This document shows, one piece after another, positions 1-64,000 of a stretch of DNA of 64,000 nt. The stretch is taken from NCBI GenBank assembly GCA_963664225.1, contig OY760937.1, positions 320,001 to 384,000 of the forward strand. The letters run 5' to 3'. The notes below the pieces were generated by a model. That model searched no databases, was not told the DNA's origin, and saw only the letters and a program-made list of their open reading frames with translations. Both the position numbers and the translations under genes were made by a program. Each line of letters begins with the position of its first letter. Within the stretch, counting starts at the first letter, position 1. The DNA comes from Verrucomicrobiia bacterium. Its GTDB lineage: Bacteria > Verrucomicrobiota > Verrucomicrobiia > Limisphaerales > UBA1319.

Positions 1-242
1 ATCTCCCTCACCCTTTCCCTCTCCCTCTGCCGAGGGCGAGGGGATAAACATTTCCCGCACTGGGACCATGCGAAACCGCAGGATTCATGAACACCCACGA
101 CTTATTGGGCTTTTCAGTATTGCAGAAGAAATTTGTCGAGCATTCGAATCACTCCTCAAGCGTTTTTACCATTATACGCAGAGGTGGATTCGAGACGACC
201 TCAGAAAGGCGTCATCGGTGTAAAGGCCGGGGCCGGCACCAG

Positions 243-746
243 TTACGGGGTTGCCGGGCTTTTCAGGAATGCGGCGACCAGAGCGGCAATGATGATCAGC
301 CCAAGGGTGATGCCGACGATCATGAAAATCTTGTTAACCTTGTTGCTCTTCTTTTTGAAGACGCCATCGACCGCGGCGCTTTTGGAGCGCGGACCGGTCT
401 CCAATTCGTTGAGTTTGATGCCAGCCGGGGCAGGGGAGGCCTTGGTTTGAGCGGCGGTGGCGCCGTTCTCCAGACGCAGTTCGATCTGACCCAAACGCAG
501 GGTCTGGCCTGATTTGAGCACCTTCTCTGTGACGGGATCGCCATCTATGAAGGTGCCGTTGGTGGAATCCAGGTCTTTAATGGTTACAACAGTGCCAAGG
601 ACGGAGACCTCGCAATGGTGGCTCGAGACCGATGGCTCCGGGATTTGGAAAGCATTGTCCTCCACGCGACCGATGGTGGTTTTTCCCACCTTCAGTTCGC
701 AGGAGCGCTCTTTAAACCCTTCAGTGAGCACAACAAGTCTGGGCAT
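243..746 (-). CDS. FHA domain-containing membrane protein
   Basis: FHA motifs IGR...SSHH...DLDSTNGTF; C-terminal hydrophobic helix. Confidence 0.85.
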   Translation of the reverse strand: MPRLVVLTEGFKERSCELKVGKTTIGRVEDNAFQIPEPSVSSHHCEVSVLGTVVTIKDLDSTNGTFIDGDPVTEKVLKSGQTLRLGQIELRLENGATAAQTKASPAPAGIKLNELETGPRSKSAAVDGVFKKKSNKVNKIFMIVGITLGLIIIAALVAAFLKSPATP

Positions 747-926
747 ATCTTGGTTAAATTGAATGCATTATCTTCACTAACCGGGCCAAGTCAAACGGTT
801 TTGTAGAGATTTTTTTGTTTATTACTCCACACCCCTTAGGCCGATCAGGACGCGTGATCGACCCCCTGTGCGTTGAAACGCACGCGGGGGGTGTATTTTG
901 TGGCTTTTTCGGGGTTGAACTCCGCT

Positions 927-2093
927 TTAGTGGCTTTCGATCAGTTGCCGAAACTCATCGAAGAGCGGGGTCGAATCGTGGGGGCCGGGTGAGGCTTCCG
1001 GGTGGTATTGGACGCAGAAAATGGGTTTTTTCTTGTGGCGCATGCCTTCCACGGTCTGATCGTTGAGGTTGATGCGGTCCACGAGCACACTCGAGGGAAG
1101 GCTGGCGGGATCCACGGCGAAACCGTGGTTCTGCGAGGTGATTTCCACACGGCCGCTGGTCAGGTCCTTGACGGGCTGATTGGCGCCCCGGTGACCGAAC
1201 TTCAGTTTAAAGGTCTTGCCACCAAAGGCTTGGCCGAGAATTTGATGGCCCAGACAGATGCCAAAAATGGGAACGCCATTTTTGACCAGGTCGGCAATGG
1301 CCTGCACCGCATAACCCAACGCGGAGGGATCGCCCGGTCCGTTCGAGAGAAAAATGCCCGCAGGTTTGTATTTCAGGGCCTCTGCGGCGGTGGTGGTGGC
1401 GGGAACGACCTGGACCTTGAAGCCCTTCTGGCGCAACCGCCTAAGAATATTATACTTGATGCCGAAATCATACGCCACGATGGGGAGACTGGCTTTGGGC
1501 AGGGGCGAGCCCAAGTTTTCCGGGGTCGCGAGCTGGCTGCCCGTTGGCAGGCGAAAGCTTTTGCTATCCAAATCCTTCTGATCCCATGCGAAGGCGCTTT
1601 TGTGGGTCACCTCTTTCACGTAATCCACGCCAATGAGGCCATGCCACTTTTGCGCCATGTCGATGGCGGCTGCGTCGCTCATTTCCTCCGTGGTGATGAC
1701 GCCCTTCATGGAACCGCGCACGCGGAGTTTCTTGGTGAGTGCCCGGGTGTCGATACCTTGAATGCCGGGAATGCCGTTCTTGAGGAGGTATTCATCCAGC
1801 GACATCGTTGCGCGCCAATTACTGACCACGGGGGAGAGTTCACGCACCACAAAGCCATGCACATGAGGCTTCCAGGACTCGACGTCCTGAAGATTGATTC
1901 CGTAATTGCCGATGAGCGGATAGGTCATCGTGACGATCTGTCCCTTGTAGGAGGGATCGGTCAGGATTTCCTGATAACCGGTCATTGAAGTATTAAAGCA
2001 GACCTCGCCGCAAAAGGTGGCTTTTGCGCCGAATGCCTGCCCGTGATACACGGTGCCGTCTTCCAATGCCAGGATGGCTTTCATGTCTTTCAA
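927..2093 (-). CDS. carA: Carbamoyl-phosphate synthase small subunit
   Basis: GEVCFNTSMTGYQEILTDPSY, LSNGPGDP, FGICLGHQ, QYHPEASPGPHD. Confidence 0.98.
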   Translation of the reverse strand: MKDMKAILALEDGTVYHGQAFGAKATFCGEVCFNTSMTGYQEILTDPSYKGQIVTMTYPLIGNYGINLQDVESWKPHVHGFVVRELSPVVSNWRATMSLDEYLLKNGIPGIQGIDTRALTKKLRVRGSMKGVITTEEMSDAAAIDMAQKWHGLIGVDYVKEVTHKSAFAWDQKDLDSKSFRLPTGSQLATPENLGSPLPKASLPIVAYDFGIKYNILRRLRQKGFKVQVVPATTTAAEALKYKPAGIFLSNGPGDPSALGYAVQAIADLVKNGVPIFGICLGHQILGQAFGGKTFKLKFGHRGANQPVKDLTSGRVEITSQNHGFAVDPASLPSSVLVDRINLNDQTVEGMRHKKKPIFCVQYHPEASPGPHDSTPLFDEFRQLIESH

Positions 2094-2192
2094 TCTTGGC
2101 GAGGGATGCTAGGTTGGCAAGCCCAAGGGTCAAGAATTATCACACGGGAAGCGAAATATTGATCCTGGATTGAATTTGAGGCGGTACTGGCT

Positions 2193-2561
2193 ATGATGGC
2201 CCCGATGAAGCTTTACGGGCGGAAGTTTTGTGTGTTGCAATGCGTTCTGACGGGGATTCTGGTTGCGTGCTGGTGCGCGGGGTGCGTCACGCAGAAGGTC
2301 AACTGGGACAATCGAGTGGGGGCGTTCACCTTCGATCAGGTGGTGCTGGAAATGGGGCCGCCGGATCGATCCGCCAAGCTGCAGGACGGGGTGACGGTGG
2401 CGGAGTGGTTGACGCAGCGGGGATTCGCGCGGGGATCCGTGCAGAATACTTCCGGGATGTGGGTGGAGCACTATTATGAGCCGCCGATGCCGGATTTTTA
2501 TTTGCGCCTGACATTTGGACCCGATGGAAAATTGCAGGCGTGGAAACGCATTGCAAAATGA
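2193..2561 (+). CDS. Hypothetical lipoprotein
   Basis: Hydrophobic N-terminus ending in a lipobox-like CAGC; fills the gap between neighbouring genes. Confidence 0.65.
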   Translation: MMAPMKLYGRKFCVLQCVLTGILVACWCAGCVTQKVNWDNRVGAFTFDQVVLEMGPPDRSAKLQDGVTVAEWLTQRGFARGSVQNTSGMWVEHYYEPPMPDFYLRLTFGPDGKLQAWKRIAK

Positions 2562-2602
2562 GGTGGCGCTCCTTATAGGTGGGTTGTGAGCAAAGTGAAG
2601 GC

Positions 2603-2926
2603 ATGAGTGCGGATACCGGAATTTGGGAAAAGCTGACCAAGGTGTTTGTGATCCTGGTGCTGGCGGCCGCTTTTTTGGCGGTGGTGGTCAGCTATGGCCC
2701 GCTGATTCAGCAGAATCAACGCGTGCGCGAGGAGAACGGGCGGCTGGACCGGGAGATTGAGAAAGAGGAGGCCACGGGACGGCAGTTGAAGGCGAACATC
2801 AACGCGCTGCAAAAGGATCCCAGAACGGTGGAGCGCATGGTGCGTGAGAAGCTGGGTTATGCAAAGCCGGGTGAAACGGTGATCCGGTTCGAAGGCACGA
2901 ACACGGCTCCAACGCCCATTCGCTGA
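2603..2926 (+). CDS. Septum formation initiator (FtsB/DivIC family)
   Basis: TM helix, coiled coil and VERMVREKLGYAKPGETV motif; ATG at 2603. Confidence 0.85.
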   Translation: MSADTGIWEKLTKVFVILVLAAAFLAVVVSYGPLIQQNQRVREENGRLDREIEKEEATGRQLKANINALQKDPRTVERMVREKLGYAKPGETVIRFEGTNTAPTPIR

Positions 2927-3061
2927 TTTAGATGATCACGGTGATCGCGTTGATCTAGGCGATCGATCCGATTTGTTTCTGACCAGGGCCTTCCCCGGGT
3001 TCTCATTTTCAATGGCGCCTAATGGGAATGGGGCGAAGCGTATTTTCTTCGGAACCAGCGT

Positions 3062-4141
3062 GTGCATTTAGCGAATTTAAGATTACGGGATTTTCGGAAT
3101 TACCAGAAGTTGGACGCGGAATTTACGCCGGGTTTTCATCTGTTTTTGGGCCATAACGCGCAGGGAAAAACCAATTTGCTGGAGGCCGTGTATTTGCTGG
3201 CCACACTACGATCCTTCCGCGGGGTGGGCGGGGCGCAGTTGGTGCGTCATGATGCGGCGGGTTATTTTGTGGGCGCGCGGGTGGTCGGGCGGCAGACGAG
3301 CGAGATCAAAGTCTATTGGTCGTCCAAAAAACGTTCGGTGGCGGTCGATCAGCAACCGGTGCGACGACTGGTGGATTACCTGGGGCTTCTGCGGGCGGTG
3401 GTGTTTTGCACGGAGGACATGCAGTTGGTCAAGGGCACCAGCCGTGTGCGGCGAAGATTCCTGGATCTCCTGCTTTCGCAGACGCATGCGGCCTATTTGC
3501 CCGCGTTGCAGCGTTACATGCACGCGCTGCGTTCTCGCAACGCCCTTTTAAAGAATCCCCATGCCGATCCCAAAACACTGGAGAGTTTCACCGCCATGCT
3601 TGTCGAGGCCGGAACACCTCTGTGGCGGATGCGCACGGAATTCATTCCCCGTTTCGAGCCATTGGTGCGGGAGGCGTGCGGGAAAATCGCCATCGATGCG
3701 GACGAAGTCCGACTCAGCTATCGCCCGGGAGTGAAACAGGACTTCACGGTGGAACTGGCGCAGGCAAGGTCCCGCGAGGCGGTATATCGGTCCACGTTGA
3801 TTGGTCCGCACCGGGACGATCTGGATTTGCTGCTCAATGGGCGCGATGCCGCGCAGTTCGCCAGCGAAGGCCAGAAACGCACCTTCGCCATTGCCCTGAA
3901 AATGGCCCAGGCCCAGTATTTCACGACCGTGCATGGACAGCCCCCGGTGCTGCTGATTGACGATGTGATGGGGGAGTTGGACGCGCGGCGACGCGGCGGT
4001 CTGCTGCCGTTGCTCGAGCGGGCGCACCAGGCTCAGGGCCAGGTTTTCATGACCTGCACGGAGGAAAATTGGCCGCGTGAGTTGGGTCGCGACCTGATCC
4101 GGTGGTCGGTCGATAATGGGCATTTACAGCGAGCCCCATAG
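3062..4141 (+). CDS. recF: DNA replication/repair protein RecF
   Basis: FRNY, GHNAQGKTNLLEA, GPHRDDL, SEGQKRT, LLIDDVMGELD. Confidence 0.97.
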   Translation: MHLANLRLRDFRNYQKLDAEFTPGFHLFLGHNAQGKTNLLEAVYLLATLRSFRGVGGAQLVRHDAAGYFVGARVVGRQTSEIKVYWSSKKRSVAVDQQPVRRLVDYLGLLRAVVFCTEDMQLVKGTSRVRRRFLDLLLSQTHAAYLPALQRYMHALRSRNALLKNPHADPKTLESFTAMLVEAGTPLWRMRTEFIPRFEPLVREACGKIAIDADEVRLSYRPGVKQDFTVELAQARSREAVYRSTLIGPHRDDLDLLLNGRDAAQFASEGQKRTFAIALKMAQAQYFTTVHGQPPVLLIDDVMGELDARRRGGLLPLLERAHQAQGQVFMTCTEENWPRELGRDLIRWSVDNGHLQRAP

Positions 4142-4164
4142 TTCGCGCGCCACCAAAGGCGAAC

Positions 4165-6249
4165 TCAGCGGGAGTCTCCCACGATGTTCAGATTGCGCCG
4201 GGCTTCAGCGTTGCCAGGGTCCAGAACCAAAATCCTGTTATAAATGCGGACGGCAGGCTGATGGCGATCCAATTGCTCCAAAGTGCGGGCGACATTCAGG
4301 AGGGACGGCACGGAATCCGGGGCCAGTTCGGCCGCCTTTTGATAATAGACCAGGGCCTGCTTGAATTGCCGGTGTTTGGTGAGCAAGGCTCCCAAACTGT
4401 TGAGAGCTTCGGGAAATTCCGGACATAGCTCCAACGCGGTGCGCAACTCGAACAGCGCCTCCTCATAGCTGTCATTGGCGGCGAGTAACATGCCCAGGTT
4501 GCAATGGGCCTGTGGATGTTCGGGCGCCAACCGCATCGTTTCGCACCACTGCGCCATGGCATTGGTTGCATTATCCGAGTATTGCAGCAGTCGGGCATAA
4601 GCGGCGCGGAGGTTCCAATCCTCAGGGGAATGTTCCACAGCCTGGCGGTAAGTTTCGGCGGATTTCTTCAGTGCATAGGTTTTTATCTGTGGCTTTAAAT
4701 CATTCAGCTCAGCCTGCCAGTGCGCGATGGTGCGCTTCCAATCGGATTGTTCTGTGAATGGGGGGCGTTTCATGCGTTCGCACATGACTTCCGCATTTTG
4801 GTAACGGTCAAAGGAAGTGTAAGCCATGCGCCGGGAGCATTCCTCCTGGCTCAACCACGGCAGGGCGGGTTCGGCCAGCGCTTGAAGCCGGGGAGGCAGG
4901 CTGGTCTCAATGTTTGTGGCCATGGCCATGGCGAGAACGTAATTGCCGTCAAACGTGAAATGGACATGGTCATAGAGCAGTTCCCAACCGGACAAGCCAT
5001 TTGGGCTGGCTTGGGCCACAGCGGCCTCGGTATCCACCCAGCGAAGATTTTTTGAGGCAAAAGATTCGGCCATTTCGCGGTAAATGGAGTGGATCTGGTG
5101 GTCTGGTCGGAACCGCAGGGCGTCCAGGTCCCGGGCGCGTTCCAGGTAAGCGCGCGCCTGATCCAAGCGACCTTGGTTTAAATGGATCGTCCCCTGACGA
5201 TAGGCCAGGTCGGCATACTTCGGATCGATGGCTTCCGCTTTTTTATAAAATTCCAATGCCTGCGCTTCATTGGTCGTACCTGCCGCAACGGCCTGGTCAA
5301 ACCATCGAGTCCACTGGGCCAGATCGTCCGCACTTAATCGGGGATCGTGTAGCGATGCGAAAGGGGCGCAATTTCGGATGTTATTGGCTGGTGGACATAG
5401 CAGGACAGTAGTCCCGGAAGTGATGCCTAATTGCACGATGTCCTGCAAATTGCCACGAAAATTGCTGTAAACCCGCGTCATGCGCGGATCGTCGGCGCTC
5501 ACCAGATTATGGATGAACATTTCCATGCCATGCCAGGATTCTTGCGCGCTGGAGCCGTGAGGCAGCGCCGCGGTCAGTCGTTCAGCGCATTGACCCAGGC
5601 GGGTTTGTTTCAAGGCGAGTTGCGCGCGGATGAGCCAGAGGGGTGGAACGGTGGTCTTGTTGAAAACGGTGCCTGCGCCGTAGGGTCCCACCACTTCGTT
5701 ATTGCCCATGTAAACGATCCAGAAATCGCCTTCTTTGGAGGCGCAATCTTTGGCGATGGCCCGCACCGTGTGGGAATTGATGGCCGTGACTCCCGTATTG
5801 ACCACTTCGACCTTCAGCCGGGGATGGCGCTCCCTGAGCAACACTTCCAGAATTCGCGCAAATCCAAAGCAGGGATCGGGATCGCCCATGGCGGCGGATT
5901 CACCCATGACGAAGAGGCGAAGAGTATTTGTGGTTTTAACGGCATCGAATTGAAGCGGCGCGGGATGACGAACCATCGATGGGGAGAAAAAAAGATGACC
6001 GAAACGCTGGTTATCCACAAAGACCGCGCGACGATCGACCTTGCTTTTCAGGAAAAACGAAGGATTAAAACCGACACCCAACAACCGCAAAGACAGCTCC
6101 GCAAACGCTAGAAGGAAGCAGGGAACCAGAATGGCAGCCGCAAATTTAAACCACCATGGGCGGCGGGGTAAGGGAAGGGAAACCGTCTTCTCAGCAGGAA
6201 CAGTGGCTGCCGACGTCTGGCCAGGCGGATTTTTGTGGTGCTTTTTCAA
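4165..6249 (-). CDS. Membrane-anchored SGNH-hydrolase-like protein with TPR repeats
   Basis: GESAAMG, YMGNNE and DHVH blocks; C-terminal TPR repeats; TTG start uncertain. Confidence 0.75.
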   Translation of the reverse strand: MKKHHKNPPGQTSAATVPAEKTVSLPLPRRPWWFKFAAAILVPCFLLAFAELSLRLLGVGFNPSFFLKSKVDRRAVFVDNQRFGHLFFSPSMVRHPAPLQFDAVKTTNTLRLFVMGESAAMGDPDPCFGFARILEVLLRERHPRLKVEVVNTGVTAINSHTVRAIAKDCASKEGDFWIVYMGNNEVVGPYGAGTVFNKTTVPPLWLIRAQLALKQTRLGQCAERLTAALPHGSSAQESWHGMEMFIHNLVSADDPRMTRVYSNFRGNLQDIVQLGITSGTTVLLCPPANNIRNCAPFASLHDPRLSADDLAQWTRWFDQAVAAGTTNEAQALEFYKKAEAIDPKYADLAYRQGTIHLNQGRLDQARAYLERARDLDALRFRPDHQIHSIYREMAESFASKNLRWVDTEAAVAQASPNGLSGWELLYDHVHFTFDGNYVLAMAMATNIETSLPPRLQALAEPALPWLSQEECSRRMAYTSFDRYQNAEVMCERMKRPPFTEQSDWKRTIAHWQAELNDLKPQIKTYALKKSAETYRQAVEHSPEDWNLRAAYARLLQYSDNATNAMAQWCETMRLAPEHPQAHCNLGMLLAANDSYEEALFELRTALELCPEFPEALNSLGALLTKHRQFKQALVYYQKAAELAPDSVPSLLNVARTLEQLDRHQPAVRIYNRILVLDPGNAEARRNLNIVGDSR

Positions 6250-6308
6250 TCAGATATTTTTGTGGATGGGGGTCGGCAGACTGATTGGAATATTGTGGTT
6301 TGTTCAAT

Positions 6309-7235
6309 TCATGGGGGTGTGGGGGCCAATGGGCCATTGCCGCTGTTTTGCAGGGCGGCGGCTTGTTCACGGGCCGCTGCCAGTGACTTGGTGGCCTGTT
6401 GGAAATCCGGTTGAAGGCGCAACACTTGTTCGTATTCGCGTATGGCCGCCAGCGGATTGCGCTCACGCATCAGCGAGTTGCCCAGGTTATAATGCGCGGC
6501 GGCATAGTCGGGCGAAGCCTTCACCGCTTTTTCGAACGATTCCCTGGCTTGATCGAATTGCCCCTGGCGCGCCAGCACCGTGCCCAAATTGTTAAAGGCG
6601 GAGGCGTAATCCGGGTTGATTTTAAGGGCGGTTTGGAAGTGTTCGATGGCGTCCGTGAGCTTGCCCTGTTTGGCCAGTAAATTGCCCAGGTTATTATGAA
6701 CCTCAGCGTAATTGGGCATCAACCTCAAGGCTTCCTCATACTCCTGAACGGCTTCATCCTCCCGGCCTTGCCGAGCGAGGGAAAGGGCCAGGCCGAAGTG
6801 GGCGTCCTCATTGGATGGATTGCTTTCCAATGCCTTCCGATATTGCGTGGCCGCCTCTTCGAATTGGCCTGAATCCAGGGCTTTTCTGGCGTTTATTTGA
6901 AGTTCGTGGAGATCGGAGGGGTTGACGGAGTTGACGCTGTTAGGATTGGATTGGGAATCTGTGAGGGTTTGGTCGGCAGCGCGGGCATTGCCGGGCGCGC
7001 GCACAGACTGGGAGTTTCTTTCCCAAGTGAGAATTGCGCCGCCCACAACCAATGCGAGCGCCGTCACAAGTGCCAGCAGCGCATATCTTTTCCACGCGGA
7101 CCAGTGGGACCAAAAAGCATAAGGACTTTTGGCGATGGAGCGCCCGCCGGGATTCCGGCCATTCTCATTTCCACCCACGTAACGGGGTCGGCCCGATTTC
7201 AGGGGGCCACGGTATGATGGCTTAGATTTGGGCAT
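6309..7235 (-). CDS. Membrane-anchored TPR protein
   Basis: TM helix followed by about five TPR repeats (HNNLGNLLA, FNNLGTVLA, HYNLGNSL). Confidence 0.9.
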   Translation of the reverse strand: MPKSKPSYRGPLKSGRPRYVGGNENGRNPGGRSIAKSPYAFWSHWSAWKRYALLALVTALALVVGGAILTWERNSQSVRAPGNARAADQTLTDSQSNPNSVNSVNPSDLHELQINARKALDSGQFEEAATQYRKALESNPSNEDAHFGLALSLARQGREDEAVQEYEEALRLMPNYAEVHNNLGNLLAKQGKLTDAIEHFQTALKINPDYASAFNNLGTVLARQGQFDQARESFEKAVKASPDYAAAHYNLGNSLMRERNPLAAIREYEQVLRLQPDFQQATKSLAAAREQAAALQNSGNGPLAPTPP

Positions 7236-7429
7236 AACGTTGCCAACGCACGACTTACAAGCCTTTAGTCTGCTGATAGGTTTGAGCCAAAAAGGTTTGA
7301 GACAAACTGCATGTGCCTGTGAATCTGGTCAACTATGATTTTTTCTTATTCCGCTGCTTGACCCCTGGCGAGGTATTCAGGCAATATTTATTGAATTTAT
7401 AAAAATCGTTGAATCAAGAAAGGCAATCA

Positions 7430-7963
7430 ATGCACCCCAATGTTGCATATAGAAAACGCAAGCCGGAGCCTGCGGCGCCACCCAGCAATGGGGCCGATAA
7501 ACGTTACAAGATTCTGGAAACGGCCATGAAGCGGCATCAGCACAAGGCCGATGCATTGATCGAAATTCTTCATACGGCGCAGGAACTTTTCGGCTATCTC
7601 GATAACGCCCTGCTCGTGCATGTCGCCCAACGCTTGAAGCTGCCTTTGAGCCGCGTCTATGGAGTGTCCACTTTTTACCATTTCTTCAAACTCAAGCCCA
7701 ACGGCAAACACACCTGCGTGGTGTGCATGGGGACGGCCTGTTACGTCAAGGGCGCCAACAATCTGCTGTCCGCCATCGAGGGCTTTGCAAAAATCAAATC
7801 GGGTGAGACCACGCCGGACAACGAGCTGTCATTATTGACGGCCCGATGCATCGGCGCCTGCGGTATTGCCCCCGCAGTGGTTTGCGACAATGTCGTCATG
7901 GCACGTCAAACGCCTGAGACAGTGCTCGGTCAGGTGAAAGGATGGATGCAACATGGTTCTTAA
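7430..7963 (+). CDS. hoxE: Bidirectional hydrogenase diaphorase subunit HoxE
   Basis: NuoE-like [27 protein letters not shown]; first gene of the hox operon. Confidence 0.93.
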
Positions 7964-9587
7964 TGATTTATTGGAAATAGCCGAGAAGGAACGCAAGGCT
8001 CGCAAGCCTGTGGTCATCAACTGCTGCGTTGCGGCCGGTTGCGCCTCTTCGGGATCCCAGGCCGTCAAAGAGGGTCTGGAAAAGGCGGTTAAAGACGGCA
8101 AATTGGAGGACAAGGTCGAGATTCGTGGAGTGGGTTGCATGCGGCTCTGTTGTCAGGGGCCCCTGGTTGAAATCTCGCCCAAAGGTGAACTGTTCCAGAA
8201 GGTCACCCCCCAGCAGGCCACTTCGGTCGTCGGCACGCTCAATGGTGGAAAAACCGATGCGATGAAGGGCAACCTCCAGCATCCGTTCTTTACCAAGCAG
8301 ATGTCCATTGTGCTGGAGAACAGCGGCCGGATCGATCCTGAGCGGATTGAGGCCTATATCGCCGAGGAGGGTTATCAAGCCCTTCACCATGCCCTTTTTG
8401 AGATGAAGCCCAACGACGTGGTGGATACCATGATCAAGAGCGGGCTGCGGGGGCGGGGCGGCGCGGGTTATCCCACCGGTTTGAAGTGGGCGACGGTTGC
8501 GAAAACCCAAAACGAGCGCAAATACGTGGTTTGCAACGCGGACGAGGGAGATCCCGGAGCGTTCATGGACCGCAGTGTTCTCGAGAGCGATCCGCATCGT
8601 GTGCTCGAGGGCATGGCCATCGCCGCTTACGCGGTCGGGGCTTCCCAGGGCTATATCTATGTGCGCGCGGAGTATCCGCTGGCGATCACGCGGTTGCAAA
8701 CGGCAATCCGGCAGGCCAAGCAGATGGGTTTGCTGGGCATGGGCATTTTCGAATCTCCATTCAATTTCAATATCGACATTCGCATTGGCGCGGGCGCGTT
8801 CGTTTGCGGCGAGGAAACCGCACTGATGGCTTCAGTCGAGGGCAAGCGCGGGACGCCGCGGCCCCGTCCTCCATTCCCGGCCGAGAGCGGTCTTTGGGGT
8901 TTCCCCACCTTGATCAACAACGTGGAGACCTTTGCCAACATCGGTCCCATCGTTCGCAAGGGGGCGGAATGGTTTGCCTCCATTGGCACCGAAAAGAGCA
9001 AGGGGACCAAGGTGTTCGCCCTGGCGGGCAAGATTGAAAACACCGGCCTGATCGAAGTGCCCATGGGCACGACGCTGCGGCAGATCGTCGAGGAAATGGG
9101 CGGCGGCGATGAAAATGTGAAGGCCGTGCAGACGGGCGGTCCCTCCGGCGGTTGCATTCCGGCGGCGGCGCTGGATACCCCGGTCGATTACGATTCCCTG
9201 ATGAAAGTGGGATCGATCATGGGTTCGGGCGGCATGATCGTCATGGACCAGGAGACGAACATGGTGGACGTGGCCAAGTTCTTCATGGAATTTTGCAAGG
9301 ACGAGTCCTGCGGCAAATGCATTCCCTGCCGCACGGGCACGGTGCAAATGCACCATCTGCTCGAGAAAATTCTGGGGCGCAAAGCCACACAGAAGGACAT
9401 CGACAAGCTCGAAGAGTTGTGCGATGTGGTCAAAAACACCAGCCTCTGCGGCCTGGGCCAGACGGCCCCCAATCCTGTCTTGAGCACCTTGCGCTTTTTC
9501 CGGCATGAATATCTGGAGTTGCTGCGCGCTTCAGTGGATGAGGCTCCCGCAAAACCCAATCCACCCGCCAATCCCGTAACGGCCTAA
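7953..9587 (+). CDS. hoxF: Bidirectional hydrogenase diaphorase subunit HoxF
   Basis: [47 protein letters not shown]. Confidence 0.95.
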
Positions 9588-9628
9588 ACAGAGACACCAG
9601 CGACCCCTGCGACTAGAAGGCATATCAC

Positions 9629-10345
9629 ATGGCTGTAAAAACTTTAACGATTGACGGACAACAAGTCAGCGCCTCGGACGACCAAACGGTGCTTCAGGCG
9701 GCAACGGACGCGGGCATCAACATTCCCACGCTCTGCCATTTGGACGGATTGTCGGACATTGGCGCCTGCCGTTTGTGTCTGGTGGAGGTGGTGGGCCTGA
9801 ACCGTCTGCTGCCGGCGTGCGTTTTGAAGGTGGCCGAGGGCATGGAGGTAAAAACCCAGACCGACCGCCTCAAGAAATACCGCAGACAGATTCTGGAACT
9901 GCTCTTTGCTGAGCGAAATCACGTCTGCTCGGTCTGCGTGTCCAACTGCCATTGCGAACTGCAGGACATGGCCATTAACCTGGGCATGGATCATGTGCGT
10001 TACGATTACCAGTTCAACGCCTTTGAAATGGACATCACGCACCGGTTGTTTGGTCTGGACCACAACCGCTGCATCCTGTGCGCCCGCTGTGTGCGTGTGT
10101 GCAGTGAGGTCGAGGGAGCCCATACCTGGGACATCTCGGGCCGCGGCGCCAATGCGCGGGTCATTACCGATTTACAGCAGCCCTGGGGCGAGGCTGAGAG
10201 TTGCACTTCCTGCGGCAAGTGCGTTCAAGGGTGCCCAACCGGCGCATTATTCATGCAGGGCGCCACTGTCGGAGAAATGGAGCGCGACCGCACGCGCCTG
10301 GAATTTATCGTAACCGCACGGGAGAAGAAACAATGGATCGTTTAA
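9629..10345 (+). CDS. hoxU: Bidirectional hydrogenase Fe-S subunit HoxU
   Basis: [40 protein letters not shown]. Confidence 0.95.
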
Positions 10346-10875
10346 GAATCGCCACAGCGTGGCTCGGCGGCTGTTCGGGCTGCCACATGTCTTTTTTGGA
10401 CCTCGACGAATGGCTCGTGGATCTGGCTGGCAAGGTCCAGTTGGTCTATAGCCCGATCATGGACATCAAGGTCTATCCGGAGAATGTCGATGTGGCGCTG
10501 GTCGAGGGAGCCATTGCCAACGAGGATCACATGGAGATGATCCATCGCATTCGCCGCAACACCAAGGTGCTCGTTTCCTTTGGCGATTGCGCCGTGACCG
10601 GCAATGTGACCGCCATGCGCAACGGTTTGGGCACGCCCGAATCCTGCCTGCAAAGGGCTTATCTGGAAGGGGCCGACATAGCGGCCCAGATACCCCAGGA
10701 AGCGGGGATTGTGCCGGTGCTTCTGGACCAGGTGCGTCCCATCCATGAAGTGGTGCCGGTGGATCTTTACCTGCCCGGTTGTCCGCCTCCCGCGGACCGG
10801 ATTCGTAAAATATTCGAGCAGTTGCTTGCCGGGGGGGAGATTGGGTTGACCGGCAGGGATATCAAATTCGGTTAA
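10333..10875 (+). CDS. hoxY: [NiFe]-hydrogenase small subunit HoxY
   Basis: ATG at 10333 ([20 protein letters not shown]), [15 protein letters not shown]. Confidence 0.95.
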
Positions 10876-10970
10876 GACGTTATTATTGATTTTCTGGCGG
10901 CCTGTTTTCCGTGGGGATTTGACGTCGCGGATTTTAGAAACAGGGCTGGAGCAAGTATCAGGTAAAATTT

Positions 10971-12395
10971 ATGGCGCAGAGGATTGTTATTGATCCAGTG
11001 ACCCGGATTGAAGGGCACGCGAAGATCACCATTCATTTAGACGATGAAGGCAACGTGAGCGATGCCCGTTTTCACGTCACGGAGTTTCGCGGTTTCGAGC
11101 GATTCTGTGAAGGGCGTCCCTTGTGGGAAATGGCGGCGATCACCGCGCGGGTGTGCGGGATTTGCCCGGTCAGCCATTTGCTGGCCTCGGCCAAGGCGGG
11201 AGATCAGATTCTCGCGGTCACCATTCCGCCCGCGGCGGAGAAGTTGCGCCAGCTCATGAACCTGGGCCAGATCGTCCAGTCCCATGCCCTGAGCTTCTTC
11301 CATCTCAGCGCGCCGGATTTGCTGCTGGGCATGGATTGCGAACCGGCCAAACGCAACGTGATTGGCCTGATCATGGCGGATCCCGCGCTGGCCCGCAGCG
11401 GCATTCGTCTGCGTCAATTCGGCCAGGAGATCATCCAGATTCTTGGCGGCTCCAAAATTCATCCTGCCTGGGCCGTGCCTGGCGGTGTGCGTTCAGGTCT
11501 TTCCAAAGAGGGTCGTGACCACATTCTCGAGCGGTTGCCCGAAGCCAAGACCACGGCGGCCAACGCGCTGGCGATTTTCAAGAAGCTCCTGAAGAAATAC
11601 AAACGGGAAGCCCAGATTTTTGGCAATTTCCCGACGCTCTTCATGGGGTTGGTCGGGCCGGATGGCGAATGGGAACATCACATTGGCAAACTGCGCTTCT
11701 CAGACGCCGCAGGCAACGTGATCGACGATCAAATCGAGGCCTCCCGCTACCAGGAGGTGATTGGTGAAGCCTCTGAGTCGTTCTCTTATCTCAAGTCGCC
11801 CTATTATAAGCCCCTGGGTTATCCGGATGGCATTTACCGTGTGGGACCGCTGGCCCGCCTCAATGTGTGCAGCAAGTTCGGCACGCCGCAGGCGGATGCG
11901 GAACTGGCCATTTTCCGCGGGATGAGCGATGGCGCGGTGACCAGTTCGTTCATGTATCATTACGCCCGATTGATCGAAATCATCGGATCCCTGGAGCGCA
12001 TCGAGCAATTTCTGGGAGATTCCGACCTGATGTCCGACCGTTTGCGCGCGGACGCGGGCATCAACAAGCTCGAGGGTGTGGGCGTGAGCGAAGCTCCGCG
12101 TGGCACGTTGTTCCACCACTATCAGGTGGACGAAACGGGCCTCATCAAGAAGGTGAACCTCGTCATTGCCACCGGCCAAAATAATCTGGCCATGAACCGC
12201 ACCGTGGCGCAGATCGCCAGGCACTACATTCATGGCCCGGAAATCCCCGAGGGAATGCTCAATCGCGTCGAGGCGGGTATTCGCGCCTTCGATCCGTGCC
12301 TGAGCTGTTCCACCCATCAGGCGGGACGCATGCCCATGGAAATCGAGCTCTGCAACGTGCAGGGTGAGATCGTGGACCGCGTCGCCAGGTCGTAA
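10971..12395 (+). CDS. hoxH: [NiFe]-hydrogenase large subunit HoxH (group 3d)
   Basis: TRIEGH, L1 RVCGIC, EAPRG, L2 DPCLSCSTH plus a cleavable tail. Confidence 0.96.
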
Positions 12396-12418
12396 AAAGA
12401 CTGTTTTCCCGACGGCGC

Positions 12419-12865
12419 ATGAGCGCTCGCGCAATTCTTATTGTTGGTTACGGCAATGAATTGCGCGGGGATGACGGCCTGGGTCCGCGCCTGGCCCGCG
12501 AAATTCGCGCCCTGAATCTACCCGATGTTCACTGCATCGAGGCGCATCAATTGCTGCCCGAGCTGGCTCTGGACCTGGCTGCGCACGATGCCGTTTTGTT
12601 TGTCGATGCGATTCAAATCAACGCGGACGCGCCGGTTCAATCGACCCCATTGACCCCTGCCGCCGCATTCACCGGTCCGCATGTCAGCGATCCCGCGGGG
12701 CTGCTGGCGTTGACACGGGACCTGTATCAAAAATGCCCAACCGCCTGGCTGGTTGCCATCCCAGGCACCCAATTCAACTTCAGCGACTCCCTTTCTCCCC
12801 AAGCCGAAACAGCCCTGTCCCGTGCCATTGAAACGGTGAAAGCGTTGATTGCGTCGTTACGCTGA
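12419..12865 (+). CDS. hoxW: Hydrogenase maturation protease
   Basis: VGYGNELRGDDGLG, HQLLPEL, LFVDA; directly after hoxH. Confidence 0.9.
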   Translation: MSARAILIVGYGNELRGDDGLGPRLAREIRALNLPDVHCIEAHQLLPELALDLAAHDAVLFVDAIQINADAPVQSTPLTPAAAFTGPHVSDPAGLLALTRDLYQKCPTAWLVAIPGTQFNFSDSLSPQAETALSRAIETVKALIASLR

Positions 12866-13026
12866 CGCCTGACCCGGAGGGAGTAGGACAGGATGGGAAG
12901 TGGTGTGTTCGCAGATGGCGCGGAGTAATGCAGTTGGGGTGACCCGCCTGCCTGCACCCTCGCTGGAATTCCCTTGCAGGTATTCTTGACGCGGGCGGGG
13001 TGGAGGGGTATCGGTAACAGCATCAC

Positions 13027-14361
13027 ATGACCGATTACTTTATGAAAAACCCAATCATTACCCCCGATGGCTCTGCGCTCAGAACACGCCGCCAATTCAT
13101 CAAAACCTCCAGCGCCGCGGCAATGGCCGGTATTTTTGCCGCCAATTTGAGTTTTCCTGAAAAGACCTTCGCGGCCAATACGGACACGATCAAAATCGGT
13201 CTCGTTGGTTGCGGTGGACGCGGATCGGGCGCGGCGCTGAATGCGCTCATGGCGGATCCCAATGTCGTTTTGGTCGCGATGGGGGATGCGTTCGAGGATC
13301 GCTTGAAAAGCAGCCTGGCCAATTTGAAGGGCAACAAGGAGGCGGGCGCCCGGGTGCAGGTGGATCCGGACCATTGCTTTGTCGGTTTGGACGCCTACAA
13401 GAAGGTGTTGGACAGCGGAATCGACCTGATCATCCTCGCCACTCCTCCCGGTTTCCGGCCCATGCACCTCAAGGCCGCCGTGGAAGCGAATAAACACATT
13501 TTCACCGAAAAACCGATGGCCACCGATGCGGCGGGTGTGCGCTCGGTCATGGAGACGGTCAAGTTGGCCAAAGAGAAGAAACTGGCGATGGTGGCGGGTT
13601 TTTGCTGGCGCTATAACTACGGCGAACGCGCCGGTGTAAAACTGATTCACGAGGGGGCCATCGGCGATATTCGCGCCATTTATTCCACCTACAACACCGG
13701 CACCCTGTGGTGCTATCCGCGCAAAGAGGGTTGGACCGATTTGGAATCCCAGATGCGCAACTGGTATTATTTCACTTGGCTGGGCGGCGATCATCTCGTC
13801 GAACAGGCCGTGCACAGCGTCGATAAAATGATCTGGGCCATGAACGATGTGGCGCCCGTGCGCGCGGTGGCTCATGGTGGCCGCCAGGTCCGCACCGGTG
13901 CGGATTTCGGTCATATTTACGACCATTTCGAGGTGGTTTATGATTTCCCCAACGGCGCCAAGGGCTTCATGTTCTGCCGCCAGATGGATAATTGTTCCAA
14001 TGACAATTCGGACACCATCATGGGCACCAAAGGCGTGGCGCGCATCAACGGCTTCCGCAAGGGACCGGACATTCGCGGCGAGAAGAATTGGGATTTCGAA
14101 GGGCCGCGCCCGGACATGTATCAGGTCGAGCACAACGAGCTGTTTGCCTCGATTCGCGCCGGCAAGCCGAACTTCGACGGTGATTGGATGATCCAGACCA
14201 CGCTCATGGCGATCATGGGACGCATGGCCGCTTATACCGGCCAATCGATCACCTGGGAGGAGGCGCTCAATTCGAAGGAAAGCCTCATGCCTGAGTTGGA
14301 TTGGAACGCGAAAATCCCGACGCCAGCCGTGGCCATGCCCGGCAAATATCCGTTGATCTAA
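13027..14361 (+). CDS. Tat-exported Gfo/Idh/MocA oxidoreductase
   Basis: TRRQFIK twin-arginine motif, IGLVGCGGRG, EKP. Confidence 0.92.
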   Translation: MTDYFMKNPIITPDGSALRTRRQFIKTSSAAAMAGIFAANLSFPEKTFAANTDTIKIGLVGCGGRGSGAALNALMADPNVVLVAMGDAFEDRLKSSLANLKGNKEAGARVQVDPDHCFVGLDAYKKVLDSGIDLIILATPPGFRPMHLKAAVEANKHIFTEKPMATDAAGVRSVMETVKLAKEKKLAMVAGFCWRYNYGERAGVKLIHEGAIGDIRAIYSTYNTGTLWCYPRKEGWTDLESQMRNWYYFTWLGGDHLVEQAVHSVDKMIWAMNDVAPVRAVAHGGRQVRTGADFGHIYDHFEVVYDFPNGAKGFMFCRQMDNCSNDNSDTIMGTKGVARINGFRKGPDIRGEKNWDFEGPRPDMYQVEHNELFASIRAGKPNFDGDWMIQTTLMAIMGRMAAYTGQSITWEEALNSKESLMPELDWNAKIPTPAVAMPGKYPLI

Positions 14362-14390
14362 TGCGTGTCATCGCCTGATTAAAAAAGCGT

Positions 14391-15323
14391 ATGAAACAAA
14401 CCAATCAAACCATTTGTCGGCGTGATTTTATCCGGTCTGGAAGCGTGGCGCTCGCGGCAGCGACGCTGGCTCCATTCGCGATGGATTCCGCCAGTCCCGC
14501 ATTGGCCCAAACCGCCAAAAAACGGACGCTTAAAAAAGCCATCCACCTGGGGATGATCTCCGGGGATCAATCAGTGCTGGATAAATTCAAACTGGCCAAG
14601 GACCTGGGCTTCGATGGCCTGGAGGTCAACGGCCCGAACGATCCGCAGAAGGCGGAGATCCTCAAGGCGTGCGAGGCGACGGGCCTGGAGATTGCCAGCG
14701 TGATGGATTCCGTGCACTGGGCTGACACACTGTCCGATCCCGATGCGGCGGTGCGCGCCCGCGGTCTTGAGGGATTGAAGAATTGCCTGAGGGATTGCAA
14801 GGCTTACGGCTGCTCCTCGGTGCTGCTGGTGCCTGGTGTTGTCAATAAAAATGTGAGTTACGACCAGGTCTATGAGCGCTCGCAAGCGGAGATTCGCAAG
14901 GCCGTGCCGCTGGCCGAGGAACTCGGAGTCCGGATCGCCATCGAAAACGTGTGGAATCAATTTCTGCTCAGCCCGATGGAAGCGGCCCGGTATGTCGATG
15001 ACTTCAAGAGCGCCGCGGTGGGCTGGCATTTCGATGTGGGCAACATCATCAATTACGGATGGCCGGAGCAATGGATTCACATTCTGGGAAAACGCATTGA
15101 GAAAATCCACGTCAAGGAATTCAGCCGCGCCAAACGCGACAAGGAAGGCCTGTGGAAGGGCTTTGGCGTTGAATTGCTCGAAGGCGACAACGACTGGCCG
15201 GCCGTCATGAAGGCGTTGGATGACGTGGGTTATCACGGCTGGATGATTGCCGAAATCGGTGGCGGAGGCGCGGAGCGTCTCAAGGACATCGCAGCGCGCA
15301 TGGATAAAATCAACGCGCTCTAA
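14391..15323 (+). CDS. Tat-exported sugar phosphate isomerase/epimerase (xylose isomerase-like TIM barrel)
   Basis: RRDFI, GFDGLE, IENVWN, HFDVGN, IHVKE. Confidence 0.9.
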   Translation: MKQTNQTICRRDFIRSGSVALAAATLAPFAMDSASPALAQTAKKRTLKKAIHLGMISGDQSVLDKFKLAKDLGFDGLEVNGPNDPQKAEILKACEATGLEIASVMDSVHWADTLSDPDAAVRARGLEGLKNCLRDCKAYGCSSVLLVPGVVNKNVSYDQVYERSQAEIRKAVPLAEELGVRIAIENVWNQFLLSPMEAARYVDDFKSAAVGWHFDVGNIINYGWPEQWIHILGKRIEKIHVKEFSRAKRDKEGLWKGFGVELLEGDNDWPAVMKALDDVGYHGWMIAEIGGGGAERLKDIAARMDKINAL

Positions 15324-15358
15324 GCCCCGGTTGCGTTTAACCACAATTCAACCTCCGC

Positions 15359-16921
15359 ATGGCGACTGACATTTCCGGCAGGAATGGAGCGGGCCTCATG
15401 CGGAGGTTTTTGCGTTTTGGTTTTTGGTGTTTTGTTTGCGTGGGGGTGGCGATCGTGGTTTTGGTGGCCGCGTTCTATCTTCTGATGCAGCGGGCGCCTT
15501 CGTCCTACTCATTGTCAAGCCGCCCAATCCCACCCCCCAGCGCGGAGCCGTCGAGGGCATTGGGTGGGGGACTGGACGGCTTCGGTTCGCCTTATATCGG
15601 GCACACCGGGAGCTGGGACGGCAAGGGTGGGGGATTCGGCGGGTCTTCGAAAAATTCATCCATGGATTGCGAACGGGACATGGGCCTGCGCTGGACCTTC
15701 ATGCCGGTCTATTGGCGCGCCTTGGAGCCGGAGGGGCCTGTGGATCCCGCTCAAAATACGCCCGCCGCATGGCAGGAGTTGGACTCCTTTGTCATTGCCG
15801 CTCACGCCCGTGGTTTGAATGTCCTCATGCAGGCGCCCGTGGTGGGCGGTAACGCGGGGGGACCCCCTCGCTGGGCCGGGCGCCGCGAACCGGGCAAGTC
15901 CGCGCCAACGAACATGGTCGCGCTGGCCGATTTTGCGGGCAAACTCGCGCATCGGTATGCCCCCGGGGGAACGCTGGCCCAAGCCCAGGGCTGGGGCACG
16001 CGTTACGGGGTACGGGCCTGGGAAATGGATAACGAGCCGGAAGGTTACTTTACCAGTTGGACCGGGCAGTCTGGGGATTATGCGGAATTTGTCACGCTCG
16101 CTGCCGCGCGAATCAAAGCCGAGGATCCGCAGGCGGTGATCGTCGCGCCGGGCATGGCCTCTGGAAAAAACGGCCCGCCATGGCTCGAGGCCGCGCTCGA
16201 TGCCCAATCCAGGAAGGGTTCGCCCGCGTATCGCGCCGCCGCACGCGAATACTCCATTGGCCCGGTACTGGACGTGATCAGCATTCACAATTACGAGGGC
16301 CTGGATTCGGCATTCGGCGACGGTTCGCGCACGATTGGCCGGATCTTCGATGAAGTGCGCGCGGTGGTCGGACACTGGGAAGAGAGTCATCCCGATGCCT
16401 CCCGCGCCCGCAAGGAGGAATACTGGCACACGGAGGGCAATTACGATTTCTTGGGCATCCTGTCCTCGAGTCGGCGCGCGGCCTGGCGGTTCCAATTTTT
16501 CACACGCGCCTTTGCCTGCGGCATTCGGAAGGTCTGCGTGATGGACGCTTCCCCGCTGGAACAAGTCGCGGTGAAGGCCTACGTATCCACTTTGCAAAAT
16601 CCGTTTCCAATGATTTCGGCAGATCGTGAGGTCACTGTCCTTCAGGGTCAGCCTGTAGCCTTCAGGCATAGTGACGGTCCGAGGCCCAACGATGGGCGGG
16701 TATGGGTGATTTGGGCTGCCGCCAATACAGGGGATGCCGAGGTGGAGATTCCCGTTGTGCGTCCGCGCGTGACGGTGATTTCGGTGGACGGCTCCCAACA
16801 GACACTCGAAGCCAGCGGTGGACGCGTGCAACTGAACCTCAAAGGCGATGCGAAAATGGCGCCGGGTGTTCTGGTGGTGGACAGGATTGGGAAAAGGGCG
16901 GAATGGATGATGGATAATTGA
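15359..16921 (+). CDS. Membrane-anchored putative clan GH-A glycoside hydrolase
   Basis: WEMDNEPE (acid/base-like), DVISIHNY, YWHTEG (nucleophile-like). Confidence 0.65.
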   Translation: MATDISGRNGAGLMRRFLRFGFWCFVCVGVAIVVLVAAFYLLMQRAPSSYSLSSRPIPPPSAEPSRALGGGLDGFGSPYIGHTGSWDGKGGGFGGSSKNSSMDCERDMGLRWTFMPVYWRALEPEGPVDPAQNTPAAWQELDSFVIAAHARGLNVLMQAPVVGGNAGGPPRWAGRREPGKSAPTNMVALADFAGKLAHRYAPGGTLAQAQGWGTRYGVRAWEMDNEPEGYFTSWTGQSGDYAEFVTLAAARIKAEDPQAVIVAPGMASGKNGPPWLEAALDAQSRKGSPAYRAAAREYSIGPVLDVISIHNYEGLDSAFGDGSRTIGRIFDEVRAVVGHWEESHPDASRARKEEYWHTEGNYDFLGILSSSRRAAWRFQFFTRAFACGIRKVCVMDASPLEQVAVKAYVSTLQNPFPMISADREVTVLQGQPVAFRHSDGPRPNDGRVWVIWAAANTGDAEVEIPVVRPRVTVISVDGSQQTLEASGGRVQLNLKGDAKMAPGVLVVDRIGKRAEWMMDN

Positions 16922-16950
16922 AAATGGATTTGCGAAATACGCAAAAAGGG
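16900..16950 (+). repeat. ~50 bp dispersed direct repeat, copy 1
   Basis: GGAATGGATGATGGAT..TTGA.AATGGATTTGCGAAATA.GC.AAAAAGGG, matches 20259-20308. Confidence 0.85.
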
Positions 16951-16972
16951 TGCGTCGCTCCCAGAGAAATTC

Positions 16973-17159
16973 CGACGCTGCAGACGGTGAATCAAATTCG
17001 CATCCGGCATTGCAGCACGATCCGAATAGGCCCGAGGACGTGCTGAAGGTCGATGTGGACGAAGACGGCAACGGCGGTGATGATACGGCCGATGCGCTAC
17101 GATACCTGATTGCGAGCAAGGGGAGGGCGATGGCGGTCAGGAAACTGATAGGGGTGTGA
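16973..17159 (+). pseudogene. Probable C-terminal remnant of a phage terminase large subunit
   Basis: PALQHDPNRPEDVLKVD...GGDDTADALRY resembles the terminase nuclease end (DD..DALRY); upstream RRCRR* lies in a shifted frame. Confidence 0.6.
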
Positions 17160-17256
17160 TCAATGCAAAGGTCGGCGAATGGAGGCTGCCGATGATGTTC
17201 GATTTGTTTCCTGCGCTGAACGGCTGGCTCCCGTTCGCTGGACCGTATGGTTCGGC
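17158..17256 (-). other. Degenerate attC site
   Basis: R'' GCCGAAC, about 99 bp, R' decayed to ATTGATC; the upstream ORF reads through it (PNHTVQRTGASR). Confidence 0.7.
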
Positions 17257-17627
17257 CCTGTCTTGTGCTTCCAGAACTTGAAGCATCTCCAGTAGAATAT
17301 CTCGTTGTCGATCTTCACGCCCCACCAGTATGGTTTCAATTCGCAGATTGTCACGGGCAGATTATCATTCCTCGGACTAGTCGCCAGAACCCATGTGCGG
17401 TTTGTACGGTAAAAACTGCCGATGAAGTCACGGTACGATTCATCCTCGATTACAAGATCCAAGCTACCATGGGAAAAGTCCCAGCAGACATGGCCAATAG
17501 CCCCTACGCGGCCATCGTCTTCGTAGCGACCCACCGGTGACGGTGGTCCAAGCAACAACGCCAGCAGCGTGGCCGCAGCCAGTGACAGGGCTACGGCAAA
17601 TTTAACACGTTTGCGGTCTGAATACAC
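17160..17627 (-). CDS. Gene-cassette hypothetical protein (signal peptide or TM)
   Basis: GTG start 15 nt after the GTTAGGC of the upstream attC; ends within an attC. Confidence 0.7.
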   Translation of the reverse strand: MYSDRKRVKFAVALSLAAATLLALLLGPPSPVGRYEDDGRVGAIGHVCWDFSHGSLDLVIEDESYRDFIGSFYRTNRTWVLATSPRNDNLPVTICELKPYWWGVKIDNEIFYWRCFKFWKHKTGPNHTVQRTGASRSAQETNRTSSAASIRRPLH

Positions 17628-17642
17628 AGGTTGTGCGAATGC

Positions 17643-17740
17643 GCCTAACGCCAGAACTCACACACGCCGGGCCAATGACGTGAACCGGGAAGCGGAACTG
17701 CGACGGCCATCCGGCGTTGTGTGCAGTGATTTAGTTATGT
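17643..17740 (-). other. Intact attC site (98 bp)
   Basis: ACATAAC (contains the upstream gene's TAA)...CACACAACGCCGG...CCGGCGTGTGTG...GTTAGGC, an imperfect palindrome. Confidence 0.92.
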
Positions 17741-18184
17741 CTTGTCCCCATTTGAAAAATAAACGTCCCACCAAACTCCAATGCCGAGTTTTCCAAGACT
17801 AAGCATCTGCTGCGGGTTCAAACAGGGACCACCCTGTCCGCTGGATAGCCAGTATGAAGTGATGTCGATTTTGCAGCCGCGGCGGTGAATCTCCTCAACC
17901 CCTGCGGTCCTTCCTTCCAGCGAAGTTGCGATCATGTCAATGTGGCGGCGCGTATCCTTCGAGTCGCATAAATTCTTTGTGGTGTTAAACCACCCATTGG
18001 CTTTTCGGCGGAGTCGTCCCTGAAAATGGCTCTCTCCCTTCCGAAAACTGTCCGTTGGTTCGATCTGCAAAAGTTTGGTGATCTCCTCTGGGGCAAGATC
18101 GTCTGAAAATACTCGAAGTGTCGAATATGTCTCGATACACGTCGGATACGAATCGTCGTAGTCAGTGTGATGCGCTTCAGACAT
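17735..18184 (-). CDS. Gene-cassette protein, DUF4279-like
   Basis: ATG lies inside the GTTATGT core; LAPEEITKLLQIEPT motif; stop codon inside the attC R''. Confidence 0.8.
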   Translation of the reverse strand: MSEAHHTDYDDSYPTCIETYSTLRVFSDDLAPEEITKLLQIEPTDSFRKGESHFQGRLRRKANGWFNTTKNLCDSKDTRRHIDMIATSLEGRTAGVEEIHRRGCKIDITSYWLSSGQGGPCLNPQQMLSLGKLGIGVWWDVYFSNGDKT

Positions 18185-18330
18185 AACTTTGATAATGCGA
18201 CCAGCAGTCCGTAGCTTGGACCGGTCTGAACCCATTCTTAATTCGTCGCATATACGGGGTTTAAACCCTTTACCACTGCTGGTCAACATCAGAGGTTCGC
18301 CCCCGCTGCCTGGCCGGTGCGACAGCGTGA
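18181..18330 (-). other. Putative attI plus cassette-promoter module, copy 1 (no integrase)
   Basis: Homologous to 19926-20079; homology stops at CAAA-GTT; the core GTTATGT is the exact complement of the cassette's R'' ACATAAC. Confidence 0.7.
18258..18286 (-). promoter_or_regulatory. Sigma70-like cassette promoter TTGACC-N17-TAAACC
   Basis: Both hexamers and the spacing are conserved in copy 2 although the spacer sequence diverges. Confidence 0.7.
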
Positions 18331-18433
18331 GAAAAGGCTGAGAGCTGAGGGCAGAGGGCAGTAGTCAGGCCAACACGCCATTTCCAATGGCATGGGCACG
18401 AGATTAATGACTCCATGAGGGAGTGATGTTGTT

Positions 18434-19765
18434 CTATTTCCCGGTGTTTTCGATCCGGTAGAGGTGCGTCTTTGTTCTCAGGTAAATGGCTTTATCCTGG
18501 ACGGCTGGTGAGGCAAGGGAGCCTGTATCGAGAATGTTGGTGGCCAGAAGTTCGTAGGTGCGGCCTGGTTTAACGACAAAGGTTTTTCCCTGCTGATTGC
18601 AGAAATAGATGCGGCCATCGGCGTATATTGGAGATGAAGCATAGGCGCCAGCGATGCGTTCGCGCCAGACCTGGACCCCGGTTTCGGGTTCCAGGCAGGT
18701 GATCATGCCATCATCGCTGATCATGTAGAGGAGGCCATTGACGAGGATGGGCGACGCGGTTTTTGAAACCATCTTGTCATATCTCCACGCGACGTGCGTT
18801 TGGGTCACGTCCCCCTGGCCATCTGTTTTAACAGCCAGCATTTCTGTTTTACCGCCAAATCCCGAGATGAATATGGCCAGACCTTTTGTGCACACAGCCA
18901 TGGAGGATGCCGACCAGGCATCGTATTGAACACGCCAGAGTTCCCTGCCGGTGCGTGGGTCGTAGGAGTAAGCCGCCTTGGCCCCGGGAATCAGCATCTG
19001 TAATTTGTCATCGGTCCTGATGATGATCGGCGTGCTGTGGGCCTTGCGGCGGTCCCCGTCGCGAGTCATCTGGTCCGTGGCATTCTCGTCATTCCAAGCC
19101 ACAGAACGGTCCGTTTTCCACACGGTTTTTCCGGTGGTTTTGTCCAGGGCCACCATGTACTGGAGATCCACGCCGTCCATGGTCAGGATGAGCAGATTTT
19201 CGAAAATAATGGGGGAGGATGCGGGTCCGCGGTAGTGGCGGCATTTCAGGTCGGTGCGTTCCCAGATGGTCTTGAAGCTGGTGGAATCGATGCAGGCAGT
19301 GCCGTAGCTCCCAAAATGAATATAAACGCGGCCAGCTTCGATGGCTGGGGAAGGGGTCGCATAGCTGTTGACGGAGTTACCCTGGGACTCCGGGTTGTCG
19401 CAATGAAACAGTTTGTTGGTGAAAAGGACCTTGCCAGAATCGGCATCCAGGCAGAAGACATAAAAATCATGGCCGTCCACCGGCGCGGTTGTCAGCCAGA
19501 CCTGCTTGTTCATGATGGCCGGGGTGGACCAGCCGCGGTCGGGGATTTCCGTTTTCCAACTGATATTATTGGTTTCACTCCAGGTCAATGGAAGGCCGAT
19601 GGCCGGAGCATTTTCCAATGCCAGAACATGGCCATCACCCGTGGGACCGCGGAATTGCGGCCAGTCGGCCTGCAATTGGGCGCCACCCGCCAGGGTCAGG
19701 AGCAGGAATGCCATACAACCGGCTGTGGAGTAACCGTTTGAAGGTTGAACTGTGTCGTTTTTCAT
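18434..19765 (-). CDS. PQQ-binding-like (BamB-type) beta-propeller protein
   Basis: Signal peptide, DWPQFRGP, repeated SSP...G...W blades. Confidence 0.9.
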   Translation of the reverse strand: MKNDTVQPSNGYSTAGCMAFLLLTLAGGAQLQADWPQFRGPTGDGHVLALENAPAIGLPLTWSETNNISWKTEIPDRGWSTPAIMNKQVWLTTAPVDGHDFYVFCLDADSGKVLFTNKLFHCDNPESQGNSVNSYATPSPAIEAGRVYIHFGSYGTACIDSTSFKTIWERTDLKCRHYRGPASSPIIFENLLILTMDGVDLQYMVALDKTTGKTVWKTDRSVAWNDENATDQMTRDGDRRKAHSTPIIIRTDDKLQMLIPGAKAAYSYDPRTGRELWRVQYDAWSASSMAVCTKGLAIFISGFGGKTEMLAVKTDGQGDVTQTHVAWRYDKMVSKTASPILVNGLLYMISDDGMITCLEPETGVQVWRERIAGAYASSPIYADGRIYFCNQQGKTFVVKPGRTYELLATNILDTGSLASPAVQDKAIYLRTKTHLYRIENTGK

Positions 19766-19802
19766 ATGTTAAAAAGTGATAGCGATGCCTGGCATGACGT
19801 GA

Positions 19803-19919
19803 TCAGCCGCCAAAGCCAACGTCTCCAAGCTGCGCGCCGTAAAAATGAATGACCAGCAAAACGAGAACGACAGGATTCGCCAGTGCAACCGCGCGCTTCA
19901 ATTGTGGCGTTGGATTCAT
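19803..19919 (-). pseudogene. 38-aa ORF, probably a truncated cassette
   Basis: MNPTPQLKRAVALANPVVLVLLVIHFYG... starts 6 nt after the GTTCGAG core; no attC follows. Confidence 0.4.
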
Positions 19920-19925
19920 GGTTTG

Positions 19926-20079
19926 CTCGAACTTTGCTTATGCGACCAGTGGTCCAGATCTTGGACCGGGCAGAATCCATTAATAAATCGTCGCATGTAC
20001 GAGGTTTAGAGCCTTTTCCACTGGGGGTCAACACCAGAGGTTCTGTCCGCCCCGCTGCCTGGCCGGTTCGAGATCGTGA
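19926..20079 (-). other. Putative attI plus cassette-promoter module, copy 2 (no integrase)
   Basis: Aligns with 18181-18330; ends GTCGCATAAGCAAA-GTTCGAG. Confidence 0.7.
20003..20031 (-). promoter_or_regulatory. Sigma70-like cassette promoter TTGACC-N17-TAAACC
   Basis: Same hexamers and spacing as 18258-18286. Confidence 0.7.
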
Positions 20080-20258
20080 TGGGAGAAGAGGCCAGAGGGC
20101 AGAATGGATAATGGCAAGAATGGAAAATGGATAATGGAATAAAAAAGGCATTGACGCACGTCATCATAATGACCTTATTCCAAAGGAGCAGGGGTGTTGC
20201 GAGCGCCGGATTTATTGAAAGGTTTGAGAGGTGGTGCCGCGTGGGGTTGGCGCAAGGA

Positions 20259-20308
20259 GGAATGGATGATGGATTTGACAATGGATTTGCGAAATATGCG
20301 AAAAAGGG
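20259..20308 (+). repeat. ~50 bp dispersed direct repeat, copy 2
   Basis: Matches 16900-16950. Confidence 0.85.
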
Positions 20309-20407
20309 CGGGGTCTCACGCGAAGGCGCGAAGAGAAAAGTGATTGTTAATATGGATAAACAACTTGGGACTTCCTGAGAGTGGGGCTTGGGCGTAGGCT
20401 GTCAGGC

Positions 20408-21268
20408 ATGGCCATCATTGGCAAACGCAATATTTTGACGGTTGTCCGGGATTCGACTCCGGGCATCTATCTGGACGACGGTGAGAATGGGGAGATTCTC
20501 CTGCCCAATCGCTATGTGCCGCGCGGGCTGGGAAGGGGCGACCGGATCGAGGTGTTCGTTTACCGCGATTCGGAGGATCGATTGGTGGCGACGACTGAAA
20601 CACCCCTCGCTGAGGTGGGGGAGGTGGCCACGTTGAAGGTGATCAGTGTCAACCGACAGGTGGGCGCTTTTCTGGACTGGGGGCTGGCCAAGGATTTGCT
20701 GCTGCCTTTCCGGGAGCAGACCGGTCCGGTGCGCGTGGGTCAGGAGGTGCTGGTGCGGGTTTACGTGGACGAAAACACCCATCGCATTGTGGCCACGATG
20801 AAGCTGGACAAGTATTCAAAGATCGAGCCGCCCTGTTACCGGACCGGTGAGCGGGTGGAGTTTGTGATCGGTGAGAAGACGCCGTTGGGCTACAAGGTCG
20901 TGGTGGAAGGTCTGCATTCCGGGATGCTCTACAACGATGGCATTCATGTTCCGGTGAAGATCGGGCAGAAACTCAAGGGTTTTGTGCGGGCGATCCGGCC
21001 CGACGGTAAAATTGATTTGAGTCTCGACCAGGCGGGTTATCAGCGCGTCGTGCCGCTGGCCCTGCGAATTGTTCAGGCGCTCGAACGGGGCGGAGGCAAG
21101 CTGGGCTTCGACGACGACAGCGCGCCTGATGATATTCGGAAGGAATTTGGCGCGAGCAAGAAGGCCTTCAAACAAGCCCTGGGCACGCTTTACAAAACCC
21201 GGCGCATCCGTTTTACAAATCCGGGCATCGAGTTGCTGGATAATACGACCTGGTCGCCGGGGAGTTAG
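20408..21268 (+). CDS. CvfB-family S1 RNA-binding protein
   Basis: FVYRDSEDRLVATT, GAFLDWGLAKDLLLP, SKKAFKQALGTLYK. Confidence 0.9.
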   Translation: MAIIGKRNILTVVRDSTPGIYLDDGENGEILLPNRYVPRGLGRGDRIEVFVYRDSEDRLVATTETPLAEVGEVATLKVISVNRQVGAFLDWGLAKDLLLPFREQTGPVRVGQEVLVRVYVDENTHRIVATMKLDKYSKIEPPCYRTGERVEFVIGEKTPLGYKVVVEGLHSGMLYNDGIHVPVKIGQKLKGFVRAIRPDGKIDLSLDQAGYQRVVPLALRIVQALERGGGKLGFDDDSAPDDIRKEFGASKKAFKQALGTLYKTRRIRFTNPGIELLDNTTWSPGS

Positions 21269-21294
21269 CCAGGCGACCACATGTCGGCCGAAAA

Positions 21295-22527
21295 TTACGG
21301 TTTGGCGCCGATGCAGTAAAGGTTGGCGAAGGTTCGCAGGAAGATCTGGCCGTCGCAGATCGCAGGAGAGGCGAAGGTTTTTTCGCCAAGTTCGTTGCGG
21401 GCAGCCAATTCGAATTTGGGCCCCGCCTTGACGACGGTCATCACGCCTTCGTCGTTCAGGAAATAGACCAAGCCATTGGCGACGACCGGCGAGGCGTGAT
21501 AAGCGCCTGTTTTTTCCTTCCACAGGAGATTGCCCGTCGCGGCGTCGAGACAGCAGGTGTCCCGGCCTGAGAAACTGCAGGTGAAGAACCAATCGCCGAC
21601 GCTGATGGGAGAGGGGACGTAGGGGGCGTTGGGTTCGTTTTTCCACGCAACTTTGGTGGCGGTGATGTCGCCTTCGCCGTCCGGTTTGATGGCGACGAGG
21701 ACTTTCTTGGGCCAACTGCTGCTGGTCAGGACCAGGCCGGTTTTTTCGTTATAGGCGGCTGTGACGACGGAGTCTTCCGAATGACCTTTGAACACCCACA
21801 GCTTGCGGCCGGTTTTGGGATCGTAGCTGGTCACCGTTTGATTGCCCGCAACGACCATTTGCATGCGTCCGGCCATTTCGCGGATCAGCGGGGGGCTGTA
21901 GCTCTGGGTGGGATTTTCCGCCTGGACCTTCCAGGCCACTTTCCCATCCGCCTGGTTCAGCGCGACGATGAAGTTTTCGCCCTTGCTGTAGCAGACGATG
22001 ATGACCTTGTCCTCGAACAGGGTGGGTGTGTGGCTGAAACCGTGCTGGCTGTAGAAGAGGCCGGGACGCGCCTGCCAGACCTGTTTACCGGAAAAATCGT
22101 TCGCGGTCACGACGACATTGGAGACGTCCAGGAATGTCGTATAAAGCAATTTGCCATCGGTGGCCACGCTGGAGGATGCGTAGCTGTTTTCCGAATTTTT
22201 GGCTTCCAGCGGGGCTTTCAACACGGTTTGCTGCCAGAGCAACTTGCCGCTCTTGCGGTCAAAGCTTAACAAAGCGCGCTCCTGGGTTTCTTTGAAGGCG
22301 GTGGTCAGGAAAATGCGGTCGTCCCAGATGATCGGGGAGGAATGGCCTTCGCCGGGAACGGCGGTTTTCCACACCACATTGCTGGTGGCGCTCCATAGAA
22401 CTGGAGGATTTTTCTCGAGGCTGGTGCCGTCACCGCGCGGTCCGCGCCAGACAGGCCAGTTTTCCGCATGAGCGAATGCAGCCGAGGAGGCGAGCAATCC
22501 TGCAAAAAGTAATTGTCGTAAAATCAT
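21295..22527 (-). CDS. PQQ-binding-like beta-propeller protein
   Basis: Signal peptide, ENWPVWRGP, GHSSPI and repeated blades. Confidence 0.9.
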   Translation of the reverse strand: MILRQLLFAGLLASSAAFAHAENWPVWRGPRGDGTSLEKNPPVLWSATSNVVWKTAVPGEGHSSPIIWDDRIFLTTAFKETQERALLSFDRKSGKLLWQQTVLKAPLEAKNSENSYASSSVATDGKLLYTTFLDVSNVVVTANDFSGKQVWQARPGLFYSQHGFSHTPTLFEDKVIIVCYSKGENFIVALNQADGKVAWKVQAENPTQSYSPPLIREMAGRMQMVVAGNQTVTSYDPKTGRKLWVFKGHSEDSVVTAAYNEKTGLVLTSSSWPKKVLVAIKPDGEGDITATKVAWKNEPNAPYVPSPISVGDWFFTCSFSGRDTCCLDAATGNLLWKEKTGAYHASPVVANGLVYFLNDEGVMTVVKAGPKFELAARNELGEKTFASPAICDGQIFLRTFANLYCIGAKP

Positions 22528-22648
22528 GATGCCAAAGGCTAGACCAAACAGGACGCAACTCAATCCTGAATAACATCAAAACGAATCGGAAATGGGGAAA
22601 CGTATTTCCTTTTCATCGGCTTTCCAATAGGCCAGTTCTAGTGGAGTC

Positions 22649-23545
22649 ATGTTCCGACTGGATCCATTTACCATAGGCGCGATTATAATTTGGATTTTTC
22701 TGGCGGTGCCGCCGGCATTGAAAAGAAAATCCATTGTGTGGTTTTTTGTGGCGCTGGCGATGTCATTCGCGGTGGTGGTGCTTCCGTTATTTGTTTTTTT
22801 CATGAGCGGTTTGCTGAAGCCGGATTGGAAAGGGGGATGTCAATACGGCTGGCTGGATTGCTTTTTCGTGGGCAAGTTCGCCCTCACGCCGATGGTGCTG
22901 TGGGCAACGGCGGCGTTGTATTCGGTGGTGGTCTTGCGCGTTGAGAAACGCACCCGGGCATGGATCGTTTTGGGAATATTCATTGGGGCGGTCACATCGA
23001 CTGTCTGCTTCGTGCATGGAATGATTTATTTTATCTGGCCAAAGGACAGATTCGTGTTGTGGATGCTGGTGCCGCTTTATGTTTCGGTGTGGTATTGGGT
23101 CCGCGCGGTTCAATTGATCAGGGAATCGAAGCTGGGATTGAAAAACTATCTGTGGGCCATGGCGGGCTCGCTTCCGTTTTGGATTGGAAGCGTGTGGTGG
23201 TCCAAACAAACCTATGCTGCGTTGCCGGACGTGGCGCCGGGCTGCTTCATTGTTACTGCGGCCGGTCGCGGTCACAGGAAACTGGTGGGGCCGTTTTTTG
23301 AAATCGAACGCAAAGGCCATTGCCTTCGCGCCAATCGACAACTCATCACGCTCTGGCAGTTTGAAAAACTTTGGCAAAAAAAGTCGCCGCAGAGTCACCG
23401 GAGTTTTCGCCGCATCTACAACCGGTTCGGCCCGATCGTTGCGGCGCAAATCCAATCGCCCTGGCTTGCGGATATTGCCTACATGGCCATCAAACCGGTG
23501 GAACTTGCGGCGAGGATGGTCACCTCGAGTTCCAAGGAACACTGA
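22649..23545 (+). CDS. Multi-pass membrane protein with CFI-box-like C-terminal domain (DUF6688-like)
   Basis: Several TM helices, then GCFIVTAAGRGH...FRRIYNRFGP...KP. Confidence 0.7.
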   Translation: MFRLDPFTIGAIIIWIFLAVPPALKRKSIVWFFVALAMSFAVVVLPLFVFFMSGLLKPDWKGGCQYGWLDCFFVGKFALTPMVLWATAALYSVVVLRVEKRTRAWIVLGIFIGAVTSTVCFVHGMIYFIWPKDRFVLWMLVPLYVSVWYWVRAVQLIRESKLGLKNYLWAMAGSLPFWIGSVWWSKQTYAALPDVAPGCFIVTAAGRGHRKLVGPFFEIERKGHCLRANRQLITLWQFEKLWQKKSPQSHRSFRRIYNRFGPIVAAQIQSPWLADIAYMAIKPVELAARMVTSSSKEH

Positions 23546-23630
23546 GCGGCGTTCAGAATTATCAGCGCAAAAACGTCAACGCGATGCCTTTGCGTTTGAC
23601 TTGAACGCCGGTCCGGCGTAAGTCGAGGGC

Positions 23631-24971
23631 ATGATAAATCCAAACCTTTCGCGTCGTCGGTTTTTAAAGCAAACCGCCATCCTTGCCGGAGCTGTTGCCG
23701 GTTTTCCCTATCTGGCCCGATGCGCCAGTCCCAACAGCATGGTCCAGGTGGCCGTCATTGGCGTTAATGGCCAGGGATTGTCCGATCTGGCCGAGATTGG
23801 ATCGCATCCCAAAGTCAAATTTGTCGGCTTTTGCGACATCGACAAGAACCGGTTTCAGGACGCGGATACGCGGTTTCCCAATGTGCCGCATTATGCGGAT
23901 TACCGTGAAATGCTGGCCACCCTCGGGGACAAGTGCGACGCGGTGCAGGTTTCCACGCCCGATCACACGCACGCGCCTGCGGCGATGACCGCGATGCGGC
24001 TGGGCAAACATGTGTATTGCGAAAAGCCCCTGGCCCACACCGTGTGGGAGGTGCGTCAGATGCGCCTGCTGGCCGAGAAGAAAGGCCTGATCACCCAGAT
24101 GGGTAATCAAATCCATTCGAGGATGGAATATCAATTGGGCGCCTTGCTGATGCGCGAGGGGGCCATTGGCAAGATCAAGGAAGTGCATTCCTACATCGGC
24201 GCGTTTGGCCGCGGTTACGCCAGCCAGACCGAGCGTCCGCCGGAAGCGCCGGTGCCCGCGAATGTGGATTGGAATTTGTGGATCGGATCAGCCCCCATGC
24301 GGCCTTATGCCGCGGATGCCTATCATCCGTTTAAATGGCGCACCTGGCAGGATTTCGGTGGCGGCGGCCTCGGCGATTTCGGCTGTCACGTGATGGACCC
24401 GGTCTTCATGGGCCTGGGAATCACGGCGCCGTCGTCCATCCGTGCCGAACACGCGGGCACCAATCACGAAGTCTGGCCGGGACCCGAAACGGTTTATTAC
24501 ACGTTCCCCGGGACGCAGTATACGGCGGACAAACAAATCGTGGTGACCTGGCGCGACGGTGGTTTGTTGCCGCCGTTGGACCATCCGTTTGTGGCCGGGG
24601 CGCTCAAGCTGCCCAAAGGCTCTGGCGGTTCGCTCATCATCGGCGAAACGGGGGCGATGCTGCTGCCGCATTGGGCCGCGCCGCGTCTCTATCCCGAGAA
24701 CAAGTTCGCCCAGTTTAAATTCCCCGAAGTGGCGAGCCGCAGCCATTATCATGCGTGGATCGATGGCATCCTCGCGAACAAGAAGACCAGCGATGGTTTC
24801 CATTACGCGGGGCCGCTGGCCGAGACGGTCCAACTGGGCAATATCGCCGCGCGCATGCCGGGCAAGGAATTGCAGTGGGACGCCAAGGCTCTTAAAATCA
24901 CGAACTCATCCGAGGCCAACGCGCTGGTGACGAAATCGTACCGCGCCGGGTGGGAAGTGAAGCCGGCGTAA
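23631..24971 (+). CDS. Tat-exported Gfo/Idh/MocA oxidoreductase
   Basis: SRRRFLK, STPDHTH, HVYCEKPL, GDFGCH. Confidence 0.92.
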   Translation: MINPNLSRRRFLKQTAILAGAVAGFPYLARCASPNSMVQVAVIGVNGQGLSDLAEIGSHPKVKFVGFCDIDKNRFQDADTRFPNVPHYADYREMLATLGDKCDAVQVSTPDHTHAPAAMTAMRLGKHVYCEKPLAHTVWEVRQMRLLAEKKGLITQMGNQIHSRMEYQLGALLMREGAIGKIKEVHSYIGAFGRGYASQTERPPEAPVPANVDWNLWIGSAPMRPYAADAYHPFKWRTWQDFGGGGLGDFGCHVMDPVFMGLGITAPSSIRAEHAGTNHEVWPGPETVYYTFPGTQYTADKQIVVTWRDGGLLPPLDHPFVAGALKLPKGSGGSLIIGETGAMLLPHWAAPRLYPENKFAQFKFPEVASRSHYHAWIDGILANKKTSDGFHYAGPLAETVQLGNIAARMPGKELQWDAKALKITNSSEANALVTKSYRAGWEVKPA

Positions 24972-25106
24972 GATTCAGACGGTTTTTTAGAGTTTGCGCG
25001 CGAGCGGCCCAATTCGTCATCGAGTTGGGCCGCTTTCGCATTTGAACCGGAGCGCCAGTCCGGTCAACAACCGCATTCAGTCGAACAAAGCTTCAATTCA
25101 AGGGAA

Positions 25107-25730
25107 TCAGGGTCTTTTGTTATACTGCGGAAAGTGGGCCTTGGAGCAGTCCGGGCAGATGCCGTGGCTGAAATCCGAATTGGTGTGTTCCCGGATGTAG
25201 GATTCGAGCTTCTCCCAGTCGCCTTCGGTATTGCGGATTTTTTTGCAGTAGGAGCAAATTGGAATAAGACCGGACAAGGTCCTTACATTGGCGAGAGCCT
25301 CCTCCAATTCACTATTCCGCTTTTTCAAATCCTGCTGCAATCTCATCAAGGTGATATGGGTTTGAATGCGGGCCAGCAGTTCCTTGGCTCGAAAGGGCTT
25401 GGTGACGAAATCCGCGGCGCCCAAATCGAAACCCTTGACGATATCCTCCGTATCGTTCTTGACGGTCAGGAAGATGATGGGGATGTCCCGGAAGGACGGG
25501 TTTGTCTTGAGCGTTTTGCAAACTTGATAACCGTCCATTTCAGGCATCATGATGTCGAGCAGGATCAAGTCCGGTTGCACTTTTGGAAGCATGTCGAGCA
25601 CAAGTCGGCCCTCGCGGGCAATTGCCACGCGATATTTTGCGTCCATCAGAATGGTTCCAAGTACCTGGACACTGTTCAAGTTGTCTTCAACGATCAGAAT
25701 GGTGGGGGAATTTTTCGGCGAGTCTGTCAT
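25107..25730 (-). CDS. Response regulator with C-terminal Cys-rich domain
   Basis: REC domain (LLDIMMP, KPF); tail IPICSYCKKIR...SHGICPDC. Confidence 0.92.
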   Translation of the reverse strand: MTDSPKNSPTILIVEDNLNSVQVLGTILMDAKYRVAIAREGRLVLDMLPKVQPDLILLDIMMPEMDGYQVCKTLKTNPSFRDIPIIFLTVKNDTEDIVKGFDLGAADFVTKPFRAKELLARIQTHITLMRLQQDLKKRNSELEEALANVRTLSGLIPICSYCKKIRNTEGDWEKLESYIREHTNSDFSHGICPDCSKAHFPQYNKRP

Positions 25731-28492
25731 GGTGTGTGGCCTTTTTCACTGGATTGCCGCCGGCCTGGGCGGAAAAAAAATTTGGGGAATTGCGCCAGGG
25801 TCTGTTCCATGTTGGCCATGTCAAAGTGAATGGCCTCGTTGCGCAGTTTGTCACCCCAGGCCGCCAGTCTTGAAGCTTGGTGCATGCTGGCGACGGCGAT
25901 TGTATTTTCGGCGAATTCGAGCACTTGATTGATAATGACGGTGCGTTGAGCCTCTTTCCACAACGGAGCCAGCTCTGTTTCCAGCCTCCGCTTCAATCCT
26001 TCTGCATCGTGCAAGTCGGTTGGGTCGAATTCGAACAAAGAATCCTCCTGGCCCGGTTTGTTCGGTTGGGATGAGTCTTTCCTGGAATGCTTCAGAAATC
26101 GGGCAAGGACTTTCATCAATTCAGCCCGGCTGATCGGTTTGCTCAGGAAACCCTCACAGGTCGCTGTGATTTGAGCCTCTTCGGATTTCATGGCGGACGC
26201 GGTCACCGCCACGATGGGAATGGAACGTGTTTTGGGATCGTTCTTGAGAATGCGACTGGCTTCCGCGCCATTCATGCCAGGCATCATGATATCCATCAGG
26301 ATCAGGGCCGGCTGCTTATCGCGGGCCAGTGCGACAGCCTCACGTCCATCCATGGCTTCCAGAATCTCGAGCTTGGAACCTTCAAGATAACCTTTGATGA
26401 GTTCTCGGTTCAGGCTGACATCTTCCGCCACAAGGACGGAGGCAGGTTCAAATACGATTGTGGCACGGTTGTCTGGAGATTCCTGGCTGGTAACTTCTCC
26501 CTGGGCTGTCTCTTCGACATCCCGAAAGGTGACGCTAAAGACGGAACCTTTTCCCAGCTCACTTTCCACGGTGATTGTTCCGCACATCAGTTCGGCCAGA
26601 TGTTTGCTGATGGCAAGGCCCAGTCCGGCGCTTCCCTGTTTGGCGAGGTTTTGGCCTTTTTTTCGGTCAAAGCCCTTAAAAATGGCATCCAACTGGTCGC
26701 CCGGGATGCCCACACCCGAATCATGCACTTCAAAGACAAGTGTGCGTCGTGCGTCCGGGGACAAGGGCAGGGCCCGCGCCACAACCCGCACAAAGCCGTG
26801 GTCAGTGAATTTAACCGCATTGCCCACCAGATTGAGCAGAATCTGACGCAGGCGCGTTTCATCCAGAAACACCGATGTTGGAAATCCATCCTCGATTTCC
26901 GTAAAATAAGTCAGCTTTTTCTCATCAATCTTTCGGACAAAGATCCTCTCCAATTCCTTGAGAACACTGCCGGGATTGATTGTGGAATATTCCAACTGCA
27001 GATTGCCAGCCTCCACCTTGCTCAAATCCAGACCGTCGTTGATCATGGCGAGGAGGGATTTGGCGCTGGAGTGAATCGCGTGAATATACTGCTGGTGCCG
27101 GGGTTCCTGAATCTGATTTTCCAGAATCTCCGAGAAGCCAAGAATGGCATTCATCGGGGTGGGAATGTCATGCGACATGATCGATAGAAATTCACTCCTC
27201 GCCTGATTGGCCGCCCGGGCTGCCTCCTCAGCCTTCTGACGCGCTCTGACTGCGGTATCAAGTTCATTTGTGCGCTCCTGAATGCGATGTTCCAGTTCAT
27301 CGCTCTTCAGTTTCAGAGCGCGCGCGTTGCTTTTAATGGCATCAAGCATGGAATTAAAGGCCTGGATCAAGTCGCCAAATTCATCCTTCCGCAACGCCAT
27401 GGCGCGAACGGAATAGTCCCCCGCAGCGATGGATCGCGCCGTGGCTGTGAGTTGGCTCAAAGGCGTGAGGATCGTATGATTGATCAGCAGGGTGAGGGTC
27501 ACCATCAGGACGCCCAGGGCCAAAAGGATCAGCAGGCCCAGGGGTGCAAACCTGGCCATCTGGCTTGCCTTGGACAGGTCGATCAACGAAACCAGATACC
27601 AATCGATCTCCGGCAGATAGGCCACGGATACCTGGCGGCGCCTGCCTTCGATCACGAATGAAAGTGCGGCCACAGAGTCCGGGGATGACTTGAGCGAAAC
27701 AAACGCTTTGCGCAAATCTTCACGGTCTCGTTCATTGGGCATCAAACGGTATATTGTGCTCCGGTCCTCGACCTTCTTTGAAAGGGTGTTCTGATCGATC
27801 AGATTGGTATTCGAGTGGGCGAGGATGGCTCCCGTGGAATCGACCAGGATCGGGGTGGCGGATTTGTTTTGCGAATTCACCAACCGGTCGATGAACGTTT
27901 TTAGACTCAGTCCGCTACCCGCCACGGCAACCGGCTCATTGCCGATGCGCATCACTGTGTTGATCCAGACCATCGATTTGCCGGGCACCACGTTTTGGTC
28001 CAGGCTTGCGAGAGGCCGGTCTTTTTTCTTGAGGGCGGAATAGAACCAGGCATCCCGGGCACCTTGAGGGCTCAAGGTGTATGCCGGTCGATCTCCATTG
28101 GTCCCGGTCGAGTCGTCGCGGAAATAATAGTTGCCCGAAGTTCGAATCGCGAAAAAGTAACTTTTGTCGCTGAACTCCTTGCGAAAGCTTTCCAACTCCC
28201 GCAAGGCAGCGGCTTTCAACGCCGGATTGTTCTCGTCCTGGACCCAATCGGTGAGGACGGGGTTCTTCGTTAAAGCCTCACAAAGAGCTGCTTCACGTTC
28301 CAGAGGCGCGAGAATACGCCCTTTTTCCCGCAGGGTAATTTGTTCCGCAAAATCGGAGCCGATATCACTGAGCATCCGGCTCAAAGTGAGATAAAACAAC
28401 CCGGCGCCCAGAACGCAGATGGAAATGGCCAACACCGCAGTCCATCCGATAAACTTGGCTCGAATTCTCTCGCTATGGCCGTCGAACTTCAT
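25727..28492 (-). CDS. Hybrid sensor histidine kinase (periplasmic sensor, HAMP, HisKA, HATPase, REC)
   Basis: Two TM helices, HAMP DEFGDL, SHDIPTPMN, NAVKFT, DSGVGI, GLGLAI, LMDIMMP. Confidence 0.92.
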   Translation of the reverse strand: MKFDGHSERIRAKFIGWTAVLAISICVLGAGLFYLTLSRMLSDIGSDFAEQITLREKGRILAPLEREAALCEALTKNPVLTDWVQDENNPALKAAALRELESFRKEFSDKSYFFAIRTSGNYYFRDDSTGTNGDRPAYTLSPQGARDAWFYSALKKKDRPLASLDQNVVPGKSMVWINTVMRIGNEPVAVAGSGLSLKTFIDRLVNSQNKSATPILVDSTGAILAHSNTNLIDQNTLSKKVEDRSTIYRLMPNERDREDLRKAFVSLKSSPDSVAALSFVIEGRRRQVSVAYLPEIDWYLVSLIDLSKASQMARFAPLGLLILLALGVLMVTLTLLINHTILTPLSQLTATARSIAAGDYSVRAMALRKDEFGDLIQAFNSMLDAIKSNARALKLKSDELEHRIQERTNELDTAVRARQKAEEAARAANQARSEFLSIMSHDIPTPMNAILGFSEILENQIQEPRHQQYIHAIHSSAKSLLAMINDGLDLSKVEAGNLQLEYSTINPGSVLKELERIFVRKIDEKKLTYFTEIEDGFPTSVFLDETRLRQILLNLVGNAVKFTDHGFVRVVARALPLSPDARRTLVFEVHDSGVGIPGDQLDAIFKGFDRKKGQNLAKQGSAGLGLAISKHLAELMCGTITVESELGKGSVFSVTFRDVEETAQGEVTSQESPDNRATIVFEPASVLVAEDVSLNRELIKGYLEGSKLEILEAMDGREAVALARDKQPALILMDIMMPGMNGAEASRILKNDPKTRSIPIVAVTASAMKSEEAQITATCEGFLSKPISRAELMKVLARFLKHSRKDSSQPNKPGQEDSLFEFDPTDLHDAEGLKRRLETELAPLWKEAQRTVIINQVLEFAENTIAVASMHQASRLAAWGDKLRNEAIHFDMANMEQTLAQFPKFFFRPGRRQSSEKGHTP

Positions 28493-28897
28493 TTCAGAAA
28501 CCTGCAGATAAGAAAATACCAGCCGCCAAAGCTTGGGTTGGTGCGTCTGAAATGGTTATCAATGGATGTGCGCGTTTAATTGCTGGGAATCGCCGCACAT
28601 TCATCAACGCATGAAAGCATTGTCCCAATTTAACCATGATTCAATTTGTAACTCTCTATATCCAAGGTCATTAAATGTATTCTAGGTTTTCCCAATTGCC
28701 ATTGCAGGCATTTTAAATTTTCTTCCGCATTTCAATTCGTGCCGCAGTGTTACCGGAGGAATCAAAAACAGCAAGTCTGAGATGGAAGGCGTCAGACAAA
28801 AGCGACCTGCATCGCATTTGACCGGTGCCGATGGGGTCGGGCATACTCGGTGGCATTTAATGAGAGACGGCATCCATAGAGACGGCAGGCGGACGCA

Positions 28898-31800
28898 ATG
28901 AGCGCGGTGGAATTAACCGACGCGTTCCTGGCAAAAATAGCAGGCTGGGAGGCCATGAAACGGGCACGCGCGTTGCTGGAATCGGGCAAGGTGCTCAGTT
29001 CGAATTGGACGCCACCCATCCTGAGGGGCGTGGTGCAGGAGGGCAGCATTTCCTACCGCGCCGGGCTGGCCATCAAGGACGCAATCGATCTGGAAAACAT
29101 GTGCGGCTGCCGGGAGTCGCGTCAGTGGGGAACGATCTGCGCGCATTCGGTGGCGGTGGGGCTGCATCACTTGCACCGCAACGATCCGGTTCCAGACAAG
29201 GGCCTGGCCACGGCGGTGACGTCCACCCTGTTGAAAGGCCCCACTGCGACAGTCGGGATGCCTGCGCGCACAGGGGAGCGAATTGGTCGGCGTTTGCGGC
29301 GCGTGAAGAGCGGTGGCGAGCCGTTGGAAATCTCAGTCATACTGCCGCCCAATCTTGCGCAGGCGATGGCCAAAGGGGTCATCATGGTCTGTTTCGAGGG
29401 GGCATGGAGGCGAGGGCGGGGACCGCTGAACGGCCTGGATCGCAATGCGAGTTTCGAGTTGGATGCCAAGGACGAGGCTCTGCTTGCTTACATCGAAGAA
29501 GCGGCCGGGGAGGTTCCAGGGCTCATGCAGTTGCGGGGGGAGGCCTTTGGAACGTTGCTCAAACATTTGGTGGGCCATTCACGGGTCACGCTGGGAAAAG
29601 CGCGGTCGTTGCAGGTTTCGAATGAGCCCTGGTTTCCACCACTGCAGGCGCAGTTGCAGACCAATGGGGAGATACGTCTCCAATGGCGCGGTGCATCATC
29701 CGGCGCCGCCGTGGTGATGGCGGGGGAGCGTCAGGGATGGGTGTTGCAGGGGGATGTCGTGGAGCCGATTGGTCTGCCAGAACGTTATTTGGGATTATTG
29801 CGTGCGCCGTTGACGCTGACCCGCGCGCAGGTGCCCTATTTTCTGGGTCAGGATTGGCCGATCTTCCTGCAGAGCGGGAAGGTGGAGGCGAATTTCAAAC
29901 TCGAGGATTTCTCGTTCGCTCCAGAAGCGCCGCGGTTCATATTGTCGCTGGAAGGGGGATTGGCGCAACTGGGCGCGTTGCTTCAATGCAGGTATGGACA
30001 GCGCATCATGACGCTGGGGCTGACGAGTGCGGACGAGACATTGTGGCTGCAGGATCCATCCTCGCCCACGCGTTATTCGACGCGGGATCTGACGGCGGAA
30101 CAGGCGGCACAGGCCCGGCTGGCGCGGTCTGGTTTTGCGCGACCGGATCCGCAGGATGTCAAGGGCCGCTGGCGTCTGACAGGCCAGGATGCGGTGCTGA
30201 CTTTCTTTGCGCGGGAATATCCACGGCTGCAGGCGATCTGGGAGGTGACGCTGGAGGAGCGCCTGGGGCAAAGCGCGGCGCGGAATATCGAGCGGATCGA
30301 ACCGGAGATGGAAATCATTTCATCCGGGGAAAACTGGTTTGAAATGCGGTTGGATTACAAGTCGTCCTCGGGTGGCACATTTTCGCCAGCGGAGATCCAG
30401 CGGCTGCTGCTGTCGGGTCAGAGTCATCGGCGGCTGGCCAACGGGAAGTTTGCGATCATCGACACCGGCGCGGTGGAGGAATTGCAGGAAGTCTTGGTGG
30501 ACTGCGCGCCGGAGCAGAATTCCGGGGCCTACCGTTTTTCAAGCGCGCATGCGGGTTTTCTCACATCGACCCTGCGCGAGCAGACGGGCTGGGAATTGAA
30601 AGCGCCGGAAGCGTGGAAGAAGCGTTTTCAACCGGGCGGAGGAGCCGCGGGAGTCTGTCCGGCGCTGGGGGAATTGGAAACGACCCTCCGGCCGTATCAA
30701 AAGAACGGTGTGGCGTGGCTCGATTTTCTGCAACGCAACGGCTTTGGCGGGATTCTTGCGGACGAAATGGGTCTGGGAAAAACGGTGCAAATGCTCGCGT
30801 TCTTAAAAACCATGGCCGGGGAAGCGCGTGGCCCGTCGATCATCGTGTGTCCCACCAGCTTGGTCTTTAACTGGGTTGCGGAGGTGAAAAAATTCACACC
30901 CAGCCTGCGCGTGCTGGCCATCGAAGGACCGAACCGGCGACCGCTTTTCAAGGAGATCGCAAATCACGATCTGATCGTCACCAGCTACGCATTGATCCGG
31001 CGGGATGCGGAACATTACAAGGGGCTGGAATTCGAGGCGGCCGTGTTGGACGAGGCCCAGCACATCAAAAACCGGCAGACTCAAAACGCCCAGGCGGTCA
31101 AAGCGATCCGGGCCAGACGCCGTTTTGTGCTCACGGGAACGCCGATGGAAAACTCCGTTCTGGATTTGTGGTCGATCTTCGATTTTCTGATGCCCGGTTA
31201 TCTGGGGCAGGCAAAGGACTTTCGGGAGCGTTACGAATGGCCCATTGCGCGCGACAAAAGCGCGGCGGCCCAGGCGCGTCTGGCCCGGCGCATCCGGCCA
31301 TTCATCCTGCGGCGTTTGAAAAAGGACGTTCTGCAGGACTTGCCCGAAAAAATGGAGCAGGTCAGCTACTGCGATCTAACCGCGGCCCAGGGCGAACTCT
31401 ATCAGAAGGTGCTTGAGGCGGGTCGGCGTGAAATCACCGAAGCCGTCGGCGCCAACGGCCTGGCGAAAAGCCGGATGCTGGTGTTTACGACGCTGTTGCG
31501 GCTGCGGCAGATTTGCTGCGATCCGCGCCTGCTCAAGCTTGAAGGGATGGATCCAAAAACCACCTCGGGCAAAACGGAGATGTTCGGCGAGTTGCTGGAG
31601 GAGGTTCTGGACGGCGGCCATCGCACGCTGGTCTTCAGCCAGTTTACCAGCATGTTAAGCCTCATTCGCGAGGCGCTGGACGCGGAGGGTGTTACCTATT
31701 GTTATCTGGATGGATCGACGACGAACCGCGCTGAAGTGGTGAGCCAATTTCAAAATGACGCCACGATTCCCGTGTTTCTGCTCAGCCTCAAGGCGGGCGG

Positions 31801-32071
31801 GGTGGGGCTGAATTTAACGGGTGCCGATACGGTGATTCATTTCGATCCGTGGTGGAATCCCGCCGTGGAAGACCAGGCCACCGACCGCGTTCACCGCATG
31901 GGCCAGACCCGCCTGGTGACGAGTTACAAACTGATCACACGGGGGACGGTGGAGGAGAAGATTTTGAATTTGCAGCAGCGCAAACGGGAGTTGATCAAAG
32001 GCGCCCTCGGTGACGAAGAGGCGTTGAGCCAGTTGCTGACCTTCGATGAGATATTGGAATTGATGTCGTAG
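28898..32071 (+). CDS. SWIM zinc-finger SNF2-family helicase
   Basis: CGC...CAH, LADEMGLGKT, LDEAQ, TGTP, WWNPAVEDQATDR. Confidence 0.95.
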   Translation: MSAVELTDAFLAKIAGWEAMKRARALLESGKVLSSNWTPPILRGVVQEGSISYRAGLAIKDAIDLENMCGCRESRQWGTICAHSVAVGLHHLHRNDPVPDKGLATAVTSTLLKGPTATVGMPARTGERIGRRLRRVKSGGEPLEISVILPPNLAQAMAKGVIMVCFEGAWRRGRGPLNGLDRNASFELDAKDEALLAYIEEAAGEVPGLMQLRGEAFGTLLKHLVGHSRVTLGKARSLQVSNEPWFPPLQAQLQTNGEIRLQWRGASSGAAVVMAGERQGWVLQGDVVEPIGLPERYLGLLRAPLTLTRAQVPYFLGQDWPIFLQSGKVEANFKLEDFSFAPEAPRFILSLEGGLAQLGALLQCRYGQRIMTLGLTSADETLWLQDPSSPTRYSTRDLTAEQAAQARLARSGFARPDPQDVKGRWRLTGQDAVLTFFAREYPRLQAIWEVTLEERLGQSAARNIERIEPEMEIISSGENWFEMRLDYKSSSGGTFSPAEIQRLLLSGQSHRRLANGKFAIIDTGAVEELQEVLVDCAPEQNSGAYRFSSAHAGFLTSTLREQTGWELKAPEAWKKRFQPGGGAAGVCPALGELETTLRPYQKNGVAWLDFLQRNGFGGILADEMGLGKTVQMLAFLKTMAGEARGPSIIVCPTSLVFNWVAEVKKFTPSLRVLAIEGPNRRPLFKEIANHDLIVTSYALIRRDAEHYKGLEFEAAVLDEAQHIKNRQTQNAQAVKAIRARRRFVLTGTPMENSVLDLWSIFDFLMPGYLGQAKDFRERYEWPIARDKSAAAQARLARRIRPFILRRLKKDVLQDLPEKMEQVSYCDLTAAQGELYQKVLEAGRREITEAVGANGLAKSRMLVFTTLLRLRQICCDPRLLKLEGMDPKTTSGKTEMFGELLEEVLDGGHRTLVFSQFTSMLSLIREALDAEGVTYCYLDGSTTNRAEVVSQFQNDATIPVFLLSLKAGGVGLNLTGADTVIHFDPWWNPAVEDQATDRVHRMGQTRLVTSYKLITRGTVEEKILNLQQRKRELIKGALGDEEALSQLLTFDEILELMS

Positions 32072-32151
32072 TGCCCAGGAGTTCCTGGGCGCCACAAATT
32101 CAAATTGGATCAAGACGTTCCGCTACTTAACCGAGTCGAATCATCACCCGC

Positions 32152-32601
32152 TTACCGCCGTGGGCGCAGGAGAATGGCCTTATTGGTGGTGCCTTCGACT
32201 TCGATGCTGTGCGTTTCCACCGTGGGATCGTCCTTCAAGGCGTTGTGAACGATGAAGCGGTCAAAACCGTTCAAGGGTTCCAATTCCACGATATCGCCCC
32301 AGCGCCGGACTTTCTCCGCAGCTTCCTTGGCTTTGGCGATGAGGGCGTCGCGCGCCTGGGAACGATAATTGGCGACATCGACCAACACCTTGGGCGCGGT
32401 TTGGTCCTGCTGGAAGATCAGGCGGTTGGTCAGGTATTGGAGCGCGATGAGCGTCTGGCCCTTGCGGCCGATCAAGCGCCCGGCATCGTCGGTCTTGATC
32501 TCCAGGAGGGGACCTTCCTCAAGCATGTGCTCCTCCACGGTGGCTTCGAAACCGAGGAGGTAGAGAAACTCTTCCAGGATTAATTTGGGATTAGCTGGCA
32601 T
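32152..32601 (-). CDS. jag: Jag/KhpB-like KH-R3H RNA-binding protein
   Basis: GRLIGRKGQTL (KH), DRFIVH (R3H); downstream of yidC. Confidence 0.88.
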   Translation of the reverse strand: MPANPKLILEEFLYLLGFEATVEEHMLEEGPLLEIKTDDAGRLIGRKGQTLIALQYLTNRLIFQQDQTAPKVLVDVANYRSQARDALIAKAKEAAEKVRRWGDIVELEPLNGFDRFIVHNALKDDPTVETHSIEVEGTTNKAILLRPRR

Positions 32602-32667
32602 AAGCGATTTGGGGTTAAATCAAGAGCCATCCAGTTGATGCGATTGACACGATTGGCATTGAGCGTC

Positions 32668-34473
32668 TCATGGTTTGGATTTGCGCGATCCAAACGCTCC
32701 GGGTGTGGGCGCGCGGTGCTTCCTGGGCGGTTCGATGGTGACGTCCTGGTTCTTGGTCAATTTCATCTGCGCGATCGTCAGCAAGTTTTGCACGGTCCAA
32801 TAAAGAGACAGGCCCGCAGAGTAATTGTAGAGGAAGAGAATGAACATGAGGGGCATGTACTTCATGATCTTCTGCTGCATGGGATCCATGCTGGGGGACG
32901 GCGGAGTCATCCGGGCCTGCCAGAGCATGGTCACACCCATGAACAGGGGCAGGGGATTGACCGGGAACGCGATGCCGGGAATCGTGAAAATGGTGTCGGC
33001 CACGGATAGATCCTTGACCCACAGGAAACTGGCGCCGCGCAATTCGATGGCGCTCTGGAGCATTTTATAAAATCCGAAGAATACGGGAATCTGGAGCAGC
33101 ATGGGGAAACAACCGCTGGCGGGGTTGACCTTGTTTTCCTTCATGAACTCCATCGTCTTCTGGTTCATCTTCTTGGGATCGTCCTTATACTTCTCCTTGA
33201 TCTCATTCATCTGCGGCTGCAAGGCGGCCATGCGTTTCATGGAGCGCGTGCTGGCGTTGGTCAGTGGCCAGAACAGGAGCTTGATCAAAACGGTGATGAC
33301 AATAATCGCCCAGCCGTAGCCCAGGTTGAGGGCATGCAGGCCGTTCATCGAGATGAGCAGCAACTTGGCGAAGAAACCAAAGAAACCGCTGTAATCCATG
33401 ATGAGGTCCAGGTCGTTCTTCATCGCCACGCCAATGCGCGCGAGCGAATTATACTCCTTGGGACCGGCGTAGATTGTGAACCGTTTCTCCAGCGCCTGGT
33501 TGGCCGGAAGAATCGTTTCTGGAAAGACCATGGACGCCTGATAGCCGTAGGGTTTGGCAACCAGCCGGCTGTTATCCGCCAATTCCGCCGAGGTGGGGGC
33601 CGGCAGGTCCACTTTGCGGGCCAGAACGCGCAATGCGGGCTCATTGGTGGAAATCAACGCAACGGTGAAAAACTGGTTATGCACCGCGGCCCACGCCATA
33701 TTGGTTCCCGACACATACTCGGTGCGCGGGGTTCCGGGCAGACAGCCGAGGGTGCGGTTTGCAAACCAGCCGTCCCCGATATATTCGGCCTTGGCGCCAT
33801 TGTAGGCGATGATTCCCAACATCATCGTGTTCTTGTCCATGTCGCCCAGAGGCGTCGCCGTGCCGACATTCCATTCGGTTGCGGGAATCGCCAGCGGCTT
33901 GCCGGTGTTGTTTTCGATGCGCGCCGTGGTTTCAATCAGGTAATTGGTGCTGAGGTGGTATTCCTTGATGAAGGTGACGCCATTGGTGAGGCGTTTTTCC
34001 GCGCGCACCCCGGTGGTGGTTTTTGCCAACGTGAACTGGCCATCGCCTTCGAGGCCGGCCGGGCTGAGCAAGGCGAAGACAGGCAACGACGCCTTGGTGT
34101 TCAGGGTGGCGAGATTGGTCGCCAGGACGGATTTTTTGCCCTGTCCCACCACTTCGGGATATTTCTTGAGATCGAATTCCTTGATGCCGCCGCTCAGGGA
34201 GGAGAAGGTGTAACGCACGTTCTCGGTTTCTAAGACCAGCAACTTTTCCGGCTGTTTCTCGAGAACACGCAGGCGATTGTCCGCGCGCAATTGCGTCACG
34301 GCGGAGGTCTCCGTCACATTGGACCGGGCCGAAAGATTGGTGCTGGAGGCGTAGGCTACGGCATTGGTTTTCAGCGGCAACGGCTGCGGCGGGAACATCT
34401 TTGGCAGCATGACGTTCCAAGCCAGGAAAATCAGGAAGCTGATGAACAGGATGAGATATGATTTGCGGTCCAT
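32668..34473 (-). CDS. yidC: Membrane protein insertase YidC
   Basis: YAGPKE, GWAIIVITVLIK, GCFPMLLQIPVF, GLSLYW. Confidence 0.97.
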   Translation of the reverse strand: MDRKSYLILFISFLIFLAWNVMLPKMFPPQPLPLKTNAVAYASSTNLSARSNVTETSAVTQLRADNRLRVLEKQPEKLLVLETENVRYTFSSLSGGIKEFDLKKYPEVVGQGKKSVLATNLATLNTKASLPVFALLSPAGLEGDGQFTLAKTTTGVRAEKRLTNGVTFIKEYHLSTNYLIETTARIENNTGKPLAIPATEWNVGTATPLGDMDKNTMMLGIIAYNGAKAEYIGDGWFANRTLGCLPGTPRTEYVSGTNMAWAAVHNQFFTVALISTNEPALRVLARKVDLPAPTSAELADNSRLVAKPYGYQASMVFPETILPANQALEKRFTIYAGPKEYNSLARIGVAMKNDLDLIMDYSGFFGFFAKLLLISMNGLHALNLGYGWAIIVITVLIKLLFWPLTNASTRSMKRMAALQPQMNEIKEKYKDDPKKMNQKTMEFMKENKVNPASGCFPMLLQIPVFFGFYKMLQSAIELRGASFLWVKDLSVADTIFTIPGIAFPVNPLPLFMGVTMLWQARMTPPSPSMDPMQQKIMKYMPLMFILFLYNYSAGLSLYWTVQNLLTIAQMKLTKNQDVTIEPPRKHRAPTPGAFGSRKSKP

Positions 34474-34482
34474 TCTGAGTTG

Positions 34483-34737
34483 TTAGAAATGATTTTTCAA
34501 AGGGGGCACTGGATCGAAACCCGATCCGCCCAGGGGATGACAGCGACAGATGCGCCTGCCTGTCAACCAAAGCCCACGTATAAAACCGTGGGTATGAAGA
34601 GCTTCAATGCCGTATTCCGAGCAGGAGGGAGAAAAGCGGCACTTCCCCATGGGTCCAAATAGGAGCGTTTTCATCGGCGAGAGCGCATACCGATAAAAGG
34701 CAATGGCCACGATGGCCAGTTTCGCAGGCAGGTTCAT
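34483..34737 (-). CDS. yidD: Membrane protein insertion efficiency factor YidD
   Basis: [23 protein letters not shown]. Confidence 0.96.
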
Positions 34738-35108
34738 AACTGGGGGCGCAAACCGGCCTGCCGCATAAACCGGAGATAATCCTGCTCCACGCTTTCGTAT
34801 GGTTTGTTCACCATGGATGCTCTGGGTATCAAGATGATCCGGGCCGGCTTGTTTAATTCATGCTGATGCTGCCTGAATACCTCCCTTAACAGGCGACGGG
34901 CACGGGCGCGCACCACCGCATTTCCCAATTTACGACTGGTGATGACTCCCAACTGCGAGCAGCCGTCGGACGGCAACACTTCCCAATTGACAATGATCGA
35001 ACCGGAGGACATGCGCCGCCCTTGCATTTTGAGCCGGGCAAAAACCCGCGTATCGTTCAACCGCATTTTGGCAGGGAACGTTAAACGGGCGCGGGAGGTG
35101 CCGGACAT
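34734..35108 (-). CDS. rnpA: Ribonuclease P protein component
   Basis: [24 protein letters not shown]; conserved synteny. Confidence 0.93.
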
Positions 35109-35125
35109 GGCTGCCTCCCAAGGAC

Positions 35126-35263
35126 TTATACCGGGGTGAGACGTTTGCGGCCCACCCGGCGGCGGTTGGCCAAAGTGGCCTTGCCGCTCTTGGTCGAATT
35201 ACGATTCAAAAAACCATGCTGCCGTTGGCGGCGAATTTTCGACGGTTGATATTGGCGTTTCAT
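35126..35263 (-). CDS. rpmH: 50S ribosomal protein L34 (absent from the ORF track)
   Basis: Manual translation [45 protein letters not shown]. Confidence 0.97.
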
Positions 35264-35502
35264 GTATCTTTCTTCTAATAGCGTTCCACTACCTCAAACT
35301 AACGCGGGTTCCCATAATACCCCGCTTCGGGCAAAGCGCAAGAAACTATCAATGAAGGGCCAAGTGTCAAGCCAAGCAGCAAAAAAACTCCACTTTCGCA
35401 TCATTTAGACTGGTCGCTCCCTTTTTTTGAGGTTTTTTGGCGCCAGTGAATCCTGGGAAGCCCGCTTATGCGCTCTTCCGGCACTATGACGGAATGGGGA
35501 AG

Positions 35503-36318
35503 CTATGAATTCCCGATTTTCTTGAAAAACGCGTTCGCGGCGGTGTTGGTGGCCTGGGCCAGGTCGTCCATGGAGCAATCCTTGACTTGCGCCACGGCAC
35601 GGGCGGTTTCCATGACGTAGGCGGGTTCGCAGCGTTTTCCGCGGTAGGGAACGGGGGCGAGGAATGGACAGTCGGTCTCGAGCATGAAGCCGCCCAGCGG
35701 AATGGTTTTCAGAGTGTCCCGGACGTTCTGGCCATTCTTGAAAGTGACGATGCCTGTGAAACTGACGAGATGGCCGGCATCGAGAACGCGCCGGGCCATT
35801 TCCGGGGAATCAACAAAGCAGTGAAAGACCGCGCGCAGTTTTACCGCAAACGGCGCGATCATGGACATCGTATCCTCGAACGCCTCGCGTTGGTGAACGA
35901 CGCAGTTCAATCCAAATTCCGAGGCCACTTCCAACTGCTGCTGAAAGAGGGCGGCTTGCTTGAGCTTGATGGCGGCATCGTCGGCAGGGTTTCCGCCGGG
36001 TTGTTTGGAGGGCAGGCGCGAATAGTCCAATCCGGTCTCCCCAATGGCCACGCATTTGGGATGGGCGGCGAGTTGGCGTAAGGCCGGCCTCAGATCGTCC
36101 GGCGCTTCCGGGGCGTCGGAGGGGTGCCAGCCAATAACCGCGAAGACGTTGGAATACTGTTCGGTCAGGCGCAAGGCGCGTTCGCTGCTGGGCAGGCTGG
36201 TGCCGACACTGATGATGCGGGTGATGCCCGCAGTTCGCGCGCGCTCGATGATCTGCGGAAGATCGGGCGCGAAATCAGGATAATCCAAATGGGCGTGCGT
36301 ATCGCAAAATTCAGCCAT
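35503..36318 (-). CDS. tatD: TatD-family hydrolase
   Basis: DTHAHL, AIGETGLDY, VFHCF, ETDCPFLAP. Confidence 0.95.
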   Translation of the reverse strand: MAEFCDTHAHLDYPDFAPDLPQIIERARTAGITRIISVGTSLPSSERALRLTEQYSNVFAVIGWHPSDAPEAPDDLRPALRQLAAHPKCVAIGETGLDYSRLPSKQPGGNPADDAAIKLKQAALFQQQLEVASEFGLNCVVHQREAFEDTMSMIAPFAVKLRAVFHCFVDSPEMARRVLDAGHLVSFTGIVTFKNGQNVRDTLKTIPLGGFMLETDCPFLAPVPYRGKRCEPAYVMETARAVAQVKDCSMDDLAQATNTAANAFFKKIGNS

Positions 36319-36362
36319 GCGCAGGAAAAATCGGGCGTTATCGGGGCCAATTCAAGGAAATA

Positions 36363-37802
36363 TTAGTTTGCCACCGCGTCCTTCGCCCAGACGTAGGTGC
36401 CCACAGCCCCGGCGTTCAGAGTGGAGGAAACGATTTTTCCGTGATCGCGGATGTCGAAGTCCTGCGGCGTTCGGCTGGTGTTCAGGACAATGAGAACCCT
36501 TTGCGAATTGGGTGTTGTGAAGGCCACATTGGGGAGATTCTCCAGATTGTTGGAGGCGATACGAACGGAACCGGGTCGCACGAATTTGGAGGCGTGGGCC
36601 ACGATGTAATAGGCCGGGTTGCGGGTGACTTTGTTGCCGTCGATGGTCACGGCGCCCAGGCAACGGTCGCAGCCGCCGCGGTCGGTGTGGGGATTCAGAT
36701 CGGGATCGGACGACAGGTTCCATTCCAGGACGGTGCGGCTCCAGTTGCGTGTGGCGCCGATGATCAGGTTCCTCACATGCGTCCGGATGTCCCTGTTCTT
36801 ATCGCCCGGCGCGCCCACCCATTGCTCGGTGAAGTAGATGTGTTTATCCGGATGGGCGTCGTGAACCTGGGAGAGCGCCTCGATTTTTCCGGCATAGAAA
36901 TGGAATGCGGAACCATCCACGAACTTTTTCGCGGCAGGATCGTTCAGGACGGTGATGGGATAATCGGGACGATCGGCGTTGTGATCGTAAATAATGATTT
37001 TTGTGTCGATTTTGGCGGCCTGGAATGCAGGGCCGAGGTGGTTTTTGATGAATTCGGCCTGTTGCGGGGCGAGCATCAGCAGGCTCGGATTATTGCCCGG
37101 ATGCAGCGGTTCGTTTTGAATGGTGATCGCGTCGATGCGGATGCCTTCGGCCTTCATGGCCTGGATATACTTCACGAAATATTTCGCATAGGCCGGCAGA
37201 CACTCCGATTTCAAGCTGCCGCCACGGGTGTCATTGGTGGTTTTCATCCAGGTGGGCGGTGACCAGGGCGAGGCCAGAATTTTGATCGTCGGCTGGATGG
37301 AGATGATTTTCTTCAGGACAGGGATCACATCGGCGCGGTCCGGACCCAGATCGAATTTCGCCATTTCGGGATCGGTCTGACCATCGGGCAAATCGTCATA
37401 GGAAAAGACGCGTTCGTTGAGATCGGAAGCGCCCAGACTGACCCTGAGATAAGCGCTGCCGAGGCCTTCGCTGCCGAACAATTCTTTCAACAATGCAGTC
37501 CGGCTGGCGGCGTCCATGCGAATGATGTGCTGGGCGCTGCCGCCGGTCAGGCACCAGCCGAAGCCTTCCATGGATTGGTAGGTCTGGGCGTCGTCAATGT
37601 CGATCGTGGGATGGGCATTTGTGGCGGTGGCAGAAGTGTTAAAGGGCAGGGGCTCGGTCTGTTTTTCAAAGAGAATGGCTTTGTCCGGGCTGGTGAGCCA
37701 TAAATTGACCTGGGCTTTGGCCGTGAAGTTGGTGGTGTTCCACAAAAATAGTCCCAGCACGCAAGCCATGACGGATGGGCCAATCCGGCGATTTGTTTTC
37801 AT
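36363..37802 (-). CDS. Glycoside hydrolase family 30
   Basis: ASPWSPPTWMK, TIQNEP, YFTEQW, HASKFVRPGSVRI; start inferred at MKTNRR. Confidence 0.9.
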   Translation of the reverse strand: MKTNRRIGPSVMACVLGLFLWNTTNFTAKAQVNLWLTSPDKAILFEKQTEPLPFNTSATATNAHPTIDIDDAQTYQSMEGFGWCLTGGSAQHIIRMDAASRTALLKELFGSEGLGSAYLRVSLGASDLNERVFSYDDLPDGQTDPEMAKFDLGPDRADVIPVLKKIISIQPTIKILASPWSPPTWMKTTNDTRGGSLKSECLPAYAKYFVKYIQAMKAEGIRIDAITIQNEPLHPGNNPSLLMLAPQQAEFIKNHLGPAFQAAKIDTKIIIYDHNADRPDYPITVLNDPAAKKFVDGSAFHFYAGKIEALSQVHDAHPDKHIYFTEQWVGAPGDKNRDIRTHVRNLIIGATRNWSRTVLEWNLSSDPDLNPHTDRGGCDRCLGAVTIDGNKVTRNPAYYIVAHASKFVRPGSVRIASNNLENLPNVAFTTPNSQRVLIVLNTSRTPQDFDIRDHGKIVSSTLNAGAVGTYVWAKDAVAN

Positions 37803-37925
37803 GTCCTTGATCAAAACCCAACGACGAAAATATGCGAGTGAAATCGGGGTTGAGAGAAACAATGGGGGGCAGATCCGGGGAAGAGCGAATGCCAGGGGCA
37901 CAGGCTATTGTCTGAAGCCCCCTTG

Positions 37926-38261
37926 TTAGGCTGCCGGTGTCTCATGACAATAACCTATGCGTTTCATCAACTCCTCGCCGCGCGCAAGGTCAACAACATT
38001 GGGACCTTTCTTAAGCATGGAAGAAATCAACTCGGTCCAATAACTACTGTCGGAGATGCGCAACTGATCGCCACCGTGAACCCATCCCGTGCGGGCAAGC
38101 TCGGCAAACGTATCCGCCAAACCAAGCCGTGATAGCTGCGGCCGCAATGTCTGGGGCATGCCATCAGCAGTGCAATAGAGCCGCAAGCAAAACTGCTCTG
38201 CGTCGGGATAACTCATGCCTTCCGGCAACCGCTGCATAAAATATGACGCCACATTTTGCAT
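37926..38261 (-). CDS. Gene-cassette hypothetical protein
   Basis: ATG inside GTTATGC; stop inside GCCTAAC (37925-37931); the rest of the attC is missing. Confidence 0.65.
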   Translation of the reverse strand: MQNVASYFMQRLPEGMSYPDAEQFCLRLYCTADGMPQTLRPQLSRLGLADTFAELARTGWVHGGDQLRISDSSYWTELISSMLKKGPNVVDLARGEELMKRIGYCHETPAA

Positions 38262-38274
38262 AACGCTAGGCAGC

Positions 38275-38374
38275 AACTAATGTGCAAAAATGAGCCACCG
38301 CCGACTCGCGACATGAAGTGCGATAGCGGAACGGCCTGTGCCCACGTTCGCACGCAGGAACGCTCTGGTTAAAC
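38275..38374 (-). other. Degenerate attC site
   Basis: R'' GTTTAAC; right arm TTCCGCT...CGGCGGTGGCTCA; R' decayed to ATTAGTT; 100 bp. Confidence 0.65.
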
Positions 38375-38384
38375 CATGACTTTC

Positions 38385-38654
38385 TCATGCTTTCGGAGCT
38401 TTTGTAAGCCATATCACAACCACACCCAGCATTGCTAAACCAATCGCAACTAACAAGGCGTGCAAACGAAAATCTTGGGAGGCGGATTCTGCTACACTCA
38501 TCAATACATCTCGCGGCACTTGCGCTTCACGATACTCAGAGCCCAGCTTCAAGAATCCCCACATTGCGCGAGAACCAATCACAACCAGTGCGGCAGCGAA
38601 ATAAGCGAGGCATAGCCATAGAGCCGCAAGTTGGTATCTGCTAATATGTCTCAT
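38385..38654 (-). CDS. Gene-cassette two-TM hypothetical protein
   Basis: Lies between GTTAAAT and GTTTAAC cores; two hydrophobic helices. Confidence 0.7.
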   Translation of the reverse strand: MRHISRYQLAALWLCLAYFAAALVVIGSRAMWGFLKLGSEYREAQVPRDVLMSVAESASQDFRLHALLVAIGLAMLGVVVIWLTKAPKA

Positions 38655-38667
38655 GGTGTGAGAAGTG

Positions 38668-38767
38668 ATTTAACAAAAAAACTGAGCCACCGCCGCAGCG
38701 AGGACGCCGATTGCGAAACCAAACTGCGACAGCCTTCCAAGGTCTGCTGCAGCGAAAACAGTTCGGA
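38668..38767 (-). other. Degenerate attC site
   Basis: TCCGAAC...GGCGGTGGCTCAGTTTTTTT-GTTAAAT; 100 bp; right arm shared with 38275-38374. Confidence 0.7.
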
Positions 38768-38777
38768 ATTTCTAGGT

Positions 38778-39257
38778 TCACATTCTTGTCGTCGAAAAGT
38801 AAATCGCTGAAGCTGATGGCGAAAGTGCAACGAAACCGCCCGAACGGCCAGTGAGAGTCTTTGGCGAGTAGAATTCACAGCCTTCGAATGCCGTGGCCGT
38901 CGGCCACCAAGATGGAGGGACAACCGGACTGGTGAAGGTCGGAGACGGTGCTGGAACGATCGCAGGCGACAAGGCCATGCGCCACTTGGAGAGATCGGCG
39001 GAGGGAATAATGATAACTCCGGATAACCACACATCCGAGGGGCCAGGAACCCTGCCACCGCTATTATCTTGGACGTCCTCGACCATATGAGCATCGAGGA
39101 GCGGCCCGGGAAGCTGGCAATATTTCGCGAGAATGGAAGAGGCGCGGGTAACGCGTTCCTGCTGTGTGCCCGTAATCTCGCTTCGCGAAAGTGACGGGAA
39201 AGATGGACTGCACGCCACGAATGCGAAACACAGCAGACATGTTAACGTAATTTTCAC
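38778..39257 (-). CDS. Gene-cassette lipoprotein
   Basis: Lipobox FVAC; GTG start just after GTTCATA; followed by an attC. Confidence 0.7.
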   Translation of the reverse strand: MKITLTCLLCFAFVACSPSFPSLSRSEITGTQQERVTRASSILAKYCQLPGPLLDAHMVEDVQDNSGGRVPGPSDVWLSGVIIIPSADLSKWRMALSPAIVPAPSPTFTSPVVPPSWWPTATAFEGCEFYSPKTLTGRSGGFVALSPSASAIYFSTTRM

Positions 39258-39268
39258 GAGACGCTATG

Positions 39269-39319
39269 AACCGCCGAGCTGTTAATAACCGCTGAGCTGT
39301 TAATAACCGCTGAGCAGTT
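39269..39319. repeat. 18-bp tandem repeat (about 2.8 copies)
   Basis: AACCGC(C/T)GAGCTGTTAAT twice plus AACCGCTGAGCAGTT. Confidence 0.95.
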
Positions 39320-39487
39320 CTTCATCGCGAGCCACCCGGCAACTTTGAGCGTGATGTCGTTGAACGTCATTATTTGATGAGTAATTATTTCGGTCACGAA
39401 CCGGCCCTTTTCTCCCCAACGAATTTCAGGGTGGGCTGCCATGGAATATGCGTCAAGCGGTTTGTGAAGATGACTCTTCACCCGCGC

Positions 39488-40603
39488 TCAGGGGAGGCGG
39501 CTGGTCAGCCAGAAACCGGCGCCGCCAAAGAGCATGTTCGGGAACCAGGCGGCGAGCACGGGCGGGAGGTAGCCGCCGGTGCCCAGGGCCAGGCCCAGCT
39601 TGAGCAGGACAAAGTAGGCGAAGCAGATGAAGATGCTGCTGGCCACGCCCACGAAGACGTTGCGGCGGCCGGGAGCGGCCCCGAAGGGTAGGGCGATGAG
39701 GACTACGACGAGGCAGGTCCAGGGTTCGGCGAGGCGTCCCTGCAACTGGGTGTTGAGCTTGGCCGATTCCGCCGGGGGCAGGTGGCGGTGCAGGCGCAGG
39801 TAGTTGCGGATTTCGCGGATGGAGAGCTGGGCTTTCTTGGCGGCGCGAATATTCGAGAGGCCGCTGATTTTGATCTCGCTGCGGATCAGTTCGGGCGTTT
39901 CGCCAAATTCGGCCATTACCAGACGATTGGTGTCAATGCGGGTGCCGGGTTGTCCGGGTGCGTAGATGACTTCCACCACGTTGTGAAACACCCAGCCTTC
40001 AGAGGTATATTCGGCGCGCGCGGCGAGAAAGTTTTTTCGAGTGCCATCCGGCAAACGCCATTCGACCTGGGGCTGAACCATTTCAGCGGTCTCGGTGTTG
40101 TAAGCGGCGATGTTCCAGATGCGGTTTTCAAAGTCGTTCTTAAAATTCAGGTTGCGCTGCCATTGGCGTTCGAGGGTTCCGGGGGCGACGGGTTCGCGGC
40201 GGTGCAGGATGCGTTCGGCGTTGTCGCTGCTGTCGGGAGCCTGGAATTCGTTGAGATAAAAGACGCCCAGGCAGAATAGAAAACCGACGGCCAGATAGGG
40301 CATGGCGGTGCGCCAGAGGCTGACCCCGGCGGCGCGAATGGCAATCAATTCATGATGGCGGGCGTGGTTCGTCAGGGCATAGAGGAGGGCGAGCAGGAAG
40401 GCGATGGGCACGATCAGCACCAGCAATTCAGGCATTTTGACCAGGTAATAGGAGGCGATGTCCCCGGCGGTCATCTGGTGGCGCTGGAAGGTTTCGAGTT
40501 CGGTGATGAGGTCGAAGGAAACCCAGAAAACGAGAAAGCCACTCAGGCAATAACCGAGCGGCAATAACAGTTCGCGCAACAGGTAACGATCCAGAAGTCG
40601 CAT
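39488..40603 (-). CDS. LptF/LptG family LPS export permease
   Basis: MRLLDRYLLRE, ELIAIRAAGVSL, AAWFPN; six TM helices. Confidence 0.92.
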   Translation of the reverse strand: MRLLDRYLLRELLLPLGYCLSGFLVFWVSFDLITELETFQRHQMTAGDIASYYLVKMPELLVLIVPIAFLLALLYALTNHARHHELIAIRAAGVSLWRTAMPYLAVGFLFCLGVFYLNEFQAPDSSDNAERILHRREPVAPGTLERQWQRNLNFKNDFENRIWNIAAYNTETAEMVQPQVEWRLPDGTRKNFLAARAEYTSEGWVFHNVVEVIYAPGQPGTRIDTNRLVMAEFGETPELIRSEIKISGLSNIRAAKKAQLSIREIRNYLRLHRHLPPAESAKLNTQLQGRLAEPWTCLVVVLIALPFGAAPGRRNVFVGVASSIFICFAYFVLLKLGLALGTGGYLPPVLAAWFPNMLFGGAGFWLTSRLP

Positions 40604-40701
40604 TCGACGCGAAGAGTATCCCCGGACGGGGTTCAAGGCAAGAAGGGTCGCGCCTGTTTTTGAGGTTGGCAAATCTGGAGAAGCTGGGTTACTGTCGCGC
40701 C

Positions 40702-42036
40702 ATGAGCCCCAAATTCCAATTCAGCCGAAGGTCATTTTTAAAGCAGATTGGCGTGGCAACTCTGGCCGCTCCATTCTTCACCCATAATCTCATTTCAGCA
40801 CCGCCCAGTTCGCTGCTGCAGCATGCCAGCTTTGGCGCGACGGGCATGGCGGAGCAGGATATCGGGGCGCTCACGAGCCATCCATCGCTGCGATTGATCG
40901 CGGTGGCGGAGGTCGATACCGAGCGGGCGGTGGCGGTGAAGAAAAAGTTTCCGGATGTCAAAGTCTATCAGGATTGGCGGCGGATGCTCGATGAAGAGAA
41001 GGGGATCGATTCGGTGAACGTGTCCACGCCGGACCACATGCATGCCGCGATGGGGATGTCCGCCATGCAACTGGGCCACCATCTTTACGGCCAGAAACCG
41101 CTCACGCATGATCTGTTCGAGACGCGCCGGCTGACGGAATTCGCCCGCGAAAAGAAGCTGGTCACCCAGATGGGCATTCAAATTCACGCGCTGGCCGAAT
41201 ACCGGCAGGCGGTGCGTTTGATCCAGGATCTGGCCATCGGCAAGGTCAAGGAAGTCCATACCTGGAGTAATAAGAAGTGGGGCGATCCTGATCCCATTCC
41301 TCAGCGTGTGGACCCGGTGCCGGCCAATTTCAATTGGGACCTCTGGCTGGGGGTTTGCGCGTCGCGTCCTTTCATTGGGGACGGCTATTATCATCCCTCC
41401 AACTGGCGCAAACGTCTGGATTTCGGCACGGGCACCTTTGGCGACATGGGCTGCCATATTTACGATCCCGTGTTTGAAGCGCTGGGAGTAACCGCTCCGA
41501 TATCGGTGCGTTCGGAGGGCCCACCGCCCTCGCCAACGAATTGGGGCATCAACTCGGTGATCCTCTATGTTTTCCCCGGCACCAGCGTTTCCGCTGAGAA
41601 GACCATTCGTGTGACCTGGTATGACGGGGATTCCCTGCCGCCACGGGAAGTGCAGGCCTTGATCGGCGCGGAGAAGCTTCCTGAGCAGGGGTCGATTTTC
41701 GTTGGGACCAAAGGCGCGATGCTCCTGCCGCATATCGGAGCGCCCCGGTTGTTTCCAGAGGCCGATTTCGACAGCTATACAATGCCCAAGATTGGCAGCA
41801 ATAATCATTGGGGACAATTTGTGGATGCGTGTCTGGGCAAGGGGAAAACGCTCGCTGGATTTGATTATTCCGGCCCGCTTACGGAGGCGGTGCTGCTCGG
41901 AAGTGTCGCGTGCCGGTTTCCGCAAACCACGTTGGAATGGAACGCCGCGGAGCTGAAGTTCTCGAATGTGCCCGAAGCGAACAAATTCGTCCGGCGCCAA
42001 TACCGCAAGGGTTGGGAAGTCAAAGGCCTGGAATAA
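40702..42036 (+). CDS. Tat-exported Gfo/Idh/MocA oxidoreductase
   Basis: SRRSFLK, STPDHMH, QKPL, GDMGCH. Confidence 0.92.
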   Translation: MSPKFQFSRRSFLKQIGVATLAAPFFTHNLISAPPSSLLQHASFGATGMAEQDIGALTSHPSLRLIAVAEVDTERAVAVKKKFPDVKVYQDWRRMLDEEKGIDSVNVSTPDHMHAAMGMSAMQLGHHLYGQKPLTHDLFETRRLTEFAREKKLVTQMGIQIHALAEYRQAVRLIQDLAIGKVKEVHTWSNKKWGDPDPIPQRVDPVPANFNWDLWLGVCASRPFIGDGYYHPSNWRKRLDFGTGTFGDMGCHIYDPVFEALGVTAPISVRSEGPPPSPTNWGINSVILYVFPGTSVSAEKTIRVTWYDGDSLPPREVQALIGAEKLPEQGSIFVGTKGAMLLPHIGAPRLFPEADFDSYTMPKIGSNNHWGQFVDACLGKGKTLAGFDYSGPLTEAVLLGSVACRFPQTTLEWNAAELKFSNVPEANKFVRRQYRKGWEVKGLE

Positions 42037-42101
42037 ATCGCTCCAATAGTCGGCCGAAAGCGATTTCCTTCCTGCGACGTCCGGAGTAGGTTGCGCCGGT
42101 C

Positions 42102-43511
42102 ATGTCGCGACCAATGAAATCGCAGTGGGAATTTGGTGAGCTGTTTCCGGCGGAATCCACGCGCAAGGTGTGGACCGTCGGAGAGATCACCACGTCCATC
42201 AAACGCGTGCTGGAAACCCAGATCGGCCTGGTCTGGGTGACCGGTGAGGTGAGTAATTTTCGCGCGCAAAGCTCCGGTCACGCCTATTTTTCGCTCAAGG
42301 ACAATAACGGACAGTTGAGCTGCGTACTTTTTCGGGGGACGGCCTCCGCCGAAAAGGACCTGTTAAAGGATGGTCAAAAGGTCGTGGTACAAGGCGACCT
42401 GACCGTTTATGAGCCGCGCGGCCAGTATCAACTGGTGGTGCGGCGTGTGGAATTACAGGGTGTGGGCGCGCTGCAACTGGCCTTCGAACGCCTCAAGCAA
42501 AAGCTCGCCGCGGAGGGTTTGTTCGATCCGGCGCGCAAACGGCCCATCCCGAAGTTTCCGCGCTGTCTGGGTCTGGTGACTTCACCGACCGGGGCGGCGA
42601 TCCGGGATGTCCTGCATGTCGTGGCCCGACGAAATCCATCGTTGTCGATTGTGCTGGCGCCCAGCCGCGTGCAGGGAATCGGCGCGGCGGAGGACATTGC
42701 CGCAGCGGTGGGCTTGCTGAATGAATGGGCGGTGACGGCTCCCGAGAGCCAGAGGCCGGAATTGATTCTGGTGACGCGGGGTGGGGGAAGCCTCGAGGAT
42801 CTGTGGTCTTTCAACGAGGAAGTGGTGGCTCGAGCCATTGCGGGATCGCAGCTTCCGGTGGTTACTGCGGTGGGGCACGAGATCGATTTTACCATCAGCG
42901 ATTTTGTGGCGGACTTGAGGGCGGCCACGCCCAGCGCGGCGGCGGAAATCATCACGGAAGGAATGTTCGCCAGTAGTGCTGTCGTGGTGCAGGCGCGTGA
43001 ACGCATTGCCTGGCTGGCGCGCAGACGCTGGAAGGAAGAGGCGGAGGGTTTGGAACAGTGGTGCCGACGTCTGGGACGGGCGCATCCCCGGCGGCGGCTG
43101 AATGAAAACTGGCAGCGGATGGATGATTTGGAGGCGGGGCTGAGCAGGGCATGGACGCGTCGCGTGAAAGAGTTCAGCGGGCGGCTGGGGGAATTGCGGG
43201 CGCGGCTGCAACGGGCGCGCCCATCGGCGGCGCTGGCCCGGAGCCGGTCGGCATTGGCGCAGGCGGTTCAACGGCTGGAGGAACATTTGCGCGTGCAATG
43301 GGAGGCCCGGCGGGGCGCGCTGGCACAGGCGCACGCACGTTTGCGTTTGCTATCACCGGAGAATGTTCTTGAGCGCGGCTACTCGATCACCATGGATGAT
43401 GCCACTGGGAGAGTGATCCGCGACTCTGGCGAAGTGATCGCGGGTCAACGGATCAAAACGCGGCTCAAGAAAGGCACCGTCCGCAGTGTGGTGGAGAATG
43501 CGGGTGAGTGA
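42102..43511 (+). CDS. xseA: Exodeoxyribonuclease VII large subunit
   Basis: GEVSN, SGHAYFSLKD, RGGGSLEDLW, GHEID, TPSAAAE, LERGYS. Confidence 0.97.
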   Translation: MSRPMKSQWEFGELFPAESTRKVWTVGEITTSIKRVLETQIGLVWVTGEVSNFRAQSSGHAYFSLKDNNGQLSCVLFRGTASAEKDLLKDGQKVVVQGDLTVYEPRGQYQLVVRRVELQGVGALQLAFERLKQKLAAEGLFDPARKRPIPKFPRCLGLVTSPTGAAIRDVLHVVARRNPSLSIVLAPSRVQGIGAAEDIAAAVGLLNEWAVTAPESQRPELILVTRGGGSLEDLWSFNEEVVARAIAGSQLPVVTAVGHEIDFTISDFVADLRAATPSAAAEIITEGMFASSAVVVQARERIAWLARRRWKEEAEGLEQWCRRLGRAHPRRRLNENWQRMDDLEAGLSRAWTRRVKEFSGRLGELRARLQRARPSAALARSRSALAQAVQRLEEHLRVQWEARRGALAQAHARLRLLSPENVLERGYSITMDDATGRVIRDSGEVIAGQRIKTRLKKGTVRSVVENAGE

Positions 43512-43560
43512 GGCGATGTTTTTGATTTAAACGCAGGCCGCTGCCCTTTACAGTTGCGGC

Positions 43561-45609
43561 ATGAAATTAAATTACAACTCGCCGTCAGCCCTCTGCGCAG
43601 GGATTAGAGGCGTATTACTTGCGTTGCTTTTATTCGGAGTATTCCATTTTTCCAGTGGCGCGCGTGCGGCGGAACCGGGGTATCGAGATTTGTTCCCAGA
43701 TACGTGGGTGGCCACCGATGCCCTTGGCCGAAACATGCCGACCTTCCCCATCGTGGGTCCGGTGAAAAAAGACCAGCAGCGCGTGGTGGGGATTTTCTAT
43801 ATCACCTGGCACAGCGGTCCACTGTCCACGCTCAAGAGCCCATATACTGCGGATGTGAGCAAGGTTCTTGCCCGTGATCCCAAGGCACGCCTGGACGCCA
43901 AACACCCGGGTTGGACAGAGGGTTCCTACCATTGGGGTGAACCGGAGATGGGCTATTTCCTGAGCCGGGACGAGTATGTCATTCGCAAGGACATGTCCAT
44001 GCTCGCCGATGCGGGGGTGGATGTCCTGGTCATGGATGTCACCAACGCGGTGCGCTACTGGGACGAGTGGGAAACGCTCTTTACAGTGATGGAGAAGATG
44101 AAAGCCGAAGGCAACAAGGTACCGCAATTTTGTTTTTGGGCGTTCAACGGCCCCGTCGTCACGGTGGTGCAGGACCTGTATGACCGTTATTTCAAGGTGG
44201 GGAAATTCAAGGACCTGTGGTTCATCTGGGATGGCAAACCGCTTTTGCTCTATAATGGCAATCCCGCATTCGATGCCAACGGTCAGGGCGTCCAGAATCC
44301 CAATCCCCATTTCGATGCCGCCGCGAAGACCGACAAGAACCATCCGCATTATGGCGACCCCGACTTTACCGAGCCGTTTTACAAGGATTACAGCAAGGAA
44401 ATCAAAAACTTCTTCACGTTGCGCACCATGTGGTGGGGTTATCATGATTGGGCCGGGAAGCGCTTCGTCGGCACCGAGGACAACTGGAGCTTCGGGTTGG
44501 ACCTGGGCGATAACAAGGTCAAGGCGATGAATCCCGACGACCTGGTTTCACGACACAACGGCAAAAAAGAGGAGGCGGCCGTCACGCCCGCGCAGCACCC
44601 CTCCAGCCTCGTGGGCAAGTCCTGGTCCCGTGAATCCGGTGAGCCAACCCTGAATGAATTCGATCTGCCCAATCCGACGCTGGTGCCGTGGCTGGGCAAA
44701 ACGGTGGAGCACCCGGAAGGTTACGGAATTTACTTTCAGCAGCGATGGGATGAAGCCCTCAAGAGCGATCCACCGTTCCTATACATCAACGATTGGAATG
44801 AATGGACCGCAGGCAAATATCCACCCACGGGCGCGCCCACCACAAAGTTCATGCGCCGGGACAGCACTTACTTTTTCGTGGACCAATATAATCCCGAGTT
44901 CAATCGCTGCATCCAGCCGATGAAGGGCGGTTATACGGATAATTATTACATGCAGATGGCCCAGAATATCCGACGCTACAAAGGCATCCGCCCCATTCCC
45001 GAATTGATCGGAACAAGCCAGATCAAAGTGGACGGAAACTTTGCAGACTGGGCGGGCGCCACCGTGGAATATCGTGACACCGTGGGGGACACCTTCCATC
45101 GCGACTATAAGGGCTATGGTGGACTGCATTACACGAATGACACGGGACGCAACGACATCATCACCAGCAAGGTGGCTGTCGATCGTTCCACCGTTAATTT
45201 CTACGTGGAAACTCAGGAGACGATGACACCGCATACCGGTTCAAACTGGATGCTTCTGTTCATCGACGCCGACAACAATCCCAATACCGGTTGGTATGGC
45301 TATGATTACGTGATCAATAAACGGGTGATCGATGACAAGGCCACAGCGATTTCGCGATACGATTCCAAGGCGAATGGTGGTTCCTGGATCGAAGTGGCGC
45401 AGCTCAATTACCGTTACTCGGGCAAACAATTGGAACTGGCCGTGCCGCGCAAACTTTTGGGAATGAAAGGGGACGCTTTTACGTTCGATTTTCATTGGTG
45501 CGACAATCCAACGGATTTGAAGGATCCGATTTCCCTGTGCACCAGCGGGGACAGCGCGCCAAACCGTCGGTTTAATTACCGCTGCATCTGGAAGCTGAAA
45601 GGGACTTGA
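43561..45609 (+). CDS. Secreted putative glycoside hydrolase (GH99/GH71-like, unassigned)
   Basis: Signal peptide; VGIFYITWH, HWGEP, DGKPLL, DWNEW. Confidence 0.6.
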   Translation: MKLNYNSPSALCAGIRGVLLALLLFGVFHFSSGARAAEPGYRDLFPDTWVATDALGRNMPTFPIVGPVKKDQQRVVGIFYITWHSGPLSTLKSPYTADVSKVLARDPKARLDAKHPGWTEGSYHWGEPEMGYFLSRDEYVIRKDMSMLADAGVDVLVMDVTNAVRYWDEWETLFTVMEKMKAEGNKVPQFCFWAFNGPVVTVVQDLYDRYFKVGKFKDLWFIWDGKPLLLYNGNPAFDANGQGVQNPNPHFDAAAKTDKNHPHYGDPDFTEPFYKDYSKEIKNFFTLRTMWWGYHDWAGKRFVGTEDNWSFGLDLGDNKVKAMNPDDLVSRHNGKKEEAAVTPAQHPSSLVGKSWSRESGEPTLNEFDLPNPTLVPWLGKTVEHPEGYGIYFQQRWDEALKSDPPFLYINDWNEWTAGKYPPTGAPTTKFMRRDSTYFFVDQYNPEFNRCIQPMKGGYTDNYYMQMAQNIRRYKGIRPIPELIGTSQIKVDGNFADWAGATVEYRDTVGDTFHRDYKGYGGLHYTNDTGRNDIITSKVAVDRSTVNFYVETQETMTPHTGSNWMLLFIDADNNPNTGWYGYDYVINKRVIDDKATAISRYDSKANGGSWIEVAQLNYRYSGKQLELAVPRKLLGMKGDAFTFDFHWCDNPTDLKDPISLCTSGDSAPNRRFNYRCIWKLKGT

Positions 45610-46059
45610 ATTGTTGTCTGGCGAAGGGGCAAAACCCTTTGAATACCGGAGGAACCAAAACCGCCTTCGGATTTGTTGCAGGTAGAGCAAACGCATGATG
45701 ACTGGCGAGTGAATCGCTCCAAGGGTGCTTTTTTGGCGATAGTCACAGAGCTTCTTTTGACTACAACGATAAAGTAACCTAACAGGATGCGCGTGCTCCT
45801 TTGCGGTCATGTGTGACACAAATCCACCTGGTTTTTCAATGTGCTGTTTAACTTGTATCTTATTCGGGCTTAAATTTTTTTGAAAAATTCTTTTGCGTAA
45901 GTTGAAATAAAAGAGGAAGATGGTGTGCGACTGGTCGAGATTTCGATTTCAAGAACTGGAAGATCTTCAGGTGAACTTGTGTTCAGTGATGATTTGAAAC
46001 CCGTGATTGGGGACAGTCCGTGAAGCATCGGTCAGTCTGAGTAAATACAAGTAATCAGC

Positions 46060-46455
46060 ATGAACACGAAATTATTTGTGGGAAATCTCTCCTACAATGT
46101 CACTGAAAATGATCTTCAGGATCTCTTCGCCCAGCACGGCCCGGTCAGCGAAGTCAATCTGATGATGGATCGCATGAGCGGACGCCCCCGTGGGTTTGCG
46201 TTCGTCACGATGGGGACGGAAGAAGCGGCCCAGGCAGCGATCGAAGCGCTGAATGGCAAGCCGTTGGATGGTCGCAACCTGACCGTGAACGAAGCCCGTC
46301 CTCGTGAAGAGGGTGCCGGTCGTTCATTCGGTGGTGGCGGCGGTGGTGGTGGACGCGGCGGTGATCGCGGTGGTGACCGCGGCGGTCGTGGTGGTGACCG
46401 CGGCGGAAGCGGTGGTGGTAGCGGCGGGCCTCGTCGTTCCCAAAGTCGCTACTAA
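46060..46455 (+). CDS. RRM RNA-binding protein with Gly/Arg-rich tail
   Basis: RNP2 LFVGNL, RNP1 [16 protein letters not shown]. Confidence 0.96.
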
Positions 46456-46482
46456 GTAAAACTTTTTAGCTTTGCAAGCAGG

Positions 46483-46512
46483 AGAGCCTCGATTTTCGGG
46501 GCTCTTTTTTTT
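46483..46512 (+). terminator. Rho-independent terminator
   Basis: AGAGCCTCGA-TTT-TCGGGGCTCT followed by a T tract. Confidence 0.85.
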
Positions 46513-46571
46513 GCCCGGACATCAAGCCTGGCCGGGCTTTACAGCCGGAATTCCTCGTTCATAATGACTGC

Positions 46572-47981
46572 ATGCCAAGTCCAGTCATCGATATAGCCCG
46601 GATGCGCGCGTGGGAGATACTTTCGTGGGAGCAAGTCATGAAAGAGGAGGAAGTCATTGCCCGCGCCGGGGGATGCGTGGCTGCGTGCGCGGAACGCCTG
46701 ACGCCGTCTGGCGGACGGATCGTGATCCTGGCCGGTCGCGGGCATAACGGGGATGATGCGCGGCAGGCGGGGCTTCAGATAACCAATCGGGATATCAGCG
46801 TCGTGGCGGCCAACTCACCGGAAGAGGTACTTGAGGAATTGGTCCGCCTCCTGGCGAAGCGTCCGGCGCTGTTGATCGACGGCTTGTTTGGCATCGGCCT
46901 CAATCGGGAGTTAAGCCCGGCCTGGGTGCGCCTTATAGAACATATCAATGCGAGTGGCGTTCCCATTCTGGCGGTGGACACGCCGTCGGGTTTGAACGCG
47001 GACACCGGCCTGCCAATGGGTGCATCAGTGCAGGCCACGGTGACGATTACTTTTGGCGCGCCCAAAATCGGTTTGCTTGCAACCTCTGCGGAACCTTTTG
47101 TCGGACGTTTGGAAGTGGCCCCTGAAATTGGCCTTGTGCCTTGTCCGTTCCAAACGGAGTTGAATTGGACGCTGCCCTCGGATTTTGACGGCTATCCACC
47201 GGCGCGTTCAGCCTCAGGACACAAGGGGACTTATGGGCACGCGGGCATCATCGCAGGGAGCCTGGGGTATCACGGGGCAGGGGTGCTGGCGGCGCGTGGC
47301 GCGTTGCGGGCGCGTCCGGGGCTGGTGTCTCTGGCGACCATGCCCGCAGTCTATGTGCCTGTGGCGGGTCAGCTTCAGGCAGCCATGGTTGCCCCGTGGA
47401 GAGCCGGGATGGTGTGGCCTGAGTCCGTGACCGCAATTCTGGCCGGTCCGGGACTGGCCGCGCCGGGATTGCCTGAAAACTTGAAAGCCCAAATCCGCGA
47501 GGCCTGGTGCAAGGAATCTCGGGCCATGATTGTCGATGCCACCGCTCTGGATTGGCTTCCCAAATGCAAGGCGGGCGCCATGGAAAACAATTCCCCGCGC
47601 GTGATTACACCGCATCCGGGTGAAGCGGCGCGGATGCTCGGGATCTCCACGGGCGAAGTGCAGAAGGACCGTCCGGGCGCGGTGCGCACTCTTTCGCGAC
47701 TGTATGGCGATTGTTGGGTCGTGCTGAAAGGACACCAGACCCTCATCGGGCGCAGCGAAGGGCCGTTGTTCATCAATTCCACGGGCAATCCCGGAATGGC
47801 CCAGGGCGGCAGTGGGGATATCCTGGCAGGATTTTTGGCGGGATTACTAGCGCAACCGGGGTTGAATAAGAAACCAGAAATGGCCATTCGGCATGCGGTC
47901 TGGCGGCACGGACAGCGCGCGGATGCGCTTGAAGAAACCGGGCGGAATTGGACGATCGAAGAACTTGTGAGCGGTCTTTAA
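46572..47981 (+). CDS. nnr: Bifunctional NAD(P)H-hydrate epimerase/dehydratase
   Basis: GRGHNGDD, IDGLFGIG, VDTPSG, HKGTYG, TPHPGE, GGSGDILAG. Confidence 0.92.
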   Translation: MPSPVIDIARMRAWEILSWEQVMKEEEVIARAGGCVAACAERLTPSGGRIVILAGRGHNGDDARQAGLQITNRDISVVAANSPEEVLEELVRLLAKRPALLIDGLFGIGLNRELSPAWVRLIEHINASGVPILAVDTPSGLNADTGLPMGASVQATVTITFGAPKIGLLATSAEPFVGRLEVAPEIGLVPCPFQTELNWTLPSDFDGYPPARSASGHKGTYGHAGIIAGSLGYHGAGVLAARGALRARPGLVSLATMPAVYVPVAGQLQAAMVAPWRAGMVWPESVTAILAGPGLAAPGLPENLKAQIREAWCKESRAMIVDATALDWLPKCKAGAMENNSPRVITPHPGEAARMLGISTGEVQKDRPGAVRTLSRLYGDCWVVLKGHQTLIGRSEGPLFINSTGNPGMAQGGSGDILAGFLAGLLAQPGLNKKPEMAIRHAVWRHGQRADALEETGRNWTIEELVSGL

Positions 47982-48077
47982 TGGTCACTGGCAACCGTGA
48001 CGGCCAATCAGGTCGGTTTTTTTGGCCGGACACAATTTCTTGAAGAACGGTCGGTTATGGACCAGACTGTCCGTTGC

Positions 48078-49646
48078 ATGAGCAAGAGATTTTATCTGAC
48101 CACGGCCATTGATTATGTGAATGGCCAACCGCATTTGGGGCACGCCTATGAGAAGATCATCACGGATGTGATGGCGCGGGCCCAGCGAAGTGCGGGCGCC
48201 GAGGTGTTCTTTCTGACGGGCGCGGACGAGCACGGCCAAAAGGTGCAGCAGGCGGCGCACGCGGAAGGCAGGGCGGCGCAGGAGTATTGCGACGGGTTGG
48301 CGGCAACGTGGCAGGCCTTTGTCGCCCGGCTCGATGTGACCAACGACGATTACGTGCGCACCACCCAGCCGCGACACAAGGAAGTGGTTCAGGCAATTCT
48401 TTCCAAGCTTTACGCGGAGGGCCAGTTCTACAAGGCACCTTACCGGGGCTTTTATTCCACCAAGGAAGAGACCTTCCTGACGGAAAAGGACCGCCGCCCG
48501 GACGGCAACTTCGATCCTTCCTACGGCGAGGTGGTGGAGCTGGTGGAGGAGAATTATTATTTCAAGCTCAAGGACCATCAGCAGTGGTTGATCGATTATA
48601 TCGAGAGCCATCCGGACTTCATTTTTCCCGAGAACCGCAAAAACGAAGTGCTCGGTTTTCTGAAGAACAACACGCTGGAGGATTTGTGCATCAGCCGTCC
48701 GTCCTCGCGGTTGAGCTGGGGTATCCCGCTGCCGTTCGATCCGACCTACGTGACGTATGTCTGGTTCGACGCGTTAAGCAATTACGTCACGCTTCCGGCG
48801 GCATTGGGCGATCCGCTCCTTTGCAAGGCGCTCGGATGCGGGGCCGGAAAACCGGTGGGGCCGGAGCTCTGGCCTGCCGACAAACAGGTCATCGGCAAGG
48901 ACATTGTGAAGTTTCACGCCGTTTATTGGCCGATCATGCTCAAGGCCATGGGCGTGCCCCTGCCCAAACAGCTCGTGGTTCACGGCTGGTGGCAGAAGGA
49001 CGGCCAGAAGATGAGCAAGAGCACCGGCAACGTGGTCGATCCGCTCGCCGTGGTCAATGAGTGGGGCGTGGACGCTTTTCGTTATTACGTCGTGCGCGAA
49101 CTGGCCATTGGACCGGACGGCAACTGGACCGATGCGGGATTCTCCGCGCGCTATCATGCCGAGTTGGCCAATGGGCTTGGCAACCTGTTGAATCGTTCGC
49201 TCTCCATGCTCAACCGCTACCGCAAGGGCGTGGTGCCGCAGCCTTCCTCAGAGCTGGCGAAGGACGCCGAAAAAGCGGCTGCGGAATCGTGGGCCGCGAT
49301 CGAGAAAAACGAATTGCAGGACGCGCTGGTGAGCATTTGGGGGCTCGTCAACCGGGCCAACCAATATGTAGATCAGACCGCGCCATTCAAGATGGCCAAG
49401 GACCCGGCCCAGAGCGCGCGCCTGGACGAGGTGCTTTACAATCTGGCGGAATCCTGCCGCATTCTGGCTGTATTGCTGTGGCCGTTCATTCCCGGCACCT
49501 CGGCCAGGATTTACGCCCAGCTGAATCTCAAGACCACGCCGGATAAGCGCTCAGAGGCCCAATGGGGCGGACTGGTCGCTGGCCATGTCATCGGCGCGCC
49601 GGAGGCCTTGTTTCCGCGCAGAGACCAGCCCGCCGCAGGGAAATAA
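48078..49646 (+). CDS. metG: Methionine--tRNA ligase
   Basis: YVNGQPHLGHAY, DEHGQK, YVWFDAL, GKDIVKFH, KMSKS. Confidence 0.97.
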   Translation: MSKRFYLTTAIDYVNGQPHLGHAYEKIITDVMARAQRSAGAEVFFLTGADEHGQKVQQAAHAEGRAAQEYCDGLAATWQAFVARLDVTNDDYVRTTQPRHKEVVQAILSKLYAEGQFYKAPYRGFYSTKEETFLTEKDRRPDGNFDPSYGEVVELVEENYYFKLKDHQQWLIDYIESHPDFIFPENRKNEVLGFLKNNTLEDLCISRPSSRLSWGIPLPFDPTYVTYVWFDALSNYVTLPAALGDPLLCKALGCGAGKPVGPELWPADKQVIGKDIVKFHAVYWPIMLKAMGVPLPKQLVVHGWWQKDGQKMSKSTGNVVDPLAVVNEWGVDAFRYYVVRELAIGPDGNWTDAGFSARYHAELANGLGNLLNRSLSMLNRYRKGVVPQPSSELAKDAEKAAAESWAAIEKNELQDALVSIWGLVNRANQYVDQTAPFKMAKDPAQSARLDEVLYNLAESCRILAVLLWPFIPGTSARIYAQLNLKTTPDKRSEAQWGGLVAGHVIGAPEALFPRRDQPAAGK

Positions 49647-51279
49647 ACAGGCCCCCGGGACCGGTTTGAATGGAAAAAGCGAATGGATTGCAAAATCGGC
49701 TTGCGAAATGCCGTGGGCATGGTTGAATGTGGTCCTTGGTTGCGCTTATGGTGGAATTGGCAGACACGCTACTTTGAGGTGGTAGTGGGGTAACCCGTGC
49801 AGGTTCAAGTCCTGCTAAGCGCACCACTCCACCACTCAACGATTTTTCGACGAGTGTTGACCACGGTTTGACGCAATAACCACGGGCTTTTTTGCAGTCG
49901 AGGACCAGGTTCGAGCCGAAGACTTTCAAGGCGAGATCCCTCTTCTCTTGAAGAGAACCCGAAACAGCGATTTGACCCGCGTTTTTAGCGGTTATTATCC
50001 AATTTTGGAACGGTTCGAGCCAATCGACGCGTCCTGCCGCCTGAGCGACCTTTTGCTCTTCCAAAGTCTTCTTTTGGCTCATCAATTTGGCCTTTTCTGC
50101 TGTGAATGTCTCCCGGTCGATGAGTTCATCCAAAAAAGTGTCGAGCAGCTTCTGGAGGCGAAGATTGAGCTTTTGGATTTCGGCTCTTTTTTGCTCCGCC
50201 AATTGCGCCGCCGATTGGGTGGACTCGCTTTTCTCCTTCTTGACCAGTTCAAGCATCGTATCCGCCCAGTCGGCAGGCATGGCAAATGGCGTCAGGAGCG
50301 CCGAAATCTCGGCGTTAAGGGCTTCTTCGCGAATGTAAGGCTGTTCGCACCATGAATTTAGGCGGCCTTTCTTGGTGCAGCGATAATAGGTGTGGCCTTT
50401 CTGAATTTCAGCGGTGATGGTGCCTCCACAGGTGGCGCAGTGCAGAAGGCCCATAAACGGCTTTGAGACGGTTTTCTTCTCCAGGGGTGAGAATCGCCAC
50501 CTGCGTTTGAAAATCGCATCGACCTTGTCAAAGAGGGCTTTGGATATGATCGGCTGGTGTGTGCCTTCATAAACATCGCCCTTGTAGCGGAAATGACCGT
50601 AATAGAAGGAATTCGAGAGCAATGACGATACGTATGTGCGGATGAGGGTGTGTCCGGTACGAGAAAAAACGCCACGCTCCGCGAAAAACGTTCGAATCGT
50701 GTCGATTGTGGCGTTTCCTGTGGCGTAAAGCTCAAATGCCTCTTTGATAATCGGGGCTCGCTCCTTGTCGATGATGATTTTCTTGGTGCGATAATCGTTC
50801 AGATAGCCGATGGGGGCACGACCAGGAAACTCACCGCGCCTGAGTTTTTCGCGAAGTCCGCGCTTGGTGTTCTCCGCAAGCGAGTCCACGTAGTATTTGC
50901 TCTGGCCGAACATGATGTTGAGCATGAATTTGCCCTGCGGGTCAGATTCAAAACGGAAGGTTGGAAATCGGAGAGTTTTAATTTTGCCGGTGTCGAGGAG
51001 ATATATTATTTGCCCGCCATCGATGCTGTTGCGGGCCAGACGGTCGGGATGCCAGGAGAGAATTCCATCGGCTTCACCTGCCTCGATACGGGAGATCATA
51101 TCATTGAAAATCACCCTTCCTGGTGATTTTGCCGACTGCTTCTCGATCATCTCGGCAACAACTCTTATGTGCTCGCGTTGCGCGAATTCGCGCAATTCAG
51201 CGAGTTGGGCTTCGATGGAGAGAACCTGCTTGTCCTCGGCATCGGTGGATTTTCTCGCATAGAGGAAAAGGTTATTCAT
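49588..51279 (-). CDS. Large serine recombinase; the last 77 aa are read-through of antisense tRNA and flank
   Basis: YARKST catalytic Ser, DRLARN, APIGY, GTHQPII, zinc ribbon CATCG...YYRC, coiled coil. Confidence 0.95.
   Translation of the reverse strand: MNNLFLYARKSTDAEDKQVLSIEAQLAELREFAQREHIRVVAEMIEKQSAKSPGRVIFNDMISRIEAGEADGILSWHPDRLARNSIDGGQIIYLLDTGKIKTLRFPTFRFESDPQGKFMLNIMFGQSKYYVDSLAENTKRGLREKLRRGEFPGRAPIGYLNDYRTKKIIIDKERAPIIKEAFELYATGNATIDTIRTFFAERGVFSRTGHTLIRTYVSSLLSNSFYYGHFRYKGDVYEGTHQPIISKALFDKVDAIFKRRWRFSPLEKKTVSKPFMGLLHCATCGGTITAEIQKGHTYYRCTKKGRLNSWCEQPYIREEALNAEISALLTPFAMPADWADTMLELVKKEKSESTQSAAQLAEQKRAEIQKLNLRLQKLLDTFLDELIDRETFTAEKAKLMSQKKTLEEQKVAQAAGRVDWLEPFQNWIITAKNAGQIAVSGSLQEKRDLALKVFGSNLVLDCKKARGYCVKPWSTLVEKSLSGGVVRLAGLEPARVTPLPPQSSVSANSTISATKDHIQPCPRHFASRFCNPFAFSIQTGPGGLFISLRRAGLCAETRPPARR
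49742..49826 (+). tRNA. tRNA-Leu(GAG)
   Basis: Acceptor GCGCTTA/TAAGCGC, anticodon loop TTGAGGT, long variable arm, GCAGG-TTCAAGT-CCTGC, encoded CCA. Confidence 0.97.
49821..49905 (-). repeat. 85-bp perfect inverted repeat, copy 1 (recombinase 3' end, overlapping the tRNA CCA)
   Basis: Base-by-base reverse complement of 51618-51702. Confidence 0.97.
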
Positions 51280-51351
51280 GGCATCTGAATATTAGCGCAA
51301 TATGCTTGCTCGTGCAAGCATATCAATAATTGAAACGACTCGACGACTGTA

Positions 51352-51513
51352 TCATCCCCGATCCCAGCGGGCGCGGGCCGCCAACTTGGCTATTCGTGAG
51401 CGCGCCTTCGCTGACAACTTTGCAGCGCGCGCTTGCCCTCCTTTGGAGGCACCAAGTTTCGAGAGCGCAACCGCTGCCGGGTTTTTCTTCTTTGATTGTG
51501 ATTCTCCAGACAT
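51352..51513 (-). CDS. 53-aa basic protein of the KNPAAVAL..GG.ARA..L...R..IA..AA.ARW type (absent from the ORF track)
   Basis: Manual translation MSGESQSKKKNPAAVALSKLGASKGGQARAAKLSAKARSRIAKLAARARWDRG. Confidence 0.85.
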   Translation of the reverse strand: MSGESQSKKKNPAAVALSKLGASKGGQARAAKLSAKARSRIAKLAARARWDRG

Positions 51514-51617
51514 GATTATGAAGTAGTATAAATGTTGTTGCGAGTAAACGCTAGTGGCGCAACAAATCGTTTCGGATTCTATCGGTTCTTAAACCGTGGT
51601 CAAATCGCAACTCGTCT

Positions 51618-51702
51618 GTCCTCGACTGCAAAAAAGCCCGTGGTTATTGCGTCAAACCGTGGTCAACACTCGTCGAAAAATCGTTGAGTGGTGGAGTGGT
51701 GC
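51618..51702 (+). repeat. 85-bp perfect inverted repeat, copy 2
   Basis: Reverse complement of 49821-49905. Confidence 0.97.
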
Positions 51703-51752
51703 CTCTGTATAACGCCGCTCGAACTTTCTTTCGAGGGCAAACATCGTCGTGA
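51618..51752 (+). other. Silent alternative 3' end of the recombinase gene
   Basis: Translates VLDCKKARGYCVKPWSTLVEKSLSGGVV (identical to the recombinase) then PLYNAARTFFRGQTSS*. Confidence 0.75.
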
Positions 51753-51845
51753 ACGTGCAATCCAACTTTTTGCCTCGCGTTTGAGGCAGACTCTTTTGGA
51801 CAATGTTCGAAGATCTTTTCACAAAAATCTGCACCGTTGATTGAG

Positions 51846-51866
51846 TGGAGACTACGAGATTCGAAC
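51846..51866 (-). other. tRNA 3'-end fragment (Ala/tmRNA-like), possible att relic
   Basis: GTTCGAATCTCGTAGTCTCCA corresponds to T-loop, 3' T-stem, acceptor strand and discriminator A. Confidence 0.5.
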
Positions 51867-52166
51867 CCCGTTGTCTCTTTGAAAAAGGGTATCCTCGAAC
51901 CTATCCCCGCACCTGTCCCCACGGCGGGGATACCCTGCGAATCAACGGCATCCTGTGTTTACCGTCGTTTTGTCGTGGTTTGTCCGCTTGACGGCATCCC
52001 CGACTTCGGTCGGTTTTATGGCTCGCACGGCTGCTGTTTGTGTGGAAGCCGTGCTCGCCAAAAACCTCCCTCATCGCTCACGCGAAAACGAGTTCACCGG
52101 CGGACGGGTTAATTTTCTTGGAAAATCCTCTTTTTTAAAGTCGCCATGAGGCGATCCCCGCATTTG

Positions 52167-53177
52167 TTATTGGACTTCGAGCTTGGTAACGAGATTATTA
52201 ACGCTTACGCCGCCTGCGGCACCGTTTTTAGCACTGAGCCCCAGGAGCATTTCCAACTGCAACCGACAGGAACCAGAGGCCGGAGATTTCTGATCATTTG
52301 ATACGAATTTGATTGTGGCCGTGATGGAATCATTGGGTTTGATTTCTGTGGCTGGGGAAAATGTGTTTGGCTGATACCCGTAACTTGAAAAGAATGCGAG
52401 GCTGATTCCTGAAACACTTGTTCGGTTGCCACTAAATTCAGAACCAGTCGAATCGGTGATTCGTCCATTTATGGTGCCCATGAGTTCAGTGCCTACGGCC
52501 ACCCAAATCGACTTCGCTTTGTTTTGATTTGTTAATGACATCGTAAGCAAGTATTGCGTATCATTTACGATACGAAGGGGCTGCAGGTCGATGCGGAGGT
52601 CTCCGAAGGTTTTGCTGGCAGAAGGCTTCTCATCACTGGCTGCTCCGGCTGCGGGTTCAGTAGCGGGGTGAGACATGAGTTGCTGCACATTCGTGTCTGT
52701 CATAAATTCAGCCCTGGCGGCTCCCACGATCTCGGCGGTTTCAGTGGTGATTACCTTTGCTGTAAGGCTGGTCTTTTGGCCTTTCGGTATGATCGTTCCG
52801 ATCACCAGTGCGTCCACACCGGCAAATTTTCCAAGCTGTTTGGCGTTTTCCGGGTCCACAAGACCCAGTGATGTTAGCTTGTGCTCAGCCAGGATTCTTC
52901 TGAGATTTGCCCGGTCGAGCACTGAGAAATCCCGTTTGCCCATCACAAAGTTTACCGTCAATTGCTCAGCGATATATTTTCCGAGTTCACCGCTTGGCGA
53001 GCCTTGAAGATCTGTAAAATCGACCACTGCCACTTTTTTCATGGCCTTGTCTTTAATTGGGGCCGCGAGCTTTTCGGTCAGGTCGGAAAGCTCTTTGTCC
53101 ATATCCTGGGTTTGGGCGAGCGCATGGCCGCACAAAACGATGCACAGAAAGGCTGTCAGGGAGCGTTGCAGATTCAT
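52167..53177 (-). CDS. Secreted FlgO/CsgG-like protein
   Basis: Signal peptide; VAVVDF, VLDRANLRRILAE, AKQLGKFAGVDALVIG. Confidence 0.75.
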   Translation of the reverse strand: MNLQRSLTAFLCIVLCGHALAQTQDMDKELSDLTEKLAAPIKDKAMKKVAVVDFTDLQGSPSGELGKYIAEQLTVNFVMGKRDFSVLDRANLRRILAEHKLTSLGLVDPENAKQLGKFAGVDALVIGTIIPKGQKTSLTAKVITTETAEIVGAARAEFMTDTNVQQLMSHPATEPAAGAASDEKPSASKTFGDLRIDLQPLRIVNDTQYLLTMSLTNQNKAKSIWVAVGTELMGTINGRITDSTGSEFSGNRTSVSGISLAFFSSYGYQPNTFSPATEIKPNDSITATIKFVSNDQKSPASGSCRLQLEMLLGLSAKNGAAGGVSVNNLVTKLEVQ

Positions 53178-53202
53178 AACTTGGATTCTTGGTTGAATGA
53201 TC

Positions 53203-54021
53203 CTACTGGATCGACATTTTGGTGTCCTTTGAGATTTGTTTGATGAGGCGTTCTTCGGCCATTGAACGCGCCTCCACCTGTTTAAAACCGGAGCCATTTG
53301 CAGTGAATGTCCATGTTCCGCCTTGGACGCTTCTGGCGATTGGCAATACTTGCACCTCAAGCTGCATATTTGCGGTGACGAGATTTAGCAGAGAAGGGGT
53401 CGTTGAATACTGGACAGTCTGTTGAGAGAGTATGAGGGCGTCCAAGGAGTTGGCGACCTCCAGTTTGTTTAGAACATCGGTTGAACCGCCGAATACCGTG
53501 GCGAAAAGTTTGTCAGAAACGAATTCAGGTTTGAAAAATGAGGAGAGAAACTCGACGGAGTTGGTTTTGAAGTGCTGAGCCAGGGCGGTGCTTACGTTCT
53601 GGTTCAACTTTCCATCATCGGATACGACCACGATGGCCACTGATTTTGTTGAAGGCGTGCGATTAAAGCCGGTATTCAGATAGCGCGCCAAAAAACGTGC
53701 ATGTTTCGCCGCTTCTTCTTCGCGAAGTTTTGCTGCCGCCTCCTCATGGAGCTTCGTCACCCTGGCCTCTTCAGCGGCTCTCTCCGCAGCAATCTCGCTG
53801 GCCCTGTTAGGTCGCTGCTCCTGTGGCTGGGGAATCGATACTGCTTGAGCAGGCGTTGGGTTGGCGACCTTTGGTTGATATTGTATTTGCGGGGTAGGCT
53901 GGTAAACCCGCTGCGGTTCTGAATATCCGGCTCTAAAGAAAAAGCAATTGATGGTCAGCGCGATGATGACAAGGCCACCAATAAAATACTTCAGCTTTTG
54001 TTTGTTCGACTCCGTGCTCAT
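53203..54021 (-). CDS. Membrane-anchored hypothetical protein
   Basis: TM helix, Pro/Gln linker, coiled coil and globular C-terminus; start inferred. Confidence 0.7.
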   Translation of the reverse strand: MSTESNKQKLKYFIGGLVIIALTINCFFFRAGYSEPQRVYQPTPQIQYQPKVANPTPAQAVSIPQPQEQRPNRASEIAAERAAEEARVTKLHEEAAAKLREEEAAKHARFLARYLNTGFNRTPSTKSVAIVVVSDDGKLNQNVSTALAQHFKTNSVEFLSSFFKPEFVSDKLFATVFGGSTDVLNKLEVANSLDALILSQQTVQYSTTPSLLNLVTANMQLEVQVLPIARSVQGGTWTFTANGSGFKQVEARSMAEERLIKQISKDTKMSIQ

Positions 54022-54268
54022 ACCGATCTGATTGTGCATTGGATTACACGGGCTTGCACTGGAGGATAAATCTGGCGAAAAGGGTTGACTATGGCAAGCC
54101 AACAATGGGGATAACAGGACATCCTGAAAATGTGGTATGATTTTTTGTTGTTCGTATTGTTCAGCCACACCTCTATTACCATGACGGCTCGCAGCAAACG
54201 TATGTCGTCATTTCGCACGCATGAAGGCCGCGCGGCGAGTTTCACTCGCGGAATGGAGGTATGCTTGG

Positions 54269-55531
54269 ATGGAACAAGACAACCTTGTATTTGTAGGGAA
54301 GCGACATGAGTGGGGTGATGACATCCCATTTGGAATTGATGTTGCCGCCCGACGCCAGCACGTCTATGTGATTGGACAGACCGGTTCGGGAAAATCCACC
54401 TTGCTTCGCAATTTGATCCTGCAAGACATCGAGGAAGGTCGCGGTGTGGGGGTAATTGATCCGCATGGTGATCTGGCGTCGGACATTTTGGAGCATATTC
54501 CACCGTGGCGGACTGGTGATGTTGTGTATTTCGATCCATCTGATGATCATCCACTTGCAATCAATCTATTTCGCGCCACAACCGATAATTGGCATCTCGT
54601 CACCTCGGGCATTGTGTCGGCATTCAAAAACATTTGGGGGAATTCCTGGGGGCCACGACTTGAATACGTGCTGTATGCGACGGTTGCGGCACTGGTGCAA
54701 TGCGACAATACAAGCCTTTTGGGAGTATCCCGGATGCTCTATGACGACAAATACCGATCCTGGGTCGTAAAGCAGGTCACAGACCCCATGGTGCGGTCAT
54801 TTTGGATAAATGAGTTTGCCAATTATGATCGCAGTTTTCGGAATGAAGTCGTGAGCCCCATTCAAAACAAGGTTGGGCAGATATTCCTTGCTCCCGCGCT
54901 TCGCAATGTCCTGGGGCAGGTCGGCATGAAAATCAATTTCCGCTTCATGATGGATCACAAGCGCATCTTTGTGGCCAATCTAAGCAAGGGCCTTATCGGC
55001 GAGGCACACAGCAGTCTCCTGGGATCACTTCTCGTTACGGGCTTCGAGTTGGCTGCGCTGTCGCGCGCCGACATTCCGGCCAATGAGCGCGAGGACTTCT
55101 TTTTGTATGCCGATGAGTTCCATCACTACGCGACCGATTCATTTGCGGGCATCCTTTCGGAAGCGCGCAAATACCGACTCTGTCTCACGCTCGCGCATCA
55201 ATATCTCGGACAGTTGACTGAGGAGATAAGCGATGCAGTGTTTGGCAACGTCGGCACGTTTCTCGCGTTTCGGGTGAGCGAAGCCGACGCATTAGTGCTC
55301 CAACGACAATTTGGCGACAATCTCAGTCCAGCGCATTTTACGGGCCTCGAAAATTTTGAATTATGTGCGCGACTGTTGAACAAAGAACCCTTCCTCGCGA
55401 CCTCGTTGCCGCCGTTGGAAACATCGAGGCGACGGCGGAAAATCATCATGCGAAATTCTCGCCAGAAATATTCCACGCGGAAAAAGGTGGTTGAAGAAAA
55501 GATTGAACGCTGGTTAAAAAGGAGGCATTGA
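54269..55531 (+). CDS. TraD/TrwB/VirD4-like coupling ATPase lacking a TM anchor
   Basis: RRQHVYVIGQTGSGKS, VIDPHGDL, LYADEFH, SEARKY, AHQYLGQL; GGAGG RBS. Confidence 0.85.
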   Translation: MEQDNLVFVGKRHEWGDDIPFGIDVAARRQHVYVIGQTGSGKSTLLRNLILQDIEEGRGVGVIDPHGDLASDILEHIPPWRTGDVVYFDPSDDHPLAINLFRATTDNWHLVTSGIVSAFKNIWGNSWGPRLEYVLYATVAALVQCDNTSLLGVSRMLYDDKYRSWVVKQVTDPMVRSFWINEFANYDRSFRNEVVSPIQNKVGQIFLAPALRNVLGQVGMKINFRFMMDHKRIFVANLSKGLIGEAHSSLLGSLLVTGFELAALSRADIPANEREDFFLYADEFHHYATDSFAGILSEARKYRLCLTLAHQYLGQLTEEISDAVFGNVGTFLAFRVSEADALVLQRQFGDNLSPAHFTGLENFELCARLLNKEPFLATSLPPLETSRRRRKIIMRNSRQKYSTRKKVVEEKIERWLKRRH

Positions 55532-56352
55532 TTTTGAGTATGATTATTGAATCAACAGACCCCTCCACGAGCCGGTCGCGGTTCATAACAAGGACATACG
55601 TGAATATGGCGGTTATCACTGCCATGTTTATCCTCGGTGTAATCGTGCTTTCGTTTTTGTCATCGGTGCTTTTTCCAGGTTCCTCTATGACCATGTTGAT
55701 CTTCGATGGCATCGCCCTGGCGTGCGCGTATTATTTCTATATTCTATGGGAAAAACGCCCAATTCGCTTGGTGTGTCGAAACTGCAATAAAATCATTTTG
55801 AGCAATACGCCGTGGTTTTGTGCCGCGTGCAATCGGCCAAACACGAATACGACCGAATTTCCCTTTGTTCATAAATGCGAGCATTGTGGCGCGGAGCCGA
55901 AGGCTTATCGGTGTCATAATCCGGAATGCAAAGAGATAATTTATTTGTCGGAGGACGAGGACAAGACAAATTACGCCCACCGCTTGAACTCGCCGGATGA
56001 AAATTCAGAGCAGGATAAACGCACCCAGCAATTAAAGACGAAGCTGCAAATGAAAGAGGACAGGGAACATGAGATTTTGATGGCGCAATCCGATGTCACT
56101 TTGATAGAGCTCAAGCAACGGCACAAGTTTATCAAAGGTCTGATCAAATCCTCAAAGAAAAAGCCACCGATTGAATCGAAAAGAGAAAATCTGAAGGAAT
56201 TCTTCGGCACTTCCATAGCGGCTGAACAGGCAGCGCGCGAACAAAAGGCGGCTAACGCCATTGAATGCAAGGGCGATGCAGCGGAGCGCAGGCGGAGAGA
56301 TCGCGTCGTGGATTCCTGGCTGGAGCGCGAAAAGGCAGGAGACAATGAATAA
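55528..56352 (+). CDS. Two-TM protein with Cys-rich zinc ribbons and a coiled coil
   Basis: CRNC, CAAC, CEHC, CHNPEC; overlaps the ATPase stop codon. Confidence 0.75.
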   Translation: MILSMIIESTDPSTSRSRFITRTYVNMAVITAMFILGVIVLSFLSSVLFPGSSMTMLIFDGIALACAYYFYILWEKRPIRLVCRNCNKIILSNTPWFCAACNRPNTNTTEFPFVHKCEHCGAEPKAYRCHNPECKEIIYLSEDEDKTNYAHRLNSPDENSEQDKRTQQLKTKLQMKEDREHEILMAQSDVTLIELKQRHKFIKGLIKSSKKKPPIESKRENLKEFFGTSIAAEQAAREQKAANAIECKGDAAERRRRDRVVDSWLEREKAGDNE

Positions 56353-56376
56353 CCCCGTTCCTGTGAACGGGGTTAT
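56349..56376. terminator. Perfect 12-bp-stem hairpin between convergent genes
   Basis: ATAACCCCGTTC-CTGT-GAACGGGGTTAT. Confidence 0.6.
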
Positions 56377-56378
56377 CT

Positions 56379-56906
56379 CTAATGCGACGGTTCATAACGA
56401 GTCGCAATGAGACGTGGATCGCACGTCTTTGGCTGAACAGCCAGGCGGGCAACCTCTTCATACATGCGTAAGTGTTCTTGAAGATCGCGATGCATGATGT
56501 AACGGAATGATGCGCCGTAGGCTTTCGGCATATTGCGTATTTGTCCTTCGATGGTGTCGAGCAGAGCTTGAACATCGAGTTCTTCAGTCTGAGCATTCAT
56601 CTGATCCTGAGTTTGGAATGGATAACCGTTATCCTGTTCCTGTCTGAGGTGTGGAAAAATGCGGTCATGAATCTCTCGGTTGATACGCAGTTTGAAAATC
56701 TTCCAGCGCATCCGTGAAAAGAACGATTCCTTGGTATTTCTGTGCATAAACCATTGGTGGTCAATGTTTGTTGACAGTTGAAGAAACCAACCACGTCGTA
56801 TGGCGGGCTTCACACGACTGTCAAACGGAGGAGGGATGCCAGGGAAAAGTCTGCTACGTATTATATCACAAAAGTCGAGTTGGTACAAGGGGCGCGGGGC
56901 TCGCAT
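56379..56906 (-). CDS. Hypothetical protein (start uncertain)
   Basis: Longest ORF in the gap; ends at the hairpin. Confidence 0.45.
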   Translation of the reverse strand: MRAPRPLYQLDFCDIIRSRLFPGIPPPFDSRVKPAIRRGWFLQLSTNIDHQWFMHRNTKESFFSRMRWKIFKLRINREIHDRIFPHLRQEQDNGYPFQTQDQMNAQTEELDVQALLDTIEGQIRNMPKAYGASFRYIMHRDLQEHLRMYEEVARLAVQPKTCDPRLIATRYEPSH

Positions 56907-56979
56907 TGACGATTAAAACAAGCCTTGCTTTAATGATAGGCGGAACATTCGTTCCTTAACTTCAACATAAAGGAGATCG

Positions 56980-57279
56980 ATGAACACGCCATCTGCTCGT
57001 TCTGACGAGCCGCAGCCAAAATTCCTTGTCGGCCGAATCGTGGCAACGCCAAATGCGATCAATCAAATTCCCAGTGATGAGATTATGAATGCGCTGGCAC
57101 GCCACATTCAGGGCGATTGGGGAGCGTTGGATACGGACGATTGGGACTCAAACGAATGCGCCCTTAAAAACGGCGGACGTTTGTTTTCTCAGTATCGCTC
57201 GACACAAGACATCAAGTTTTGGATAACAACGGAAGCCGACAGGTCGGTGACGACCGTTCTTTTACCGGAGGACTATTGA
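56980..57279 (+). CDS. Conserved mobile-element small protein
   Basis: GRIVATP...RH..GDWG...N..AL..G.RL.S.Y...WI.TE.DRS.TT.LLPEDY pattern; AAGGAG RBS. Confidence 0.85.
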   Translation: MNTPSARSDEPQPKFLVGRIVATPNAINQIPSDEIMNALARHIQGDWGALDTDDWDSNECALKNGGRLFSQYRSTQDIKFWITTEADRSVTTVLLPEDY

Positions 57280-58308
57280 ATGAACAAATCATGGATAGAC
57301 TTCAAGGCGCTTCGTGCGGAATTGGATTTCGCGGAAGTGCTCCACCACTACGGTGTGGAGGTTAAAGGCAACGGCAAACAACATCATGGTTTTTGTCCGC
57401 TGCCGAATCACAATGGAAATCGCAATTCGCCTTCGTTTTCGGCGAATCTTGAACGAGGGATATTCCAGTGTTTCGGCTGCGGTGCAAAAGGCAATGTTCT
57501 TGAATTCGCCGCTTTCATGGAAAAATCCGATCCCCAGGATGGTGCGGCTTTGCGCGAAGTTGCTCTCAAACTCCAACAACGCTTTTGTCCGGAACTTGGA
57601 GACCAGCCAAAGGAAATTAAAAAGCCCATTCAACAGCGGTTGGAGCCCATCAAACCGGAGAGTGAACTGCCGGTTCTCGTCAACGTCCCGCTCGATTTTG
57701 AGCTCAAGGACTTGGATCAAACCCACCCATACGCCTTTGATCGAGGGTTTACAAAGGACACCATTGCCCATTTCGGGCTCGGCTTTTGTTCACGCGGAAT
57801 GCTCAAAGGTCGTCTGGCGATTCCGCTTCATGACGATCAGGGGAGATTGATAGGGTATGCGGGCCGCCTCGTCGATGACACCAACGTGAGTGAAGAGAAT
57901 CCTCGTTACCGGTTTCCGGGCAAGCGAGAAAGAGACGGCAAGGTCTTCGAATTTCGAAAGACTGCATTTCTTTACAACGGCTATCGGATCAAAGCTCCGG
58001 TGGATGATCTCATCGTTGTCGAAGGGTTCACCTCGGTGTGGTGGTTGCATCAAAACGGCCAGCCTCGAGTGGTTGCTACCATGGGTGCCGACTGCTCGGA
58101 AAAACAGGCGGAACTTATCGTTTCCTTCGTGAAGCCAAAGGGACGTGTCTGGATTGTTCCCGATGGGGATATCGCAGGGGAGCGACTGGTGCATTCGCTC
58201 CTATTTCAGGTTTCGCCACACCGTCTGGTACGGTGGATGAAACTTGCCAACGACATTCAGCCGACGGATTTGTCCGCTGAACAATTAAAAACATGCTTCA
58301 TCTTGTGA
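57280..58308 (+). CDS. DnaG-like primase (CHC2 zinc finger plus TOPRIM)
   Basis: CPLPNH...SPSF...CFGCG; GYAGR; VVEGF; PDGD. Confidence 0.9.
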   Translation: MNKSWIDFKALRAELDFAEVLHHYGVEVKGNGKQHHGFCPLPNHNGNRNSPSFSANLERGIFQCFGCGAKGNVLEFAAFMEKSDPQDGAALREVALKLQQRFCPELGDQPKEIKKPIQQRLEPIKPESELPVLVNVPLDFELKDLDQTHPYAFDRGFTKDTIAHFGLGFCSRGMLKGRLAIPLHDDQGRLIGYAGRLVDDTNVSEENPRYRFPGKRERDGKVFEFRKTAFLYNGYRIKAPVDDLIVVEGFTSVWWLHQNGQPRVVATMGADCSEKQAELIVSFVKPKGRVWIVPDGDIAGERLVHSLLFQVSPHRLVRWMKLANDIQPTDLSAEQLKTCFIL

Positions 58309-58336
58309 AGCGCAGCGATCCGTGAGGGTCGCTTTT

Positions 58337-58558
58337 TTAAACGTCGCGAACCAGGTCGCGGACGTGAACTTTTAGAGCTGTTGCAATGCGTGTAAGCGCA
58401 TCCACTGATATCGTCTTTTCCATGCGCTCCACTTCACCGATGTATTTCGGGTTTAAATCCGCCAGTTCTCCAAGCCGTTCCTGGGTCAGGTTCGCCTTCT
58501 TGCGGTAATGGCGAATGGCTTGACCAAGTGCTTTTCGGTTTTCTGGATGTGTAACCAC
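58337..58558 (-). CDS. XRE-family HTH regulator (C-protein-like)
   Basis: LGQAIRHYRKKANLTQERLGELADL...YIGEVER. Confidence 0.9.
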   Translation of the reverse strand: MVTHPENRKALGQAIRHYRKKANLTQERLGELADLNPKYIGEVERMEKTISVDALTRIATALKVHVRDLVRDV

Positions 58559-58595
58559 AGGCCGTCAGCCTAGCCGACAGGCGCTCCCTCATTAC

Positions 58596-58611
58596 ACCAG
58601 CTATAGCTGGT
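58596..58611. promoter_or_regulatory. Perfect 16-bp palindrome, probable XRE operator
   Basis: ACCAGCTATAGCTGGT between divergent genes. Confidence 0.65.
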
Positions 58612-58657
58612 ATTATTTTCTTGCAATCTTCCCGCTTTTGCCTGATTATTCAGCCAT

Positions 58658-58915
58658 ATGAACAACCCTATCGAATTCCTTCGCAGAATCGGCCCAGACC
58701 CTCATGCAAACGGCAGGCAGACGGTTGCGCTCAATAATTGCCCGGACATTTTTGAACTCAAATCCGGGGATTTCGCCATCATCGGCATCGACATTACAGA
58801 TACCGCCAAACCGAAATTGCCGCCGACGGCGGGCTGCGGCCCCGATGAACGGATTGTCTTTATCCCGCGAAATCTGCTCGTCGAAGCCAGGTCTGACATT
58901 CCCAAAACGGTTTAG
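58658..58915 (+). CDS. Hypothetical protein (CPDIFEL motif)
   Basis: Compact 85-aa ORF divergent from the XRE gene. Confidence 0.75.
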   Translation: MNNPIEFLRRIGPDPHANGRQTVALNNCPDIFELKSGDFAIIGIDITDTAKPKLPPTAGCGPDERIVFIPRNLLVEARSDIPKTV

Positions 58916-58956
58916 GGGATTTGGTGTAATCCCGCCTGCTCCGGTATAATGGGCGG

Positions 58957-59409
58957 ATGGGAGCATTTCAATGGCTTGGAGAGCATTGGTTCGACTGCGT
59001 TCAAATCGTTGGCGTGGTCGGTGGTTTGCTGCTGACCGCATATACGATTCACAAGGATGCGCGGGCGCGACAAATCAGCAACCTGATCGCGTTGAATGAT
59101 CGGCACGATGAAATATGGAGCACGTTTTACGAGCGTCCTCAATTGGCGCGTGTTCTCAAGAGCACCGTCGATTTGAAAAAGCAGCCTGTGTCCGATGAGG
59201 AGCACCTGTTTGTGAAAATGCTTTTCATCCACCTGGATACCATTCGGCGGACAACCAAAGCGGGAATGTTCATCAAGATTGTGGAAATCCAGAATGACAT
59301 TCACGGCTTCATAAAACTTCCCATACCCAAAGCGGTTTGGGAAAAACTCAAACCCTTTCAGGATGAGGATTTCATTTCATTTGTGGAAGATTGTCAGAAT
59401 CTCCGGTAA
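58957..59409 (+). CDS. Single-TM hypothetical protein
   Basis: N-terminal TM helix plus a helical domain. Confidence 0.7.
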   Translation: MGAFQWLGEHWFDCVQIVGVVGGLLLTAYTIHKDARARQISNLIALNDRHDEIWSTFYERPQLARVLKSTVDLKKQPVSDEEHLFVKMLFIHLDTIRRTTKAGMFIKIVEIQNDIHGFIKLPIPKAVWEKLKPFQDEDFISFVEDCQNLR

Positions 59410-60388
59410 CTACCTTGCCTTCGAGGAGACATCTCTTTTTGATTTTCGATTCGATGAATGACTCGCGCTCCGGCTGGTGTCGGTATTCAAACCGGCGCCT
59501 GGGCCGTTCGTTGTAAAATGGGGTGCCAATCGTCAGGTTGCGGTAATCCATCGGCAGAATCCAGATCGCGCCAAGAGGGTCGGCGATTACATCTGCAAGG
59601 GTTGTGAGCCACGTTCGGCTCAATATGGGCGGGTCGTTCTGCGCCAGCCGTTCCGCTGTGTTATTCCGACGCTCGGCGGATTTGAGAACCATGAGAACAC
59701 GAAAGGGGAATTCCTTGAAATCAGTTCGCGGAACACCATTGCGAACAGCAAACCCGCCGGATTTGTAATATTCCCGGTAACAGTCAGCCTTGGCGACGAG
59801 GACATCCTGAGTTTCGCTTGAACGATCCACTTCAAGAAAACAGTCGTAGGCATAACCTTTTGTACCGGGTTCCTTTTCGTGGATACGGAGGAAACCGTCC
59901 GGCTTTACCAAAATATTGGTGCCGTCGCCAGGACGGGATGCCTCGAATTGGTATAACAGCGGCCATGTGCTGAATTCAAGGATCGAAAAAGTTTCAGATT
60001 TAACGAGTGCGGCATGGAACGCCGCTTTTACATCCATGATCTCAAGTTCATGGCGCAGAGTGACTTCGCTCACATTTGCGCGTGCTTCGAAAGAGCTTTT
60101 TCCAAGTGACGGGTATTCTGCAAGATGACCTTGGTCGGTGAGCAGGGTAAAGGCCTTACGGGTTAAAAAGAGAACGGATGACTCATTTGCATTTCGTTTT
60201 CGTTCGCCAATATATCCGGCGGCTTTGAGTTTTTGGAGGCGCTTTTTGGTATATTCGCGTTTGCTCTCGAAATACAGGGTTGCAATGTGCGCGCCGGTCA
60301 TTACGCGGGATTCAAAAAGGCCACGGAGGAGGGCGATGTCGCGGTCTTGAAGTTGTATGGGTTCAACGTGTGTTTTCAAGGTGGCCAT
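59372..60388 (-). CDS. Replication-relaxation (Replic_Relax) family relaxase
   Basis: N-terminal wHTH (LQDRDIALL), LRHEL, VKPDG, FLEVDRSSE, FRVLMV. Confidence 0.88.
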   Translation of the reverse strand: MATLKTHVEPIQLQDRDIALLRGLFESRVMTGAHIATLYFESKREYTKKRLQKLKAAGYIGERKRNANESSVLFLTRKAFTLLTDQGHLAEYPSLGKSSFEARANVSEVTLRHELEIMDVKAAFHAALVKSETFSILEFSTWPLLYQFEASRPGDGTNILVKPDGFLRIHEKEPGTKGYAYDCFLEVDRSSETQDVLVAKADCYREYYKSGGFAVRNGVPRTDFKEFPFRVLMVLKSAERRNNTAERLAQNDPPILSRTWLTTLADVIADPLGAIWILPMDYRNLTIGTPFYNERPRRRFEYRHQPERESFIESKIKKRCLLEGKVVTGDSDNLPQMK

Positions 60389-60874
60389 GTGTGAATATTT
60401 TTAATTGATACGCCTTCTTTGATAACTTCATCGACGATGGTTTTAAATCCACAATTCAAGCGGAAAACAAATATATGTTAGTGAAATAGACGCGTATAGT
60501 CAATCGGTTTGGATTGCGAATCAAATGCGGTTATGGGGGGGTGTGGATTGTGCAATGTGTTTGTGAACGTCCATTCAAGTCCCTCGGCTTTTTATATGCA
60601 ACATAGTGCGTCATCGCACCAAAGTGCGTGCGGTTAAAAATGAGCTCGGTTGCGGCGATTGCTTTGACGTTTAAAAACTCATTTTGTCCCATTCTTGGAC
60701 AAAATGCGTGTTAGCACACTCTTTGATAATAAAAGAATAAAATAAATCATAATTGTTTTGACACAGGAAAGGGTGCTGATATTATGTCTCCTAATAAATG
60801 TTAGGGCAGGAAAGTCGGTCCTGCGGTGTTTCTTCCTGCCGGTTCGGGTTAATTGTCCGTCAATATTCTATCCT

Positions 60875-63811
60875 ATGAATAAGCACGCAATTAGTGTCAT
60901 CGCCCTCCTCATCTCCGCATTGACTCTTCATGGCCAGACCGCCGTCGTAGTGGAGCGTGGCCCACATCACCGGGTGTGGGAATCAGTGATGTCTGAGTTG
61001 GGGCCGTCGGGAGAGGTATTGTGGAGCACGAACAGTTACGTTGAATTGCAAACCGGTGCGTGTTATCAGGAGAATGGTAAATGGGTGGATGCAAACGATG
61101 AGATTGAAATACACCCCGATGGCGCTATCGCTCAGCACACGCAGCACAAGGTGATATTTGCACCCAATCTCAAAACACTGGGCGCGATTGACCTTTTGGC
61201 TCCTGACGGTAAGCGAATGCGGAGCTCACCGGTGGGATTGGCATATTATGACGCGGCTAGTGGGCAGTCTGTGTGGATAGGGGGAGTGAAGGAGAGCCAG
61301 GGCGCGGTACTGGGAGCCAATCAGGTTATCTATACCAACGCCTTTTCAAACATTGTGGCAACAGTTCGATACACCTTGACGAAAGCCGGTTTTGAACAGG
61401 ATATCATCCTTCAGGAGCAACCACCGGCTCCTGAAGAGTTCGGATTGCCTTCAGATACAACCCGGTTGGAAGTGGTGACTGAATTTTACGAGAGCCCTGT
61501 TCCTGAAAAAACAGCGGTGGTTCTCAAACATTACACACAAAGATTAGGCCAGCGTGCATTGGTGAGTCCCGATTTTATGGATGAGGAGCTTGATTTTGGA
61601 GCGATGCGCACAGGACGAGGCCGGGCATTCAAACTGACGGACGAGGATGATCCCAATCAAGGGGTGGAGGTGGGCAAACATTTCGGAAACTCTAATGGCC
61701 GCACTTTCATGATTGAAGGAGTGGAGTATCAGTCAATTCGGCAGCAGTTTTCGCAATTGCCAGAAACAAAAAAAGCGATTCGCACGGCCATGAGTCCGTC
61801 GCCAACCCAATCCCGGACATATCCACCACTCAATCAGGCTGCAAAAACCAAATCACCCCTCTTGATGGCGCAATCAGGCCTTCGATTGGATGCAGGAGTG
61901 GTCATCGATTATATTCTATTGGGCAACACGAACAATTTCACATTCCGTGGGGACACAACCTACTTTGTAACGAACAATACAACGGTGACATTTAGTGGAA
62001 CATCGATCCTGGAAGGGGGGTGCGTCATTAAATACTCAAGTGGAAGTGGATTGAGTTTTACCGGTCCAGTCAAAACAGACACATCTGCTTACAGACCAAT
62101 AATATGCACGGCAAAGGATGATAACACAATTGGGGACACAATCTCTGGCTCAACAGGATCCCCGAGCGGTTATTATGGCAACGGAATGACCGTCAGCGCG
62201 GATGCGGATTTACAGTATCTGTATTTCAAACACCTCAGTACGGGGATTTCATATACCGCGAGTCACATCAACACGAACAGCCATTCAAAGTTCTATCGCA
62301 CGGGGACCGCCTTTACGTTCGCTGGTGGGACAAACTATTTGCGAAATGTATTGTTTGATAACGTGGGTTCCTGCTTGATATTTGCCAGTGGCGTAAATGT
62401 CTGTTCCGTTGAACATGCCACTGCAAATACCGTCTCCACCACATTTGCGGGCGGGCAGCCAGCCACTTTGAACGTCACCAACAGTCTGTTCGTCCAGTGC
62501 ACAACCAATGGGTTTGCATTCAATACCAATTATTGCGCGACCGCCAGCAGTACGAATGGAGTGTTTCAGGGAATCATGGATGGTGGAAGTTATCTGGCCG
62601 ACAACACATATCGCAATCTGGGCACCATGAACATCAATTCCAATTTGCTCAAAGATTTGCGGACGCGAACGACCTATGCCCCCGTCATGCTGACCAACAC
62701 AATTTCCACGGCCATATCCGTTGATACCGTGCTTAATCCCCAGGCCCAGCGTGACACGGACATCCCCGATTTGGGTTTTCATTTCGATCCGGTGGATTAC
62801 ATGGTGGGCAATTTGTATCTGACGAACGCCACGCTGACACTCACGAATGGTGTGGCGGTCGGTTATTTTGGCTCTTTGGGTTTCATTTTGCAGACTGGAT
62901 CGGTCCTCGTCAGTCAAGGAACCCCGGATCGCATGAACCGGCTGGTGCATTACCAATGGGCGCAGGATCGATCAGACCAGTTTGACCCAACCACTGGACA
63001 GAGGGCCGTGTGGATGCAGTCGGGCACGGGAGTGAACATGTTCCTCAGGTTTACAGCAATGAATGCCAAAAGCCGTGGTGCCAGTTGCTTCTTCGCACTT
63101 ACTTATCTGAATCGAATGGCTGTAACCGATTGTCAGCTCGTGCATGGAAGCTGGCTATTTAGCGCCACTTCGACAATGGGGGCCGTGTGTTGGACCAACA
63201 ACCTCTGCAAGCGTGTGACTCTCAGTGTCTCGGAGGGTTATATGGGAAGCCCCGCGCCTTTGAACTTTTATTGCTATAACAATAACTTTATCGAGTCTTC
63301 GATGACAGCAAACAACTCTGTCACCACGTATCCCTGGGCTATATACGATAACTTGTTCGACAATTGCACGTTGACATGTGTAAATACCTCAGGAGGTAGT
63401 GGTTACAACGGTTATCTCAATACGCCCACGACCTTGGGTGGCCTTCAGAACATTACATTGGCCTCCTTTAATTATGCGACGGGGACATTCGGAACCTATT
63501 ACCAAAGCTCAACCGACCTGATCAACAAGGGGAGCCGCAATGCTACCAACGCGACTCTATTCCATTACACGACCCAGACAAGCAACCTTAAAGAGACCAA
63601 TACCGTGGTCGATATCGGTTTTCACTATGTTGCCGCGGATTCCAACGGAAATCCATACGACCAGGATGGGGATGGAGTCCCGGATTATTTGGAGGACAGG
63701 AATGGAAACGGAAATGGGGGTGATGACGCAACCTCCTGGCAAACCTATAATTCGATGAATGGGTTAAATGGAAGTCAGGAAGTCCGCGTGTTTACGCCTT
63801 TGAAGCCATAA
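60875..63811 (+). CDS. Large secreted Thr/Asn-rich protein with probable beta-helix and a DxDxDG motif
   Basis: Signal peptide from MNKHAIS; duplicated VDIGFHY/PDLGFHF; DQDGDGVPDYLED; ends VFTPLKP. Confidence 0.8.
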   Translation: MNKHAISVIALLISALTLHGQTAVVVERGPHHRVWESVMSELGPSGEVLWSTNSYVELQTGACYQENGKWVDANDEIEIHPDGAIAQHTQHKVIFAPNLKTLGAIDLLAPDGKRMRSSPVGLAYYDAASGQSVWIGGVKESQGAVLGANQVIYTNAFSNIVATVRYTLTKAGFEQDIILQEQPPAPEEFGLPSDTTRLEVVTEFYESPVPEKTAVVLKHYTQRLGQRALVSPDFMDEELDFGAMRTGRGRAFKLTDEDDPNQGVEVGKHFGNSNGRTFMIEGVEYQSIRQQFSQLPETKKAIRTAMSPSPTQSRTYPPLNQAAKTKSPLLMAQSGLRLDAGVVIDYILLGNTNNFTFRGDTTYFVTNNTTVTFSGTSILEGGCVIKYSSGSGLSFTGPVKTDTSAYRPIICTAKDDNTIGDTISGSTGSPSGYYGNGMTVSADADLQYLYFKHLSTGISYTASHINTNSHSKFYRTGTAFTFAGGTNYLRNVLFDNVGSCLIFASGVNVCSVEHATANTVSTTFAGGQPATLNVTNSLFVQCTTNGFAFNTNYCATASSTNGVFQGIMDGGSYLADNTYRNLGTMNINSNLLKDLRTRTTYAPVMLTNTISTAISVDTVLNPQAQRDTDIPDLGFHFDPVDYMVGNLYLTNATLTLTNGVAVGYFGSLGFILQTGSVLVSQGTPDRMNRLVHYQWAQDRSDQFDPTTGQRAVWMQSGTGVNMFLRFTAMNAKSRGASCFFALTYLNRMAVTDCQLVHGSWLFSATSTMGAVCWTNNLCKRVTLSVSEGYMGSPAPLNFYCYNNNFIESSMTANNSVTTYPWAIYDNLFDNCTLTCVNTSGGSGYNGYLNTPTTLGGLQNITLASFNYATGTFGTYYQSSTDLINKGSRNATNATLFHYTTQTSNLKETNTVVDIGFHYVAADSNGNPYDQDGDGVPDYLEDRNGNGNGGDDATSWQTYNSMNGLNGSQEVRVFTPLKP

Positions 63812-63845
63812 TATATTCAAGAATCAAACAAATAAGAGGAAGCCA

Positions 63846-64000
63846 ATGAATATGGATGCAATTGTATCGATGGCGGGATATCACCGTTCTACTTTTCTTA
63901 AAGCGACCCGGTTAATTGTTTTATTATGTGGTCTGGTCTTTGGAGCTAATCAAGTTCAAGCCTCCAAGCCGTGGGATTCATGGGCTGAGGATCCTTTGTT
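63846..64000 (+). CDS. Partial secreted protein running off the window
   Basis: Open frame MNMDAIVS...RLIVLLCGLVFGANQVQA, signal-peptide-like. Confidence 0.55.
   Translation, partial: MNMDAIVSMAGYHRSTFLKATRLIVLLCGLVFGANQVQASKPWDSWAEDPL

Follow-up and report, generated by a model that had tools for sequence, protein, structure and literature searches.

Repeated putative attI-type heads linked to attC cassettes in a verrucomicrobial genome without an integron integrase

The usual picture of an integron has a single integrase, a single attI site, and a single promoter. Clusters of attC sites without an integrase (CALINs) are treated as silent leftovers because, to our knowledge, attI is not recognisable outside classes 1-3.

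In the passages of Cury et al. (2016, PMC4889954) cited here, CALINs are clusters of attC sites that lack an integron-integrase and are defined by attC alone, and the attI sites of most integrons are described as unknown and not searchable. The cited portion of PMC12901181 reports that attI-gene-attI and attC-gene-delta-attI architectures recombine in class 1 and 2 integrons. The delta-attI cases given in that portion belong to mobile class 1 or 2 integrons where the integrase is present, and mostly 14-18 nt of attI is retained. Promoter-bearing gene-less cassettes that end in attC are described for Vibrionaceae superintegrons in the portion of 10.1101/2023.11.21.568050 cited here. In SALIN formation, as given in the corresponding portion of 10.1101/2022.09.11.507474, integrases insert cassettes at genomic GTT sites outside att; these attG targets are scattered genomic sites, and cassettes that land near promoters are expressed.

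The window (the whole stretch of DNA that was analysed, 64,000 nt from a Verrucomicrobiia bacterium) exhibits two copies of one non-coding unit, both on the minus strand, with about 80% identity. The features of the locus are given below in window coordinates.

17155..17256, minus strand: weak attC overlapping the cassette 2 end, with ATT in place of GTT as R'; end of the array
17160..17627, minus strand: cassette 2, a 155-aa ORF with no Pfam family
17643..17740, minus strand: canonical attC of cassette 1, R'' ACATAAC ... R' GTTAGGC
17735..18184, minus strand: cassette 1, DUF4279 protein of 149 aa (Pfam PF14106, E 1e-17; ORF map)
18185..18361, minus strand: head unit copy 1, type A, core 18187-18298
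18187, minus strand: putative crossover G of copy 1, followed by TTATGT
18286-18281 and 18263-18258, minus strand: TTGACC and TAAACC hexamers of copy 1
18339-18361: heptamer-like repeats of copy 1
18434..19765, minus strand: secreted PQQ/BamB-like beta-propeller gene, 443 aa (Pfam PF13360, E 1e-19)
19803..19919, minus strand: possible 38-codon hydrophobic ORF, 10 nt past the copy 2 junction, of uncertain gene status
19930..20102, minus strand: head unit copy 2, type A, core 19932-20043 with a 5' extension to about 20102
19932, minus strand: putative crossover G of copy 2, followed by TTCGAG
20031-20026 and 20008-20003, minus strand: TTGACC and TAAACC hexamers of copy 2

The two repeated non-coding modules had been pointed out in a sequence-only reading of this DNA, and this observation is confirmed. 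Compared with each other, the window copies exhibit a gap-free direct repeat of 114 nt (18185-18298 and 19930-20043, 82% identity), beyond which there are further blocks of 30 nt (90%) and 23 nt (83%). Copy 1 as the BLAST query against the genome recovered copy 2 with E 2e-32. The location given in the earlier reading was right but the extent was not, since the units are slightly longer, at about 18185-18361 and 19930-20102. Both copies have TTGACC-N17-TAAACC when read on the minus strand, and the spacing from TAAACC to the G of ...CAAAG|TT (the bar denotes the putative crossover) is 70 nt in both. The homology of the two copies stops at this site, 0-11 nt past the G. The junction of copy 1, GTTATGT, is the exact reverse complement of R'' ACATAAC in the attC at 17740-17643.

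Each module had also been said to open onto a cassette, which holds for copy 1 but not for copy 2. Copy 1 opens onto the DUF4279 cassette, where the ATG comes directly after the GTT and the stop codon lies within the R'' of the attC. This attC has unpaired spacers of 5 nt, and its 5' arm carries two extrahelical bases. It scored 82.7 bits (E 8e-21) with covariance model R1, where it is among the four seeds, and 71.4 bits with model R2, which includes the site too. The weak attC scored 11.4 bits (E 1.9) with R1 and 24.7 bits with R2 (E 0.027 genome-wide, E 1e-4 within the locus), and it has probably decayed. In the segment after copy 2, no attC was found by the covariance model even with the filters off. 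Copy 2 thus opens onto the PQQ-propeller gene without attC, and this gene sits between two heads. There are 11 PQQ-propeller matches in the genome, the window gene itself included. The idea that the PQQ gene is a cassette in relatives was rejected, with no attC found beside the five homologues fetched from them.

The unit is found at many other places in the genome. A BLAST search of the genome with the unit gave 13 matches, and a profile search gave 11 matches over the full unit, one over its 5' half, and three over 3' parts. In all, there are 11 full copies (type A) and four diverged heads (type B), the fourth of which is at genome 4119665. These 15 heads are dispersed over about 9 loci, and a stretch of 5 kb contains up to four of them with cassettes in between. 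Only the last ~40 nt are common to types A and B, and we propose that this part is the putative recombination site. The type-A copies are 76-97% identical to one another, which suggests that the head itself has multiplied. The type-A alignment (n=14, 11 copies from this genome and three from a metagenome relative that are 90-94% identical) is gap-free over 112 nt. TTGACC, TAAA, TAYATGCGACGA, and CCGGT.CAA are invariant in these copies, and TTGACC-N17-TAAAYC is found in 14/14. The 5' limits of the heads are ragged and mosaic, in contrast to the exact 3' limit: pairwise homology ends 0-11 nt past the G genome-wide, with one duplicated pair as the sole exception. The 3' boundary is sharp, with G|TT kept by 10 of the 15 heads and the TT after the G lost in five. 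High-copy repeats often flank the unit upstream, and other repeat families are located beside it.

The heads are linked to attC sites. The R2 search gave 28 attC matches genome-wide, with models seeded from sites near the units that may favour that subfamily. As many as 22 of the 28 have a same-strand head no more than 2.5 kb upstream, against 0.09 expected by chance. At least one such attC is located downstream of 12 of the 15 heads. For four heads, copy 2 among them, the genes that follow have no attC within 1.5 kb or up to the next head. The segments between sites are 315-613 bp with one small ORF apiece, and almost every cassette array in the genome has an attI-type head. The consensus fold of attC exhibits R, L, unpaired spacers, and extrahelical bases, with compensatory changes in 9 of 21 pairs. 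A close relative (L076) has both flanks of one head locus conserved and three different cassettes behind the head, which reflects cassette turnover. Contigs from four DNA runs compared with the region gave only cross-mapping of other unit or attC copies and no usable polymorphism.

The window array, with one strong and one weak attC in a genome without IntI, is a CALIN. Like the CALINs in the cited passages of Cury et al. (2016, PMC4889954), the window and the other loci have short attC arrays without a nearby integrase. Unlike them, the arrays here are headed by a repeated attI-type module that can be recognised as such and comes with a promoter-like stretch. Two arrangements resemble those in the cited portion of PMC12901181. 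The first is a gene between two attI-type sites (head 2, PQQ gene, head 1), of which there are two similar cases at genome 1959-1962 kb. The second is a head that follows attC, where the attC at genome 1957802-1957894 is followed by the head at 1957631. This is the only head with a model-supported attC directly upstream. Remnants of attC upstream of the heads at 221964 and 1959116 are apparent by eye and were rejected, as the model gave them no support. The likeness to delta-attI-type cassettes, in which an ORF has an attI-type downstream site, is one of arrangement only. The delta-attI1 core given in that portion, AAACAAAGTTRRRY, is one letter apart from AATCAAAGTT of the unit. Unlike the delta-attI cases, the heads here are full (~110 nt), occupy many chromosomal loci, and have no integrase. 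The unit resembles the gene-less Vibrionaceae cassettes (10.1101/2023.11.21.568050, cited portion) as a non-coding array module that could restart transcription, but those cassettes end in attC and the unit is not attC. In SALINs (10.1101/2022.09.11.507474, cited portion), too, cassettes that are not part of a complete integron rely on a host promoter in the vicinity; their targets are scattered genomic sites, in contrast to the conserved repeated module here. The heads are a variant related to the known CALIN and delta-attI cassettes.

The class 1 platform was compared using the attI1 of a public plasmid record (NZ_LN864819.1, locus L097). Both have the crossover ...CAAAG|TT with GTTRRRY-like letters after it. 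Cassettes are located on the downstream side of each, and each is preceded by a TTGACx-N17-TAAxxx pair. On visual comparison, the sequences are GTCGCCCTAAAACAAAG|TT for attI1 and GTCGCATAATCAAAG|TT for the unit. They differ in that the unit is multi-copy and has no adjacent intI, and its hexamer pair is located ~70 nt from the crossover, inside an intergenic module. The likeness to attI1 and PcS noted earlier is a resemblance, and the alignment scores are not above those of shuffled controls. Of the 14 units compared with attI1, the best reaches z 3.1 and the others stay below 2. Against the intI-adjacent attI of eight relatives, z exceeds 3 in 1 of 40 comparisons, with the match out of register. 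Since attI sites diverge fast, the lack of a match to known attI is weak evidence. The predicted promoter consists of the conserved hexamer pair; a sigma-70 consensus scan does not call the pair, and its -10-like member has no final T.

No integron integrase over the cut-off is present in the one-contig assembly, where the best TIGR02249 match is 82 bits versus a cut-off of 265, and there is no IntI at E 1e-40. A tblastn search of the genome with the IntI of relatives gave only Xer-like recombinases. The tyrosine recombinase at 5336447-5337439, beside a type-B head, was rejected as IntI because it is of the Xer-like kind, without the additional domain of IntI. No copy of the unit adjoins an integrase in this genome. 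The proposal that the modules are pads served by an IntI in trans does not hold here, as an assembly without any IntI has nothing to serve them.

IntI over the TIGR02249 cut-off was identified in 22 of 60 relatives. The intI-adjacent attI region has extra solo copies in four of the eight integrase-bearing relatives tested (G006, G039, G043, and G024). The homology of these solo copies ends at the crossover G|TT, and 1-2 attC sites are located behind six of the eight that were fetched. A distributed integron, as the sequence-only reading had put it, is consistent with the relatives, where solo copies of the intI-adjacent attI head their own cassettes. BLAST of the unit itself against the 60 relatives gave 0 matches. 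A pattern scan of representative genomes gave 44 loci, which is about the chance number, and in none of these did the match to the unit profile go past the pattern.

The solo heads of the relatives retain 30-70 nt of the intI 5' end, the intI of G001 from the same genus is broken (two frames and a garbled catalytic end), and G043 has two complete intI-attI copies. These findings would suit debris of many separate integrons, each of which lost intI by deletion and which were never pads that shared one enzyme. We consider this explanation unlikely for the present genome. No intI remnant was found anywhere in it by six-frame HMM search or by tblastn at E up to 10, and the deletion end-points would be needed repeatedly within the first 70 nt of intI. 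The 15 heads in one genome, some interleaved with cassettes within 5 kb, argue against debris too, and the identity among type-A copies points to multiplication of the head itself.

The unit might instead be a dispersed genomic promoter or repeat that is a good secondary (attG-type) target where cassettes landed, as in SALIN formation. The insertion at genomic GTT sites and the expression near promoters reported in the cited portion of 10.1101/2022.09.11.507474 would fit such a target, as would the high-copy repeats often found upstream of the unit. This is improbable given that the insertion position in the unit is always one and the same, that the similarity of types A and B is confined to the ~40 nt by the crossover, and that the solo heads of the relatives are copies of a true intI-adjacent attI region.

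That the unit is the common promoter of a regulon together with a structured 5' leader, a cis-regulatory RNA unrelated to recombination, is very unlikely. The unit is directly upstream of ORFs on the coding strand, has invariant blocks downstream of the -10-like box, and allows a 7-nt inverted repeat (ATGCGAC/GTCGCAT) and a small hairpin to be drawn. However, compensatory changes are found in 0 of 16 predicted pairs among 14 copies, the predicted folds of the two window copies disagree (z of only -1.6 to -2.0), and there is no Rfam match to the unit at the gathering score or at E up to 1. The homology also stops at G|TT and not at a ribosome-binding site, and the downstream genes are unrelated cassettes. 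Over the window, the only Rfam match at the gathering score is a tRNA, and a sub-threshold Chloroflexi-1 match (E up to 1) is located inside the PQQ gene.

That the unit is a MITE or the end of an insertion sequence, which its multi-copy, dispersed nature and the other repeat families beside it might suggest and which the sequence-only reading had named as fatal to its own view, is hardly credible, as terminal inverted repeats flank neither window copy, the 5' limits are ragged and mosaic against an exact 3' limit, and there is no adjacent transposase. Two other identities were also rejected. The unit is not a long attC, because neither attC covariance model matches any unit and there is no attC-like fold; the upstream AAC is also absent in 3 of 11 copies. 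A likeness of the unit end to a dif arm was dropped after a short regex for dif-like palindromes gave no unit-like site.

Because of their copy number, their link to attC, the absence of IntI, and the pattern in the relatives, the units are best read as portable attI-plus-promoter heads that have probably been orphaned in this genome. The earlier interpretation is thus partly supported. The attI-type identity is favoured by the sharp G|TT boundary and the same-strand attC cassettes downstream, and is weakened by the lack of an adjoining intI and by attI homology within shuffled controls. We give a probability of roughly 70% to the unit being an integron head, with an attI-type site and an upstream promoter-like stretch, that was orphaned after integrase-mediated cassette insertion. 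The heads are an unusual scattered form of the well-known gene-capture system, the integron.

If the units are such heads, each would be a double-stranded attI-type recombination site with the crossover between the G and the TT of ...GTCGCATAATCAAAG|TTRRRY. In the ~100 nt of conserved sequence upstream of the site, TTGACC-N17-TAAAYC is most likely an outward-facing cassette promoter, as predicted from the letters alone. An integron integrase would have inserted attC-bearing cassettes at G|TT by attI x attC recombination, either when the lineage still had the enzyme or when a mobile element supplied it. The head would have multiplied and dispersed. Where another recombination site lay upstream of a head, head and flank may have moved as one, like a delta-attI-type cassette. 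With the integrase gone, the orphaned heads would now be in slow decay. Their residual role is probably that of promoters for the fixed cassettes, with copy 2 serving the PQQ-propeller gene.

A broader reading, which we offer tentatively and regard as possible rather than likely, is a multi-headed integron in this verrucomicrobial order. The portable block of ~100-170 nt with a cassette promoter and attI would be moved by the integrase like an attI-type cassette and would seed short arrays. One integrase, or a transient horizontal one, would serve many pads, each with its own promoter, and many CALINs would be functional heads and not wreckage. In this genome, the heads would have outlived the integrase and would persist as promoters.

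The chromosomal attI-type head described here is recognisable from its own repetition, and the solo-head pattern of the relatives occurs beside a working-looking integrase in four of the eight tested. Should the heads be active as promoters and as recombination sites, distance from a single Pc would no longer lower cassette expression, CALINs could serve as genuine landing pads, and a computational search for repeats ending at G|TT could find attI sites. The heads give integron biology a directly testable system outside Proteobacteria.

A repeated non-coding unit is present in two copies on the minus strand of the window, as established by alignment. Each copy is referred to as a head, and the position between the G and the TT at its 3' end is referred to as the crossover. 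The array to which the two copies belong is listed below, 5' to 3', and a divergent CvfB-like S1-domain gene lies upstream of it.

19930-20102, minus strand: head 2 (copy 2)
next element, minus strand: a possible 38-codon ORF and a 443-aa PQQ/BamB-like propeller
18185-18361, minus strand: head 1 (copy 1)
next element, minus strand: a DUF4279 cassette with a strong attC (cassette site) of 82.7 bits
last element, minus strand: a 155-aa ORF, the end of which is overlapped by a weak attC with R' ATT

The two copies share a gap-free block of 114 nt at 82% identity, in addition to 30 nt at 90% and 23 nt at 83%. Both contain TTGACC-N17-TAAACC and end 70 nt past this hexamer pair at ...GTCGCAT(T/A)A(T/G)CAAAG followed by TT, beyond which the sequences are unrelated. 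The sequence-only reading had described two diverged copies with a shared hexamer pair and homology that stops at GTT, which the alignment of both copies bears out. The repeat of about 150 bp that it proposed is real but extends slightly further.

A minus-strand ORF lies directly 3' of each copy. The copy 1 junction GTT-ATG opens a 149-aa DUF4279 protein, the gene of which ends in a 98-nt site, ACATAAC...GTTAGGC. The first seven letters of this site exactly complement the junction GTTATGT, and this match, noted earlier, can be read directly in the sequence. No attC was found for the PQQ segment with the covariance models, even with filters off, or beside five fetched PQQ-propeller homologues from relatives. 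Therefore, of the two copies that were proposed to open onto a cassette, copy 1 alone does so, and the PQQ gene has a head on either side. Its protein has 11 matches in the genome, itself included.

With copy 1 as query, BLAST returned 13 genomic matches (one contig, 5.78 Mb). The core profile search identified 11 full copies (type A), one 5' half, and three matches confined to the last ~50 positions; these three and a further diverged head, read at genome position 4119665, make up the four type B heads. The 11 genomic copies and three copies from metagenome contigs of a relative (90-94% identical) align over 112 nt with zero gaps, and TTGACC, TAAA, TAYATGCGACGA, CCGGT.CAA, and CGC are invariant among these 14. 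The boundaries were examined by all-against-all comparison of 600 nt upstream and 30 nt downstream of each head. Homology between heads stops 0-11 nt after the G, the sole exception being a pair within a larger inverted duplication, and the 5' limit is ragged (-101 to -106, -140 to -175, -450 or -600). The type B heads have their own 217-nt upstream region in common and match type A over no more than the last ~40 nt. Therefore, the stretch adjoining the crossover is the part common to every head. The TT after the G is kept in 10 of the 15 heads, changed by one letter in two (GT, CT), and changed more extensively in three. The unit family is a real, non-chance feature.

Several other repeats surround the heads. 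Type A heads are bordered at their 5' edge by a variable number of heptamer-like tandem repeats (minus strand: CCCTCAG / CCCTCTG; up to ~10 units at one locus), as at window positions 18339-18361 and 20080-20135 and at about 1960010-1960080 in the genome. Many heads have a high-copy repeat of ~110-150 nt (...ATCCCGAAGGGATTAAATCATTCAGACCNGGGTTGC...CCCGGG...) immediately upstream, and this repeat recurs in dozens of other genome places (e.g., 846330-846437, 1754853-1754958, 1960183-1960325; also L076:2170-2322 on a metagenome contig). The head at 1736579 is directly preceded by a tandem array (1734251-1736451) of about eight repeats, ~296 bp in period, and the same repeat precedes the head of metagenome contig L074. 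An inverted duplication (1736579-1738038 versus 1756608-1755149) consists of ~97% identical copies 18 kb apart, each of which comprises a head, a 171-aa ORF, and two cassettes together with their attC sites. Type B heads carry GGAGAAATG and then a short open frame running toward the crossover (about 4881800-4881950, 1679530-1679690, 4119780-4119880), which could be a leader peptide across an attI-like site. A Xer-like recombinase gene precedes a diverged type B head at 5336156-5336220 by 250 nt, both having the same orientation, and a 427-aa ORF and an attC come after this head. The genome has an unusual GC skew, with values of +0.05 to +0.08 between 3.6 Mb and 1.2 Mb (across the record start) and values close to zero over 1.2-3.6 Mb, neither half being negative.

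A palindrome scan near the units identified four similar sites of ~93-98 nt. In their consensus fold, R'' and R' form a 4-bp stem (xAAC/GTTx), the spacers are 5 nt long and unpaired, the loop is variable, and the 5' arm of the L stem contains two extrahelical bases, with compensatory changes in 9 of 21 pairs. Covariance models built from these four sites and from 28 sites gave 16 and 28 genome-wide matches, respectively (E up to 1); they may favour the subfamily near the units because their seeds were taken from unit neighbourhoods. Neither model matches a unit, which excludes the units themselves as attC. A head on the same strand is present no more than 2.5 kb upstream of 22 of the 28 sites (0.09 expected by chance), and 12 of the 15 heads have at least one downstream attC. 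Site-to-site segments span 315-613 bp with one small ORF in each. The sites downstream of the heads are real attC sites.

The strongest support for the head reading comes from relatives. Eight integrase-bearing genomes were each searched with the 100 nt upstream of their own crossover adjacent to intI (the integrase gene). Additional copies were found in four of them (one in G006, two each in G039 and G043, four in G024), none in G001, G017, and G057, and only a weak 27-nt match in G048. Homology of these solo copies runs from 30-70 nt inside the intI 5' end to 4-6 nt beyond the crossover G, where it breaks off. Among eight solo copies that were fetched, one or two attC sites lie downstream of six (L104, L105, L106, L116, L117, L118) and none downstream of L113 and L114. 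Thus, a bona fide attI (integron-side) region occurs as solo array heads in one-integrase genomes, which shows that the head family of this genome is no oddity of a single assembly.

The distributed integron proposed from sequence is matched in layout by these solo heads, but its integrase was not found here: TIGR02249 in six frames detected no IntI in the one-contig assembly (best 82 bits against a cut-off of 265), and a plasmid outside the assembly could carry one. The tblastn search with the IntI of relatives retrieved Xer-like recombinases only, which are without the extra IntI segment. IntI above the cut-off is present in 22 of 60 relatives, among them five of the nine searched genomes from the family. 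G001, a genome of the same genus, falls under the cut-off, and its intI (L089:5489-6833) is broken across two frames and garbled at the catalytic end. The attI beside this broken gene still heads a cassette, R'' GCCTAAC of which exactly complements the junction GTTAGGC. Three adjoining tyrosine-recombinase genes, resembling a recombinase trio, were observed at genome 2794562-2797271.

The heads could be leftovers of many integrons that each lost intI. The intI stubs at solo heads of relatives agree with this, but many deletions all ending in the same 70 nt would be needed, and tblastn detected zero intI remnant in this genome. Insertion of cassettes at a secondary site in a pre-existing repeat would follow the route of SALINs (integrase-less attC elements), which, with attG insertion, are described in a preprint (10.1101/2022.09.11.507474); it leaves unexplained why types A and B have only the crossover-proximal 40 nt in common. 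A MITE or IS end, which had been raised as a refuting possibility, does not fit, as flanking inverted repeats were not found and the 5' ends are ragged. A structured leader RNA is unsupported, with 0 of 16 predicted pairs covarying, window copies that fold unlike each other at modest z, and zero Rfam matches on the units.

The units were also compared with the intI-proximal junctions of the eight relatives and attI1 from a public plasmid. By eye, the unit end ...GTCGCATAATCAAAG before TT resembles that of attI1 (...GTCGCCCTAAAACAAAG before TT) and of some relatives (e.g., ...GCCGCATAATAACAATG and ...GCGGCATAATTATAG before TT), and the delta-attI1 core AAACAAAGTTRRRY, as given in PMC12901181, is one letter apart from it. 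In local alignment against shuffled controls, the best z with attI1 was 3.1 among 14 units, the others being below 2, and z exceeded 3 in one of 40 comparisons with the attI of relatives, that match being out of register. The scores thus do not rise above those of shuffled sequences and establish no homology to a known attI; the argument draws on where the units lie and how they behave. We consider that the units are attI-type heads with a probability of about 0.7.

The hexamer pair is invariant in 14 of 14 copies, its second hexamer being without the terminal T, and it was not called by a consensus promoter scan. We infer a putative promoter from the motif; that the units act as promoters is held with less confidence than that they are attI-type heads.

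The attI-ORF-attI arrangement and delta-attI cassettes are known as recombination-proficient within class 1 and 2 mobile integrons, according to the same paper (PMC12901181). A full-text literature search, supplements aside, returned no account of multi-copy chromosomal attI heads or of solo attI in integrase-less genomes.

Metagenome contig L076 matches genome 1958-1960 kb at 93.8% in the upstream flank and at 93.5% in a downstream cassette. Between them, L076 has a head and three cassettes missing from this genome, which has head-ORF-head and two other cassettes. On L074, ~365 nt separate a head from a chromosomal gene that lacks a nearby head in this genome. These differences are evidence of turnover. 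The family is read as an integron platform reduced to repeated attI and predicted-promoter heads, orphaned in this genome.

What the first reader, a model, noticed from the sequence alone, without database searches (positions are those of the whole stretch)
49821..51752. Large serine recombinase bracketed by an 85-bp perfect inverted copy of its own 3' end: candidate C-terminus-swapping invertible switch
Seen: 49821-49905 and 51618-51702 are exact reverse complements. They enclose the recombinase, a 53-aa basic protein and their upstream region. The repeat encodes the last 28 element-derived recombinase codons, and identity ends at the tRNA-Leu CCA region. In the present orientation the ORF runs on through antisense tRNA (563 aa). 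Copy 2 continues in frame as PLYNAARTFFRGQTSS*, so inversion would give a 502-aa protein. Established: some integrases carry attP within their 3' end and change tail on integration, but the other half-site then lies at the far end of the element. Inference: copy 2 is an intact attP-like site with the native tail, held beside the gene. It could act as a phase-variable switch of recombinase activity or stability, a spare attP, or an autoregulatory binding site. I do not know a described element with this layout.
Basis: partly seen in the sequence, partly recalled or inferred. Interest (0 to 1): 0.88.

Follow-up and report, generated by a model that had tools for sequence, protein, structure and literature searches.

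The report
Serine-recombinase island with mirrored spare attachment site
A 32-kb mobile island sits at the end of a leucine tRNA gene; inserting it cut the last 16 codons off its own recombinase gene, and it keeps a flipped spare copy of that gene end and docking site, a design shared by a large and apparently undescribed family.

Summary
The DNA right of copy 2 (window 51695-52110, 416 nt) is a perfect inverted copy of the far end of the island, about 30 kb away and outside the window. So the island has three sites that share the core GCACCACT: attL at the tRNA-Leu CCA end, an intact inverted attP, and attR.

The large serine recombinase (LSR) gene runs across its own attP. Integration replaced its conserved 16-residue tail with read-through into antisense tRNA.

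An inverted copy flanks the LSR gene in 66 of 80 genome loci and 28 of 80 metagenome loci. The ..LYxxARTxF tail is encoded by the internal site in 59 of 79 loci.

Free phase variation is not supported. The tRNA abuts the LSR 3' end in about 100 loci and the upstream copy in only one, which is degenerate. The cargo segment, by contrast, is inverted between related elements.

Best reading, about 40%: integration disables the recombinase gene, and the inverted spare lets rare inversion rebuild it.

New here: the P arm mimics a tRNA T-loop set 4 bp further out. This scan has noted the family before in CPR genomes, not in Verrucomicrobiota. My paper searches found no description.

The parts
49742..49826 (+). 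tRNA-Leu(GAG), the integration target. Its T-loop to CCA stretch is the B arm of attL.
   Evidence: ARAGORN; Rfam tRNA, 51.7 bits
49821..49828 (+). Core GCACCACT at attL: discriminator plus CCA plus 2 nt. It is shared by attL, the internal attP and attR.
   Evidence: Three-way comparison of the junctions
49821..49905 (+). IR1 copy 1: core plus P' arm. On the minus strand it encodes the last 28 element-derived codons of the recombinase.
   Evidence: unitig depth is twice that of the segment between the arms
49588..51279 (-). Large serine recombinase ORF as integrated, 563 aa. Residues 1-486 (49822-51279) are element-derived. The remaining 77 residues are read-through into antisense tRNA-Leu and host DNA.
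51352..51513 (-). Conserved 53-aa basic protein upstream of the recombinase (KKNPAAVAL..LG..KGG.ARA..LS...RS.IA..A...RW). Function unknown.
   Evidence: A homologue lies 46-92 nt upstream of the LSR match in 28 loci and 213 nt upstream in one. Alignment A3. PHROG 2384, unknown function, E 8.4e-5. No Pfam or NCBIfam match.
51576..51603 (-). Best sigma-70-like promoter for the small ORF and recombinase (TTGACC, 16 nt, TAGAAT). It lies inside the segment between the repeats, so copy 2 is probably not part of the recombinase mRNA.
   Evidence: 10 of 12 matches. A -10-like box sits at the corresponding place in relatives. This is a consensus match only.
51618..51702 (+). IR1 copy 2: the inverted P' arm plus core of the internal attP.
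51695..52110 (+). IR2 near copy (416 nt): the inverted core plus P arm of the internal attP. Its perfect partner is genome 401420-401835 (attR), outside the window at window-equivalent 81420-81835.
   Evidence: unitig depth about twice the flanks; folds with z = -3.83 as RNA
51702..51752 (+). Native recombinase tail PLYNAARTFFRGQTSS plus stop, in frame with copy 2.
51717..51724 (-). T-loop-like motif GTTCGAGC of the P arm (read on the minus strand). It sits 4 nt further from the CCA-type end than the real T-loop does in the tRNA.
   Evidence: offset of 4 nt in 43 and 5 nt in 3 of 49 unambiguous loci, out of 61
51769..51790 (+). Terminator-like hairpin just after the native-tail stop codon.
   Evidence: pattern match only
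52111..64000 (.). Cargo segment Z, which continues to genome 401419 (about 29.3 kb in all). It encodes a CsgG/FlgO-like protein, two TraD/TrwB-like ATPases, a DnaG-type primase, Replic_Relax, an RHS-repeat protein, a methyltransferase, HD and CoiA proteins, ArdC and HNH.
   Evidence: G+C is about 50%, against about 59% in the host flank.

Best explanation
What it is (about 90% sure). It is a 32-kb integrative, mobilisable-type island inserted by a large serine recombinase (LSR) exactly at the CCA end of tRNA-Leu. The LSR gene runs across its own attP. Integration therefore swapped its conserved last 16 codons, stop and terminator for read-through into antisense tRNA.

The island keeps a third site: an intact attP of 493 bp (P arm 408 + core 8 + P' arm 77), inverted, just upstream of the LSR operon. 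An excised circle would therefore carry two 493-bp inverted attP copies. They would separate a 1.7-kb recombinase module from the 29-kb cargo.

Target choice (inferred from the sequences). The P arm mimics a tRNA 3' end. Its GTTCGA T-loop motif sits 4 bp further from the crossover than the real T-loop in attB. This is the offset known for the zinc-ribbon domain (DBD2) between attP and attB half-sites. It explains how relatives use many different tRNA genes.

How the spare site most likely works (about 35-40%; inferred, not shown).
1. Integration through the attP inside the gene is self-inactivating, or 'suicidal'. The integrated gene lacks its native tail and terminator and converges on the tRNA gene, so the element is locked in.
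2. The inverted spare holds the native gene end. Rare inversion of the 1.7-kb module across the 85-nt repeat would re-fuse the gene to its native tail and terminator. Homologous recombination is the likely agent, because A118 integrase does not recombine attL with attP. The inversion would also place the module downstream of the tRNA promoter in the sense direction.
3. That re-armed state would be short-lived, ending in excision or loss. This would explain why assemblies almost never show it.
4. An inverted orientation is the only way to carry the duplicate without deletion by recombination between the copies.
For: Three-site structure. Both repeats at double depth.

Conserved layout: IR1 in 66 of 80 genome loci. 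Of the 14 without it, 10 lack flanking DNA. IR1 also in 28 of 80 metagenome loci, many of them short or partial. An abutting second repeat in 19 genome loci.

Target: a tRNA of many identities abuts the LSR 3' end in 46 genome loci, 46 metagenome loci and 8 of 9 further loci from the same phylum.

Native tail: present in 59 of 79 loci when read across the internal site. Synonymous variation occurs at Leu (6 codons), Thr (4), Tyr and Phe, which points to selection on the protein. A terminator-like hairpin follows the native stop.

T-loop mimic: offset of 4 nt in 43 of 49 loci and 5 nt in 3 of 49. This matches DBD2 lying 4 bp closer to the centre on attB half-sites in SPbeta, with 5 bp predicted for many other integrases (PMC11722253, section 6 read).

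Asymmetry between the two modules: the cargo is inverted relative to the LSR module in 3 of 8 pairs of related elements, L019 vs L027 and L103 vs L099 and L115. The LSR module is flipped relative to the tRNA in only 1 locus against about 100. That locus (L128) has a P arm that diverges right after ARTF.

LSR genes look alive: uninterrupted in 76 of 77 and 34 of 38 near-full-length matches.

Repeat identity: the two copies are mostly 98-100% identical within an element but differ between elements, as expected from repeated recombination between them.

A118 integrase: no reaction of attL or attR with attP or attB; attP x attP runs at under 5% of attP x attB (PMC3556126, passages).

Precedents: attP inside a gene whose product changes on integration (BPs repressor, PMC4557955 abstract); att inside the integrase gene in archaeal 'suicidal' integrases (PMC8371274 passages).
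Against: - No inversion, excision or circle was observed in this strain. Only 31-mer unitigs were available. They give the same pieces for both orientations, and the circle junction is identical to the internal attP.
- That the tRNA-derived tail disables the enzyme is assumed. The AlphaFold2 model of a native-tail homologue leaves the tail undocked, with pLDDT under 50. The tail's role is therefore unknown.
- Part of the tail conservation is at DNA level. Ala is always GCT (41 of 41) and Arg is CGA in 47 of 59. This overlaps the T-loop-like binding motif.
- The fixed orientation could equally come from the recombinase preferring the attP next to its own gene.
- If the re-armed enzyme needs a directionality factor to excise, the 3-kb relatives have no obvious gene for one.
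- Four loci with adequate flanks lack the repeat: L008, L022, L040, L084.
- The one flipped locus is a single case.
Confidence: 0.4

Rival explanations
1. Two-site circle, like the yeast 2-micron plasmid. The inverted copy matters only in the excised circle. There the two attP copies let the recombinase, or homologous recombination, flip one half against the other, or simply double the chance of integration. The orientation seen in genomes is fixed because the enzyme prefers the attP at the end of its own gene (action in cis). The tail swap is incidental.
For: An excised circle would have two 493-bp inverted repeats around the recombinase module. The cargo is found in both orientations relative to the recombinase module. 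A118 integrase recombines two attP sites at low rate (PMC3556126 passage).
Against: No circle was observed. The 3-kb relatives carry no replication genes, so an amplification role like that in the 2-micron plasmid is unlikely across the family. Preference in cis over only 1.7 kb would have to be almost absolute: about 100 loci to 1. It does not explain protein-level conservation of a tail that is cut off in every integrated copy.
Confidence: 0.2
2. Operator or decoy. The recombinase binds the internal attP beside its own promoter and represses or titrates itself. The inverted duplicate is a regulatory site.
For: Copy 2 ends 15 nt from the best promoter-like -35 box. A conserved box, ACGAGTTGCGATTT, abuts the repeat in relatives. 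The upstream copy always lies 50-500 nt before the LSR start, or about 1-1.3 kb where another gene intervenes.
Against: A binding site needs about 50 bp. It does not need 493 bp of perfect identity that includes the tail codons, stop and terminator. The core of the internal site is about 100 nt from the -35 box. Orientation and completeness of the site are conserved, which a mere operator would not require.
Confidence: 0.12
3. Phase-variable switch. The 1.7-kb module flips often in the integrated state, and both protein forms have a role.
For: Perfect inverted repeats bracket the gene. The alternative junction (LSR 3' end followed by an intact P arm) exists in a contig of run X20 at depth 28 and in locus L128. 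Five of 120 listed homologous proteins carry the native tail.
Against: Consensus orientation is the same in about 100 loci against 1. Run X20 lacks the host flank 49400-49702, so that junction belongs to another genome or a free form. A118 integrase does not recombine attL with attP (PMC3556126 passage).
Confidence: 0.1
5. Relic without function, or an assembly artefact.
For: None for an artefact. For a relic: some elements have decayed copies of 81-94% identity.
Against: Both repeats have double depth in unitigs. The same layout occurs across Verrucomicrobiota, Patescibacteria, Planctomycetia, Nitrospirota, Omnitrophota and other MAGs with recombinases only 45-79% identical. The repeats evolve in concert.
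Confidence: 0.03

Closest known systems
Large serine integrases of phages and integrative elements (A118/LI, SPbeta SprA, phiC31, Bxb1; also XisF, CcrA/B)
   Same: Domain order is Resolvase, Recombinase, zinc ribbon, with long coiled-coil helices. Serine 11 in the RKS motif is invariant. The sites are short and share only a few bases. The outer motif is offset by 4-5 bp between the P-type and B-type half-site (PMC11722253, section 6).
   Different: NCBIfam scores are far below the cut-offs of XisF, CcrA, CcrB and CcrC. The target is the CCA end of many different tRNA genes, reached through a T-loop mimic. attP lies inside the last codons of the enzyme's own gene. A third, intact, inverted attP is kept inside the integrated element. 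No directionality factor was identified.
Archaeal 'suicidal' SSV1-type integrases
   Same: The att site lies within the integrase gene, so integration disrupts that gene (PMC8371274 passages).
   Different: Those are tyrosine recombinases, split into two large parts, and the review calls them exclusive to archaea. Here the enzyme is a bacterial serine recombinase, only the last 16 codons are exchanged, and a spare gene end is kept in inverted orientation.
Integration-dependent immunity of mycobacteriophage BPs and relatives
   Same: attP lies inside a coding region. Integration changes the C-terminus of the product and thereby its activity (PMC4557955 abstract).
   Different: There the gene is the repressor, the integrase is a tyrosine enzyme (recalled), the lost tail is a degradation tag, and no inverted spare is kept.
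Yeast 2-micron plasmid (Flp/FRT in long inverted repeats); Salmonella Hin with hin inside its invertible segment (both recalled, not looked up)
   Same: Two long inverted repeats that carry the recombination site divide a circle into two unique segments, one of which holds the recombinase gene. The recombinase gene lies within a segment bounded by inverted sites.
   Different: Flp is a tyrosine recombinase that recombines the two identical sites efficiently. Hin is a small serine invertase that needs Fis and an enhancer. Here the enzyme is an integrase type that normally pairs only attP with attB. One of the two copies is split by integration.

Membership tests
Large serine recombinase (serine integrase) | N-terminal resolvase catalytic domain with the nucleophilic serine | tested here: met
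   PF00239, E 7e-22. R9, K10 and S11 are invariant in 41 sequences.
Large serine recombinase (serine integrase) | Recombinase domain (DBD1) followed by a zinc-ribbon domain (DBD2) with an inserted coiled coil | tested here: met
   PF07508, E 1.9e-13, and PF13408, E 1.4e-9. Long helices 336-383 and 389-414 appear in the model of homologue P0010.
Large serine recombinase (serine integrase) | attP and attB half-sites carry the same outer motif, 4-5 bp closer to the centre in attB | tested here: met
   Left arms only. GTTCRA lies 4 nt (43 loci) or 5 nt (3 loci) further out in P than in the tRNA, among 49 unambiguous loci of 61. No mirrored motif was found in P'.
Large serine recombinase (serine integrase) | Unidirectional attP x attB reaction, reversed by a directionality factor | not testable with these tools
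   No assay was possible. No known directionality factor was recognised.
Named equivalogs XisF, CcrA, CcrB, CcrC | Score above the curated NCBIfam cut-off | tested here: not met
   100 bits against a cut-off of 375 (XisF), 95 against 900 (CcrB), 88 against 700 (CcrA), 54 against 900 (CcrC).
Small serine DNA invertases (Hin/Gin/Pin) | About 190-aa enzyme: catalytic domain plus a C-terminal helix-turn-helix, acting on two identical inverted sites | tested here: not met
   The protein has 486 or more residues with LSR domains. The two inverted sites are not equivalent: attL against attP.
Archaeal suicidal (SSV-type) integrases | att site inside the integrase gene | tested here: met
   The core lies 16 codons before the native stop.
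Archaeal suicidal (SSV-type) integrases | Tyrosine recombinase fold | tested here: not met
   Serine recombinase domains only.
tRNA-end LSR elements with an internal inverted attP (family seen by this scan; no published name found) | A tRNA gene abuts the LSR 3' end; IR1 pairs the LSR 3' end with a site upstream of the gene; IR2 abuts that site and pairs with the far end; the native tail ..RTxF is encoded by the internal site | tested here: met
   All four features are present in the window and genome. The same features recur in relatives.

The most novel reading that the evidence does not exclude
The family is a bacterial serine-recombinase counterpart of 'suicidal' integration, with a built-in reset. 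Integration cuts off the enzyme's conserved C-terminal tail and so locks the element without any directionality factor. An inverted spare of the gene end and attP lets a rare inversion re-arm the enzyme and release the element. Directionality would then be written into DNA architecture rather than into a partner protein. A T-loop mimic in attP would make every tRNA gene with an encoded CCA a potential target.
Probability: 0.3. Interest if true: 0.9.

Novelty: new variant of a known kind. Interest (0 to 1): 0.78.

Why it matters
Serine integrases are prized genome-engineering tools because they are simple and one-way. How direction is set without a partner protein is an open question for many of them.

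This family would add three things:
- A recognition rule (T-loop plus CCA, copied in attP with a 4-bp offset) that explains targeting of many different tRNA genes.
- An enzyme whose own gene end is exchanged by its own reaction.
- A conserved mirrored spare site, whose purpose can now be tested.

This window matters beyond the earlier CPR cases for two reasons. The element sits in a complete 5.8-Mb Verrucomicrobiota-type genome for which organism-labelled sequencing runs exist, which suggests a culture may be available. And it carries a 29-kb cargo with transfer-type genes. Flipping, excision and transfer could therefore be measured directly.

Tried and rejected
- Orientation in this strain: only Logan unitigs were on hand. 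They are identical for both orientations. No empty attB junction was among the 24 of 39 loose ends shown. This says nothing about excision.
- Run X20 holds a junction of the LSR 3' end with an intact P arm, but it lacks the host flank. It is therefore not evidence for flipping in this strain.
- Empty site in relatives: the right flank was searched in 30 related genomes. No close match was found. The flank gene belongs to a multi-copy family, so this test was not possible.
- Mirrored T-loop motif in the P' arm: not found.
- AlphaFold2 of native-tail homologue P0010: mean pLDDT 85.5, but the tail (482-502) is under 50 and undocked, so it is uninformative.
- Complex prediction of the LSR with the 53-aa protein: no verdict, score 0.00. 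This is neither for nor against binding.
- The 53-aa protein has no Pfam or NCBIfam match, only PHROG 2384 of unknown function.
- Rfam on 49500-52400 finds only the tRNA above its gathering score.
- Wider look in the phylum: 10 of 401 sampled genomes (own genome included) have a match at E <= 1e-100, and only one of them is a close relative.
- Papers: five searches and look-ups in the tycheposon preprint and in Durrant et al. 2022 gave no description of this layout. In the latter, 'tRNA' and 'inverted repeat' do not occur in the main text. Supplements were not read.
Full report
OBSERVATION

The 85-nt arms 49821-49905 and 51618-51702 are exact reverse complements. They occur only twice in the 5.78-Mb single-contig genome. 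tRNA-Leu(GAG) lies at 49742-49826 on the + strand, so the repeat begins 6 nt inside its CCA end.

Between the arms lie two genes. One is a recombinase ORF, 49588-51279 on the - strand, 563 aa, with Resolvase, Recombinase and zinc-ribbon domains. The other is a 53-aa basic ORF at 51352-51513 on the - strand. Read in the recombinase frame, copy 2 continues as PLYNAARTFFRGQTSS-stop.

In Logan unitigs of two runs that hold 98% of the stretch, the 85-nt repeat has twice the depth of the 1772-nt piece between the arms: 37.3 against 18.7, and 33.7 against 17.7. The repeat is therefore not an assembly artefact. These runs may come from the same sample as the assembly.

THE REST OF THE STRUCTURE

The DNA to the right of copy 2 has a perfect inverted partner 30 kb away, outside the window. 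Genome 371695-372110 (window 51695-52110, 416 nt) pairs with genome 401420-401835.

Lining up the three junctions gives one shared core, GCACCACT:
- attL = tRNA, core, P'.
- Internal site = P, core, P', inverted.
- attR = P, core, host flank.

The internal site is thus an intact attP of 408 + 8 + 77 = 493 bp.

The island spans genome 369821-401835, about 32 kb, with about 50% G+C against about 59% in the host flank. Its cargo, by Pfam, comprises:
- two TraD/TrwB-like ATPases;
- a DnaG-type primase;
- a Replic_Relax protein;
- ArdC;
- an RHS-repeat protein;
- a methyltransferase;
- HD, CoiA and HNH proteins.

This is the gene set of an integrative, mobilisable or conjugative-type element. If the island excised by attL x attR, the circle would carry two 493-bp inverted attP copies. 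They would separate a 1.7-kb recombinase module (X) from a 29.3-kb cargo (Z).

RELATIVES

The recombinase has thousands of homologues: 7860 with E <= 0.001 among 8000 scored. In the 120 listed, most C-termini after the conserved ...KPWSLLVE..GGMV look like translated antisense tRNA (GFEPAT, GLEPRT, GIEPT). Five carry a ..LYDAARTFFQGQ-type tail.

I fetched 80 genome loci. They come from Verrucomicrobiota, many Patescibacteria, MAGs labelled Gammaproteobacteria, Planctomycetia, Nitrospirota and Omnitrophota. I also fetched 80 metagenome loci of closer relatives.

An inverted repeat pairing the recombinase 3' end with a site upstream of the gene is present in 66 of the 80 genome loci. Of the 14 without it, 10 end too close to the gene to tell, and 4 have flanks but no repeat. 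It is present in 28 of the 80 metagenome loci, many of which are short or partial.

In 19 genome loci a second repeat abuts the upstream copy and pairs with a site 1-5 kb away. That is the same three-site layout with a small cargo.

A tRNA gene of many identities (Leu, Val, Lys, Arg, Met, Gly, Gln, Thr, Asn, Ser and others) overlaps the outer end of the 3' copy by a few bases. This holds in 46 genome loci, 46 metagenome loci and 8 of 9 further loci from a sample of the phylum.

Recombinase ORFs are uninterrupted in 76 of 77 and 34 of 38 near-full-length matches.

Many contigs break within a few hundred bases of the gene, as expected at repeats.

THE TAIL

Reading across the internal site gives the motif (L/F/I)(Y/F)xx(A/V/I)RTxF before the first stop in 59 of 79 loci. 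The codons show two layers of constraint.
- DNA level: Ala is always GCT (41 of 41) and Arg is mostly CGA (47 of 59).
- Protein level: Leu uses six codons, Thr all four, and Tyr and Phe both of theirs.

In this window a terminator-like hairpin follows the native stop.

SITE RECOGNITION

In 61 loci I compared the tRNA 3' part (B arm) with the P arm of the internal site. The P arm carries a T-loop-like GTTCGAGC. In 49 loci with unambiguous hits, it lies 4 nt (43 loci) or 5 nt (3 loci) further from the CCA-type end than the true T-loop does.

In SPbeta integrase complexes, DBD2 lies 4 bp closer to the centre on attB half-sites, and 5 bp is predicted for many integrases (PMC11722253, section 6 read). 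I infer that the zinc-ribbon domain reads the T-loop. This explains the use of many tRNA genes. Identity between attP and attB is limited to the discriminator, CCA and 0-3 more bases. No mirrored motif was found in P'.

ORIENTATION

If the 1.7-kb module flipped freely, consensus assemblies should show both states. They do not. The tRNA abuts the recombinase 3' end in about 100 loci. It abuts the upstream copy in one, L128, and there the P arm diverges right after ARTF.

The cargo behaves differently. It is inverted relative to the recombinase module in 3 of 8 pairs of related elements that share 400 nt or more of cargo: L019 vs L027, and L103 vs L099 and L115. So recombination between the inverted copies does happen over evolutionary time. 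The near-perfect identity of the copies within elements, against their differences between elements, points the same way. The flipped state of the recombinase module, however, is almost never what persists.

MECHANISM (INFERENCE)

I read this as self-inactivating integration with a spare.

- The free element expresses the native 502-aa enzyme.
- Integration through the attP inside the gene exchanges the tail and terminator. It also sets the gene head-on against the tRNA gene, which locks the element.
- The inverted spare holds the native end.
- Rare inversion across the 85-nt repeat would rebuild the gene and put it downstream of the tRNA promoter. Homologous recombination is the likely agent, since A118 integrase does not recombine attL or attR with attP (PMC3556126 passages).
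- That state would be transient, which would explain its rarity.
- Integration through the other attP copy would leave the enzyme intact and, I assume, reversible. The observed isomer would then be the end state in which elements accumulate.
- Only an inverted duplicate is safe from deletion.

None of these steps is shown. The AlphaFold2 model leaves the tail undocked, and no reads could resolve orientation.

RIVALS

- A 2-micron-like two-site circle, with the recombinase preferring the site at its own gene end.
- An operator or decoy for the recombinase.
- True phase variation.
- mRNA fold-back. This one is weakened here because the best promoter lies downstream of copy 2, and leader-to-coding complementarity is at chance level.

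KNOWN RELATIVES OF THE IDEA

- Archaeal 'suicidal' tyrosine integrases carry att inside their own gene. The review calls them exclusive to archaea (PMC8371274 passages).
- Mycobacteriophage BPs has attP inside its repressor gene, and integration shortens the product (PMC4557955 abstract).
- The 2-micron plasmid and Hin are layout analogies that I recall and did not look up.

By domains the protein is a large serine recombinase. It is far below the cut-offs of XisF and CcrA/B/C.

Five paper searches found no description of a tRNA-CCA-targeting serine recombinase with an internal inverted attP.

EARLIER NOTES OF THIS SCAN

The scan's earlier notes describe the same family in CPR/Patescibacteria genomes. 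I reached the structure before reading them. None of the notes returned by a word search that included 'Verrucomicrobiota' held all the search words, and those shown describe CPR/Patescibacteria genomes.

What I think is added here:
- the 4-bp T-loop offset;
- the contrast between a fixed recombinase module and a flippable cargo;
- a large transfer-type cargo in a complete genome.

VERDICT

The element is a new variant of a known kind (a serine-integrase element). Interest is high because the design is conserved, unexplained and now testable.

Noticed in passing
window 51840-51885 (minus strand), inside the 416-nt repeat: A second tRNA-3'-end look-alike (GGTTCGAATC...TCTCCA) lies about 140-180 nt from the core in the P arm. 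It is about 3 nt shorter than a real T-loop-to-CCA stretch. ARAGORN and Rfam do not call it. It may be a fossil of an earlier attachment site.
   Followed up: partly
window 51703-52110: The P arm folds far better than shuffles as RNA (-144.3 kcal/mol, z = -3.83). A GC-rich hairpin (GGGTATCCCC...GGGGATACCC) recurs downstream of the native stop in relatives L087, L098 and L129. No Rfam family matches.
   Followed up: partly
window 51604-51617 and relatives: A conserved box, ACGAGTTGCGATTT, abuts the inner edge of the upstream repeat copy in most Verrucomicrobia-type relatives. It could be a protein binding site next to the promoter.
   Followed up: no
window 63846-64000, continuing in L004:2-5878: A 2011-aa RHS-repeat protein lies in the cargo, followed by small ORFs of 175 and 142 aa. 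The second has weak EF-hand/dockerin-like hits. This is a possible polymorphic toxin with an immunity gene.
   Followed up: no
window 54221-55531 and L004:7079-8881: There are two TraD/TrwB-like coupling-type ATPases, plus Replic_Relax (59372-60388), a DnaG-type primase (57280-58308) and ArdC (L004:12818-13744). No mating-pore genes were recognised, which suggests a mobilisable rather than a self-transmissible element.
   Followed up: partly
genome 402132-403286 (right flank of the island, L165): The flank gene belongs to a family with at least 8 further partial matches elsewhere in the same genome, at 69-83% DNA identity.
   Followed up: no
L031, L050, L054, L030: Some CPR loci hold two such recombinase cassettes in tandem at neighbouring tRNA genes, each with its own repeat pairs.
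   Followed up: no
L177, L179, L180, L182 (same phylum, 43-47% identical recombinases): In a more distant branch the inverted repeat at the recombinase 3' end is 315-506 nt long and the open frame runs to 622-1013 aa.
   Followed up: no
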